The notes: generated by a model not told the origin, from the sequence alone. A stretch of 64,000 bases of DNA from Macrostomum hystrix (GCA_950097015.1 CATNEN010000025.1:1488001-1552000), one strand, 5' to 3'. Positions 1-64,000 are shown, counted from the first letter of the stretch. Numbers and translations: made by a program.

Positions 1-3000
1 AGCATGCCGGTTTGCCGACGTCGGTTAGGCTGCTGCTGCTGCTGCTGCCGCTGAGATCCGGACTCACGATTGGGACTCTGAGATGACCGGTGGTTCTCGA
101 AGTGCTGTTTCACCTGCTGCAGGTGCTGCAGCTGAAGGAAGTCCTCGACTCGTATCCCGCCCTCCAGTTCGGTGCTGAATGAGCAGGTGGTTGACGGTAG
201 GTGCATGAAGGACCTAAAAACCAACAAATGCTTTCCACCTGGTCTAGGAGGGGGTGATTGGCGGTGCGGTCTAGCACGTTTGCCTCTTGCACCAAGGTCC
301 CAGAGCTCGACTCAGCAGCAAGGCCACATTATTCGTGGCGCAACCGCGATGGAGAATTAAGGCTTCGGGTGGTTGGGGGCTTGTCGTGCTATCTCCTTCA
401 ATGCCGTGATAATGCTTGGACAGGCAAGGAGTGAGGTAGTTTGGTAGGCACAGATTGGGGTGGTTGGGTGGGCACGGAGTGAGCTTTGTGCATAGAAAGG
501 GAATAAAATTTTTGTATGGGCATGGAGTGATCTGGTTAGGTAGGCACGGAGTGAGGTGGTTGGATAGAAAGGGAGTGAGGGGTTGTATAGGCAGGGAGTG
601 AGGGGGTTGTATAGGCAGGGAGTGAGGGGGTTGTATAGGCAGCGAGTGAGGTGGTTGTATAGGCAGGGAGTGAGGTGGTTGTTTAGGCAGGGAGTGAGGT
701 GGTTGTTTAGGCAGGGAGTGAGGTGGTTGTTTAGGCAGGGAGTGAGGTGGTTGTATAGGCAGGGAGTGAGGTGGTTGCTTAGGCAGGGACTGAGGTGGTT
801 GTTTAGGCAGGGAGTGAGGTGGTTGTTTAGGCAGGGAGTGAGGTGGTTGTTTAGGCAGGGAGTGAGGTGGTTGTATAGGCAGGGAGTGAGGTGGTTGCTT
901 AGGCAGGGAGTGAGGTGGTTGTATAGGCAGGGACTGAGGTGGTTGTATAGGCAGGGAGTGAGGTGGTTGTTTAGGCAGGGAGTGAGGTGGTTGCATAGGC
1001 AGAGAGTGGGGTCGGCGATGCAAAAGGGCAGTAAATATGCTCCAAACTAAGGTAGTTGGGTTTCCCCTTGATTATATTGATAAAGCGGTCGAATGTTGCA
1101 TATTCAATGAGCCGCTAATCTTGTCCTTTAGTTTTTTGCATTAGAAACACTATGAAAATCATAAGATAATAAAAAAAAGTTCCTGCGAGTTCGAAAAAAG
1201 AGTCTTCATATTAGGCAAAATGTTAGCACTCGTAAGATTGTCTGCCTGTTTGACTAAGCTGCCAACCGTAAAAATCTTTGCATGTAATATCCAGACTGAA
1301 TGACACGGGCTTACATAAAATGCTTTCAAGTCCGCTAAAAGTACGTAGTTTTTTTCACTCACCGGGCGCACACTGATCGCTTCATAAATTGATGGCTAAG
1401 AAGAACTTTGATCCTCTAAAGATTTAACAAAATTCACTGGAAGCCAGTCAGACGTGGCCATATTTGCTCGCCTTAAAAGTTGCAGTCACGCAATGAATTG
1501 AGAGCCAATTTACTTATCTCCAGCCTTTGCCTCAATGGCAGAGCAAAATGAGATGAAATAAAAAAGGAAACAGACACGGACTGACTCGCAGAGCCGCCCG
1601 ACTGCTCGCTCTCACACGAAGCAGAGACCTCTCTCTCTGCATAAGTTTCTTTATGGCTGCAGCTAACTTGCCGCTTCCGATGCTACCGAGTAAAGATATG
1701 TTTTTCTTGCTGATCATACCTTTCTTCTGTTTTTCTTTCATTGTTAATTGTTTATTTAGGTAGAAATGAGCTCACAGCGCACCTTGAGAACGACAGGTTT
1801 CATTAGGCATTGCTGCTTTTTCTACTTTTGTGTTTTTCTCTCGCTCAAAAAGTCTAAAATCCATAGACGTTTTGTCAATGGCCTTATTAACTTTTAATTT
1901 TTATAGATGAGATCTAAACAGAAAATTAACCTACTAAGGCTTGATTGACAAAGAAACCTATTTAAAAGTTTTTATTAATAATTGCACGAATTCTTGATAA
2001 CGGACGCAATTAAATGTAAATGTTTTTAGATTCTGGTTCACGTTGAAGAGTAATAATAAAACCGTTGAATGAGATTCAGGTTGAACGATATGAGATTACA
2101 TCTGTTCGGTACAATATTCAGCTAGATTAAGCGACGTCAGATTCAGTTTTAAGGATGTGAAATTCAGGTTTAAGGATGTGAGATTCAGTTTTAAGGATGT
2201 GAAATTCAGGTTTAAGGATGTGAGATTCAGGTTTAAGGATGTGAGATTCAGGTTTAAGGATGTGAGATTCAGGTTTAAGGGTGTGAGTTTAAGGTTTAAG
2301 GATGTGAGATTCAGGTTTAAGGATGTGAGATTCAGGTTTAGGGATGTGAGATTCAGGTTTAGGGGTGTGAGTTTAAGGTTTAAGGATGTGAGATTCAGGT
2401 TTAAGGATGTGAGATTCAGGTTTAAGGATGTGAGATTCAGGTTTAAGGATGTGAGATTCAGGTTTAAGGGTGTGAGTTTAAGGTTTAAGGATGTGAGATT
2501 CAGGTTTAAGGATGTGAGATTCAGGTTTAGGGATGTGAGATTCAGGTTTAGGGGTGTGAGTTTAAGGTTTAAGGATGTGAGATTCAGGTTTAAGGATGTG
2601 AGATTCAGGTTTAAGGATGTGAGATTCAGGTTTAAGGATGTGAGATTCAGGTTTAAGGATGTGAGTTTAAGGTTTAAGGATGTGGGATTCAGGTTTAAGG
2701 ATGTGAGATTCAGGTTTAAGGATGTGAGATTCAGGTTTAGGGATGTGAGATTCAGGTTTAGGGGCGTGAGTTTAAGGTTTAAGGATGTGAGATTCAGGTT
2801 TAAGGATGTGAGATTCAGGTTTAAGGATGTGAGATTCAGGTTTAAGGATGTGAGTTTAAGGTTTAAGGATGTGGGATTCAGGTTTAAGGATGTGAGATTC
2901 AGGTTTAAGGATGTGAGATTCAGTTTTAAGGATGTGAGATTCAGGTTTAAGGGTGTGAGTTTAAGGTTTAAGGATGTGAGATTCAGGTTTAAGGATGTGA

Positions 3001-4085
3001 GATTCAGTTTTAAGGATGTGAGATTCAGGTTTAAGGGTGTGAGATTCAGTTTGAACAACGGGAGATTCACACTGAAGGATTGATGGAGGATTCAGGTGAC
3101 CTCAGAATGCTATTCAGTGTGAGTGACATGAGATTTTGTCGGTGCGGCTCAAGATTTAAGTTGAGCTCCCGTGAGATTCAGTCAAGATCGCATCTCATGT
3201 CAGACAATTGTCGACCTCTCACCGCATACGATAGACCAGCAAGTCAGGCCTTGTCTGCTGAAGCAGCGGGCGCGACCAAAATGACCTCCATGTAGTGACA
3301 GCTCCTAGCACGAACTTCGGAGTAGACAACAAGCTGCTGTAGTCTTCTGGTTTCTTCATCGGTTTGAGTCTGGTTTGAGTTCTACTCAGTCCAAGCTCTT
3401 AGTAACAAACTCTAAGACGGCATAAAATGCGCTTCATGTTCGCTAATACTGTCATCGGATTTAAAAAGTGGATTGAAGATAAGGAGACCGACTGGTTTTC
3501 AATTAATTGTTAATCTGATCCTATAAAGACGCCCTAGCAGATACAAGTGTCCACATAGAGATCGGACATAGGCACAATGGCCAGTAATAAACTTACGCAG
3601 TCAATGGCTTGTTGAGCACGCTGTCTAGATGATTCACCAGACTTTTAATCTGCGATGGCAATAGAAAATTTACCAACTTAAATTTTGATTACGTTTCTCT
3701 TCAAACAAGAAAAATTGCATTTGACTCCGCATTAGACTACTGATAGTTTGGATGTCAGTAGAAATATATGCATTTTAAATTCTTACCCTCATTTTGCTGC
3801 CTCGCCGATCCCTCTGCCCGCTGGGACCTCCGACAACTTGAAGTCGTTCAAGCCCGCCTTCAGCCGCCTCCGCTGCCGCCTTCACCTGATCGGCCTCCTC
3901 AGCGCTGGCCTTCTTTATGCCGCGAGCCAGCTCCGTCCAGATGTTCACACGTCGCGGCAACTCTAGGAGGCCGCCGCCCCCGCCGCCTCCGCCGCCGTCT
4001 CCGGCTCCTTCGTCGTCACCTTGGCCGACAGGGCTGTCCGTCATTACCTTGGCGACGGCACCGCGAAGCTTGCCCAGTGCGAGAC
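1..4085 (-). CDS. Putative spliced gene of unknown function (candidate exons ~3787-4085, ~3223-3400, 1-213; continues beyond window start)
   Basis: Minus-strand splice signals: acceptor TTTTTAG before 213, donors GTGAG at 3222 and GTAAG at 3786, acceptor CCAG before 4085. Open GC-rich frames read GLALGKLRGAVAKVMTDS...GSKMR, ...TWRSFWSRPLLQQTRPDLLVYRM and SFMHLPSTTCSFSTELEGGIRVEDFLQL...QQQQQQ. The 3223 donor and 213 acceptor are phase-compatible; the link to the 3787 exon is unresolved. Confidence 0.45.
560..1010. repeat. 24-bp minisatellite (GCAGGGAGTGAGGTGGTTGTTTAG)n
   Basis: Direct tandem copies; explains the RQGVRWLF / PPHSLPKQ periodic ORFs. Confidence 0.95.
2130..3055. repeat. 21-bp minisatellite (GATGTGAGATTCAGGTTTAAG)n
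   Basis: About 44 tandem copies; explains the KDVRFRF / LNLTSLN ORFs. Confidence 0.97.
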
Positions 4086-4127
4086 CTGGTAAGGAGGATG
4101 AGAAAAAGTAGAAAGACAAAAACTCCA

Positions 4128-4235
4128 CTGAACCCAGGGAAAGTCCACTGACACCCCAGAGAGTCCTCTGACTCCCCAGAGAGTCCACTGAATCCCAGAA
4201 GGTCCACTGACCCGAGAGAGCCCACTGACTACTAA
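4128..4235. repeat. Short degenerate ~21-bp tandem repeat (GAGTCCACTGA..CCCAGA)
   Basis: About 5 imperfect copies. Confidence 0.7.
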
Positions 4236-4449
4236 TAGACCATAATATTCGTAGTACAAGGGCATTAACTTAATACTTTCAGGGGGTTTTTGTGTTTGGC
4301 GGCTGTGTGTTTTGTGTTGGGCCCATTCATGAGGCTGTCATTACACACCCATTGTGACTTGTGGGTTGGCACTCGTTGGTGTGAAATCAGTGGCGCTGCG
4401 GACCTAAATGATTAGTAGGGCGCCCTACAGCAATGTCATTCTCATCCGC

Positions 4450-4950
4450 CATTCCCTGTCTTATCTCTCCCGTGTCTTATCTCACCCCTGTCTCATCTCT
4501 CCCCAGTCTCATATCTCCCCTATCCCATCTCTCCCCTGTCTCATCTCTCCCCTATCCCATCTCTCCCCTATCTCATCTCTCCCGTGTCTTATCTCACCCC
4601 TGTCTCATCTCTCCCCAGTCTTATATCTCCCCTATCCCATCTCTCCCCTGTCTCATCTCTCCCGGGTCTTATCTCACCCCTGTCTCATCTCTCCCCAGTC
4701 TCATATCTCCCCTATCCCATCTCTCCCCTGTCTCATCTCTCCCCTGTCTCATATCTCCCCTATCCCATCTCTCCCCTATCCCATCTCTCCCCTGTCTCAT
4801 CTCTCCCATGTCTCATCTCTCCCCTGTCTCATCTCTCCCCCTGTCTCATCTTTCCCCTGTCTCATCTCTCCCCTGTCTCATCTCTCCCATGTCTCATCTC
4901 TCCCCTGTCTCATATCTTCTCTCATCTCTCCACTTTCATCTCTCCCCTGT
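4450..4950. repeat. ~16-bp pyrimidine-rich minisatellite (CCCCTGTCTCATCTCT)n
   Basis: Tandem imperfect copies. Confidence 0.9.
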
Positions 4951-5484
4951 TAATGCATAATCTTGGATTCTCTCTTTGGCCATCAGGTATATTAAGGTTT
5001 CTGACATCTCCCTGCCCTCGCCAAAGGTGATGTTAAGACACAAAGATTTAAATCGACAATTGAAATTTGAAGTTAAACTTACTCATTGCTTCCTTCAAGC
5101 CTAAACAGAGGAGTAGATTATGAAAATGGTTAAAGTAATTCACACGGAAAATCTTATTTTGTTTTTTTTTTCAACGAATAACTTTCTTTTTTTAGTATCT
5201 TTCTTTAAAAATTTCCATTCTCTCCTCTGGCAAGCCAACTCAGTGTTATGTGTTTTATTTTGCAGTCCAAGTCAAACTCGTTGCAGGTTGTTTAATTGAC
5301 CCCTCGCGAGGACCCAGGCTTGGCTGTTTACTCAGAGCTGTACAAAGAGCAGTTAAGCAGTGACTGGTCATACGCAGTTCAATGATATATTGCTAAATGC
5401 CTGTCAAAAAAGCGCATTGCAGCTGTTCTGATAGATAGTTGGATAGAGAAGACTGACCTAAAGAGTTTGAGCACCTTGGATACC

Positions 5485-6640
5485 TCATTTGCGAGCGCCG
5501 CGGCCACCCCCAGAGGCCCTGCATAAGGCTGAGCAGTTAAATGTGGCATAAAAAGATACTTAAGACTCTCCAGCTGTTTATCATGTGAAGCACTGTGAGC
5601 GCTTAATTGGGTCCGCAGACAGTTGAGAGTTGAGTTTTAGTATGTACTCGTAGATTCTACTCAACTATGCCTGACAAGCAGCGGCTGCCAGCTGCTCAGA
5701 GAAATAAAAAATTATAGCACTTTTGTTTCTCTTTTTCGTGTTGTGAAGGATAGGAAAGTACAGTTACCCTTAATTTTTATAGCTTTTATAATTAGTACAA
5801 ATTCGCAGACAAAACTTGAGGTTTGAAAAGATAAAATAATGCCAAAGAATGCAAGCACTATTAAACCTATCTAGAATACCTGATAGTTCCTAGAATTCCC
5901 GACAATTCCTAGAATACCTGATAGTTCCTAGAATACCTGACGATTCCTAAAATACCAGACAATTCCTAGAATACCTGACAATTCCTAGAATACCTGACAA
6001 TTCCTAGAATACCAGACAATTCCTAGAATACCTGACAATTCCTAGAATACCTGACAATTCCTAGAATACCTGACAATTCCTAAAATACCAGACAATTCCT
6101 AGAATACCTGACAATTCCTAGAATACCAGACAATTCCTAGAATACCTGACAATTCCTAGAATACCTGACAATTCCTAGAATACCTGACAATTCCTAGAAT
6201 ACCTGACAATTCCTAAAATATTTTAAAATTCCTAGAATTCGCGACAATTCCTAGAACACTCGAAAATTCCTAGAATACCCGACAATTCAAAGAATTTATC
6301 ATGTTTATCATGTGAGCGCTTAATTGGGTCCGCAGACAGTTGAGAGTTGAGTTTTAGTATGTAGAATTCTACTCAACTATGCCTGACAAGCAGCGGCTGC
6401 CAGCTGCTCATTTGCGAGCGCCGCGGCCACCCCCAGAGGCCCTGCATAAGACTGAGCAGTTAAATGTGGCATAAAAAGATACTTAAGATTCTCCAGCTGT
6501 TTATCATGTGAGCGCTTAATTGGGTCCGCAGACAGTTGAGAGTTGAGTTTTAGTATGTAGATTCTACTCAACTATGCCTGACAAGCAGCGGCTGCCAGCT
6601 GCTCAGAGAAATAAAAAATTATAGCATTTTTGTTTCTCTG
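5485..6640. repeat. Locally duplicated ~200-bp unit (5485-5730; repeated at 6300-6640) bracketing a 20-bp satellite
   Basis: Near-identical blocks GAGCGCTTAATTGGGTCCGCAGACAG...GCTGCCAGCTGCTCA at ~5597, ~6314 and ~6510; block CATTTGCGAGCGCCGCGGCC at ~5486 and ~6408. Confidence 0.85.
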
Positions 6641-6770
6641 ACAATTCCCCGACAATTCCTAGAATACCCGACAATTCCTAGAATACCCGACAATTCCTAG
6701 AATACCTTACAACTCCTAGAATACCTTACAATTCCTAGAATACCCGACAATTCCTAGAATACCTTACACT
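5865..6770. repeat. 20-bp minisatellite (AATTCCTAGAATACCTGACA)n in two blocks, 5865-6290 and 6640-6770
   Basis: Direct tandem copies. Confidence 0.92.
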
Positions 6771-6815
6771 TACTTAGCATACTTAGCATGTGGAATGCTG
6801 TCATAGACAACACAG

Positions 6816-7496
6816 TGTCCGGCTCCGTTCCAGCTCGACCCCGAGACGCGGCTGTGCCTGTACTTCTACAACGGATCGGAGAGCTTCGACTGGTGCACCG
6901 CAAACCACCGTTGTGCCGCGATGGGCGGTGAGCTGCTCAACTCGCCGGAGTCGCTGTCCCTGTTGATGTCCTCGAATCTGTCCAAGATCAACTTCGTTTA
7001 CGACATGTGGCTGGGGCTCAGTGACCTGGCATCGGAGGTGAATCTCAGTCGAGCCGGCTGGCAGAGAATCAACGGTGGAGGGATCTTCCCAAAGAATGAC
7101 TCAATGTGGTTACCAGGAGAGCCGAATGGCGGCAGTGCTCAGAATTGCGGACGAATCTATCGCCAGGGCTTTGCTCTGAGCGATACGCCCTGTACTCTGC
7201 TGCGCGGCTTCATCTGCCAGTTCGTGGAGCCGACTGCTGCCAGCAAGTCGGCCGGACTCTGGACTCGGACTGACTTCAAGAACAACCGAACTGACGCATA
7301 CTACTGTTACAGTGAGCTGCAGGGAGCGGACTCACTGAACACCTGCCTGATCAGAGCCTCCCTGTGTGGCAGCAGCTGCCGCGGCGCTCTGTACAACAGC
7401 AAGCTGGGCGCCTGCCGCCTGCTGCAGTTCGCCGACGCTCCGGTCGACCCGTCGATCGAGAGCAACCCCGACTGGATCAAGCTGGCCAGGGACTGA
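6816..7496 (+). pseudogene. C-type lectin + PAN/apple gene copy 1; 5'-truncated with no signal peptide, remaining frame intact
   Basis: Frame CPAPFQLDPETRLCLYF...MWLGLSD...EPNGG..QNC...FICQ...CLIRASLCGSSCRGALYN..CRL is open from 6816 to 7496. An in-frame TAG lies just upstream (6804-6806) and there is no leader homologous to copies 2-4. Confidence 0.75.
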
Positions 7497-7993
7497 CCTT
7501 TTTGCATCAGTTAGCCTCGCTAAAAGATAAACTGAGACTGAGACTTTAGAATAATGAACAATGAGAGTGTTTGGTTATGTGTTCGCAGTTGTTTCTGAAA
7601 ACACCAACTTTTTGCGATAATTATTACATTACAGCTTGAGAAGTCAACATTTTTTCTCTTTTGTTTCGAGACTAGCCCGGATTGTTAGGAAAATGTGTAT
7701 GAGACATTGCTTGATGAATAGATGAATTTTGCGCCCAAGCTCAAAACTCGAAAGTACGCTAAAAGACCACTGGCCTGCAGCAGACCCTAGACAATTATCC
7801 TATACAAGACGAAGGGATTGGGGTCGCTGCGGGAACGACGCATTGTTTGAGCTGCACAACGAGTTCCAGAATTCAGAGGTTTCTCTGTCGTCAACCCTGG
7901 TATCAACATTGCTGAAGGCACTAACGAGAACATGGCGTCATTTTTGTTAATCTTTTTGACAGAATATCTTATAAACCGCCTTTGTATCAGCAC

Positions 7994-9338
7994 TAGGGGT
8001 GTTCGGGGTTCGGGGTTAGGTCGGGGTTCGTGGTCGGGATTAGGGGTCGGGGTTCGGGGTCCCGATGAATGTTCGGGATGGGGTTCGGGGTCCCGATGAA
8101 TTTTCGGGATGGGGTTCGGTGTCCCGATGAATGTTTGGGATTTGTTTCCGGGTCCCGATGAATGTTCGGGATGGGGTTCGGTGTCCCGATGAATGTTTGG
8201 GATGGGGTTCGGTGTCCCGATGAATGTTTGGGATGGGGTTCGGTGTCCCGATGAATGTTTGGGATGGGGTTCGGTGTCCCGATGAATGTTTGGGATGGGG
8301 TTCGGTGTCCCGATGAATGTTTGGGATGGGGTTCGGTGTCCCGATGAATGTTTGGGATGGGTTCGGTGTCCCGATGAATGTTTGGGATGGGGTTCGGTGT
8401 CCCGATGAATGTTTGGGATGGGGTTCGGTGTCCCGATGAATGTTTGGGATGGGGTTCGGTGTCCCGATGAATGTTTGGGATGGGGTTCGGTGTCCCGATG
8501 AATGTTTGGGATGGGTTCGGTGTCCCGATGAATGTTTGGGATGGGTTCGGTGTCCCGATGAATGTTTGGGATGGGGTTCGGGGTTCCAGATAAATGTTCG
8601 GAATCGGGGCTCGGGACGGGATTTTGGACCGGGATTTCGGGGTTTCGCAAATTTTCTGAATTCCCATAGAACTATGAAAAAATCCTTATGAATTAGCTTT
8701 TTTTCGTTTTTAACGTGATCGCTTAAGGCATATGACGCTTAAATTCAAAGCTTTATTTAATGCTTTTCTTGTGCACGTGCATAATACAATACATACTTTA
8801 CATGACTGACTTGGCTTTTGAGACGTGCCGTCCATAAACTGCGATGACTATCAAGTCAAAAAGAGTTTTCTAGCTTATTTAAACTCGTTAACTATTACTA
8901 TATAGCTAGCTTTAAACTATATTTTTTTACTTAGGGTATAGTATTTGTGCTATTACTACTGTTATTTTCTATAATTAAGTTAATATGTTTTTAAGGTATT
9001 GTTTCTTAGAAAATGTTTTTTAATCTTAAGAATCGTAAGAAATCCCCTATTAATGCCCCCAGTTCACTATTTGATTCACTATTGGAAAAATAACAAGATA
9101 ACAAATGAAATGCAACATGCCTTAAATTAATTTCACATTAATTTTAAGTTGAACTGAAACAGGCTAATAGTAGTAAGTAGCCGTCAATACCACTTTTTAT
9201 TTCATCTATTGCTTACTTCGGGGTTATCGGGGTTCGGGGTCGGGATTAGGGTTCGGGATGGGTTCGGGGTTCGGGGAAAGATGTTCGGGATCGGGTTAAC
9301 CCCGAACCACGAAAAAAATGCCATCCCGAACATCCCTA
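7994..9338. mobile_element. Non-autonomous hAT-type DNA transposon (MITE-like, 1345 bp) with an internal 31-bp tandem array
   Basis: TIRs TAGGGGTGTTCGGG / CCCGAACATCCCTA. 8-bp TSD ATCAGCAC (7986-7993) / ATCTGCAC (9339-9346). Single-copy empty site ATCTGCAC at 17667-17674 in the paralogous flank. No transposase ORF. Confidence 0.9.
8075..8590. repeat. 31-bp minisatellite (GATGAATGTTTGGGATGGGGTTCGGTGTCCC)n inside the hAT element
   Basis: Tandem copies; source of the 31-aa periodic ORFs. Confidence 0.93.
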
Positions 9339-9881
9339 ATCTGCACAAATATATGAATTTTTCTAGCCGTGAAAGAATCCGACTGAGATGCTGAGAAGAC
9401 TGACAAGTTTATTGGCATGGTTCTGTTCACGGGCATTGGCCAATGACAATAGAGACCGGCTATTTCGGGTATCAATGTCTGTATCAACAGCCATATCCTC
9501 AATATCCTGAATAGCCGGTATTTATATTTACATTAACAGCAAGCTGACGATACTCCGCGCACGATTTATTGTTTTAATTCTAGAGAATACAGAAAAAGTG
9601 CATTGATGCTACAGTCGTCGTTAGCCACATTGGTCAGCCTTGTCCTAACAAGAATGCCGCTGTTTAGTCGGCGTTTTCAAAGACGCGAAGCACTTCACTA
9701 AGAGCGCAAAGAGAGCCAGTACATGCATGTCCGAATTCATGTTCGGTACTGAGTTGAAGACAATGCTGGAATGTAGGCAGGGGAGAAATAGTGTGGTATT
9801 TCTACTGTTAAAGTGAAGCAGGCCTCGTTTTGGGTTTTACTGATGTCCCAGAGGTAGCTGAAAGCGTTGCTAGTACTGAGC

Positions 9882-10114
9882 AGCTGTTTTGCCTGGTTGG
9901 AGCGTCCGACTCACGACTTGAAAGTCATGAGTTCGATTCCCGACTTGATTGTAACAATTTGTGTCCTTAGCAAGACAGCCGTTAAATGGTTACCAGCATT
10001 AGCTGGTGTAATTGGCGTGGGTATTGGGGTAGCGGACTGAACAGCCGTAAACAGCCTTCAGATGCGCCGCGCAATAGCTGCGGCTGTGATGTCGGCTGCA
10101 CATCTGGCCCAATC
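9882..10114 (+). mobile_element. tRNA-derived CORE-type SINE, copy A
   Basis: A-box-like TGGTTGGAGCG and B-box GAGTTCGATTCC; CORE-like GTGTCCTTAGCAAGAC...TAAATGGTTACC; 3' part GCCTTCAGATGCGCCGCGCAATAGCTGCGGCTG is shared with copies B-D. Confidence 0.8.
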
Positions 10115-10415
10115 ACCGTAGGTGTATTCAATTATTATTAATATCCTTACAATTACTATAATAATTTGAATATGACTATAAACAATCTGCTTGGCTGTGT
10201 AGAATCTGAAACGTCTTTATCTAGTCTCTCCAGCCTTCAATTCTTTCCCACTACTTGTCGAATGCTAAATTGGCCTTAATTGAGTGATGTTGATGTAAAC
10301 GCATTTCTATCGGCATCTCAATGTTTTTCAATCAAGAAAAAGAGCAACCCAGACTGGCTCAAGTTTCAGCGTTGGCTGAGTCCTAAGCTTCAAAAGGAGG
10401 AATCTGTCTAGTGAT

Positions 10416-11350
10416 TCCTTTCCTGCTTGTGCAGGCACTGGACTGGGTGCTGAGGATCGGCCTGCCCAACCCAGACGACGGCTTCCTGCTGAGAAGGCGC
10501 ACGAGTCGGCGGCACCCGGAGAAGCGGCTTTCCGTTCTGGGCTACACGGATGACCTCGCGCTACTAACATCGACGGCCGAAGGCGCTCAGCGGCTGCTGG
10601 ATGGCCTGACGAAGGCAGCATCGCAGGTCGGCCTCATGCTGAACTCGCGGAAGACGGTCATCATAACGGTGCTCTCTGACCTGCCTGCCGAGATCAATTA
10701 TCGAGACGCTGCCGGGGATCCAGTCAGGCGTACCCGCTGCCAGTGGTTCTTGCACCTCGGTGGCCTCGTGCCGGACGTTGCCAACGACCTGGTGAGGCGA
10801 TGTGGACTGGCCTGGGCCGCATTTCGCTCTGTGCGCTCCGTGCTCCAATCTGAGGCCCTTGACGACGGGGTCAGGGCTCGGTTGTTTCAGGCAGTAGTTG
10901 AGACTGTCATGCTGTATAACGCCGAGACCTGGACGCTGACGGACGCCTTGGAGAGGCAGGTGGACGCTGCGCGGGCGGCGTTCGGGGTGCGCAGCGGCAC
11001 AGGCAGCGAGATCGATGCCGCGCTCTACGCAAGGGCGCGCCTGACGCGGCCTTCTGACCTGCTGCGCGGGCGACGACTTCGACTGGCTGGCCACGTCATG
11101 CGGTCGGAGGCCCGCTGCCCTGAGCCACAACACGACGTGCTGCTGCTCAAGCTGCAGGGACCGCGCAGGTGAGGCCAAGGGCGAACGGCGAGATTTCCTG
11201 ACCGGCTTCTGCGTGATACTGGCGCCCGTGACCAAGCTAGCGGGTGTGACTTTTTGAGGTCGTCGGCCCAGAGACGCGCTCTCTGACTTCTCCCCCTTTC
11301 TGGCCACTGTGTGGCTGGTGGGAGCAGTCCTTTGTTGTTGTTATTGTTGT
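10416..11350 (+). mobile_element. 5'-truncated non-LTR retrotransposon (RTE-like RT C-terminal part), decayed
   Basis: PFLLVQALDWVLR...RRHPEKRLSVLGYTDDLALL...YNAETWTLT...RRLRLAGHV; premature TGA at 11170; short 3' UTR and (TTG)n tail at ~11330-11352. Confidence 0.9.
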
Positions 11351-11598
11351 TGCTGTTTCGTATGCAGCGAAGCATTGAAAATAAATATTACCGTACGAGA
11401 AATTCCAGAGGTACTGCATAAGTGCAGACTCGATAATTCATACAAGTTGCATCAGTAATGTTTTGTATGAATTAATTAATTAATAATTGATTACACCTGC
11501 CCCAATTGGGTCTCTGTCTCTGTCTCTGTCTCGGTCTCTGTTAAAGAAAGGGCAGTGACACACAAAGTGCTCAGCATCTTCGTTGTCGTACTCACAGA

Positions 11599-14100
11599 AT
11601 GGGCAGAGTTCACTCTCAAGGTCGCCCCGGAGGAAAGGAAACAGTGCCTGGCGAGTCTGTGCAGGTCTTTGTCGATGACATTCTGGTGACGGGCAAGACG
11701 CTGCAGCAGCATCACCAGAACCTGATCAATGTCCTTCAACGACTGCAGGAGGCGGGTCTGCGGCTGAACAAGGACAAGTGTGAGTTCTTCCGCGACTCAG
11801 TTGAATACTTAGGCCATCGAATCGACAGCAACGGTCTCCGGCCACTAGCGGAGAAGGTGACGGCAGTGCAGGATGCGCCGCCACCCACGGACTGCAGTCA
11901 GCTGCGAGCCTACCTAGGGATGCCGACCCACTACGGAAAGTTCTTGCCGCACCTGTCGACGGTGGTCGCTCCGCTGAATCAGCTGTTGATGAAGAATGCG
12001 CTCCTGCTAGAGTCTCCTGTACTCATGCACTACGACGCCAAGCTGCCGCTGCGTCTGGAATGCGACGCCAGCCCGTACGGACTAGATGTGGTGCTGACTC
12101 ATCGAGTGGACGGCGAGGACAGGGCGATCGCCTTCGCCAGCCGCAGCCTAACAACGACTCAAAAGGGCTATTCACAGCTGGACAAGGAGGCGCTCGCGAT
12201 CATGTTTGGCTTGCAGCGCTTCCATCAGTTTCTGCAAGGCCGCAAGTTCGTCATCGTCACCGACCACAAGCCGCTCCTGGGTCTCCTCGGCGAGCACAAG
12301 GGCATTCCGGAGCACGCGGCGGCGCGCATGCAGCGCTGGGCGATTCGCCTAGCCAACTATGACTAATCGCTGGAGTTCAGGCCCACCAGCAAGCACGCCA
12401 ACTGCGACTCGCTGTCCCGCTTGCCGCTGGCCAGGCAGTTCGAAGAGGAGCCAGCGCTCTGCTGCTGGACGAGGAGACTGGATCCGCCATCACGGCTCAG
12501 GTGGTGGCCCGGCACACTCGTTCGGACGCCCTCCTAGGCCGGGTGCTTCGATGCCTGCAGACGGGCGCTCCAATGGCTGCCGCTGAGCTAGTCGACTTCG
12601 TAAGGCGCCGAGACGAGCTGAGTGTGGAGCAAGGCTGCGTGCTGTGGGGATCCCGCGTCGTGCCGACGGCCCTGCGACAAGGCGTGGTGGATGAGCTGCA
12701 CCAGGCACACCCAGGCATCAACCGCATGCGAGCTCTGGCCCGCAGCTATGTCTGGTGGCCAGGATTGGACAAGCAGCTGGAGGCGGCCGTCAAGTCCTGC
12801 CGGATCTGCGCCCTCAACCAGGCTGACCCACCCAAGGCGCCGGTGCAACCCGTGGCCGTTTCCGTCAGAGCCGTGGGCGCGGCTACATCTGGACTTCGCC
12901 GGTCCGGTTAACGGCCGCACCTACCTGGTGATCGTAGACGCCTTCAGCAAGTGGCCGGAAGTTTTCCAAGTGCACAACACGACGTCTGCGGCCACGATCG
13001 ACCGGCTCCGCGAGCTCTTCGCCAGACTGGGCATCCCCCGAGTGCTGGTCTCTGACAACGGTGCGCAGTTCGCCTCTGCGGAGTTCACGGAGTTCACCAG
13101 GCGCAACGGAATCCGCCATATCTTCTCCGCGCCGTTCCACCCTGCTACGAACGGCCAGGCGGAGAGATTCGTGCAGGTGCTCAAGCGACACCTCCTCAAG
13201 AGCGGGCACTCGACGGCAGCACTGCAGCAGATGCTGATGTCATGCCGCAACACGCCGCACTCAATCACCGGCGACGCTCCCAGCCAGCTGCTCATCAGCC
13301 GCAAACTGCGCAATCGGCTCGACCTGCTGATGCCATCGCTGGTGAGCAACATGCAGCAGCGCCATGAACGCCAGGTGGAGCAACAGCCGCAGGCGCGCGA
13401 GTTCCAAGCCGGCAACCGAATACTACTGCGCGACTTCATCTCCAACGCAAGGACTGGCGGCGGAACCCGCTGGGCCTAGGGCACCGTCGTGTCCGCCGGG
13501 TCCCGCAACTGCGACGTCGAGGTCGGCGGCGCCCTCTATCGGCGGCACACTGACCAGCTGCTGACGAGCTCGCTGCCGGATGCTACCCTGGAGCCACCGG
13601 CCAGAATCGCTGATGAGCCGCCGCTGCCGCCCACCGAGCCAAGCGGAGGCAACGGCAGCAACGACGCGCCGCCGGATGCCGCGGTCGCCGAAGCCGCTGA
13701 CAGGTCAGCCAGCCCGACCAGGCGCTACTCTCAGCGTCGGAGGCAGCCGCCTGAACGTCTGCAGCTTTGATGATTGACTTGACTCTGACTCTGATTGCAT
13801 AACGAACTTTGGGGATGCTTAGAACCTTAGGGGGGAGATGTCGGATAGCTTAGCAAAAGTATTATTTGCGCGCCACTCTATAACAGCTAGTTTATTGTCA
13901 TTCCAATACTCGCTATTTGCTATCTGCATGGCTATAGTTCACGTGCACCCATGTCACCCCACTGTGCTGTTTTTAGATTTCCAATGCTTACTTTCTCTCA
14001 CTGATGCAAGGCGCTGTAGCACCCACCCCTAATCTCCTAACAATGCTGAGTCAGCCATTGAGTCGTACGAGTACAATAAATATGGCTTAATTAGGGTAGA
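11599..14100 (+). mobile_element. Decayed Ty3/Gypsy LTR retrotransposon (Mag/K02A2.6-like pol: RT end, RNase H, integrase) with PPT and start of the 3' LTR
   Basis: Motifs VFVDDILVTG, EYLGHRI, ECDASPYG, TDHKPL, HHCC zone (LHQAHPG...C..C), LHLDFAGP, DAFSKWPEV, SDNGAQF and PATNGQAERF. It carries an in-frame TAA at 12364, several frameshifts and a deletion in the RT-RH tether. PPT AGGGGGGAGA at 13829-13838 is followed by TG. The LTR end and 5' LTR were not found. Confidence 0.92.
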
Positions 14101-14199
14101 CGAAGTGAGTCGCGAAATTTCAAGCTCGTGTTCCATTTAATCACGTAAAAACAATTTTTTTTAAATGCGAACAAGAGAAACGGAACGCGGGCATTGAGT

Positions 14200-14458
14200 A
14201 ACAAAAGTGCAACTTAATTTAAAGAAGCGGTCGCTTTTTCTAACAGAGTTCAAGATCGTCAGACTTCCTCGAATCAATCACCTGGCCCACTTGCTGCCAT
14301 GTGCTGCTCAAATGGTTCCAACAAGCGGCTCTGCACGCCAGACTCGATTTAATCCACGATTGGAGAACCTCCTTGGGCAATCACCTTCTCAAGACGCTCA
14401 ATCTAGAAGTCAAGTCGGTAGCGACACGCTTCTTGAGATCCAAGGAATAGCTCGACAT
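14200..14458 (-). mobile_element. Probable Tc1/mariner-IS630-type transposase N-terminal remnant
   Basis: Minus strand MSSYSLDLKKRV...LSVLRR*LPKEVLQSWIK resembles the YSLDLR.RV start of the HTH region; interrupted by stops; no DDE domain or TIR seen. Confidence 0.4.
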
Positions 14459-15036
14459 TTTGTGACAACTTGGGGTGACAGAAATCCGCGGATTGAAAAC
14501 GAAGCTTTCGAAATAAAAAGGTGAACAGCATGAGTCCATTTTGCATATCAGGGTTAAAATTCCCGGCAGAAGTTGGGCCATAGTCATATTATAAAAATGA
14601 TGCTTTAAATTACCGGAGTATTTCAAACTCTCGGAAAGCAAAGCCAGCAAGATTCTGTCCGGATACTTTTTGCGCACCCGGTATTAGCCAAGCGTTTTTC
14701 TTAAATTAGCTATGTATATTACATGCAATCAACATCCATCGCACAGCTATTAACGCTCTCTGCAGAAATGATTTGGTAGATGTAGAAAACAGGAAATGTA
14801 AACGCTCGCATATCGTATGTTTGACTTGTCAAGCTAGCTAAAAGCTAATAGGATTTTCAAGAAAAAAATCCACCGACAGATTTCACATCTTCTTAAAAGC
14901 ATAGTTTTTGTAGTTATAGCTACGAAAAAACACAGAAATGGGATATAATCGCATTGCCTTCTAGTTCTACTCCCAACGAGACGTTTCAGAGGAGCTCACC
15001 TGAATAAATTCACCTCCATCAAGCCACAGAACTGCA

Positions 15037-15786
15037 ATGATTCTCACGCCTGTGACTACTATGTTGCTGCTCTCTACCAGCGCTGCGCTAGCGCAGGCCA
15101 TCCCATGTCCGGCTCCGTTTCAGCTCGACCCCGAGACCCGGCTGTGCCTGTACTTCTACAACAGGTCGGAAGAATTCGACTGGTGTACCGCAAACCACCG
15201 TTGTGCCGCGATGGGCGGTGAGCTGCTCAACTCGCCGGAGTCGCTGTCCCTGTTGATGTCCTCGAATCTGTCCAAGATCAACTTCGTTTACGACATGTGG
15301 CTGGGGCTCAGTGACCTGGCATCGGAGGTGAATCTCAGTCGAGCCGGCTGGCAGAGAATCAACGGTGGAGGGATCTTCCCAAAGAATGACTCAATGTGGT
15401 TACCAGGAGAGCCGAATGGCGGCAGTGCTCAGAACTGCGGACGAACTATTAGCCAGGGCTTTGTTCTAAGGGACACGCGCTGTACTCTGCTGTGCGGCTT
15501 CATCTGCCAGTTCGTGGAGCCGGCTGCTGCCAGCAAGTCGGCCGGACTCTGGACTCGAACTGACTTCAAGAACAACCGAACTGACGCATACTACTGTTAC
15601 AGTGAGCTGCAGGGAGTGGACTCACTGAACACCTGCCTGATCAGAGCCTCCCTGTGTGGCAGCAGCTGCCGCGGCGCTCTGTACAACAGCAAGCTGGCCG
15701 CCTGCCGCCTGCTGCAGTTCGCCGACGCTCCGATCGACCCGTCGATCGAGAGCAACCCCGACTGGATCAAGCTGGCCAGGGACTGA
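15037..15786 (+). CDS. Secreted C-type lectin domain + PAN/apple domain protein, copy 2 (249 aa, intronless)
   Basis: Hydrophobic signal peptide MILTPVTTMLLLSTSAALAQA; long-form CTLD cysteines, WLGL, EPN, QNC, FICQ; C-terminal C-x6-C-x3-C..LYN.....C.L PAN-like pattern. Confidence 0.9.
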   Translation: MILTPVTTMLLLSTSAALAQAIPCPAPFQLDPETRLCLYFYNRSEEFDWCTANHRCAAMGGELLNSPESLSLLMSSNLSKINFVYDMWLGLSDLASEVNLSRAGWQRINGGGIFPKNDSMWLPGEPNGGSAQNCGRTISQGFVLRDTRCTLLCGFICQFVEPAAASKSAGLWTRTDFKNNRTDAYYCYSELQGVDSLNTCLIRASLCGSSCRGALYNSKLAACRLLQFADAPIDPSIESNPDWIKLARD

Positions 15787-16430
15787 TGGGTTTATTAGAT
15801 TTTCGTTACTCGTTACGTTACATAATTTCGTCGAAAGATTTGATTTTTTTAGTTCTCCTGAGTTTTACGACAACCGTCGTTCACTTGACGCAATTAGCGA
15901 AGCGAACTTGAGGCGAACTTTCTAGCTTGAAGGAATGTGAATTCGATGCTTGAAAATTCAGCTCAGCAAATGGCTTTAACGTTCTCTCTTTCTTCTGGTC
16001 GATTTGGTACTCGTAGTATAAAAGCTATCGCATTTAAAATTAAAAAATAATTGCGAGCGCCAACGAAGCTATACTGAAAGTCAAACAGCACTGGTTGGCA
16101 GCTATAGCTAATGCATCTATTTGGGAAAAGAAACTTTTCTTTCCTGACACTGCCTGCGTGAGAATATTTTGCAACAGGCAACGGAGACGAGAAAAAAGCG
16201 ACAATCCAGTAAAAAGTAGTGTACTCGTAAGTTTGTCAAATAAGGGGAGTACCGACATTTTTCTGGATATATTATCGGCGGTTTATGCAGACAGACTTTA
16301 ACTAGCTAGAAAGCTTCATCCTGTTGTCGTGGAAACAGCTCTAGGAAAATATAGAAAATAATACGACTCTCCTCTCCTGCGAGCTCAAATTCATGTAATT
16401 GCTTAGCGCGAGTTGTCAATCACCAGCTGG

Positions 16431-17177
16431 ATGGCGCGGGTCGTTAGCTTCGCATTCTTGCTGCTCGCTGGATTTTGCACGCTGTCACAGGCCTTCCAGT
16501 GTCCAGAACCATTTCAGCTGGACACCGAGACGCAGCTATGCCTGTACTTCAATCAGAGCAACAGCTACGACTGGTGTGCCGCTAACAGGCAGTGTGCTCA
16601 GATGGGCGGTGAGCTGCTCAACTCACCCGATGCAATCAGCCGACTGATTAATTCTAACTTGTCCAACATCAACTACGCCGATGACATGTGGGTTGGAGTC
16701 AACGACCTGGCGTCGGAGTCCGGCAATTCCAAGGCCGGCTGGCAGCTGGTTAACGGTGGTGGCATCCTGCCAACGAATGACAGCCTGTGGCAAGGCGTGG
16801 AGCCCAACGGTGGAGACAGCCAGAATTGCTTGCGTGCTAGAAAACTGTCACTAAAGCTCTGTGACACGCCCTGTACTCAGCTGCGCGGCTTCATCTGCCA
16901 GTTCGTGGAGCCGGCTGCTGCCAGCAAGTCGGCCGGACTCTGGACTCGGACTGACTTCAAGAACAACCGAACTGACGCATACTACTGTTACAGTGAGCTG
17001 CAGGGAGCGGACTCACTGAACACCTGCCTGATCAGAGCCTCCCTGTGTGGCAGCAGCTGCCGCGGCGCTCTGTACAACAGCAAGCTGGGCGCCTGCCGCC
17101 TGCTGCAGTTCGCCGACGCTCCGGTCGACCCGTCGATCGAGAGCAACCCCGACTGGATCAAGCTGGCCAGGGACTGA
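16431..17177 (+). CDS. Secreted C-type lectin + PAN/apple protein, copy 3 (248 aa from ATG 16431, intronless)
   Basis: Signal peptide MARVVSFAFLLLAGFCTLSQA; CTLD with WVGVND, EPN, QNC, FICQ; PAN-like tail identical in protein to copy 1. Confidence 0.9.
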   Translation: MARVVSFAFLLLAGFCTLSQAFQCPEPFQLDTETQLCLYFNQSNSYDWCAANRQCAQMGGELLNSPDAISRLINSNLSNINYADDMWVGVNDLASESGNSKAGWQLVNGGGILPTNDSLWQGVEPNGGDSQNCLRARKLSLKLCDTPCTQLRGFICQFVEPAAASKSAGLWTRTDFKNNRTDAYYCYSELQGADSLNTCLIRASLCGSSCRGALYNSKLGACRLLQFADAPVDPSIESNPDWIKLARD

Positions 17178-19825
17178 CCTTTTTGCATCAGTTAGCCTCG
17201 CTAAAAGATAAACTGAGACTGAGACTTTAGAATAATGAACAATGAGAGTGTTTGGTTATGTGTTCGCAGTTGTTTCTGAAAACACCAACTTTTTGCGATA
17301 ATTATTACATTACAGCTTGAGAAGTCAAAATTTTTTCTCTTTTGTTTCGAGACTAGCCCGGATTGTTAGGAAAATGTGTATGAGACATTGCTTGATGAAT
17401 AGATGAATTTTGCGCCCAAGCTCAAAACTCGAAAGTACGCTAAAAGACCACTGGCCTGCAGCAGACCCTAGACAATGATCCCATACAAGACGAAGGGATT
17501 GGGGTCGCTGCGGGAACGACGCATTGTTTGAGCTGCACAACGAGTTCTTAAATTCAGAGGTTTCTCTGTCGTCAACCCTGGTATCAACATTGCTGAAGGC
17601 ACTAACGAGAACATGGCGTCATTTTTGTTAATATTTTTGACAGAATATCTTATAAACCGCCTTTGTATCTGCACAAATAAGTTAATTTTTCTAGCCGTGA
17701 AAGAATCCGATTGAGATGCTGAGAAGACTGAGAAATGCTGAGAAGTCGGAAATTTGTTATGATATTAAGAAGCTTTCGCAAGCGAAGTTTGGCCTTTTAG
17801 GGTCGGTTAAAATCAGTATGATAGCAGCATTGACCAGTTACCCTGACACTTAACAGTAAAACGATCACGGGGAGTAGTTCATCAAATACCCTCATTTTTC
17901 CTTTACTGTATCTCCTAAAATATCCAACCAAATCCAGAACTCGAACTAACATTTTCCGCTCTCTCAGATGAAGCAACTTCCAGTATCACACAACATCGAA
18001 ATCGTCTAGATATTCAACGATTCTCGTCGGATGTCTGGTGGCGAAAACCACTAAAATCGGAGAAATATATCTGCTCGCAAAATTCATAATATAACCATGT
18101 CGGCTATCATTTTTGATAATTTTGAACAGATTTCTTAGTTCATTGTTACATTTTTAACCAATATGGATTTGCCAAAGAGGCTTATACCGAGAAATGTTAG
18201 TTGTCCTTGTCATCAACAATCGCTGAGTACCTCAAAGATGCTGACGTCGGACGACTTTGAAATTTAGCTTTTCGTAAAGCAGGGAAAAATTTGAACCATA
18301 CGAGCGTATGGTGAACTTTCACGAAAATCGGTCATTCGGTTTGGCTTTCCCCGTGGTGCTTCCCACTGGGGAAAATATACTAGTACGCGTGGTCTTTGTA
18401 CTGTAAACTGGTTTAGTCAGCCTTAACCTTGTTTCAGCAAAAAGGAGAAGGTTATTAGTTGAATGAAATTTATAAAAAGCTATTAACAAAAATTGGATAA
18501 AAGCATGTCTTCTCGTAAGCTATTGTTATTTACTTTTTGAGAACTTGCGAGTTTGATGCGGCACAACTTCTTAAACCACCTGCCACCTGTTCGTTGGTAC
18601 AGGTATTCACAAGCCTAATTATCTTTGTACCAAATGAGCACATACTGGTTTTGACACATCTGATCGAAAAAACTAGGGATGATATTGGAAAACGGCATCA
18701 TAATTAGGTGGATGGGTCGATTCGGTTTGAAAACTACTGTATAGAAACAAATATTGCTCAAACGAAAACCTTTTTAAGTCCAAGGGTCTTATAATTGTAC
18801 TTAAAATGCACTTTTATTTACTTATTACCGAATGAGAAAGTATTTTCCCGTGCATTAATTATGGATTGTCGTATGAGAAGAAACAAGAGTTTTAGTTTGG
18901 GCACACCTCATCTGTCAAACGATCTAGTTAACTGTTTTCAGAATAAACCGAGAATTTCAGATGAAAATCATAACAGAACTAGATTTTGAACTATTGATAG
19001 CTTCAACTCAACGCTAAAACTTTAGTTCCTTACCGGGGCCATGATAATTTCTTTCGCGAGCTCAACTGTTTAGAAGCAGAGCGGGTTGCAGATCTGGTAC
19101 GTAGTCAACCATGCACTAGTAGGTAGTAGTGCTACCTTAGTAGTCCTTGATTTTGTTAGTTGGTCTTTCTTGTAGCAAGTTGTGGTTGTGCGCAAAGTGG
19201 CATTGCACAACATTCGCACCTTGAGGGCCATCCCCCAAGGCAGAGTAAGAGTGTACACTGCCGGAGGATGAGAAAGTCAGGGCAGATGTACACATCTGTG
19301 TGCGTGTGTGCTCAGGAGTCAGCGGAATGGGCAGAATTGCCTCCTCGCTGGTTGCGGGTCTAGTGTCACCTAACGATGAGCCAATTACCACAGCCCTCCT
19401 GCTATTACTAATAGTATTATAAGCATATCTAGCGTGTGAGTCCGCAGCAGGATTTTACTATTGAACGTGTCAATAATTCATGGCATTCATCGTGCCAGTT
19501 GATGCCAGAATGACTTTGAAAAGCTCTCGGTCCAGATGGGAACTAAAGGAATTAAAAAAGTGACAAAGGAAAAATTGCTTTTAATGCGTAGCAGAAAACT
19601 GACAAAACGAGTGACGAAATTCTCAACGAGCCGTTCTCTTCAACTGCTGCTAATGCAATTCATCGACTTGACAATCGCCATAGCAACAGGTGTTTCGCAG
19701 CTATACAAATTATTCCTAAAGGAGAAGAGCTGGCACAAATGAGTTTGCCTTTCCAGAGCTCTTGTGATGCAACTAGCAATATAAAAGTCCATTTCAGAAG
19801 CTGGAAAGACGCCCCAATTTGCATA

Positions 19826-20558
19826 ATGCAATTCATTCAGGCCCTCATGGTCGTTCTGCTGCTCCCCGCCTGCGGTGCGCTGTCGCAGGCCGTTCTGCCG
19901 TGTCCGGCTCCGTTTTGGCTGCTCCCCGCCACCCAGCTGTGCCTGTACATCGAGGCCAATCAGAGCCTCAACTGGTGCGCCGCCAACCGTCGCTGCGCCG
20001 AGATGGGCGGCGAGCTGATCAACTCGGAGGAGTCAATCGCGGCCGTGCTCTCATCGAATCTGAAGGCGGCAGGCTACACTACCAGAATGTCGGAGGTTGG
20101 TACCAGCAGGACGGGTTGGCAGAGTTAACGGCAGTGGAGTTCTACCAACCAATAGCTCGCTGTGGTACATAACGGAGCCAAGTGGAGGCAGGGGCGAGCA
20201 TTGCTTGAGGATTCTCATTTCATCTTCTTATTGGCTCTGTGACTCGAATTACATCAGCTTCATCTACCAGTACGTGGCGCCTTCAGCAGCAGAGAAGGCT
20301 TCAGTTGGCGACTTCTGGAAGCTCGCCGGATTGGCCAGAACTCGAAACGACGACTACACATATTACTGAGGCGACGAGCAGCAGGGACTGGCCTCACTGA
20401 ACACCTGCCTGATCAGAGCCTCCCTGTGTGGCAGCAGCTGCCGCGGCACTCTGTACAACAGCAAGCTGGGCGCCTGCCGCCTGCTGCAGTTCGCCGACGC
20501 TCCGGTCGAACCGTCAATCGAGAGCGACCCTGACTGGGTCAAACTGTCTAGGGACTGA
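19826..20558 (+). pseudogene. C-type lectin + PAN/apple copy 4, pseudogene
   Basis: Signal peptide and CTLD start are intact (MQFIQALMVVLLLPACGALSQAVLPCPAPF...). Then the MW.G..DL segment is deleted, there is a frameshift near 20125, CTLD cysteines are lost (FIYQ), and TGA occurs at 20367. TATA-like TATAAAAG lies ~45 bp upstream. Confidence 0.85.
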
Positions 20559-20917
20559 CTGACCAAGACATCTAGACAGACAAAACCCTTGAACTGCTGT
20601 TGCTCACATGCTGTCGTAAATCAGTACACATAGTGTTAATTAGGTGATTATCGAAAACCCCCGGAAATCCCGCAGATGTACCACGGAAATCTTGTGGATG
20701 TCCCACAGAAATCCCACGGTTTTCCCATGAAAATCCCACAGAAATTACTAACTTCCGTTTCTGCAAACAAAATGCTCTGAGCATGAAAAAGTGAACACGC
20801 TTTGCAAATTTAAGCAATGCAACTCTTTTTTACAACTGTGTATTTAAATGCCGTATCAATTAAAACGAACTAGTTTGAGACCAAAATGGAAGAATGTGTG
20901 TGCGTCCGTTGGGCTTT

Positions 20918-23900
20918 TCAGGTCTGGGCGCCACTCAGCAATTCTGCGAATTCTGAAAAAAGGTATTTTGTGTTTTTTTATTAGTTTACGCTCTAATTGT
21001 TAATTCTATCAATAAAAGCAGTGTACGCTACTTATTAGTAGGCAATCTTTGAAGCTTGCAATTATTTTTACCTGCATAGTCAACAAAACCGTCGCCATTT
21101 CGGTCGGCCTCTCGCATCATCTCGTCAATCTCCTGGTCCGTGAGCTTCTCTCCGAGGCTCTCCATCACCCTTTTGAGTTCTTGGCTGTCTATGAGTCCAT
21201 TGCCGTCCTTGTCAAACACCTGCGCGTTGGTATCACGGGCGTGACTACTGTTATCGTTCAGTTAAATCTGAAAACCCTCTACATACTACTCACAGCGAAT
21301 GCACGCCGCATTTGTCTTTCTTTTCTGTGCGTGTTCTCCTCGTCCAGCAGCATTCGCTCGGACATCATGTGCACGAACTCTTTAAAGTCGATGGTTCCGT
21401 CGCCTGGAGAGGGGAAGTGTCATTGAAGAGGCGTTGGGTTTGCTGAATGTTCAGGATTAGGAATCTGAATGTTCAGGATTGGGAATCTGAATGTCTAGGA
21501 TTGCGAATCTGAATGTCTAGGATTGGGAATCTGAATTTTCAGGATTGCGAATCTGAATGTCTAGGATTGGGAATCTGAATGTTCAGGATTAGGAATCTGA
21601 ATGATCAGGATTGCGAATCTGAATGTTTAGGATTGAGAATCTGAATGTTTAGGATTGAGAATCTGAATGTTTAGGATTGAGAATCTGAATGTTTAGGATT
21701 GAGAATCTGAATGTTTAGGATTGAGAATCTGAATGTTTAGGATTGAGAATCTGAATGTTTAGGATTGCGAATCTGAATGTCTAGGATTGCGAATCTGAAT
21801 GTTTAGGATTGAGAATCTGAATGGTCAGGATTAGGAATCTGAATGTTTAGGATTGAGAATCTGAATGGTCAGGATTGCGAATCTGAATGTTTAGGATTGA
21901 GAATCTGAATGTTCAGGATTGAGAATCTGAATGTTCAGGATTGAGAATCTGAATGTTTGAATGTTAAGGATTGAGAATCTGAATGTTTAGGATTGAGAAT
22001 CTTAATGTTTAGGATTGAGAATCTGAATGTTCAGGATTGCGAATCTGAATGTCTAGGATTGAGAATCTGAATGTTTAGGATTGAGAATCTGAATGTCTAG
22101 GATTGAGAATCTGAATGTCTAGGATTGAGAATCTGAATGTTTAGGATTGAGAATCTGAATGTTTAGGATTGAGAATCTGAATGTTTAGGATTGCGAATCT
22201 GAATGTCTAGGATTGAGAATCTGAATGTTCAGGATTGAGAATCTGAATGTTTAGGATTGAGAATCTGAATGTTTAGGATTGAGAATCTGAATGTTTAGGA
22301 TTGAGAATCTTAATGTTTAGGATTGAGAATCTGAATGTTCAGGATTGAGAATCTGAATGTCTAGGATTGAGAATCTGAATGTCTAGGATTGAGAATCTGA
22401 ATGTCTAGGATTGAGAATCTGAATGTTTAGGATTGAGAATCTGAATGTTTAGGATTGAGAATCTGAATGTTCAGGATTGAGAATCTGAATGTCTAGGATT
22501 GAGAATCTGAATGTTTAGGATTGAGAATCTTAATGTTTAGGATTGAGAATCTGAATGGTCAGGATTGCGAATCTGAATGTCTAGGATTGAGAATCTGAAT
22601 GTTTAGGATTGCGAATCTGAATGTCTAGGATTGCGAATCTGAATGTTTAGGATTGAGAATCTGAATGGTTGAATGTTAAGGATTGAGAATCTGAATGTTT
22701 AGGATTGAGAATCTGAATGGTCAGGATTGCGAATCTGAATGTTTAGGATTGAGAATCTGAATGTCTAGGATTGCGAATCTGAATGTTTAGGATTGAGAAT
22801 CTGAATGGTCAGGATTGCGAATCTGAATGTTTAGGATTGAGAATCTGAATGTCTAGGATTGCGAATCTGAATGTTTAGGATTGAGAATCTGAATGTCTAG
22901 GATTGAGAATCTGAATGTTTAGGATTGAGAATCTGAATGTTCAGGATTGAGAATCTGAATGTCTAGGATTGAGAATCTGAATGTTCAGGATTGAGAATCT
23001 GAATGTTCAGGATTGAGAATCTGAATGTTTAGGATTGAGAATCTGAATGTTTAGGATTGAGAATCTGAATGGTCAGGATTAGGAATCTGAATGATCAGGA
23101 TTGCGAATCTGAATGTCTAGGATTGAGAATCTGAATGTCTAGGATTGAGAATCTGAATGTTTAGGATTGAGAATCTGAATGTTTAGGATTGAGAATCTGA
23201 ATGTTTAGGATTGAGAATCTGAATGTCTAGGATTGAGAATCTGAATGTTCAGGATTGCGAATCTGAATGTCTAGGATTGAGAATCTGAATGTCTAGGATT
23301 GAGAATCTGAATGTTTAGGATTGAGAATCTGAATGTTTAGGATTGAGAATCTGAATGTTCAGGATTGCGAATCTGAATGGTCAGGATTGAGAATCTGAAT
23401 GTTCAGGATTAGGAATCTGAATGATCAGGATTGCGAATCTGAATGTCTAGGATTGAGAATCTGAATGTCTAGGATTGAGAATCTGAATGTTTAGGATTGA
23501 GAATCTGAATGTTTAGGATTGAGAATCTGAATGTTCAGGATTGCGAATCTGAATGGTCAGGATTGAGAATCTGAATGTTCAGGATTAGGAATCTGAATGA
23601 TCAGGATTGCGAATCTGAATGTCTAGGATTGAGAATCTGAATGTCTAGGATTGAGAATCTGAATGTTTAGGATTGAGAATCTGAATGTTTAGGATTGAGA
23701 ATCTGAATGTTTAGGATTGAGAATCTGAATGTTTAGGATTGAGAATCTGAATGTCTAGGATTGAGAATCTGAATGTTCAGGATTGAGAATCTGAATGTTT
23801 AGGATTGAGAATCTGAATGTTTAGGATTGAGAATCTGAATGTTTAAGATTGAGAATCTGAATGTTCAGGATTAGGAATCTGAATGATCAGGATTGCGAAT

Positions 23901-26900
23901 CTGAATGTCTAGGATTGAGAATCTGAATGTTTAGGATTGAGAATCTGAATGTTTAGGATTGAGAATCTGAATGTTCAGGATTGAGAATCTGAATGTTTAG
24001 GATTGAGAATCTGAATGTTTAGGATTGAGAATCTGAATGTTCAGGATTGAGAATCTGAATGTTTAGGATTGAGAATCTGAATGTCTAGGATTGAGAATCT
24101 GAATGTCTAGGATTGAGAATCTGAATGTTTAGGATTGAGAATCTGAATGTCTAGGATTGAGAATCTGAATGTCTAGGATTGAGAATCTGAATGTTTAGGA
24201 TTGAGAATCTGAATGTCTAGGATTGAGAATCTGAATGTCTAGGATTGAGAATCTGAATGTTCAGGATTGAGAATCTGAATGTTTAGGATTGAGAATCTGA
24301 ATGTTTAGGATTGAGAATCTGAATGTTCAGGATTGAGAATCTGAATGTTTAGGATTGAGAATCTGAATGTTTAGGATTGAGAATCTGAATGTTTAGGATT
24401 GAGAATCTGAATGTTTAGGATTGAGAATCTGAATGTTCAGGATTGAGAATCTGAATGTCTAGGATTGAGAATCTGAATGTTCAGGATTAGGAATCTGAAT
24501 GATCAGGATTGAGAATCTGAATGTTCAGGATTGCGAATCTGAATGTCTAGGATTGAGAATCTGAATGTCTAGGATTGAGAATCTGAATGTTTAGGATTCC
24601 GAATCTGAATGTCTAGGATTGAGAATCTGAATGGTCAGGATTGAGAATCTGAATGTTCAGGATTGAGAATCTGAATGTCTAGGATTGAGAATCTGAATGT
24701 TTAGGATTGCGAATCTGAATGTCTAGGATTGAGAATCTGAATGTCTAGGATTGAGAATCTGAATGTTTAGGATTGAGAATCTGAATGTTTAGGATTGAGA
24801 ATCTGAATGTTCAGGATTGAGAATCTGAATGTCTAGGATTGAGAATCTGAATGTTTAGGATTGAGAATCTGAATGTTCAGGATTGCGAATCTGAATGTTC
24901 AGGATTGAGAATCTGAATGTCTAGGATTGAGAATCTGAATGTTTAGGATTGCGAATCTGAATGTCTAAGATTGGGAATCTGAATGTTCAGGATTGAGAAT
25001 CTGAATGTTCAGGATTGAGAATCTGAATGTTCAGGATTTGTTATTTTACGAAAATAGTTTGAAAAGGCTTAAATGACATTTTAAGTATGGAAATTATGTA
25101 AAATTATTTCTTTGAAATCATTTTCATTTACTATTCATTTTAGTTTTTCAAATAGAATGTTTCAGCAGAAAATTCTATAGTTTTAAGTTGTTTTTCGTGA
25201 GTTAGTTTTCGTGAACTGCCACTATCATCTGGGGTAACATTTGGGCTGAGCTTAAACACACACACACAGTGAACGCTGAAGGCTTCAATAATTTCTGTCA
25301 GCGCAATGTGACAGCATTGAAGTTCTAAACAATTTACTTTGCCCAATCGGCGTACAATTTTCTCCCAGATATTCATCCACATCCACAGCTACCCAGCTCG
25401 GTAACGACCAAAATTTATTTTATCGCCGGCCTGACTGTGTTCCTCTCTCTCTCATCAATTCAGCCCGGACTGAATAGCAAATTTCCAATAGAATTGAGTC
25501 CGAATAAAAAAAATAGTCTCCCGCTTCGCATTTGCAACTCTCTCTCTCTCGGCCTTCAAACGAGAGTCCGTCAGTTGGTCCTGGGGATCAGCCTTGAGGG
25601 CGGCAACCGAAATTTTCCCACGAGTATTCAGTCCAACCTTGTCTGGGAGACCAGCAGCTCACTGGGCACACGAAACGGTGGTTTCAAGAAAATGTCAAGC
25701 GAGGAGAGAGAGACCATGGTCATTTTAAATTTTTGAAATGCACTTAGATTCACGACACAATGTATTGCTGATAGAAAATATTGCTAGACTGGATAGATTA
25801 GATTGGTAGACTGGATAGAGTAGATTGGTAGACTGGATAGAGTAGACTGGTAAACTGGATAGAGTAGATTGATAGACAGGATAGAGTAGATTGGTAGACT
25901 GGATAGAGTAGACTGGTAGACTGGATAGAGTAGATTGATAGACTGGATAGAGTAGATTGGTAGACTGGATAGAGTAGATTGGTAGACTGGATAGAGTAGA
26001 GTGGTAGACTGGATAGAGTAGATTGGTAGACTGGATAGAGTAGATTGATAGACTGGATAGAGTAGAGTGATAGACTGGATAGAGTAGATTGGTAGACTGG
26101 ATAGAGTAGACTGGTAGACTGGATAGAGTAGATTGGTAGACTGGATAGAGTAGAGTGATAGACTGGATTGAGTAGAGCGGTAGACTGTATTGAGTAGATT
26201 GGTAGATTGGATTGAGTAGATTGGTAGACTGGATTGAGTAGATTGGTAGACTGGATTGAGTAGAGTGGTAGACTGGATAGAGTAGATTGGTAGACTGGAT
26301 AGAGAGGATTAACAAATGAATATAGCAGGATAAATGTAACATCATGTCCTCAAACGGGATTACCAGGACACCAGTGTAGCGGTGTCTCGCGCACTTTTCA
26401 AACCAAATTATCCCGAGTGTCGTGCTGTTCTCAAATCTGAATGGACAGCAATTCTGGGAGAGTTGGAGAAACACAGAAATGACAGAAGGCAGAATTCTCC
26501 AATACGGGACAGTAAGCTGGCAAACTGCTGGGAGACACCGTAACACAATTTGCTAGATTGCATTCAAGGCGTGATTTTTTAGATTGACTCTCATTGTAAC
26601 GCGCCTTTTATGCTTGGATTGGTTGTGGCCCAGGGGCCGCGCAGCGGTCATTCATCCCCAAATGGGATTTGATTCGATTTGCAAATCTGGGACTGCTCAT
26701 CCGATGAACTCCAGTTGGTTCGCTTTTCAGTTCGCTACAATCAGCGCGTGCACAAGCTTCAATGCAATACAAAATTTAGATAATTAATAGCCTCCAGCAA
26801 AGCCTCCAGCAAAGCCTCCAACATATCCTCCAGCATAGCCTATAGCTTATCCTCCAGCATATCCTCCAGCATAGCCTCCAGCATATCCTCCAGCATAGCC

Positions 26901-29900
26901 TCCAGTATATCCTCCAGCAAAGCCTCATATAAAATCAAATCATTTGCCTCCAGCAAAGCATCCAGCAAAGCATCCAGCAATGCATTTAGCAAAGAATCTA
27001 GCAAAGCATCTAGCAAAGCATCTAGCAAAGCATCCAGCAAAGCATCCAGCAAAGCATCCAGCAATGCATCTAGCAAAGCAACCAGCAAAGCATCCAGCAA
27101 TGCATCCAGCAAAGCATCCAGCAATGCATCTAGCAAAGCATCCAGCAATGCATCTAGCAAAGCAACCAGCAAAGCATCCAGCAATGCATCTAGCAAAGCA
27201 ACCAGCAAAGCATCCAGCAATGCATCTAGCAAAGCATCCAGCAAAGCATCCAGCAAAGCATCCAGAAAAGCATCCAGCAATGCATCTAGCAAAGCATCTA
27301 GCAATGCATCCAGCAAAGCATCCAGCAAAGCATCTTGCAAATATTCTAGCAAAGCATCTAGCAAAGCATCCAGCAAACCAACCAGCGAAGCATCTAGCAT
27401 GAACTGCAACCAAAAAGAAGCTGATAGAATGGTCTCGGATTTTTTCTGCAAAAGAACTTGAGCACTTTAATTTACATGCCGGTTGGGCAAACCCCAAGCT
27501 CAAGACCTCCCCCCCCAAGTCCGCGCTGACTGGCAGGTGTTAAAAAACTGCAATCTGGTTCCATGGAGTAAGAAGGCTGGTATCCAGGCCCCTGCAAATA
27601 GGAACGGTGAAGTGCATTCTATCTGACTGGTGCAGCGGTTTTTTGACAACACCCCCACCCTTGGGCGAGCTATTTGTCTCTGCAAATTCTTGGACCATTT
27701 TATCGATTTGTTTTCATTGCTTTTATTCTCTTGGCTGAATAAATAACCGCTTGTATTTACACGGATCAATAGAAAAAGAATAATAAGACACAAAGCCTGC
27801 TCATTCATTGTTTCATTTATCGAGTAAAGTACAATGTCAGTCAGAGATTCTGCGATCTCTCCGGCATCTGAGATTAAAGCTGCGACAACAAACAAGTTCA
27901 GTGCCTGGACCATGGGATAATACAGAATGGGATGGGACGAGATGGGATACGATAAGATGGGATGGGATGGGATGGGATGGGATGCGATCGGATAGGATGG
28001 GATGCGATGGGATTGGATGAGATGGGATGAGATTGGATAAGATGGGATGGGATGAGATGGGATGGGATGGGATGAGATGGGATTGGATGAGATGGGATGA
28101 GATGGGATGGGATGGGATGAGATGGGATTGGGTGAGATACGATAAGATGGGATGGGATGGGATGGGATGGGATGCGATCGGATAGGATGGGATGCGATGG
28201 GATTGGATGAGATGGGATGAGATTGGATAAGATGGGATGGGATGAGATGGGATGGGATGGGATGAGATGGGATTGGATGAGATGGGATGAGATGGGATGA
28301 GATGGGATTGGATGAGATGGGATGGGATTGGATGAGATGGGATGGGATAGGATGAGATGGGATGGGATAGGGTGGGATGAGATTAAGTGAGATTTGATAG
28401 CTAGATAAAATCATACTTGAAGTAGGAGAGGTGGAGCAAAGCTTTGTTTACTAATATTATCAGGCAGTTAATAACCATGAGAAATGGTCGCGCTGTGACG
28501 AAAGTGTATTCTCCCGTGTGTTTATTTTGATTTACTCAATTTAAACAGAAATTATTGAAGCCAGAGTGACCCAGTTGTCTGTTAGATATTTGAGGCCAAA
28601 CTGTGGGTAAGCCGCATGCCTATCATAGGAGCCCAAATGCTAGGCAAGATGATCGCCCCTCATGGCAAAAAGATCCCTGGGAAGAAGATGCTCAAACTCG
28701 CTGCTGCTGCTCAAGTGTGCTCGCCAGCGGATGAGAAACTACTTAACGCCTCAGCGGCCTCCTAGAATTGCAGTTCGCCTAGCGAGCTGGTTCTGAGGCA
28801 AAGGTTTTTCATGAAAAACCGCTTCAAGCCGTCACACCACACTCATGATTGCAGAGGGCGCGAGAGAGTTAAGCTTTGGCATAAAACTACTTGGCCGGCC
28901 TCATAATCGAGTCCCACTTATTGGGGTCCAGGAGCATCGCAGCTTCCGGAATTGGGAAGCAAACTTATAACTTTGCTGCTGTTTGAACTTTGTTAGTTTT
29001 TATCGATCCGGATTCAGATTAGAAAACAGCTTGGGCCTAGCATTCGCTGTGAAAAGATTAACGCTGCGACACTGAAGCTGGGCATACAGCAAGGGATTTA
29101 GGAGAACCTCAATGTACTTTTATGACAAACAATATGGATGGAAGTGGGATGGATAGGAGTGGGATGGATGGGAGTGGGATGGATGGGAGTGGGATGGATG
29201 GGAGTGGGATGGATGGGAGTGGGATGGATAGAAGTGGGATGGATGGGAGTGGGATGGATGGGAGTGGGATGGATGGGAGTGGGATGGATGGGAGTGGGAT
29301 GGATGGGAGTGGGATGGATGGGAGTGGGATGGATGGGAGTGGGATGGATGGGAGTGGGATGGATGGGAGTGGGATGGATAGAAGTGGGATGGATGGGAGT
29401 GGGATGGATGGGAGTGGGAGGAATGGGAGTGGGATGGATGGGAGTGGGATGGATGGGAGTGGGATGGATGGGAGTGGGATGGATGGGAGTGGGATGGATA
29501 GAAGTGGGATGGATGGGAGTGGGATGGATGGGAGTGGGAGGAATGGGAGTGGGATGGATAGAAGTGGGATGGATGGGAGTGGGATGGATGGGAGTGGGAT
29601 GGATGGGAGTGGGATGGATAGAAGTGGGATAAATAGGAGTGGGATGGATGGGAGTAGGATGGATAGAAGTGGGATGGATGGGAGTGAGATGGATGGGAGT
29701 GGGATGGATGGGAGTGGGATGGATAGAAGTGGATGGATGGGAGTGGGATGGATGGGAGTGGGATGGATGGGAGTGGGATGGATGGGAGTGGGATGGATGG
29801 GAGTGGGATGGATGGGAGTGGGATGGATGGGAGTGGGATGGATGGGAGTGGGATGGATGGGAGTGGGATGGATGGGAGTGGGATGGATAGAAGTGGGATG

Positions 29901-32900
29901 GATGGGAGTGGGATGGATGGGAGTGGGAGGAATGGGAGTGGGATGGATAGAAGTGGGATGGATGGGAGTGGGATGGATGGGAGTGGGATGGATGGGAGTG
30001 GGATGGATAGAAGTAGGATAAATAGGAGTGGGATGGATGGGAGTAGGATGGATAGAAGTGGGATGGATGGGAGTGAGATGGATGGGAGTGGGATGGATGG
30101 GAGTGGGATGGATAGAAGTGGATGGATGGGAGTGGGATGGATGGGAGTGGGATGGATGGGAGTGGGATGGATGGGAGTGGGATGGATAGAAGTGGGATGG
30201 ATGGGAGTGGGATGGATGGGAGTGGGATGGATAGAAGTGGGATGGATAGAAGTGGGATGGATGGGAGTGGGATGGATGGGAGTGGGATGGATGGGAGTGG
30301 GATGGATAGAAGTGGGATGAATAGGAGTGGGATGGATGGGAGTAGGATGGATAGAAGTGGGATGGATGGGAGTGGGATGGATGGGAGTGTGATGGATGGG
30401 AGTGGGATGGATAGAAGTGGGATGGATGGGAGTGGGATGGATGGGAGTGGGATGGATGGGAGTGGGATGGATAGAAGTGGATGGATGGGAGTGGGATGGA
30501 TGGGAGTGGGATGGATTGGAGTGGGATGGATGGGAGTGAGATGGATGGGAGTGGGATGGATGGGAGTGGGATGGATAGAAGTGGATGGATGGGAGTGGGA
30601 TGGATGGGGGGATGGATGGATGGGTGTGTAACAGAAGGATCTAGATTCAAAGCGGAGTTTCATAGCTGTCTGTGTACAGTGAGCAGCTGTGATGGAATTC
30701 AGCAGCCAGTGAATGAATGACTCGTTAGGCAGTGAGGCAGTAGGTTTCAAGTGCGGATCAAGCATTACAAGTGGCCACGCGAACAGCCCTTGAGTACCAT
30801 CCAACTGGCGGGGGTGAGAAATTTGAGCAGAAAATGATAAAGCCAAGGAGAGCCGGAATTCGTTGGCAAATATGCTCGCGTAGGGAAATTTGTTGTTTGC
30901 CCCGATCAAACTTGGCCCCTTAGCTTGCAGTCCCACCTCCCTCCCATAGTGCAGACATCTCCTCACCATCCACTTTGCTGGCATCTTCTGAGACGCTGAC
31001 TACAGCTGATGAGGCCAATTCTAGATCCTGTACCATTCCTTCGCAGTGTTTCGATCCGCCTCACAAGCCTACTCGCGCACGGTCAGATCCCATTCCTGAT
31101 CTCATCCTCAGCCCGTCAAAGAATCCTTTCTACAGCAACGCGCGGCTCATTTTCCGGGGCTAGCTAGTCGATTTCTTTTCAATGCCATTTCAAATTAGGG
31201 AATTTTTGCTTTAGCTGACTGGTTTTTACGTGTCAAGCCGGTCAACTCAAATTGTGCTCGTCTTCATGAGCTCACTGTAATTAACGGAACTAGCCATCCG
31301 GAATTGCATTTCTAACTAAAAAGTGCATTCGAAGATTCTAAAGCTGTAATTAAATATTTAAATTATTCAAATGTGAAAGTAAATTCTCAAACTGAAACAG
31401 AAGAATGAGGGAACGGTAGGTAAATAGGGAGTGAGATGGTTGCGTGGAGTTAGGATTGTGGAGTGAGAAGTGTATGCAGTGAAGTATTGTAAAATGAGAC
31501 AGATTTGGAGTGAGGTGGGTGTGGCGTGAGGTGGTTGTGTAGTGAGGTGGTTGTGGAGTGAGGTGGTTGTGGGTGATGTGGTTGTGGAGTCAGGTGGGTG
31601 TGGCGTGAGGTGGTTGTGTAGTGAGGTGGTTGTGGAGTAAGGTGGTTGTGGAGTGAGGTGGGTGTGGCGTGAGGTGGTTGTGGAGTGAGGTGGGTGTGGC
31701 GTGAGGTGGTTGTGGAGTGAGGTGGGTGTGGCGTGAGGTGGTTGTGGAGTGAGGTGGTTGTGGAGTGAGGTGGTTGTGGCGTGATGTGGGTGTGGCGTGA
31801 GGTGGTTGTGGAGTGAGGTGGGTGTGGCGTGAGGTGGTTGTGGAGTGAGGTGGTTGTGGAGTGAGGTGGTTGTGGAGTGATGTGGTTGTGGAGTGAGGTG
31901 GTTGTGGAGTGAGGTGGTTGTGGAGTGAGGTTTTTGTGGAGTGAGGTGGTTATGGTGTGGAGAGGCTTGTTGCAGAATGGATGAAAATTATGCTTGTATG
32001 TCTTTCAGAGAATCGTCACTCAAAAAAGCATTTTTCAAAGCGATTTCAAAGCAGGATTAAAGTGTGCTCACCATCCTCATCCACTTGTCGCATCATGTCC
32101 TGCAGCTCATCGGCGCTCGGGAACTGACCCAGAGTCTTCATCACCTCGCCCAGCTCCTCGGCGCTGATGCTGCCGTCACCGTTCTTGTCGAACAGGGCGA
32201 AAGATTCGCGAATCTCTGCGCGGGAGGTTAAGAGTAAGACTATGCTCAAAGCTATAGACTGCTGAGCTGAGATAGGAGCCTGAGCACACGCACAGGAGAT
32301 ACGTACGCAGGCTGTCTACAGGTGCACATCAGCCTGATCAAGGACACTGGTTGCACATCAATCCTTCAAGCCTTCTTGCAGCAGCGAAGGAACCAGCTAG
32401 TATAAAAAAGTGCACAGCTCATACTCACCAGCCAGTTGACTGTCCGTCAGCTTCTTGGCCTGCAATCAATCAACACAATCATATGCGTGATGCTGAGTGA
32501 GTGAAGGTAAGAGATACTCTCAGTTGAGTTGATTCAGTTGAGAAATTCTGAATCAGGACAAGACAAAGTTCCCGCGGCTTATTTTATACACCTTTTTCAA
32601 TCCTCGATTTCTCTGCCTTTCACGACCCATTCAATCGACTTTCTACTTATATTGTTTGCTCTCTGGAATTGTCTAGAAATTTTCCCGCTCTCTGTGAAGC
32701 TCCGGTCCGAATCTCTGACTTCTATGAGAGTCTGCAAACAAAACGTCCCAACATTCTCCGCCCAGTTCCCATTTCCGATTTCCTGTGGAAAAACAGCATT
32801 GACTTAAACGCATCGAGGTATAACTGGTAGAAGAATTGCTGGCATTTTGAGCATATGTTGAGTCTTGTGGATGATTGGCATAGCGCCAAGAGGTCCTTGA

Positions 32901-35900
32901 GCTCGAATTCGCGGCGAGGCCACATTTATTTGAGACTGGGAGTGTGCAGAATTGCATCCTCGCTGGCTACGGTCTACTTTCTCTACTAGATGATTTATCA
33001 TTCGTCAATGCAGTGACATGGACTCTGAGAGTGGTAAACTGACTTTTAAAACAATTCGCATTTTATCCTCATTTAAATAACAATAGTGTTTATGGCCAAG
33101 TTGGTACCAAAGAATCTAAATTAGAATATTTTTATCAATACCTCTACTAAATACTCCTCAGGCGGGATATTAACACTCGGGAATGATTTACAGTCAGTAG
33201 GAGACTGTCTCTGTCTCTATCTTTTACGCACGTTTCCGACCGCCGTCTACAGCGGCTGATAAGCGCCTGTCAGAAGCAAACTTCTAAATTAGCCGCCACG
33301 GGGCGGCAGAGTGATATAATTTATGGCCCTGTGTGAGTCCGTTGGCCAGCGAATGCTGCCTCTATAGCCCGAGTAGTTCTGGCTTTTTAGAACAACTCTT
33401 AAATTTACTCGGCTTTGCTAAATGCGGTGTGCTGTAAAATAGCAGTTTGTCACAGCCAAAATCCACCTATCACTGCTTTCCTTACGCTCTTTACATAATA
33501 TCCTGCCACTCTCTACCTGCTACTCTCTTCCTGCCACTCTCTTCCTGCCACTCTCTACCTGCCACTCTCTACCTGCCACTCTCTACCTGCCACTCTCTAC
33601 CTGCCACTCTCTACCTGCAACTCTCTACCAGCAATTATCTACCTGCAATTGTCTACCTGCCACTCTCTACCTGCCACTCTTTTCCTGCCACTCTCTACCT
33701 GCCACTCTCTTCCTGCCACTCTCTACCTGCCACTCTCTTCCTGCCACTCTCTTCCTGCCACTCTCTACCTGCCACTCTCTACCTGCCACTCTCTTCCTGC
33801 CACTCTCTACCAGCAATTATCTACCTGCCACTCTCTACCAGCAATAATCTACCTGCCACTCTCTACCTACAATTATCTACCTACAATTGTCTACCTGCCA
33901 CTCTCTACCTGCCACTCTCTTCCTGCCACTCTCTTCCTGCCACTCTATACCTGCCACTCTATACCTGCCACTCTCTATCTGCCACTCTCTACCTGCCACT
34001 CTATACCTGCCACTCTCTATCTGCCACTCTCTACCTGCCACTCTCTACCTGCCACTCTCTACCTGCCACTCTCTACCTGCCACTCTCTACCTGCCACTCT
34101 CTACCTGCCACTCTCTACCTGCAACTCTCTTCCTGCCACTCTCTACCTGCAACTCTCTACCAGCAATTATCTACCTGCAATTGTCTACCTGCCACTCTCT
34201 ACCTGCCACTCTTTTCCTGCCACTCTCTACCTGCCACTCTCTTCCTGCCACTCTCTACCTGCCACTCTCTTCCTGCCACTCTCTTCCTGCCACTCTCTAC
34301 CTGCCACTCTCTACCTGCCACTCTCTTCCTGCCACTCTCTACCAGCAATTATCTACCTGCCACTCTCTACCAGCAATAATCTACCTGCCACTCTCTACCT
34401 ACAATTATCTACCTACAATTGTCTACCTGCCACTCTCTACCTGCCACTCTCTTCCTGCCACTCTCTTCCTGCCACTCTATACCTGCCACTCTCTATCTGC
34501 CACTCTCTACCTGCCACTCTATACCTGCCACTCTCTATCTGCCACTCTCTACCTGCCACTCTCTACCTGCCACTCTCTATCTGCCACTCTCTACCTGCCA
34601 CTCTCTACCTGCCACTCTCTACCTGCCACTCTCTACCTGCAACTCTCTTCCTGCCACTCTCTACCTGCAACTCTCTACCAGCAATTATCTACCTGCAATT
34701 GTCTACCTGCCACTCTCTACCTGCCACTCTTTTCCTGCCACTCTCTACCTGCCACTCTCTTCCTGCCACTCTCTACCTGCCACTCTCTTCCTGCCACTCT
34801 CTTCCTGCCACTCTCTACCTGCCACTCTCTACCTGCCACTCTCTTCCTGCCACTCTCTACCAGCAATTATCTACCTGCCACTCTCTACCAGCAATAATCT
34901 ACCTGCCACTCTCTACCTACAATTATCTACCTACAATTGTCTACCTGCCACTCTCTACCTGCCACTCTCTTCCTGCCACTCTCTTCCTGCCACTCTATAC
35001 CTGCCACTCTATACCTGCCACTCTCTATCTGCCACTCTCTACCTGCCACTCTATACCTGCCACTCTCTATCTGCCACTCTCTACCTGCCACTCTCTACCT
35101 GCCACTCTCTATCTGCCACTCTCTACCTGCCACTCTCTACCTGCCACTCTCTACCTGCCACTCTCTACCTGCAACTCTCTTCCTGCCACTCTCTACCTGC
35201 AACTCTCTACCAGCAATTATCTACCTGCAATTGTCTACCTGCCACTCTCTACCTGCCACTCTTTTCCTGCCACTCTCTACCTGCCACTCTCTTCCTGCCA
35301 CTCTCTACCTGCCACTCTCTTCCTGCCACTCTCTTCCTGCCACTCTCTACCTGCCACTCTCTACCTGCCACTCTCTTCCTGCCACTCTCTACCAGCAATT
35401 ATCTACCTGCCACTCTCTACCAGCAATAATCTACCTGCCACTCTCTACCTACAATTATCTACCTACAATTGTCTACCTGCCACTCTCTACCTGCCACTCT
35501 CTTCCTGCCACTCTCTTCCTGCCACTCTCTACCTGCCACTCTCTACCTGCCACTCTCTTCCTGCCACTCTCTACCAGCAATTATCTACCTGCCACTCTCT
35601 ACCAGCAATAATCTACCTGCCACTCTCTACCTACAATTATCTACCTACAATTGTCTACCTGCCACTCTCTACCTGCCACTCTCTTTCTGCCACTCTCTAC
35701 CTGCCACTCTCTACCTGCCACTCTCTTCCTGCCACTCTCTACCTGCCACTCTCTACCAGCAAAAATGTATCTCTACCACAGTGTATTCTGTGGTTTTACC
35801 TGCCACATGTAACTACCGAATTTCTGTATATTTCTGCGCCTATTTCAGTGTCGCACTGAATAGGGAAAACCCTGATCACGAACCAGAACGAATCTAAGCC

Positions 35901-38615
35901 TGCATCCCAGTGTAGCTATAAATTAGTAGCTGCCACACTTTGCAAATAAATATATATGTAAATGAGTAGACTATATAGTAGTGTATCGAAAGGGCTGCCA
36001 ATATGCTAACTGAATGAAGATTTAATTATTCCACCTCCACCGGTGTTTACTCTCCGTTTCCTGCTCCATCTCAAAATCCAACCTAATCTCTTTCTCTCTC
36101 TCTCTCTTTAATCTCGCCGTCTCTCTTATCTAAGTTGGCCAGCTTGAACTTAATATAATCTTATATTATTAAGCCTGGCCGTTTTGTCCGACGATAAGGT
36201 CCAAGATTTTCAACAGTCTTATCTATTTTAGTTGCCTACTTCACAGTATGGTGGCACCGTTTACATGTACACACACCAAATATAGTATATATTAATAATA
36301 TACACACGCATATATGAAAATGAGATTTGAGCCGCCTGTCAGTCCAACTTCCGTCTGTGCTCCAAGCCTCTTAAAGGTTGATTCGGTGGATTTTTTTGCC
36401 CAGTTTTAAAAGGTGATGAAAGAAGTTCACTTTGAAGAGGCTAAATCAGGTGCTTCATGGTGGGCTGTTTTTCCAGGAAGCAATAATAAGCACCTCTGTG
36501 TTGAAGATGCCCGTTAGAAATTGCTGCTTTTCGGTTGAAGCACTATTATTAAAAATTGCTTATATTAAAAACTACTACCGATTAGGATTTCTGAGCCATC
36601 ACCTGTTCTTTTTTAATGTAATGAGATGAAATGGGATGGATGGAATCGAATGGGATGGGATGGATTGGGATGGATTGGGATCGATTGGGATGGAATGGGA
36701 TGGATTGATATCAAATGGGATGAATTGGAATGGAATGGGATGGATTGGTATCGAATGGGATGGATTGGTATCCAATGGGATGAATTGGGAACGAATGGGA
36801 TGGATTGGGAACGAATGGGATGGATTGGGAACGAATGGGATGGATTGGGATGGAATAGGATGGATTGGGATGGATAGGGATCGATTGGGATGGAATGGGA
36901 TGGATTGGGATCGATTGGGATGGAATGGGATGGATTGGTATCGAATGGGATCGATTGGGATTGATTGAGATGGAATGGGATGGATTGGTATCCAATGGGA
37001 TGAATTGGGAACGATTGGGATGGATTGGTATCGAATGGGATGGATTGGGTCGATTGGGATGGAATGGGATGGATTGGTATCGAATGGGATGGATTGGTAT
37101 CCAATGGGATGAATTGGGAACGAATGGGATGGATTGGGATCGATTGGGATGGAATGGGATGGATTGATATCAAATGGGATGAATTGGAATGGAATGGGAT
37201 GGATTGGTATCGAATGGGATGGATTGGTATCCAATGGGATGAATTGGGAACGAATGGGATGGATTGGGAACGAATGGGATGGATTGGGAACGAATGGGAT
37301 GGATTGGGATGGAATAGGATGGATTGGGATGGATAGGGATCGATTGGGATGGAATGGGATGGATTGGGATCGATTGGGATGGAATGGGATGGATTGGTAT
37401 CGAATGGGATCGATTGGGATTGATTGAGATGGAATGGGATGGATTGGTATCCAATGGGATGAATTGGGAACGATTGGGATGGATTGGTATCGAATGGGAT
37501 GGATTGGGTTGATTGGGATGGAATGGGATGGATTGGTAACGATTGGGATGGAATGGGATGGATTGGTATGGATTGGGATCGAATGGGATGGATTGGGATG
37601 GAATGGGATGGATTGGTATCGATTGGGATGGATTGGGATCGATTGGGATGGATTGGTATCGATTGGGATGGATTGGTATCGATTGGGATGGAATGGTATC
37701 GATTGGGATGGATTGGGGTCGATTGGGATGGAATGGGATGGATTGGTAACGATTGGGATGGATTGGGGTCGATTGGGATGGAATGGGATGGATTGGTAAC
37801 GATTGGGATGGAATGGGATGGATTGGTATGGAGCGGGAACGAATGGGATGAATTGGGATAGAATGGGATGGATTGGTATCAAATGGGATGGATTGGGATC
37901 GATTGGGATGGAATGGTATCGATTGGGATGGATTGGTATCGATTGGGATGGATTGGTATCGATTGGGATGGATTGGGATCGATTGGGATGGATTGGGATC
38001 GATTGGGATGGAATGGTATCGATTGGGATGGATTGGGGTCGATTGGGATGGAATGGGATGGATTGGTAACGATTGGGATGGAATGGGATGGATTGGTATG
38101 GAGCGGGAACGAATGGGATGAATTGGGATGGAATGGGATGGATTGGTATCAAATGGGATGGATTGTGATCGATTGGGATGGAATGGTATCGATTGGGATG
38201 GATTGGGATCGATTGGGATAGAATGGGATGGGTTGGTATCGATTGGGATGGATTGGGATCGATTGGGATGAAATGGGATGGGTTGGTATCCAATGGGATG
38301 AATTGGGAACGGATGGGATGGATTGGGAACGAATGGGATGGATTGGGAACGAATGGGATGGATTGGGGTGGAATAGGATGGATTGGTATCAAATGGGATA
38401 GATTAGGATAAAATAGAATGGTATAAAAGGGATAATATGTGATGCTTGTGTGAGGAGATCGGATGTTAACGGGATAGTACTCGTAGATGGTATGGAATTG
38501 AAGAGAAATAGGATGAAATTACAAAGAAATAGTATAGGATGGGAGAGAGATTGTGTGGGATTTGAAGAGAACAAGGCAGAAGTTGATATTATAGAAAATA
38601 GAATTCGCTCACCAT
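20918..38615 (-). CDS. Calmodulin-like protein, 156 aa, 6 coding exons: 38613-38615 (ATG), 32429-32459, 32072-32215, 21294-21403, 21072-21219, 20918-20952
   Basis: All junctions are GT-AG and in phase. Joined protein: [156 protein letters not shown]. It has four canonical EF loops, and the 3/31/144-nt first exons match vertebrate calmodulin. It is too divergent to be calmodulin itself. Exon 1 is inferred from AAATG|GTGAG. Confidence 0.92.
21450..25037. repeat. 22-bp satellite (GAATCTGAATGTTTAGGATTGA)n, ~160 copies, in calmodulin-like intron 3
   Basis: Long homogeneous tandem array. Confidence 0.98.
25775..26305. repeat. 22-bp minisatellite (TAGAGTAGATTGGTAGACTGGA)n
   Basis: Tandem copies. 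Confidence 0.95.
26790..27400. repeat. 12-bp minisatellite (GCAAAGCATCCA)n
   Basis: Tandem copies; source of the LLDA / KHPA ORFs. Confidence 0.93.
27925..28385. repeat. Pentamer-based microsatellite (GATGG/GATGA/GATTG)n
   Basis: Tandem imperfect pentamers. Confidence 0.93.
29135..30625. repeat. 15-bp G-rich satellite (GGGAGTGGGATGGAT)n
   Basis: About 100 tandem copies with ATAGAAGT variants. Confidence 0.97.
31505..31955. repeat. 16-bp minisatellite (GTGGAGTGAGGTGGTT)n
   Basis: Tandem copies. Confidence 0.93.
33495..35760. repeat. 14-bp satellite (CTGCCACTCTCTAC)n with a 518/532-bp higher-order repeat, in calmodulin-like intron 1
   Basis: Variant block GCAATAATCTACC recurs at 33841, 34373, 34891, 35423 and 35605. 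Confidence 0.97.
36625..38405. repeat. Pentamer-derived satellite (GGATG/GAATG/GATTG) with 459-bp and 270-bp block duplications
   Basis: Marker GATTGATATCAAATGG at 36703 and 37162; GAGCGGGAAC at 37831 and 38101. Confidence 0.95.
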
Positions 38616-38735
38616 TTCGCGCGATGTTAAAGTTGGCGCCAGGACGCAGAAAGTCTGTCTGAATCACATGTCTATGGGTTAATTTATTTTACTAAGGAAA
38701 TTCCGGAATTCAACCACTTCTGATTGGTTAGAAGG
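38615..38735 (-). promoter_or_regulatory. Probable 5' UTR and core promoter of the calmodulin-like gene
   Basis: Immediately upstream of the ATG exon; minus-strand CCAATCAG box near 38720-38728 and an AT-rich TATA-like stretch near 38680-38690. Confidence 0.35.
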
Positions 38736-39109
38736 TCCATTTGAGGACGATTTCGTGGACCAATTATATTGCTCTACAGTTGAAAAAAAAAATTAACTTT
38801 CTCATTTTAAATGTGCAAATGCACACATTGCTGTCTACTGTTAGTAGCGTATTAGTATCAATAGCAGAAAACTAATCTTTTTTCAAACAAACAATGTGAA
38901 CCTCTAGTGACAGTACCTTGTTAAAGATTCCAAATCAAGAGTGTACCCACCAGTGATGCTGTTCAGATAAGTGAGTCATTAATAAAGTCATTTGGCTAAG
39001 GGAAAATCGAGGCGCTCACTGAGTGTACTTTTAAAGTCTAAGTACATAATTATGCATCAGCTAAAATTGCGTTCAATGATTTTGATAATGATTGATGATC
39101 AATGAGTGT

Positions 39110-39745
39110 ATCTGGAATTCAGTGAATCTGGAATTCAGTGAATCAGGAATTCAGTGAATCAGGAATTCAGTGAATCAGGAATTCAGTGAATCAGGAATTC
39201 AGTGAATCTGGAATTCAGTGAATCAGGAATTCAGTGAATCTGGAATTCAGTGAATCAGGAATTCAGTGAATCTGGAATTCAGTGAATCTGGAATTCAGTG
39301 AATCTGGAATTCAGTGAATCTGGAATTCAGTGAATCAGGAATTCAGTGAATCAGGAATTCAGTGAATCTGGAATTCAGTGAATCTGGAATTCAGTGTATC
39401 TGGAATTCAGTGAATCAGGAATTCAGTGAATCTGGAATTCAGTGAATAAGAAATTCAGTGAATCTGGAATTCAGTGTATCTGGAATTCAGTTAATCTGGA
39501 ATTCAGTGAATCTGGAATTCAGTGAATCTGGAATTCAGTGAATCAGGAATTCAGTGAATCAGGAATTCAGTGAATCAGGAATTCAGTGAATCAGGAATTC
39601 AGTGAATCTGGAATTCAGTGAATCTGGAATTCAGTGAATCAGGAATTCAGTGAATCAGGAATTCAGTGAATCTGGAATTCAGTGAATAAGGAATTCAGTG
39701 AATCAGGAATTCAGTGAATCAGGAATTCAGTGAATCTGGAATCTG
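39110..39745. repeat. 16-bp minisatellite (GGAATTCAGTGAATCW)n
   Basis: About 40 tandem copies, each containing GAATTC. Confidence 0.96.
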
Positions 39746-40836
39746 GGCCAGAATACACTCGTTTTATTTCGCTTTCGTCAGTGGTATCTATATCTAATAC
39801 TCGTGCCTCAGTGCAACGTCATTCTTAGATTACTGCTGACTGATAAGCATCTAAAGTCAAGTTATATATTAATTTGCACAGGTCACATGACTCTGGATAG
39901 TAAATAAAAACTCAAAAAGATTAAAAGTAAACGATAGCAACTGGCAACCGGTAAGTACGAGCTAGAACCAACGGCATTTTCTCATTTTTACGCCAAAAAC
40001 GATGAGCGGAACAGTCCTGTTTCATCTGGCCCTGAGGGTCGGCGTCGCTGTGTCACGCTCCGGTTCTATTGATACTGTCTGGAACAGGCTTGGCTCTCGG
40101 CGACTTAGCCGCGCCGGCGGCTCTTATAGGCAAGCGGTTGACGGCTACGGAGTCACTCCGACAAGCCGGCCCTTTGAGCTTTGCGATAATATTCCAGCAG
40201 CAGGATTTGCGGCTTCCTTGTCAGATGTGCTGCGTATCCAACAGCACCGGCTTAAGGTGACTGCCCGTCTAATTAGAGAACTTGACTGCTATTGTACGCA
40301 TGCAAGAATGATGCAGAATTACTGACAGACTTTTGCAACCAAGGGGTTACTTTGAGCTAATAACTCATTTTAATTACTCGTACTTTTGGCTAAGAAATGA
40401 CTCATCATTGTCAGGTGGGCCAGTTCTTAATTTCTATCGAAATGTATAATATTGAAAATTTAAATTTAAAGGCATTGTAAATAGATTGGCTGTACAAACA
40501 ATAGTATTTACATATCATAGCTATCAAACAAGTATCTAAAGCCTTCAGAACATGCTCAAGTATTTAGTTTATGAAGCAAATAAGCCATGAAGCTGAATAC
40601 TATGATTAAAGCTTTTTACGAAATGAAGTTAAATAAATTATTACTGTTTAATAAAATGACAGTATTTACGCTCGTATACATGGACATTTGATTGATACAC
40701 ACGTCTAAATATCGAACTTAGGGACCGTGGTGCGAGAGGCAAACGCGTTGCCACTGACCTAAATTACAATATATAAATAATGTTATTACGGTAACAAGGA
40801 AGTCTACTATATAATATTAATCGATTGCACCTGCTC

Positions 40837-41078
40837 CGATTGGGCCACATGTGCAGCCGACAGAACAGCCGCAGCTATAGCGTTCAGTTCTAGGACTGGG
40901 GGGACGCCACACCCACCTCAATTACCCCCAGCTAATGCTAGCTCGTAGTACCCATTTAGCAGCTGGGTGAACTGAATCGATGCAGAGTTAAGTGTCTTGC
41001 TAAATGGACACAAATTGTTCCAGTGGAGTCAGGAATCGAACCCCCGACCTTTAAATTATGATTCCGACGCTCTAACGA
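40837..41078 (-). mobile_element. tRNA-derived CORE-type SINE, copy B
   Basis: Minus strand B-box GGTTCGATTCC; TTGTGTCCATTTAGCAAGACACTTAACTCTGC...CCCAGCTGCTAAATGGGTAC; shared 3' end GTCGGCTGCACATGTGGCCCAATC. Confidence 0.82.
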
Positions 41079-41186
41079 CATGGAAGATTGATCATTGATC
41101 ATATATACAGTATTTACACAATCTGAGTCACACCAAGCTGTTGTTAAATTGAGCATACAAATACACAGCTGGAAACTATTTTAAAG

Positions 41187-41557
41187 TTACGAACTAGCAT
41201 CTCTTTGCTGGCGCCGATCTTTGGCAATGAAATGCAGGACCTGGCTGCCTAGCCCCTTTACAACGCGATGCAGCTGTGTCAACGAATTCGTGCGGGTCGA
41301 GGTTTCGTTGCCTCCAGTGGCGCCAGCTAAGTCATCTACGAAGCCACTGTCATTGGACTGAATCCAGGCGTCGGAGTCGCCATCCGATGGGACACTGGCA
41401 TCGTTTGTCACATTGCAAACAGAATCCTCAACTTCCTTGCCGTGGCCAAGATCCGAAGAGCATGTCGACGATGTCAATTGATCGTCTGTGCCAACCTCCG
41501 GGTGGTTGTCAGCGTTGTTGAATTCGGTAGCCAGAATTTTCTTGACCGGTTTTTCCT
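41187..41557 (-). CDS. Unassigned exon-like open frame (acidic, Ser-rich), unknown gene
   Basis: Stop-free ~120 codons EKPVKKILATEFNNADNHPEVGTDDQLTSSTCSSDLG...QQRDASS after a candidate acceptor TTTTCTGCTCATTCAAG; no recognisable domain. Confidence 0.3.
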
Positions 41558-42424
41558 TGAATGAGCAGAAAATTATAGTCCCGGTCTCTCAGACTGGTCA
41601 CTGGTCACTGGAACATATTCAGGTTCAGGTACTATATGCCTTCATAAATTTACTACCTTAATTCAGACGGATTTTCCTTGGCATAGCCATGGCTTAACCT
41701 TGGGAAACCCCTCCTGTACTTGTGTACAGTGTGCGCAGCCAAGTGACGCTTCTTTTAGTGTACATATGCTGCTTAATTTACATGGCTATACAAATTCAGC
41801 GCTCACTGATGCTGTTAGCAGTGGCGTAGCCGGGAATTTCAATTGGGGGAGGCCGGGTTGGCCTGGCTGGCCATGCCTCATTTCCATAGACACTTTGCAC
41901 ATACAACAGTGCCACGCGGCATGCCACACCATAGTGATGGCCAATGTCCCAATCCCAATGTTATGTTATATACGCGCAGAAAGAATGCATTAATACTCGT
42001 ATATTCAGGTACTCGTATATTCACGTATATTCGTATATGCGTTAAATTTTCTTGCCTTGCTAATACGAGCTATTTAGACAGATTTTCCTTGGTATTGCCA
42101 TGGCTTAACCTTGGAAAACCCCTCCTGTACTTGCGTGCGCAGCCAAATAAAGCTTCTATTAGTGTACATATGCAGCTTTTAGAATAGCTGTAAGACCTAC
42201 GAACTACTACTTGCAGTAGAGAAGAAAGTAGGTCATTATAAACTCTTGGATTTTGGAATTAAAGTCTGAGAATAGCCAGAGGTAAGAGATACAAGCTATC
42301 TAGGACTCAAATGTAAGTTAAGGCGGAGAAGATTGAAAACGAGAGAAGAGAAGTACGAGCTACACTGTACGTTCACAATTCATATTTTTCTGAATACAGT
42401 GTATTCAGTGTATTTAATTCCAAA

Positions 42425-43545
42425 CTCGGTGGCCCGCGGCGCGCTGCCTCACGTGCTCCGTGCCTACAACATACCGCAGCAGCTGATCTCCGCCATCATG
42501 GCACTGTATCAAGACACCACCGCTGTGGTAGCGACGCCAGACGGACCGTCGGACCTGTTCAGCACTACCTCCGGAGTGCTGCAGGGTGACACCCTGGCGC
42601 CTTTTCTTTTCGTGCTGGTGATGGACTGGGTGCTCAGGACCGGCCTGCCGACTGCAGAGGACGGTTTTCTGCTTCAAAGACGCACTAGTCGACGGCACCC
42701 GGAGAAGAAGTTGTCTGTCCTCGGCTACGCGGACGACCTTGCCCTGCTGTCTACGACGGCCGAAGGCGCCCAACGGCTGCTGGATGGCCTGACTGCGGCG
42801 GCGGCGAGGGTCGGCCTCGCTATCAACGCCATGAAGACCGAGGTGCTGACGGTGCCGCAAAACCTACCTGCCGAGATTCGACTAAGAGACGGTGACGGCC
42901 CCGGGACCGTGCTCCCGAAGTGCCGTCAGTTCGTCTACCTCGGCGGACTGGTGCCTGACGTGGGCGACGACCTGGCGAGACGACGCGGCAAGGCCTGGGC
43001 CGCCTACCGTTCTGTGCGGGCGGTGCTACTCTCCGAGGCCCTGTCGAACGGCGCCAGGTCCCAGCTGTTCCAGGCGGTTGTCGAGACCGCCCTCTTGTAC
43101 AATGCTGAGACCTGGACGATGACCGGGGCGCTCGAGGCGCAGCTCGACGCGGCGCACGCGGCCCTAGTTCGCGCCGCTTTCGGCGCCCGCTGCGGCCCTG
43201 GCAGCGAGACAACCGAGTCCCTGTACCAGCGTGCGCGCCTAACGCGGCCTTCTGTCCTGCTGAGTCAGCGGCGACTGCGGCTGGCCGGGCATGTCATCCG
43301 CGCCGAAGCCTACTGCCCAGAGCCGCTGCAGGATGTCCTGCTGTGGACCTCGCAGGGACCGCGCAGGCGCGGCCAGGGACGAACAGCCCGCTATATTGAC
43401 CGCCTTTTTGAAGACGCCCGAGCACCCAGCCAGGCGGCAGGCGTGAAGCACGTCAGAGACCTGGCACTGAAACGCGCGTTTTGACGCTCCCCCCTCTTGG
43501 CCACTTCTGTGGTCGGCGTGGAGTGTAACTATTATTATTATATTT
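42425..43545 (+). mobile_element. 5'-truncated RTE-like LINE with an uninterrupted RT frame to its native stop
   Basis: GVLQGDTLAPFLF, LGYADDLALL, FVYLGG, YNAETW and RLRLAGHV motifs; stop at 43482-43484; ~45-bp 3' UTR and (TAT)n tail. Confidence 0.93.
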
Positions 43546-44407
43546 TTCTATTTTGCTTTACTAGGCTATAGGCTTGAAAAATTCTGTTAATAGAGAGGAT
43601 TGTTTGATGTAATGGCATAGTAAAAAGAAAAAAAACTTTTTAACAAAAAAAAACAAATCTTCTCAAGGGAAATTTCCAGAACATAGTACTCAGAACTGTA
43701 CTTAGAATCAGAATCGAACCATTGTAACGCTTAACTCTGGTCTTGAGGACTTTCTAATTGAGTTTCAAGTTTAATAATCAGTAGCCCGATAAGTATAGGC
43801 ATATTAACGCTACTAATTTAGTAAAATACTCGTAACTTGTTGAAAATGTATTTACTCTTAACTTGAAATAAAGCTGTTAAAATGTATTAAAACTACGAGC
43901 AAATTTAACCTGTAATATCTTGGTGTTAGCGATTAAGATATAAAAAATTTAGAAGAAAAAATCTATATTACAAGTTTGCAGTGACACTTGGTGGGATTAA
44001 GCTGAAGTTAGTACGAGTATAAGCCTGTTAGCAGAGCATACAGAGTAGTGGCACTTCACCCTCGTCTCAACACGACAGTTCTCCTTATGGCAACAATTAT
44101 TTTAGTCTCTCTCTACTGACCCCCAACTTAGGTGGAGCGGTTAGGGCCAGCGGTGCAACAGTTAAATTGAGAATAAAGCAAAGCACGAAGGGACGGCAGT
44201 TGGTCGTTCACCCGCGTGGGTGAGAGATGTCGAACTGTCCCTACAGGAGGGGCTGAAATAGTTTGGTCTGGGCGAAGGTTGGTGCAGGCCTATAACTTGT
44301 CTCATGCAGCGCTAAACAGCGACTTCCCCCCTATAAGTCTCTCCCTACTCACTACTTTATTCCCACACCCGATCATTCCCTGCATGGCATGCTGCCAACG
44401 GTCAGTA

Positions 44408-44791
44408 ATGAAAATCTTGAAAACTGAGTTGAATCAGAAAGATTCCACTATATACATGGATACCAACCTGGCCACAAAAATAAAAGCAGAGGATTTCTTC
44501 CTCACAAATTCGCGGTTTTTTGGCAACAGGACTTCACATACCAACCAATCAAGTTTAAAAGGCTTCAAAAGCAGGAACACAAATCCACTCGTCATGGTTG
44601 AGAACGAACCGAATGACAACATTCAGACATCGCCAGCTGTGTCGCTGAGCAAGGAAGTCGTCGACTCGCGCTCCGTCGTGCCCACGCTGGAGCTGGCGAA
44701 GACCTCAACAGATCAGGCCAATCCGGTCTCGGAGGATCCAGCCCGACAGCCAGAGCAGCAACAGTCCAGACAGACAGTTTTGGAGCAATGA
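44408..44791 (+). CDS. Possible low-complexity coding exon or ORF, unknown function
   Basis: Stop-free 127 codons (MKILKTELNQ...QPEQQQSRQTVLEQ) with coding-like composition in the 3' half; no domain or firm splice sites. Confidence 0.25.
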   Translation: MKILKTELNQKDSTIYMDTNLATKIKAEDFFLTNSRFFGNRTSHTNQSSLKGFKSRNTNPLVMVENEPNDNIQTSPAVSLSKEVVDSRSVVPTLELAKTSTDQANPVSEDPARQPEQQQSRQTVLEQ

Positions 44792-45520
44792 AGTCCAGGT
44801 CAACAAGAGTGGACAGAGGACAACACTGAGCGACCGGTTCAGTGAAAACTAAAGATGACCCATTCGATTTGGAGGAATAACGCATAATTCATGCATAACG
44901 CAGCTTATACTTGGAATTCATGAACCTGTAAAGCTACAGAAAGCTTAAATTCGCAATATGCATAAAGCTCAACTTTGTAAAATATGGGGTTTGTAAAATA
45001 ATAAAGAAAAAATTGAGTGAAGGATTAGTGAAGGAAATAAAAAGATACTTCTATATGTCATTTACAATGGTTATATAGAGCTATATAAATAGAATTTGGA
45101 CAGAGAACTCCCTGCCAAAGCAGCAGTTTCTGGACCAGTGTAGGCTGACTGGCTGCCTCACGTACGCACTAGGCTGTTGCGCACTAGACATTCTGATGCA
45201 TAGCATGTAAAGCATAGTCTGATCTAGTTTTCTATTCTGTCAGATATTCCTTTGCTGGCCCAATTGGAGATCTACACCACAGAATACACCAGAATGCTCA
45301 ATCAAGCAAGCAGTAAAGTTTTTACTTACTCCTGAGCGTCACATGCAAGTTGAGCTACTGCTAGTAGTCTACTTAATTAGTCTTTTGGTGTCTATAAGAA
45401 CTGAAGGCTAATGATACTCGTATATTGTTGATAATGTTTTTTGATGACAAATCTGAAATCCCTTAACTTTATTTCAAATTTTAGGGAGCATTCGTACAAG
45501 CATAATTTTGACTTTGTCCG

Positions 45521-45763
45521 GGGGTTGTAGCCTAATTGTGGTTAGAGCGTCGGGCACAAGAATTGAAGGTCAGGGGTTCGATTCCCGACTCCACTGGAAC
45601 AAATTGTGTCCTACAGCAACACACTCAACTATGCATTGATTCATTTCAGCCAGCTGTTAAATGGGTACCAGCATCAGCGTCACCCCAGTCCATGGACTGA
45701 ACAGTCGTACGCAGCCTTCAGATGCGCCGCGCAATAGCTGCGGCTGTGCTGTCGGCTGCACAT
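45521..45763 (+). mobile_element. tRNA-derived CORE-type SINE, copy C
   Basis: GTAGCCTAATTGTGGTTAGAGCG (A box), GGTTCGATTCCC (B box), CAGCTGTTAAATGGGTACC, and the shared 3' end. Confidence 0.85.
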
Positions 45764-47134
45764 TTGATTTTCCCGGCTTGGTTAAAACAACTTAATCGTT
45801 TGTCCTACAGCCTACAATTGCAATTACAATTATAATTTAAATAGATCAATTACAGTAAAATAAATTAATTAACCGTACGAGTAACAGACATAAAGTTTTC
45901 ATGCTTTAAAACCACACCACAAACGCTAGGATTTTTCTTTTACGAAGCATTTTTTATTTAATGGCAAGACATTTTTTTATTACAATTACAATTTGTAGCG
46001 TGAACTTACGAGAGTCATATTATTGATGTTCTCATTTTCCGTTTTCCTCCCTCCGCTTGAAAGTGTAAAACAACAGACAGATAACTTGTCACATGACCCG
46101 AATGCGCACGTGAAACCGTCTAATATTCCGAAAATAGAATTTTATACTAAAAGGCAAATATTTTTCAACTTTTCAGCAGTGCTATAGGTTTGAATATAAG
46201 TGAGGGATGGGTCAGACAGTGAGTTGCCTCACCTTAGCAACAGATGCAACACCTTATTAATTCTGAATCACATGACTGAAAACTATCAAGGCTGAACCTG
46301 AATAGCATCTCGCGTTATGTGTATAAAAAACTAAATTAGAAAAAACAGCAGTCTCAGCTTTCCCTTAGAGAAACGAGAACAGCTGACTCCACCGTTAACC
46401 TGGGATCACGTGCCTAAGTACTAAACCTATTATTATACTTCCATTATTTATCGTTGAGTTTATTGTAATCGTGGCTTAGTCAGCCAATAGTTAAAGGCTT
46501 TAATAAAATTAAAGTACAGTAAGGCGGGGCGGGGGCAGAAAAATGGAATTGCCCACGCGACTGGCTAGACTGGCGTGGACAGCCCAATGACCCGCAAATG
46601 AAATTTTTATGGCATTGAAACGTCAAATTGTAAGCGAATTGTAAACACTAACAGTTGCTAAGTGTCAGTGCGTTGTCGTTGTGAAAACATTAAAAATAAA
46701 TCCATGGTTTTGAGGCCATTGAAGCATCAAGTGAAGTCCACGAGTGTACTAACAGCGCCCACCAGTGATCTAACAAGGTAGATAGGATTCTCATAAGCCT
46801 AAAGATGCATTCAAGAAATGTCAACTCTTTTTGGAATTTTACGTACAATAAATTTCGCTTAAAACTACCCCGTTTTCACTACCCAATCATAAATTTCAGC
46901 CAACCAGACAACTATAGCAGAGATACTACCTTATAACTTTCGCATATTAGAGTAGTTTTAGAAAGGCTGGCAAAGAAGAAAGAGAGGACCACACCTGACA
47001 GTCTGAGTGGAAGTTAATTGCCGAACAAATCGCATGTAGTTAGTTAAATGAAACGATTTAAATCGCTTGACAACATACAAAAACTGCTACGATTTACAAA
47101 ACACCTATTCTTTGGAATAGGTGTAAAGGTATAA

Positions 47135-48559
47135 ATGCCCCAAGGAGGAGATCAGGAAGACCTCTTCCCCTCGAGGCCAGCTGGCTCTCAGCCGAACTCG
47201 CCGCAATCGTCCATGACCTCGCTATCCCACATGGTGGAAGATCTGCAAGTGACGCCCCTGGAGTTCGACCTTGGAAGTTCAGCAGCGAGGCTGACCGAGT
47301 TACCCGCGCTGACGGAGCTGTACAGCGAGCTTGTGAACAGGCAAGTTGAGAGCCCGGCGGCATCATCCGGATCTGGGAGCTCCATTCCTTGTGACGAAGC
47401 CCTTCAGAGCGAAGATACCAGCGCCAGGGCCAACTTGTTGCCCGCGTGGGCTGCAAAGCCAACCGACCACCATCGCAGTCTCAGCCACCTGCACTCCGCG
47501 ATCAGACTGCACAGCGTCTCGCGACACGCATCTGACCCAGCTCGCTACAATGTCAGGGCCAACAACCAACGGGCTGGCTCCCAGTTACAGGGGACTCAGT
47601 CTACGTTGCCTCCCAGTGTTGACGCCCTGGAAGAAGCCGGAGTAGATGTTGAACCCGACAGCACGAGTCTTCCTCCAACTGTGCCGATCAAAACTGAAAC
47701 AGGGGAGGACTCAAATGCTGCTCAGAGTCCAACGGAGGAGCCAGAGGGTGCGTCTGGCGTGAACCACCAGGTCCTTACTGCTGCTGCTGCTGTTGCTGTG
47801 AACTTGTTAGCAAAGCCGATGCCTCTAGACAAGACTGCTGTCCTGCCAGCCAGCATGGTTGACATCCCTGTGAACTCGGTATCCGTGGTTAGGCAGGAGA
47901 CTGGCGTCAAGAGTCAAGAACACCAGCACGAGCAGCAGCACAAGCAGCACCAGCAGCACCAGCAGCAGCACCAGCACCAGCAGCATCAGCAGCACCAGCA
48001 CCAGCACCAGCACCAGCAGCATCAACAGCAGCTAGGACAAGAGCAATCAAGCACAGAAAGGTAGGAACATTGAGAAGTTTTGCTGCCAAATTGGCAACGG
48101 CAAGCCACTACGGCTTTAGCCCTCTATTTTATATTCATAGTAAAGTGCACAAAATACTTGGTGCGTTCTGCAACAAGTACATCGGGGAAACCCGTCTAAA
48201 ATTAAAATAATATACAATTATGGATGCATTCATAATAATAACTAAAATTATTTTCCTTTACCAAATGGCGTTTCTTATTCAACAGAGAAGAAGCGGCTGA
48301 AGTGCCTAAAGTACCATTGGTGAGCTATCAGCCTGAACCGCAGCCGCAGCTGCTGCCACTGCCGCAGTCGGAAAGACAGAACCTACTTACGCAGCCGCCG
48401 CCGCCGCAGCCTATTCATGCTGATCAGTCGGACCAGATCATTCCGATCAGGTCTGGTCACGAACGCATCCGTATTCATGGTCGTGCTCGCGGGGTGAGAC
48501 AGCTAATGAGGTCGTTGCGCAACTTGTTCCAGCTTTGTGCTGGGCGAGGTACCGAATGA
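47135..48559 (+). CDS. Intrinsically disordered Ser/Pro/Gln-His-rich protein (exons 47135-48060 and 48286-48559), function unknown
   Basis: 309-codon ORF ending at an AG|GTAGG donor; acceptor TTCTTATTCAACAG| at 48285 continues in phase into EEAAEVPKVP...QPPPPQP. Contains a poly-Q/H tract and an IKTE SUMO-consensus motif. Confidence 0.65.
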
Positions 48560-48589
48560 GCATCGTCAGCCCACTTAGATTGACTGATA

Positions 48590-50100
48590 CGAGTATTATA
48601 GAAAATCTCAAAGTTATTGGCTTTTCTGATTTTCCTAAACTGACTGATATCCAGCAAATCTCAAAGTTATTGGCTTTTCTGATTTTCCTAAACTGACTGA
48701 TATCGAGCAAATCACAAAATTATTGGCTTTTCTGATTTTCCTAAACTGACTGATATCCAGCAAATCACAAAATTATTGGCTTTTCTGATTTTCCTAAACT
48801 GACTGATATCCAGCAAATCTCAAAGTTATTGGCTTTTCTGATTTTCCTTAACTGACTGATATCCAGCAAATCTCAAAGTTATTGTCTTTTCTGATTTTCC
48901 TAAACTGACTGATATCCAGCAAATCTCAAAGTTATTGTCTTTTCTGATTTTCCTAAACTGACTGATATCCAGCAAATCTCAAAGTTATTGTCTTTTCTGA
49001 TTTTCCTAAACTGACTGATATCCAGCAAATCTCAAAGTTATTGGCTTTTCTGATTTTCCTAAACTGACTGATATCCAGCAAATCACAAAGTTATTGGCTT
49101 TTCTGATTTTCCTAAACTGACTGATATCCAGCAAATCTCAAAGTTATTGGCTTTTCTGATTTTCCTAAACTGACTGATATCCAGCAAATCTCAAAGTTAT
49201 TGGCTTTTCTGATTTTCCTAAACTGACTGATATCCAGCAAATCTCAAAGTTATTGTCTTTTCTGATTTTCCTAAACTGACTGATATCCAGCAAATCACAA
49301 AATTATTGGCTTTTCTGATTTTCCTAAACTGACTGATATCCAGCAAATCTCAAAGTTATTGGCTTTTCTGATTTTCCTAAACTGACTGATATCCAGCAAA
49401 TCTCAAAGTTATTGTCTTTTCTGATTTTCCTAAACTGACTGATATCCAGCAAATCACAAAATTATTGGCTTTTCTGATTTTCCTAAACTGACTGATATCC
49501 AGCAAATCTCAAAGTTATTGGCTTTTCTGATTTTCCTAAACTGACTGATATCCAGCAAATCTCAAAGTTATTGTCTTTTCTGATTTTCCTAAACTGACTG
49601 ATATCCAGCAAATCTCAAAGTTATTGTCTTTTCTGATTTTCCTAAACTGACTGATATCCAGCAAATCTCAAAGTTATTGGCTTTTCTGATTTTCCTAAAC
49701 TGACTGATATCCAGCAAATCTCAAAGTTATTGTCTTTTCTGATTTTCCTAAACTGACTGATATCCAGCAAATCTCAAAGTTATTGTCTTTTCTGATTTTC
49801 CTAAACCGACTGATATCCAGCAAATCTCAAAGTTATTGGCTTTTCTGATTTTCCTAAACTGACTGATATCCAGCAAATCTCAAAGTTATTGTCTTTTCTG
49901 ATTTTCCTAAACTGACTGATATCCAGCAAATCTCAAAGTTATTGTCTTTTCTGATTTTCCTAAACTGACTGATATCCAGCAAATCTCAAAGTTATTGGCT
50001 TTTCTGAATTTCCTAAACTGACTGATATCCAGCAAATCTCAAAGTTATTGGCTTTTCTGAATTTCCTAAACTGACTGATATTATAGCAAATCACAAAGTT
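48590..50100. repeat. 53-bp satellite (CTCAAAGTTATTGGCTTTTCTGATTTTCCTAAACTGACTGATATCCAGCAAAT)n, ~28 copies
   Basis: Period measured from 48607 to 48660. Confidence 0.97.
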
Positions 50101-51992
50101 ATAGACTTTCTGGTTCTTTTAAATGATTGAAATACAATCAGGTTAATAAACGTCAGGTTAAATACCCATATTTTGTGCTTCGTCAGCAGAAAAGACAGTT
50201 TTCTTTGCTACATATCTACAAGTTCCATGTTGTTCTTGTTGTTCCATGTTCCATGTTGTTCCAATCTTCACACGTACTTTATGACTTAAAATGTCCATGG
50301 CTTGGTCCGATTAATATGAAGCTTTCAAATTACTGATATGTTGCTATCGCGGTCTTGTACTAAACTGTTAACCCTGGCATTCCAGATAAATTTCTCTGGT
50401 TTGTTTCTATTTTTAGAAACAGTATTCTTTTCCTTGGCCCATTGCCAGTTGTAGTGGCACCCCCCCGTGGATTGGCGCATGTGTTCAACTCATGCTTTGT
50501 ACCAATAATGTACACAATGCCACGCCTGCACCAAATTGACTTATTGACGACCAGAAAATATAGATAATAATAATTATAGAAAGTTAGCAACTTTCTAGTC
50601 AAACTTCGGAAATCACAAACTACGAATAGCTTGCTCGAAGATAAGACCTAAAGTCTCATGAAAACAGTGCATGTGAAAATTGAAATGTGAAATGTGCAAA
50701 ATACGACCTATAATAAGAAAACGAAACTCGCTGAAAAACGCCATTTGACATGGTATAGTCCCACTGCAGGTAAATTTGTTAAAGAGATATCAAACATGGT
50801 CAGGACTAGGACTATTATACTTGACAACACTGTTGTGTTAAGTACACAACTTCTGGAAGTGATTTCATCGGATAGAGAGAAAATGTTTATTACGTTTTCT
50901 TAATTTTCATGACGACTGGTTAAACATTTTGGGAGATGCGCAGAACAGAATTAGAAGAAAATTAAAACTCGTTTAAAAAACGCCATTTGACATTTGATAG
51001 TCCCGTTAGACATTAAATTTGTTTGAGAAATCTCAAACATGATCAGGAGTTAAGAAAAAATCTTACACTCGAGGAGAAAAATCTACTTAATAGTGCAAGA
51101 CTATATAGGGGCAACAGAAACTTTTACTTGCTCGCTTCGCTCGCCTCGGACCATTAAACGCAGCCTCAGACTTTCTAAACACAGAATGACAATTAAGCAG
51201 CCACTATCATATACCTAAAATGCAGGGGCAGAGTGAGAAGGGGGCGAAGCCGCCACACCCTACCATAGACAAATTTATTCCTTGAATGTGGTCTACTAAA
51301 CTTTAGTCTATGAATTAGAGCGACGTTAATACACAGAAGGACATTAACGCGCATCCTACGTGCGTCTTATTGTCAACAAAAGTGCATAGCAATGTCAGCA
51401 AGAAGTACAGAAAAATTACCATCGCTCAAGTTTGCCAACCACTTTTCAAGTTTAACACGCCGTGGCATGTGGTGTTTTGTCTATGGCAAAAAGGGGATAC
51501 AGACAAGAAGAAAAGGTCATATTAGACAGCATCATATTAGCCATTAGATTAAACCAACAAAGAACTGTGTTCTATTAAAAAATATGGAACAGTAACAAGT
51601 TCAGTAAGAGTTTTAAACCACAATTATTAATTATAGTATCTTTATTATCTTCTTCACGCATAAATGTGCATTTCCTACTCTTACAAGCCATTTATTAAGC
51701 GCACTGCTACTTTAACCGAGATGGAACCACGTGTAAATGAGTGGGGTGACGGCTCAGTACGACCGAACGTGAAAAAAGTGGGCTAACCATTGAAGCTAAT
51801 AATAGAAGCTAGTTATTACACGCAACTGTCTTTTGAAGGACTAACTTAGCTGCTAAAAAGTATATACTAGACGAATTAAAAGTATTTCTGCTCCCCGAAG
51901 GGGGGCAAAACTTGCTAATTATTAATACTAATAATACATAATAATATAATAATAATATTATTATATTATATGATAACAATAATTGTTGTTGT

Positions 51993-52257
51993 TCAGCCAA
52001 CAGCACAGCCGCAGCTATTGCACGGCGCATCTGAAGGCTAAGTACGGCTGTTCACAGTTCAGTCCATGGACTGGGGAGACGCCACAACCACCCTCAATTA
52101 CCCTAGCTAATTCTGGTACCCATTTTACAGCTGGGCGAACGGAAGCAATTTAAAGTTAAGTGTCTTGCTAAATGACACAAATTGTTCCAGTGGAGTCGGG
52201 AATCGAACAACCAATATTTTAGTCTTGAGTGCGATACTCTAACCACTAGGCTACAAC
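51993..52257 (-). mobile_element. tRNA-derived CORE-type SINE, copy D
   Basis: Minus strand GTTGTAGCCTAGTGGTTAGAG head, GTTCGATTCCCGACTCCACTGGAACAA, CORE-like block, shared 3' end and (AAC)n tail. Confidence 0.85.
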
Positions 52258-52436
52258 TTCTACAAGCCCCATAGTCTAATACGCAGAGACCAGTTATATT
52301 CACATTGCACAAAAATGGTCTAAGAAATTGCAGATTGAATGTTATAATCGATAAAATGAAAGGACTCGTGTTTATAAAACGCAATTTTCGTATCCTAAAA
52401 TGATTTGAGAACTTCTTTGGTGCAAATTTCTTTCAG

Positions 52437-55400
52437 ACAAACTTGACACTCCCAAAGTGAAATAGAGGGGTAGACAAGCGGAATTAGGCATGTGAAAACT
52501 TGACACTCCCAAAGTGAAATAGAGGGGTAGACAAGCGGAATTAGGCATGTGCAAACTTGACACTCCCAAAGTGAAATAGAGGGGTAGACAAGCGGAATTA
52601 GGCATGTGCAAACTTGACACTCCCAAAGTGAAATAGAGGGGTAGACAAGCGGAATTAGGCATGTGCAAACTTGACACTCCCAAAGTGAAATAGAGGGGTA
52701 GACAAGCGGAATTAGGCATGTGCAAACTTGACACTCCCAAAGTGAAATAGAGGGGTAGACAAGCGGAATTAGGCATGTGAAAACTTGACACTCCCAAAGT
52801 GAAATAGAGGGGTAGACAAGCGGAATTAGGCATGTGCAAACTTGACACTCCCAAAGTGAAATAGAGGGGTAGACAAGCGGAATTAGGCATGTGAAAACTT
52901 GACACTCCCAAAGTGAAATAGAGGGGTAGACAAGCGGAATTAGGCATGTGCAAACTTGACACTCCCAAAGTGAAATAGAGGGGTAGACAAGCGGAATTAG
53001 GCATGTGAAAACTTGACACTCCCAAAGTGAAATAGAGGGGTAGACAAGCGGAATTAGGCATGTGCAAACTTGACACTCCCAAAGTGAAATAGAGGGGTAG
53101 ACAAGCGGAATTAGGCATGTGCAAACTTGACACTCCCAAAGTGAAATAGAGGGGTAGACAAGCGGAATTAGGCATGTGAAAACTTGACACTCCCAAAGTG
53201 AAATAGAGGGGTAGACAAGCGGAATTAGGCATGTGAAAACTTGACACTCCCAAAGTGAAATAGAGGGGTAGACAAGCGGAATTAGGCATGTGCAAACTTG
53301 ACACTCCCAAAGTGAAATAGAGGGGTAGACAAGCGGAATTAGGCATGTGAAAACTTGACACTCCCAAAGTGAAATAGAGGGGTAGACAAGCGGAATTAGG
53401 CATGTGCAAACTTGACACTCCCAAAGTGAAATAGAGGGGTAGACAAGCGGAATTAGGCATGTGCAAACTTGACACTCCCAAAGTGAAATAGAGGGGTAGA
53501 CAAGCGGAATTAGGCATGTGCAAACTTGACACTCCCAAAGTGAAATAGAGGGGTAGACAAGCGGAATTAGGCATGTGAAAACTTGACACTCCCAAAGTGA
53601 AATAGAGGGGTAGACAAGCGGAATTAGGCATGTGAAAACTTGACACTCCCAAAGTGAAATAGAGGGGTAGACAAGCGGAATTAGGCATGTGAAAACTTGA
53701 CACTCCCAAAGTGAAATAGAGGGGTAGACAAGCGGAATTAGGCATGTGCAAACTTGACACTCCCAAAGTGAAATAGAGGGGTAGACAAGCGGAATTAGGC
53801 ATGTGAAAACTTGACACTCCCAAAGTGAAATAGAGGGGTAGACAAGCGGAATTAGGCATGTGCAAACTTGACACTCCCAAAGTGAAATAGAGGGGTAGAC
53901 AAGCGGAATTAGGCATGTGCAAACTTGACACTCCCAAAGTGAAATAGAGGGGTAGACAAGCGGAATTAGGCATGTGCAAACTTGACACTCCCAAAGTGAA
54001 ATAGAGGGGTAGACAAGCGGAATTAGGCATGTGCAAAACTTGACACTCCCAAAGTGAAATAGAGGGGTAGACAAGCGGAATTAGGCATGTGCAAACTTGA
54101 CACTCCCAAAGTGAAATAGAGGGGTAGACAAGCGGAATTAGGCATGTGAAAACTTGACACTCCCAAAGTGAAATAGAGGGGTAGACAAGCGGAATTAGGC
54201 ATGTGCAAACTTGACACTCCCAAAGTGAAATAGAGGGGTAGACAAGCGGAATTAGGCATGTGCAAACTTGACACTCCCAAAGTGAAATAGAGGGGTAGAC
54301 AAGCGGAATTAGGCATGTGCAAACTTGACACTCCCAAAGTGAAATAGAGGGGTAGACAAGCGGAATTAGGCATGTGCAAACTTGACACTCCCAAAGTGAA
54401 ATAGAGGGGTAGACAAGCGGAATTAGGCATGTGCAAACTTGACACTCCCAAAGTGAAATAGAGGGGTAGACAAGCGGAATTAGGCATGTGAAAACTTGAC
54501 ACTCCCAAAGTGAAATAGAGGGGTAGACAAGCGGAATTAGGCATGTGAAAACTTGACACTCCCAAAGTGAAATAGAGGGGTAGACAAGCGGAATTAGGCA
54601 TGTGCAAACTTGACACTCCCAAAGTGAAATAGAGGGGTAGACAAGCGGAATTAGGCATGTGCAAACTTGACACTCCCAAAGTGAAATAGAGGGGTAGACA
54701 AGCGGAATTAGGCATGTGCAAACTTGACACTCCCAAAGTGAAATAGAGGGGTAGACAAGCGGAATTAGGCATGTGCAAACTTGACACTCCCAAAGTGAAA
54801 TAGAGGGGTAGACAAGCGGAATTAGGCATGTGCAAACTTGACACTCCCAAAGTGAAATAGAGGGGTAGACAAGCGGAATTAGGCATGTGCAAAACTTGAC
54901 ACTCCCAAAGTGAAATAGAGGGGTAGACAAGCGGAATTAGGCATGTGCAAACTTGACACTCCCAAAGTGAAATAGAGGGGTAGACAAGCGGAATTAGGCA
55001 TGTGCAAACTTGACACTCCCAAGTGAAATAGAGGGGTAGACAAGCGGAATTAGGCATGTGCAACTTGACACTCCCAAAGTGAATAGAGGGGTAGACAAGC
55101 GGAATTAGGCATGTGCAAACTTGACACTCCCAAAGTGAAATAGAGGGGTAGACAAGCGGAATTAGGCATGTGCAAACTTGACACTCCCAAAGTGAAATAG
55201 AGGGGTAGACAAGCGGAATTAGGCATGTGCAAACTTGACACTCCCAAAGTGAAATAGAGGGGTAGACAAGCGGAATTAGGCATGTGCAAACTTGACACTC
55301 CCAAAGTGAAATAGAGGGGTAGAACAAGCGGAATTAGGCATGTGCAAAACTTGACACTCCCAAAGTGAAATAGAGGGGTAGACAAGCGGAATTAGGCATG

Positions 55401-58400
55401 TGCAAAACTTGACACTCCCAAAGTGAAATAGAGGGGTAGACAAGCGGAATTAGGCATGTGCAAACTTGACACTCCCAAAGTGAAATAGAGGGGTAGACAA
55501 GCGGAATTAGGCATGTGAAAAACTTGACACTCCCAAAGTGAAATAGAGGGGTAGACAAGCGGAATTAGGCATGTGCAAACTTGACACTCCCAAAGTGAAA
55601 TAGAGGGGTAGACAAGCGGAATTAGGCATGTGCAAACTTGACACTCCCAAAGTGAAATAGAGGGGTAGACAAGCGGAATTAGGCATGTGCAAACTTGACA
55701 CTCCCAAAGTGAAATAGAGGGGTAGACAAGCGGAATTAGGCATGTGCAAAACTTGACACTCCCAAAGTGAAATAGAGGGGTAGACAAGCGGAATTAGGCA
55801 TGTGCAAACTTGACACTCCCAAAGTGAAATAGAGGGGTAGACAAGCGGAATTAGGCATGTGCAAACTTGACACTCCCAAAGTGAAATAGAGGGGTAGACA
55901 AGCGGAATTAGGCATGTGCAAACTTGACACTCCCAAAGTGAAATAGAGGGGTAGACAAGCGGAATTAGGCATGTGCAAACTTGACAACTCCCAAAGTGAA
56001 ATAGAGGGGTAGACAAGCGGAATTAGGCATGTGCAAAACTTGACACTCCCAAAGTGAAATAGAGGGGTAGACAAGCGGAATTAGGCATGTGCAAACTTGA
56101 CACTCCCAAAGTGAAATAGAGGGGTAGACAAGCGGAATTAGGCATGTGCAAACTTGACACTCCCAAAGTGAAATAGAGGGGTAGACAAGCGGAATTAGGC
56201 ATGTGCAAAACTTGACACTCCCAAAGTGAAATAGAGGGGTAGACAAGCGGAATTAGGCATGTGCAAACTTGACACTCCCAAAGTGAAATAGAGGGGTAGA
56301 CAAGCGGAATTAGGCATGTGAAAACTTGACACTCCCAAAGTGAAATAGAGGGGTAGACAAAAGCGGAATTAGGCATGTGCAAACTTGACACTCCCAAAGT
56401 GAAATAGAGGGGTAACAAGCGGAATTAGGCATGTGCAAACTTGACACTCCCAAAGTGAAATAGAGGGGTAGACAAGCGGAATTAGGCATGTGCAAAACTT
56501 GACACTCCCAAAGTGAAATAGAGGGGTAGACAAGCGGAATTAGGCATGTGCAAACTTGACACTCCCAAAGTGAAATAGAGGGGTAGACAAGCGGAATTAG
56601 GCATGTGCAAACTTGCACTCCCAAAGTGAAATAGAGGGGTAGACAAGCGGAATTAGGCATGTGCAAACTTGACACCTCCAAAGTGAAATAGAGGGGGTAG
56701 ACAAGCGGAATTAGGCATGTGCAAAACTTGACACTCCCAAAGTGAAATAGAGGGGTAGACAAGCGGAATTAGGCATGTGCAAACTTGACACTCCCAAAGT
56801 GAAATAGAGGGGTAGACAAGCGGAATTAGGCATGTGAAAACTTGACACTCCCAAAGTGAAATAGAGGGGTAGACAAGCGGAATTAGGCATGTGCAAACTT
56901 GACACTCCCAAAGTGAAATAGAGGGGTAGACAAGCGGAATTAGGCATGTGCAAACTTGACACTCCCAAAGTGAAATAGAGGGGTAGACAAGCGGAATTAG
57001 GCATGTGCAAACTTGACACTCCCAAAGTGAAATAGAGGGGTAGACAAGCGGAATTAGGCATGTGAAAAACTTGACACTCCCAAAGTGAAATAGAGGGGGT
57101 AGACAAGCGGAATTAGGCATGTGCAAACTTGACACTCCCAAAGTGAAATAGAGGGGTAGACAAGCGGAATTTAGGCATGTGAAAACTTGACACTCCCAAA
57201 GTGAAATAGAGGGGTAGACAAGCGGAATTAGGCATGTGCAAAACTTGACACTCCCAAAGTGAAATAGAGGGGTAGGACAAGCGGAATTAGGCATGTGCAA
57301 ACTTGACACTCCCAAAGTGAAATAGAGGGGTAGACAAGCGGAATTAGGCATGTGCAAACTTGACACTCCCAAAGTGAAATAGAGGGGTAGACAAGCGGAA
57401 TTAGGCATGTGAAAACTTGACACTCCAAAGTGAAATAGAGGGGTAGACAAGCGGAATTAGGCATGTGCAAACTTGACACTCCCAAAGTGAAATAGAGGGG
57501 TAGACAAGCGGAATTAGGCATGTGCAAAACTTGACACTCCCAAAGTGAAATAGAGGGGTAGACAAGCGGAATTAGGCATGTGAAACTTGACACTCCCAAA
57601 GTGAAATAGAGGGGTAGACAAGCGGAATTAGGCATGTGCAAACTTGACACTCCCAAAGTGAAATAGAGGGGTAGACAAGCGGAATTAGGCATGTGCAAAC
57701 TTGACACTCCCAAAGTGAAATAGAGGGGTAGACAAGCGGAATTAGGCATGTGCAAACTTGACACTCCCAAAGTGAAATAGAGGGGTAGACAAGCGGAATT
57801 AGGCATGTGAAAACTTGACACTCCCAAAGTGAAATAGAGGGGTAGACAAGCGGAATTAGGCATGTGCAACTTGACCACTCCCACAAGTGAATAGAGGGGT
57901 AGACAAGCGGAATTTAGGCATGTGCCAACTTGACACTCCCAAAGTGAAATAGGGTAAGCGGATTAGGCATGTGCCAATTGACACACCTCCCCCCCCAAAG
58001 TGAAATAGAGGGGTAGCAAGCGGAATTAGGCATGTGCAAACTTGACACTCCCCAAGTGAAATAGAGGGGTAGACAAGCGGAATTAGGCATGTGCAAACTG
58101 ACACTCCCAAAGTGGAAATAGAGGGGTTAGACAAGCGGAATTAGCGCATGTGGCAACTTGACACTCCCAAAGTGAAACTAGAGGGGTAGGACAAGCGGAA
58201 TTAGGCATGTGAACTGACACTCCCAAGTGAAGGGTAGGACAAAGCGGAATTAGGCATGTGAACTTGACACTCCCCCAAGTGAAATAGAGGGGTAGACAAG
58301 CGGAATTAGGCATGTGCAAACTTGACACTCCCAAGTGAAATAGAGGGGTAGACAAGCGGAATTAGGCATGTGCAAACTTGACATCCCCAAAGTGAAATAG

Positions 58401-60553
58401 AGGGGTAGACAAGCGGAATTAGGCATGTGCAAACTTGAACACTCCCAAAGTGAAATAGAGGGGTAGACCAAGCGGAATTAGGCATGTGCAAACTTGACAC
58501 TCCCAAAGTGAAATAGAGGGGTAGACAAGCGGAATTAGGCATGTGAAAACTTGACACTCCAAAGTGAAATAGAGGGGTAGACAAGCGGAATAGGCATGTG
58601 CAAACTTGACACTCCCAAAGTGAAATAGAGGGGTAGACAAGCGGAATTTAGGCATGTGCAAACTTGACACTCCCAAAGTGAAATAGAGGGGTAGACAAGC
58701 GGAATTAGGCATGTGAAAACTTGAACACTCCCAAAGTGAAAATAGAGGGTAGGACAAGCGGAATTAGGCATGTGAAACTTGACACTCCCAAAGTGAAATA
58801 GAGGGGTAGACAAGCGGAATTAGGCATGTGCAAACTTGACACTCCCAAAGTGAATAGAGGGGTAGACAAGCGGAATTAGGCATGTGAAAACTTGACACTC
58901 CCAAAGTGAAATAGAGGGGTAGACAAGCGGAATTAGGCATGTGCAAACTTGACACTCCCAAAGTGAAATAGAGGGGTAGACAAGCGGAATTAGGCATGTG
59001 CAAACTTGACACTCCCAAAGTGAAATAGAGGGGTAGACAAGCGGAATTAGGCATGTGCAAACTTGACACTCCCAAAGTGAAATAGAGGGGTAGACAAGCG
59101 GAATTAGGCATGTGCAAACTTGACACTCCCAAAGTGAAATAGAGGGGTAGACAAGCGGAATTAGGCATGTGCAAACTTGACACTCCCAAAGTGAAATAGA
59201 GGGGTAGACAAGCGGAATTAGGCATGTGCAAACTTGACACTCCCAAAGTGAAATAGAGGGGTAGACAAGCGGAATTAGGCATGTGCAAACTTGACACTCC
59301 CAAAGTGAAATAGAGGGGTAGACAAGCGGAATTAGGCATGTGAAAACTTGACACTCCCAAAGTGAAATAGAGGGGTAGACAAGCGGAATTAGGCATGTGC
59401 AAACTTGACACTCCCAAAGTGAAATAGAGGGGTAGACAAGCGGAATTAGGCATGTGCAAACTTGACACTCCCAAAGTGAAATAGAGGGGTAGACAAGCGG
59501 AATTAGGCAATGTGCAAACTTGACACTCCCAAAGTGAAATAGAGGGGGTAGACAAGCGGAATTAGGCATGTGCAAACTTGACACTCCCAAAGTGAAATAG
59601 AGGGGTAGACAAGCGGAATTAGGCATGTGAAAACTTGACACTCCCAAAGTGAAATAGAGGGGTAGACAAGCGGAATTAGGCATGTGAAACTTGACACTCC
59701 CAAAAGTGAAATAGAGGGGTAGACAAGCGGAATTAGGCATGTGCAACCTTGACACTCCCAAAGTGAAATAGAGGGTAGACAAGCGGAAATTAGGCATGTG
59801 AAAACTTGACACTCCCAAAGTGAAATAGAGGGGTAGACAAGCGGAATTAGGCATGTGCAAAAAAAAACTTGACACTCCCAAAGTGAAATAGAGGGGTAGA
59901 CAAGCGGAATTAGGCATGTGCAAACTTGACACTCCCAAGTGAAATAGAGGGTGTAGACAAGCGGAATTAGGCATGTGAAACTTGACACTCCCAAAGTGAA
60001 ATAGAGGGGTAGACAAGCGGAATTAGGCATGTGCAAACTTGACACTCCCAAAGTGAAATAGAGGGGTAGACAAGCGGAATTAGGCATGTGCAAAACTTGA
60101 CACTCCCAAAGTGAAATAGAGGGGTAGACAAGCGGAATTAGGCATGTGAAAAACTTGACACTCCCAAAGTGAAATAGAGGGGGTAGACAAGCGGAATTAG
60201 GCATGTGAAAACTTGACACTCCCAAAGTGAAATAGAGGGGTAGACAAGCGGAATTAGGCAAAACTTGACACTCCCAAAGTGAAATAGAGGGGTAGACAAG
60301 CGGAATTAGGCATGTGAAAACTTGACACTCCCAAAGTGAAATAGAGGGGTAGACAAGCGGAATTAGGCATGTGCAAACTTGACACTCCCAAAGTGAAATA
60401 GAGGGGTAGACAAGCGGAATTAGGCATGTGCAAACTTGACACTCCCAAAGTGAAATAGAGGGGTAGACAAGCGGAATTAGGCATGTGCAAACTTGACACT
60501 CCCAAAGTGAAATAGAGGGGTAGACAAGCGGAATTAGGCATGTGCAAACTTGA
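52437..60553. repeat. 57-bp satellite (ACTTGACACTCCCAAAGTGAAATAGAGGGGTAGACAAGCGGAATTAGGCATGTGCAA)n, ~140 copies
   Basis: Period measured from 52441 to 52498; no unique spacers; indel-rich middle section. Confidence 0.98.
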
Positions 60554-60749
60554 CTCGACTGAAACGGATGGGGAGCAAGACAGGCAAGAGAAAGAGAAGG
60601 GGAAACAAATGTACAGTAGGGGAAGTTGTTGCGGCGAGGCAAAAATTGACCATATGCACCGACCAGTTGATGACGGTTGCCAACAGCAACGGCAGCAGAC
60701 GCTCAAGCGTGGAAGTGAACGAGAATGCATCGTTATTAATACCGCCTGA
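60540..60749 (+). CDS. Exon-like ORF directly continuing the last 57-bp unit
   Basis: MCKLDSTETDGEQDRQEKEKGKQ...CQQQRQQ...; AATAAA at ~60939. An overlapping alternative frame (60550-60822) is also open. Confidence 0.3.
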   Translation: MCKLDSTETDGEQDRQEKEKGKQMYSRGSCCGEAKIDHMHRPVDDGCQQQRQQTLKRGSERECIVINTA

Positions 60750-61237
60750 CCCAGCCCAAAGAGACCAAAGCTCATCAGTCCAAGGAGACATCGGCGAGAC
60801 AGCTGAGCGCCAAGAAAGCTGAATTCATAAACTCGACTACTCACATACGTAAATCTTGCTTAAGACTGAATGTACAATGTAGCATTTCATTCAAACCAGG
60901 CATAAAAGACTGATTAATGAAATATAAATGCATAATATAATAAAATATACTTATTTCCTGCCAGTGCAATCACTTCATTCATACTACAACAGGCAAAATA
61001 GTGTCCTGTTTTACCTACGAAATATGCTTTGTATTTTTCTTTAAAGTGCGAGTACAGACTCGCAAAAAGTCTGCACGGTGATCCATAAATGTTTTGTTTT
61101 GAAAAATAAAAGATAGGATTAACATAAAATGCACTTTGGGCAGAGTTTGACTGAATCAAATTAAATTTTAGACAAAATCTAGCAGAATTTTAGGGGCGCC
61201 TCCTCAGCAACCGCCTAATATAACATGCTTCAATAGA

Positions 61238-61978
61238 GCAGACTCAAATGTGATATCTCAACTGAGTAGACTCAAATGTGATATTTTAACTGAGTAGACT
61301 CAAATGTGATATTTTAACTGAGTAGACTCAAATGTGATATTTTAACTGAGTAGACTCAAATGTGATATTTTAACTGAGTAGACTCAATGTGATATTTTAA
61401 CTGAGTAGACTCAAATGTGACATCTCAACTGAGTAGACTCAAATGTGATATTTTAACTGAGTAGACTCAAATGTGATATTTTAACTGAGTAGACTCAAAT
61501 GTGATATTTTAACTGAGTAGACTCAAATGTGATATTTTAACTGAGTAGACTCAATGTGATATTTTAACTGAGTAGACTCAAATGTGATATTTTAACTGAG
61601 TAGACTCAATGTGATATTTTAACTGAGTAGACTCAAATGTGATATTTTAACTGAGTAGACTCAAATGTGATATTTTAACTGAGTAGACTCAATGTGATAT
61701 TTTAACTGAGTAGACTCAAATGTGATATCTCAACTGAGTAGACTCAAATGTGATATCTTAACTGAGTAGACTCAAATGTGATATTTTAACTGAGTAGACT
61801 CAAATGTGATATTTTAACTGAGTAGACTCAAATGTGATATTTTAACTGAGTAGACTCAAATGTGATATTTTAACTGAGTAGACTCAAATGTGATATCTCA
61901 ACTGAGTAGACTCAAATGTGATATTTTAACTGAGTAGACTCAAATGTGATATTTTAACTGAGTAGACTCAAATGTGAG
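61238..61978. repeat. 28-bp minisatellite (AACTGAGTAGACTCAAATGTGATATTTT)n
   Basis: About 26 copies, each containing the inverted repeat TGAGT-AG-ACTCA. Confidence 0.96.
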
Positions 61979-62185
61979 TTGAGTTGAGAAGACTAAAATT
62001 AGTTTTTTTAACTGAGAAGCATTTTTGAAAAGTGGCAGAAGATGGAAATATACTGAAGAGTGAGGCCATGAAATGCTTATTTTTGGAGGAGTACGAGTCT
62101 TACAGTTTTTTTCAGCGCCTGCTGTAGCACCAACAGCTCACAGAGATCTCACCCAACTCCCATCGTGTCAGAGCTCCACATCTAG

Positions 62186-62507
62186 CTAGTCTAGGCGCCG
62201 TTTTTTTATGGTCGGCTTAGCTGCACTGTCACCTTCTTGTTTTTCATCAACAACCGTCGCCGCCTCAGTTTTGAGCTTCAAAGAGGGGCTTGCTTTTTTC
62301 TTTTTCTTTTGCTGCTGTTGCTGTTTTACTTCTGTCGGAGACGTTGTGCCGGAGCGAATCCAGCGAGTCAGGCCCGTGTCTGGTAAATGCGGCCGCTTCC
62401 TTGGCGAATTCTGAGACTGCTGCTGCTGCTGCTGCTTGGAACCTGATGGCTGGCATGTCGAAGATGGCTTTGGCAGCCATTTGTCTAGCGCGGTTGGCAC
62501 TGGGGCC
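62186..62507 (-). CDS. Terminal coding exon of a minus-strand gene for a probable nuclear protein; upstream exons lie beyond the window
   Basis: Acceptor TTACTAACCCAG| at 62508; reads APVPTALDKWLPK...QQQQQQ..RKRPH...GLTRWI...KKKKK...KKRRLD*. Contains basic NLS-like clusters. Confidence 0.55.
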
Positions 62508-62967
62508 CTGGGTTAGTAATAAATAACAATTCAGGCCCAATTTATAAAATGGAAGATCGACTTAATTACTACAATATGACATTATTGATTGAATGAGAGA
62601 TCCGATTGATAAAATGGTAATATTGATAATGTGAGTCTGGATTGACAGAATTGAGATTAGATAGGCTGTATGGAAGATTGGATAGATCAGGAGTCGGCAA
62701 ACTTATTAGCGTACAGGCCACGGAGAGAACCTAAAAGACGACAGCGGGCCGCATTGACTGTAGGAATAGGACTGTAGGAATAGAAAGGGGAGAAATAAGA
62801 CGCAGTAGAGATGAGACGAGACAGGAAGAGATGAGACAGGCGAGAGACGGAAGACAGGGGAGAGATTAAAAGGGGGTAGATCAGGAATGGAAGAGCTGAG
62901 ACCGAGGAGAGATGAGACTCTCCATCTCCAGATGGAGATATAAAAGTACATGTGTTGTACTTTTATA

Positions 62968-64000
62968 TGTGTTGTACTTTCATTATATAGAAACTAGTAT
63001 TTGACCGTTGCAGCTAAATATCCCATAGACAATTCGGTCTACCTGTTTGTTTGCGAGGACCGCGTTAAGAGTGTTTGCGGCTCTAGCTTTCGTGCTAACC
63101 TCGGGCTTTGCTATCTACACAAATACATTAGACCACAAGCTATCGCGGCAATACGCAACGATGGCAAGCGCAGTCAAATTCAGCGACATAATCAAGCAGT
63201 ACGACGGTGAAGAGGATTTTTCGCGCTGGGCACAGAAGCTCGAACTCGTTGCCAAGCTCCAAAAAGTGAATGACCTGGCTGCTTTCATCCCACTATTTCT
63301 ATCGGGAGGTGCGTTCGCCGTGTACCAGGCACTAAACGAGAAAAGCAAGTCGGACTACAAAACTCTGAAAGCGGCTCTAACCTCAGCGTTCTGCCCAAAC
63401 AAGTACAAAGCATACGACGAGTTCGTGTCACGCCGGCTCGGCCCCGGGGAGTCCGTGGACGTTTTTCTCGCGGATCTCACGAGGCTTGCACGCCTAGTGG
63501 ACGAGATCCCCGGGGAAGAATGGATCAAATGCGCATTCGTCCGCGGGCTTCCAGCAACCGTCAGTCAGCAGCTGATCGCTTCCTGCTCTCTAAAAGAGCT
63601 CGAACTCCATGAACTAGCGGAGAAAGCTAGAAACTTAACGATCAGTCGCGAGTCCTGCTGTGTTGTCTCGAGCGCAGGAAATGCGCGAAGCGCTGGAAAG
63701 TTCGCCCCACGCAACAAAGTGATGTCGTGCTACTCGTGCGGCAAGGAGGGCCATGTGAGCAAAGAGTGCATGGAACGCAACCGAGCGAATCAAGGTTGTT
63801 TTGTTTGTGGAAAAAGCGGGACATGTGGCTGCTCGATGCCCGCAGCGCGCCGATTTTCAAAAAAACGAGTGATGGAAGCGCGGAATGTTTGCGCCAACGG
63901 GCTTCCTTGTGCACCGGCGCACCTACCATCGTTAAGTGTTCATGTTAATAGTTTGGTCGTTACTGCTTTAGTAGATACTGGTTGTTCGCGGTCCATCGTT
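62968..64000 (+). mobile_element. 5' end of a Ty3/Gypsy LTR retrotransposon: short putative LTR (~62968-63137), gag from ATG 63161 with two CCHC knuckles, start of aspartic protease
   Basis: Gag MASAVKFSDIIKQYDGEEDFSRWAQKLEL...; CYSCGKEGHVSKEC; second knuckle CFVCGKAGHVAARC if one A is removed; protease ALVDTGCSRS at the window end. LTR limits are inferred from TG...CA only. Confidence 0.88.

Follow-up and report, generated by a model that had tools for sequence, protein, structure and literature searches.

How can neighbouring genes be nearly identical at one end and anciently divergent at the other? A cluster of genes in the flatworm Macrostomum hystrix raises this question. It lies in a 64,000-nucleotide stretch of the assembly (the window; GCA_950097015.1, CATNEN010000025.1:1488001–1552000), and all positions are counted from the first letter of that stretch. 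Homologies in the region were mapped by self-BLAST. The cluster comprises four copies, c1 to c4, all intronless and all on the + strand (6797–7496, 15037–15786, 16413/16431–17177 and 19739–20558). The two coordinates for c3 reflect a listed open reading frame that begins at a TTG (16413), upstream of the ATG at 16431. The features of the locus are as follows.

5871–6782, no strand: 19-bp-unit satellite blocks (5871–6295 and 6648–6782) with other sequence between them
6797–7496, + strand: c1, a 5'-truncated chimeric copy (gene fragment or pseudogene)
7182–7496, + strand: homogenised tail tract of c1 (end of the CTLD from DTPC, linker, PAN core, stop)
7497–7993, + strand: 3' flank of c1, duplicated from or shared with the 3' flank of c3 (17178–17674)
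8049–8614, no strand: tandem repeat with a 62-bp unit, just past the end of the c1–c3 flank homology
10411–13479, + strand: degenerate retrotransposon remains between c1 and c2
15037–15786, + strand: c2, an intact intronless gene of 249 amino acids with signal peptide, CTLD with EPN, linker and PAN/apple-like tail
15472–15786, + strand: homogenised tail tract of c2
16431–17177, + strand: c3, an intact intronless gene of 248 amino acids counted from the ATG, with the architecture of c2
16863–17177, + strand: homogenised tail tract of c3
19739–20558, + strand: c4, a pseudogene of a second subtype
20376–20558, + strand: PAN-core tract of c4, with 93% DNA identity to c1–c3

Only c2 and c3 are intact. 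c1 has neither a start codon nor a signal peptide and carries a TAG at 6807–6809, and the 19-bp-unit satellite stops just upstream of its truncated 5' end. c4 has lost 24 bp of the WIGL-type CTLD core, is frameshifted by a 2-bp deletion near 20123 and contains a TGA at 20367–20369. Two of the four copies, half of the cluster, are thus dead. The first-pass annotation had described four tandem, same-strand, intronless genes; the shared strand and the lack of introns hold, but the status of gene does not extend to c1 and c4. The cluster contains three CTLD types, not four, as the CTLD of c1 is about 93% identical to that of c2. The retrotransposon remains between c1 and c2 consist of reverse transcriptase fragments, RNase H and the zinc finger and core of an integrase, all with broken frames, at a G+C content of 55–62%. 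A 22-bp satellite dominates the repeats over 4–24 kb. All four copies belong to a single subfamily, and their small cluster has partly decayed.

The CTLD assignment is confirmed by Pfam and by the predicted fold. The Lectin_C profile (PF00059, cut-off 22.6 bits) scores 41.3 bits on c3 and 27.5 on c1, falls just short on c2 (20.2), and matches 22 of the 23 family members tested. A PDB profile search with the CTLD retrieved DC-SIGN (E 2.9e-11), and the AlphaFold model of the domain (pLDDT 73.7) matches mannose receptor CRD4, DC-SIGN, mincle and CD23 in Foldseek (E 3e-7, probability 1.0, target TM about 0.7). A true C-type lectin has five ligands at Ca2+ site 2: Glu/Gln and Asn of EPN/QPD, a further Glu downstream, and the Asn-Asp of WND. 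Of these, c2 and c3 have the EPN motif and the final Asp, but Gln in place of DC-SIGN E354. At the position of N365, c1 carries Ser, c2 Arg and c3 Cys. Across the family, the Glu of EPN is kept in 11 of 65 genes. Judged from these residues, the family retains only part of the canonical Ca2+/sugar ligands, and sugar binding is putative. Variability within the family is highest on the canonical ligand surface of the CTLD (c3 residues 127–136 and 141–158).

By comparison, the tail is assigned through its predicted fold. The Pfam PAN_1 profile (PF00024) gives no match on c1–c4 at E<=1 and matches 4 of 23 family members, never at the cut-off (best E 0.013). Three relatives of the tail, a Macrostomum lignano model (P0004) and two metagenome proteins (P0005 and P0006), score 19.1–21.3 bits against a cut-off of 21.4. 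The AlphaFold model of the tail (pLDDT 84.8) aligns with the PAN domain of plasminogen in VIA-align at a Z of 8.5, with 2.2 Å over 68 residues, followed by the HGF N-domain (8.2), TgMIC4 (6.9), SML-2 (6.8), MANEC (6.6) and a kallikrein apple domain (6.2). Nearly all of the top 20 structural matches (Z 8.5 to 5.4) are PAN/apple domains, and Foldseek returns the same set weakly (E>=0.009). The predicted fold thus supports a divergent PAN/apple domain. With the domains of plasminogen, the HGF N-domain, plasma kallikrein, factor XI and the apicomplexan microneme lectins TgMIC4 and SML-2, the tail shares a predicted helix packed on a beta-sheet, and it carries conserved cysteines. It differs from them in a sequence below the Pfam threshold and in its cysteine pattern: C192, C205 and C228 (c3 numbering) are invariant, 31 of 65 genes, about half, have a fourth at C216, and c1–c3 add C212. 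In addition, it occurs here as a single copy, C-terminal to a CTLD. Of the signal–CTLD–PAN architecture proposed earlier, the CTLD is therefore sustained by both Pfam and fold and the PAN domain by predicted fold and not by Pfam, and c1 lacks the signal peptide.

The two intact genes form a clear mosaic. The CTLDs of c2 and c3 are 59–61% identical in protein sequence (55–60% had been estimated by eye), and their 90-residue tails differ at exactly three residues, as the first-pass annotation had approximately counted. The contrast extends to synonymous sites: dS is 1.59 in the CTLD, where synonymous sites are saturated (pS 0.66), versus about 0.015 in the last 312 nt, and the linker and PAN together hold one synonymous difference in 64.5 sites. 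A maximum chi-square scan puts the breakpoint at the DTPC codons: 135 differences in 366 positions lie to its left and 7 in 312 to its right (permutation p<=0.0005), in agreement with the abrupt switch reported before. For c2–c3, c1–c3 and c3–c4 alike, permutation yielded p<=0.0005 with both the maximum chi-square and the longest-run statistic. In trees, the path between c2 and c3 is 0.69 in the CTLD versus 0.013 in the PAN core, and the six copies of the subfamily form one clade with either segment. Whole-domain CTLD dN/dS is 0.22 for c2–c3 and 0.33 for c1–c2, and the CTLD changes between c2 and c3 are of all kinds, indels included. The shared tract is bounded on both sides, by the DTPC breakpoint at its 5' end and by the stop codon at its 3' edge, and the two genes are unalignable both upstream of the signal peptide and from the first base past the stop codon. 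The shared tail is therefore a patch, and not the product of a single crossover or of a recent duplication of the whole gene.

c1 changes its nearest relative within the gene. It is c2-like until about 7180 and c3-like from about 7189; before 7185, 120 sites group it with c2 and 5 with c3, versus 1 and 6 after (Fisher p 4.8e-7). Consistent with this, separate trees place it nearest to c2 in the CTLD (support 98/97) and nearest to c3 in the tail. The tails of c1 and c3, called nearly identical in the first reading of the locus, differ at 1 of 90 residues. Their likeness runs on for 497 bp into the 3' flank at 98.4% identity (8 mismatches), so this pair does not show a patch bounded on both sides by diverged sequence. 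By comparison, c1 and c2 share a 248-nt identical run flanked on both sides by sequence diverged by 5–25%, and their differences concentrate in the loop of the CTLD ligand surface. The 5' flank and the distal 3' flank of c1 have no counterpart beside c2 or c3, and c1 is therefore a haplotig of neither. It is a recent, truncated chimera of a c2-type CTLD, a c3-type tail and 497 bp of c3 flank, which probably arose by duplication plus conversion or recombination. For c1, reciprocal recombination or chimeric duplication fits as well as conversion.

In c4, which was read through its breaks with N for codon analysis, the homogenised part is limited to the PAN core, the last ~183 nt. Between c3 and c4, dS is 1.30 in the CTLD, 1.07 in the linker and 0.107 in the PAN core, and outside the core about 40–48% of nucleotide positions differ from c1–c3. 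The homogenised linker and PAN described at first thus apply to c1–c3, whereas the c4 linker has diverged as much as its CTLD. The pseudogenes c4, L004 and L006 share the same PAN core at 91–94% DNA identity; L004 and L006 are frameshifted in the CTLD, and their inflated CTLD codon distances to c4 were left out. Homogenisation reaches the dead copies c1, c4, L004 and L006. The PAN core of c4 diverges by 5.6% from c3 versus 7.1–8.6% from its own subtype, over too few sites for a claim.

The same pattern recurs across the genome. The family has at least 130 matches in 220 Mb, and pair statistics were computed on 65 intact paralogs. Twenty-four pairs in seven clusters combine a PAN-core pS below 0.1 with a CTLD pS above 0.3, and no pair shows the reverse. 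Median pS is 0.43 in the CTLD versus 0.11 in the PAN core for pairs less than 50 kb apart, and 0.70 versus 0.61 for distant pairs; the latter value indicates that PAN synonymous sites are free to change. The 5' breakpoints are scattered over c3 residues 151–206, while the 3' edge of identity lies within a few nucleotides of the stop codon in 11 of the 12 pairs checked. GC3 reaches 0.91 in the PAN core versus 0.70–0.74 in the CTLD, as GC-biased conversion would give. Tails differ at 2–22 sites per pair, each of the seven clusters has its own tail sequence, and many tail residues are invariant family-wide.

Outside this genome, a single-sequence search with c3 found no match among 5.8 billion proteins. 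By comparison, a family profile reaches an M. lignano 'C-type lectin domain-containing protein' (UniRef A0A1I8..., P0001) at E 1.2e-86, whose identity is 42% with c3 and 59% with the best-matching paralog in the present genome. With a tail profile, 1.84 billion proteins yielded only 17 representatives at E<=0.001; the three of its top five matches that carry a name are all M. lignano models. P0003, P0004 and P0007 are further M. lignano models with the same tail. Some M. lignano models are evidently fused predictions that join a symporter, a cyclase or a globin to the tail. The M. lignano models belong to the same family but carry automatic annotation only, and a close ortholog of the c1–c4 subfamily is absent among them. 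The literature on Macrostomum and C-type lectins yielded papers on adhesion proteins and gut genes that concern other CTLD proteins, and a description of the CTLD–PAN family was not found there. The family, suggested at first to be undescribed, is indeed uncharacterised but not unseen. As read from sequence and predicted folds, it appears to be large and lineage-restricted, with intronless genes for secreted proteins that combine signal peptide, CTLD, short linker and PAN/apple-fold tail, and it has so far been found in Macrostomum-type flatworms only.

Taken together, the best fit to these observations, and in our view the likely one, is interlocus gene conversion that overwrites the tails while the CTLDs stay old, with chimeric duplication for c1. 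The first-pass annotation had already proposed conversion, and the roughly 100-fold dS contrast, the unalignable flanks, the relative switch of c1 near 7185 and the 24 pairs versus none all speak for it. Reciprocal recombination would instead build hybrid genes by unequal crossing-over and chimeric duplication, without patch-like conversion. The c1 copy suits it well, being an exact hybrid of a c2 front and a c3 back that stays c3-like into the flank, with satellites on either side. We nevertheless consider it improbable for the locus as a whole: c2–c3 and 10 pairs of other clusters lose identity at the stop codon and have unrelated 3' flanks, which a single crossover does not leave, and the c1–c2 identical island has diverged sequence on both sides. 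An assembly or polishing artefact, in which consensus polishing homogenised the tails or c1 is a mis-joined haplotype, draws some force from the abundant satellites and transposon remains of the region. Yet the tails are not identical, each of the seven clusters has a tail of its own, and the flanks of c1 lead us to reject haplotypes mis-assembled in tandem, so that this explanation appears very unlikely.

Two further accounts place the cause in the rate of change. Under purifying selection alone, a constrained PAN domain would be conserved in genes of equal age throughout, as the family-wide invariant tail residues might suggest. Synonymous divergence would then be uniform along the gene, whereas it is discordant between segments of one pair, tail dS lying some 100 times below CTLD dS in c2–c3; moreover, PAN-core pS reaches 0.61 between distant paralogs and pseudogenes retain the same core. 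This account is refuted by dS, unless the synonymous sites of the tail have a function at the nucleotide level. Uniform synonymous divergence and mis-assembled haplotypes, the two outcomes that the first-pass annotation had named as evidence against its reading, are thus both contradicted by the data. Conversely, the duplication could be recent and the CTLD very fast, through targeted hypermutation or strong positive selection, so that the tail has had no time to change. Tails that differ by 0–2% only and a subfamily that is monophyletic in both parts agree with this. Saturation of CTLD synonymous sites, however, excludes protein-level selection as the source of CTLD divergence, and the 93% identity of the c1 and c2 CTLDs shows that the domain is not intrinsically unstable. 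Given also that c2 and c3 cannot be aligned in either flank and differ by changes of every kind, indels among them, we regard a young, fast-changing cluster as highly improbable.

A selected constant/variable system remains to be weighed, in which one PAN module per cluster is kept, diverse CTLDs are favoured for immunity, mucus or adhesion, and conversion serves as the tool. The asymmetry across the seven clusters is strictly one-sided, variability peaks on the CTLD ligand surface, and the c1–c2 differences gather in that loop. Against this, CTLD dN/dS is 0.2–0.3, pseudogenes are homogenised too in a cluster that is half dead, and an indel-free PAN core would remain convertible without selection. 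Such a system is accordingly unlikely, although we give it somewhat more credit than the other alternatives. The related proposal of a diversifying family that shuffles sugar-binding domains is not borne out: the CTLDs are old paralogs under purifying selection, two of the four presumed genes are not genes, and the Ca2+/sugar ligands are partial. Whole-domain dN/dS gave no indication of positive selection, and CTLD shuffling was likewise not in evidence. A swapped-in CTLD was considered for the head of c2 or c3 and rejected, as a search for a donor elsewhere in the assembly returned none; the runners-up, CTLDs of c4-type pseudogenes, do not exceed 56% identity.

Under the preferred account of interlocus conversion, the patchwork would result from non-reciprocal copying between paralogs that repeatedly overwrites the 3' coding end. 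Tracts would stop at the stop codon, beyond which homology is lost, and their 5' ends would vary in position from the final conserved strand of the CTLD to the beginning of the PAN core. The CTLDs would have escaped copying long ago and, while under ordinary purifying selection, have diverged until their synonymous sites were saturated. The occurrence, direction and rate of conversion are inferred from one assembly. Their cause may be a 3'-anchored polarity or a self-maintaining homology island. In distant pairs the PAN core exceeds the CTLD only slightly in conservation, and a simple homology-island model thus needs an extra assumption, which could be indel intolerance or a 3' initiation site. 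Homology decay alone would be expected to give a blunter boundary than the one seen at the stop codon in 11 of 12 pairs, and the present account covers it only in part. There is a small chance that a polarised conversion process starts close to the 3' end of the intronless genes, is maintained by selection, or both, giving each cluster a 'constant' PAN tail and distinct 'variable' CTLD heads.

Region-limited concerted evolution, or partial interlocus gene conversion, is known from the rodent Ly49/NKR C-type lectin-like genes, from MHC and KIR clusters and from globins. As in these systems, the present tandem paralogs are near-identical in one segment, synonymous sites included, and anciently divergent in another, pseudogenes participate, and GC3 is raised in the converted part. 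Unlike them, the genes here are intronless and belong to a flatworm-restricted CTLD–PAN family, in which conversion always affects the 3'-terminal domain and stops at the stop codon. Two diversified invertebrate recognition families, the FREPs of Biomphalaria and Sp185/333 of sea urchins, resemble the cluster in their grouped secreted recognition-type genes beside tandem repeats and in mosaics attributed to recombination or conversion. In contrast to both, the flatworm CTLDs are under purifying selection and display no sign of hypervariability or element-pattern mosaics. The process itself is textbook, and the locus is a clean but familiar case of gene-family evolution, not a new diversity-generating system.

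The cluster nevertheless provides a well-resolved, quantifiable case of domain-limited concerted evolution in a large secreted CTLD–PAN family. For annotation, two of its four copies should be entered as dead. Whole-gene trees of the family will mislead, so that the two domains need separate analysis. The proteins may act as secreted glycan- or protein-binding molecules in which the PAN tail would serve shared docking or oligomerisation. If the polarised or selected arrangement were true, a flatworm would possess, in its germline, a constant/variable architecture of secreted recognition proteins. The finding bears on studies of flatworm mucus, adhesion or innate recognition.

In the eukaryotic assembly searched (220 Mb, 42 contigs), the window (G000:C25:1488001-1552000) holds four intronless copies of a lectin-like gene on one strand, as the first-pass annotation had read them, but two of the four are defective, leaving only c2 and c3 intact.

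Lectin-like gene copies in the window
c1, 6797-7496, same strand as c2-c4: intronless, defective
c2, 15037-15786, same strand as the other copies: intronless, intact
c3, 16413/16431-17177, same strand as the other copies: intronless, intact
c4, 19739-20558, same strand as the other copies: intronless, defective

Both intact copies run from a Met through a hydrophobic signal peptide and the QCP/PCP start of the C-type lectin-like domain (CTLD) to a C-terminal Cys-containing domain. The 5' end of c1 falls within the final signal-peptide codons, where a TAG lies at 6807-6809, and is preceded by a 19-bp-unit satellite; c1 therefore lacks a start codon and a signal peptide. c4 has lost the WIGL-type core to a 24-bp deletion and a further 2 bp near 20123, and it carries a TGA at 20367-20369.

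The CTLD is recognized by both sequence and fold. Pfam Lectin_C scores above threshold in c1 and c3 and just under it in c2, and the CTLD of c3, as modelled by AlphaFold from an alignment of 23 family sequences, has Foldseek matches in mannose receptor CRD4, DC-SIGN, mincle and CD23. No Pfam match to PAN occurs in any of c1-c4, and PAN_1 is hit in 4 of 23 family members, all sub-threshold. The tail, modelled separately (83 residues, pLDDT 84.8), structurally matches PAN/apple domains almost exclusively.

Structural matches of the tail model
plasminogen PAN: Z 8.5, 2.2 A over 68 residues
HGF N-domain: Z 8.2
TgMIC4 apple: Z 6.9
SML-2: Z 6.8
further matches: MANEC; kallikrein and factor XI apple domains; Eimeria PAN module

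Foldseek returned the same PAN/apple set with weak E-values. On these matches we accept an architecture of CTLD plus predicted PAN/apple-fold tail, the PAN half of the CTLD-PAN assignment resting on predicted structure rather than on sequence. "Lectin" is used here as a structural label, because ligands of the Ca2+ site are partly replaced: aligned with DC-SIGN, c2 and c3 keep EPN and the final Asp but carry Gln in place of the downstream Glu; the WND Asn is replaced by Arg in c2, Cys in c3 and Ser in c1; and family-wide the EPN Glu occurs in 11 of 65 genes.

The first-pass annotation put the CTLDs of c2 and c3 at about 55-60% identity with tails (linker plus PAN) about three residues apart, and called c1 and c3 nearly identical in the tail. 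Our comparison largely bears this out, giving 59-61% protein identity, 3 differing positions in the 90-residue tail, and a single differing position between c1 and c3. At the DNA level, dS and dN were computed per segment by the Nei-Gojobori method.

Synonymous divergence (dS) by segment
c2-c3: CTLD 1.59, linker 0.042, PAN core 0.000
c3-c4: CTLD 1.30, linker 1.07, PAN core 0.107

Over 64.5 sites in linker and PAN core together, c2 and c3 show one synonymous difference. For this pair the maximum chi-square breakpoint falls at the DTPC codons (135/366 sites differ before it, 7/312 after it), in agreement with the abrupt transition at DTxCT proposed earlier; that of c3-c4 lies at the PAN-core start (permutation p<=0.0005 in all tests). 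The two intact copies are unalignable 5' of the signal peptide and from the first post-stop base. Copy c1 is a recent chimera: its site patterns are 120 c2-like versus 5 c3-like before 7185 and 1 versus 6 after it (before/after Fisher p 4.8e-7). Its 3' flank is c3-like for 497 bp at 98.4% identity, stopping just short of 8049, where the 62-bp tandem repeat begins, and its CTLD shares with c2 a 248-nt identical run between stretches 5-25% diverged.

Among 65 intact paralogs, the proportion of synonymous differences (pS) was compared between CTLD and PAN core, pairs being scored as discordant at PAN-core pS<0.1 with CTLD pS>0.3. Twenty-four pairs are discordant and none shows the reverse; they belong to 7 clusters, and 21 of the 24 join genes less than 50 kb apart. 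Median pS is 0.43 in the CTLD versus 0.11 in the PAN core for neighbour pairs, and 0.70 versus 0.61 for pairs separated by more than 1 Mb or lying on separate contigs. A few pairs, such as the family loci L022 and L023 (overall p-distance 0.036 versus 0.113), have somewhat closer CTLDs than PAN cores, at levels below the reverse criterion. Tract 5' breakpoints scatter across c3 residues 151-206, most densely at the final conserved strand of the CTLD and at the PAN-core start. In 11 of the 12 pairs examined the 3' edge falls at most a few nt from the stop codon, c1-c3 being the exception. GC3 in c1-c3 is 0.91 in the PAN core versus 0.70-0.74 in the CTLD, as GC-biased conversion would produce. 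The richest tail-homogenised cluster, G000:C38:5.79-5.84 Mb (L053-L060) with C38:5.14 Mb (L057), contributes 15 of the 24 discordant pairs, some about 0.65-0.70 Mb apart.

The closest relatives of the c1-c4 cluster lie on contig C38, at 5.14 and 5.80 Mb.

Closest relatives of the cluster
L004, G000:C38:5142403-5146014: c4-type copy
L006, G000:C38:5794323-5797895: c4-type copy

Both have 82% DNA identity to c4 and are 98.5% identical to each other, 650 kb apart; their PAN cores are separated by about 8 non-synonymous changes and about 0 synonymous ones. Both are marked as pseudogenes by a common frameshift downstream of the first pair of CTLD cysteines and by the loss of the invariant first Cys. 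With c1-c4 they form one clade in the CTLD tree and in the PAN tree. Paths inside this six-copy clade are 0.66-0.89 in the CTLD tree; in the PAN-core tree the stem is long and the internal length near nil (c2-c3 0.013, c3-c4 0.064). The PAN-core DNA of c4, L004 and L006 is 91-94% identical to that of c3, with the same left edge. The presence of the homogenised core in dead copies argues for a mechanical process over selection on each copy.

The patchwork is best explained by non-reciprocal transfer of the 3' portion among old paralogs, and the interlocus gene conversion suggested by the first-pass annotation is supported by the roughly 100-fold dS contrast between CTLD and tail, the unrelated flanks and the 24 versus 0 pairs. 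Uniform purifying selection, with even synonymous divergence along the gene, is excluded by that contrast, and also by the 61% of PAN-core synonymous sites at which distant paralogs differ. Saturation of the CTLD synonymous sites and the unrelated flanks rule out a recent duplication followed by rapid CTLD change. Tandem mis-assembly of haplotypes is excluded for c2 and c3, whose flanks and CTLDs differ, and is unlikely for c1, whose 5' flank and distal 3' flank are common to neither. For the origin of c1, reciprocal recombination is an equally good explanation. Under non-reciprocal copying, the conversion tracts look 3'-anchored and variable in length: they may start near the gene 3' end, or may be confined to the sole indel-free segment, between the indel-rich linker and the non-homologous UTR. 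The abrupt stop-codon boundary is only partly accounted for.

Degenerate retrotransposon remains (10411-13479, G+C 55-62%) occupy the c1-c2 interval; the element is broken, as its domains sit in different frames.

Retrotransposon remains between c1 and c2
10411-11172: RT fragment
11599-12366: RT and RNase H
12501-12911: integrase zinc finger
12622-13479: integrase core

The 1.2-kb c1 island is bracketed by the 19-bp-unit satellite (5871-6782) and the 62-bp-unit tandem repeat (8049-8614), which produces spurious minus-strand long ORFs at 7787-8667. Just 3' of c4, a 22-bp-unit satellite extends from 21314 to about 24000 (>100 copies, 92-95% inter-unit identity), where GC skew is strong (0.3-0.55) and G+C is low (0.35-0.37). 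A short-unit satellite at 4454-4950, with the translated repeat ...SHLS.VSSLP.LIS..., also occurs in the flanks of L004 and L005 on C38, next to lectin-family loci of more than one contig. This satellite may be genome-wide and may promote ectopic exchange. Several kb-scale blocks of extreme strand asymmetry (28000-36000 and 52000-60000; GC skew reaching +0.69 or -0.67, AT skew near 0.36 across 52-60 kb) are presumably further satellites.

Outside the assembly, a single-sequence search with c3 against 5.8 billion proteins found no homolog. The family profile retrieved one metagenome fragment and, at E 1.2e-86, a protein of Macrostomum lignano annotated as "C-type lectin domain-containing protein". 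The latter reaches no more than 59% identity to the assembly's paralogs, which marks the sequenced genome as that of an M. lignano relative rather than of M. lignano. Of 1.84 billion proteins, the tail profile retrieved only 17 representatives with E<=0.001; in five of the best matches examined, all three named are M. lignano models, and one model, P0004, scores just under the PAN_1 threshold. In the M. lignano models P0003, P0004, P0007 and P0009 the PAN tail is fused to a sodium:solute symporter, guanylate cyclase or globin, and these models are probably mis-merged predictions of neighbouring genes. In the Macrostomum literature searched, mentions of C-type lectins refer to proteins other than this family.

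The further proposal of a diversifying family with a constant PAN and shuffled sugar-binding domains is not supported: whole-domain CTLD dN/dS is 0.22 for c2-c3 and 0.33 for c1-c2, and an assembly-wide search for a CTLD-swap donor gave no candidate, the next-best CTLDs being at most 56% identical. Family variability is maximal on the canonical ligand surface (c3 residues 127-136 and 141-158), where indels and the c1-c2 differences also concentrate, which makes a contribution of these loops to specificity plausible.
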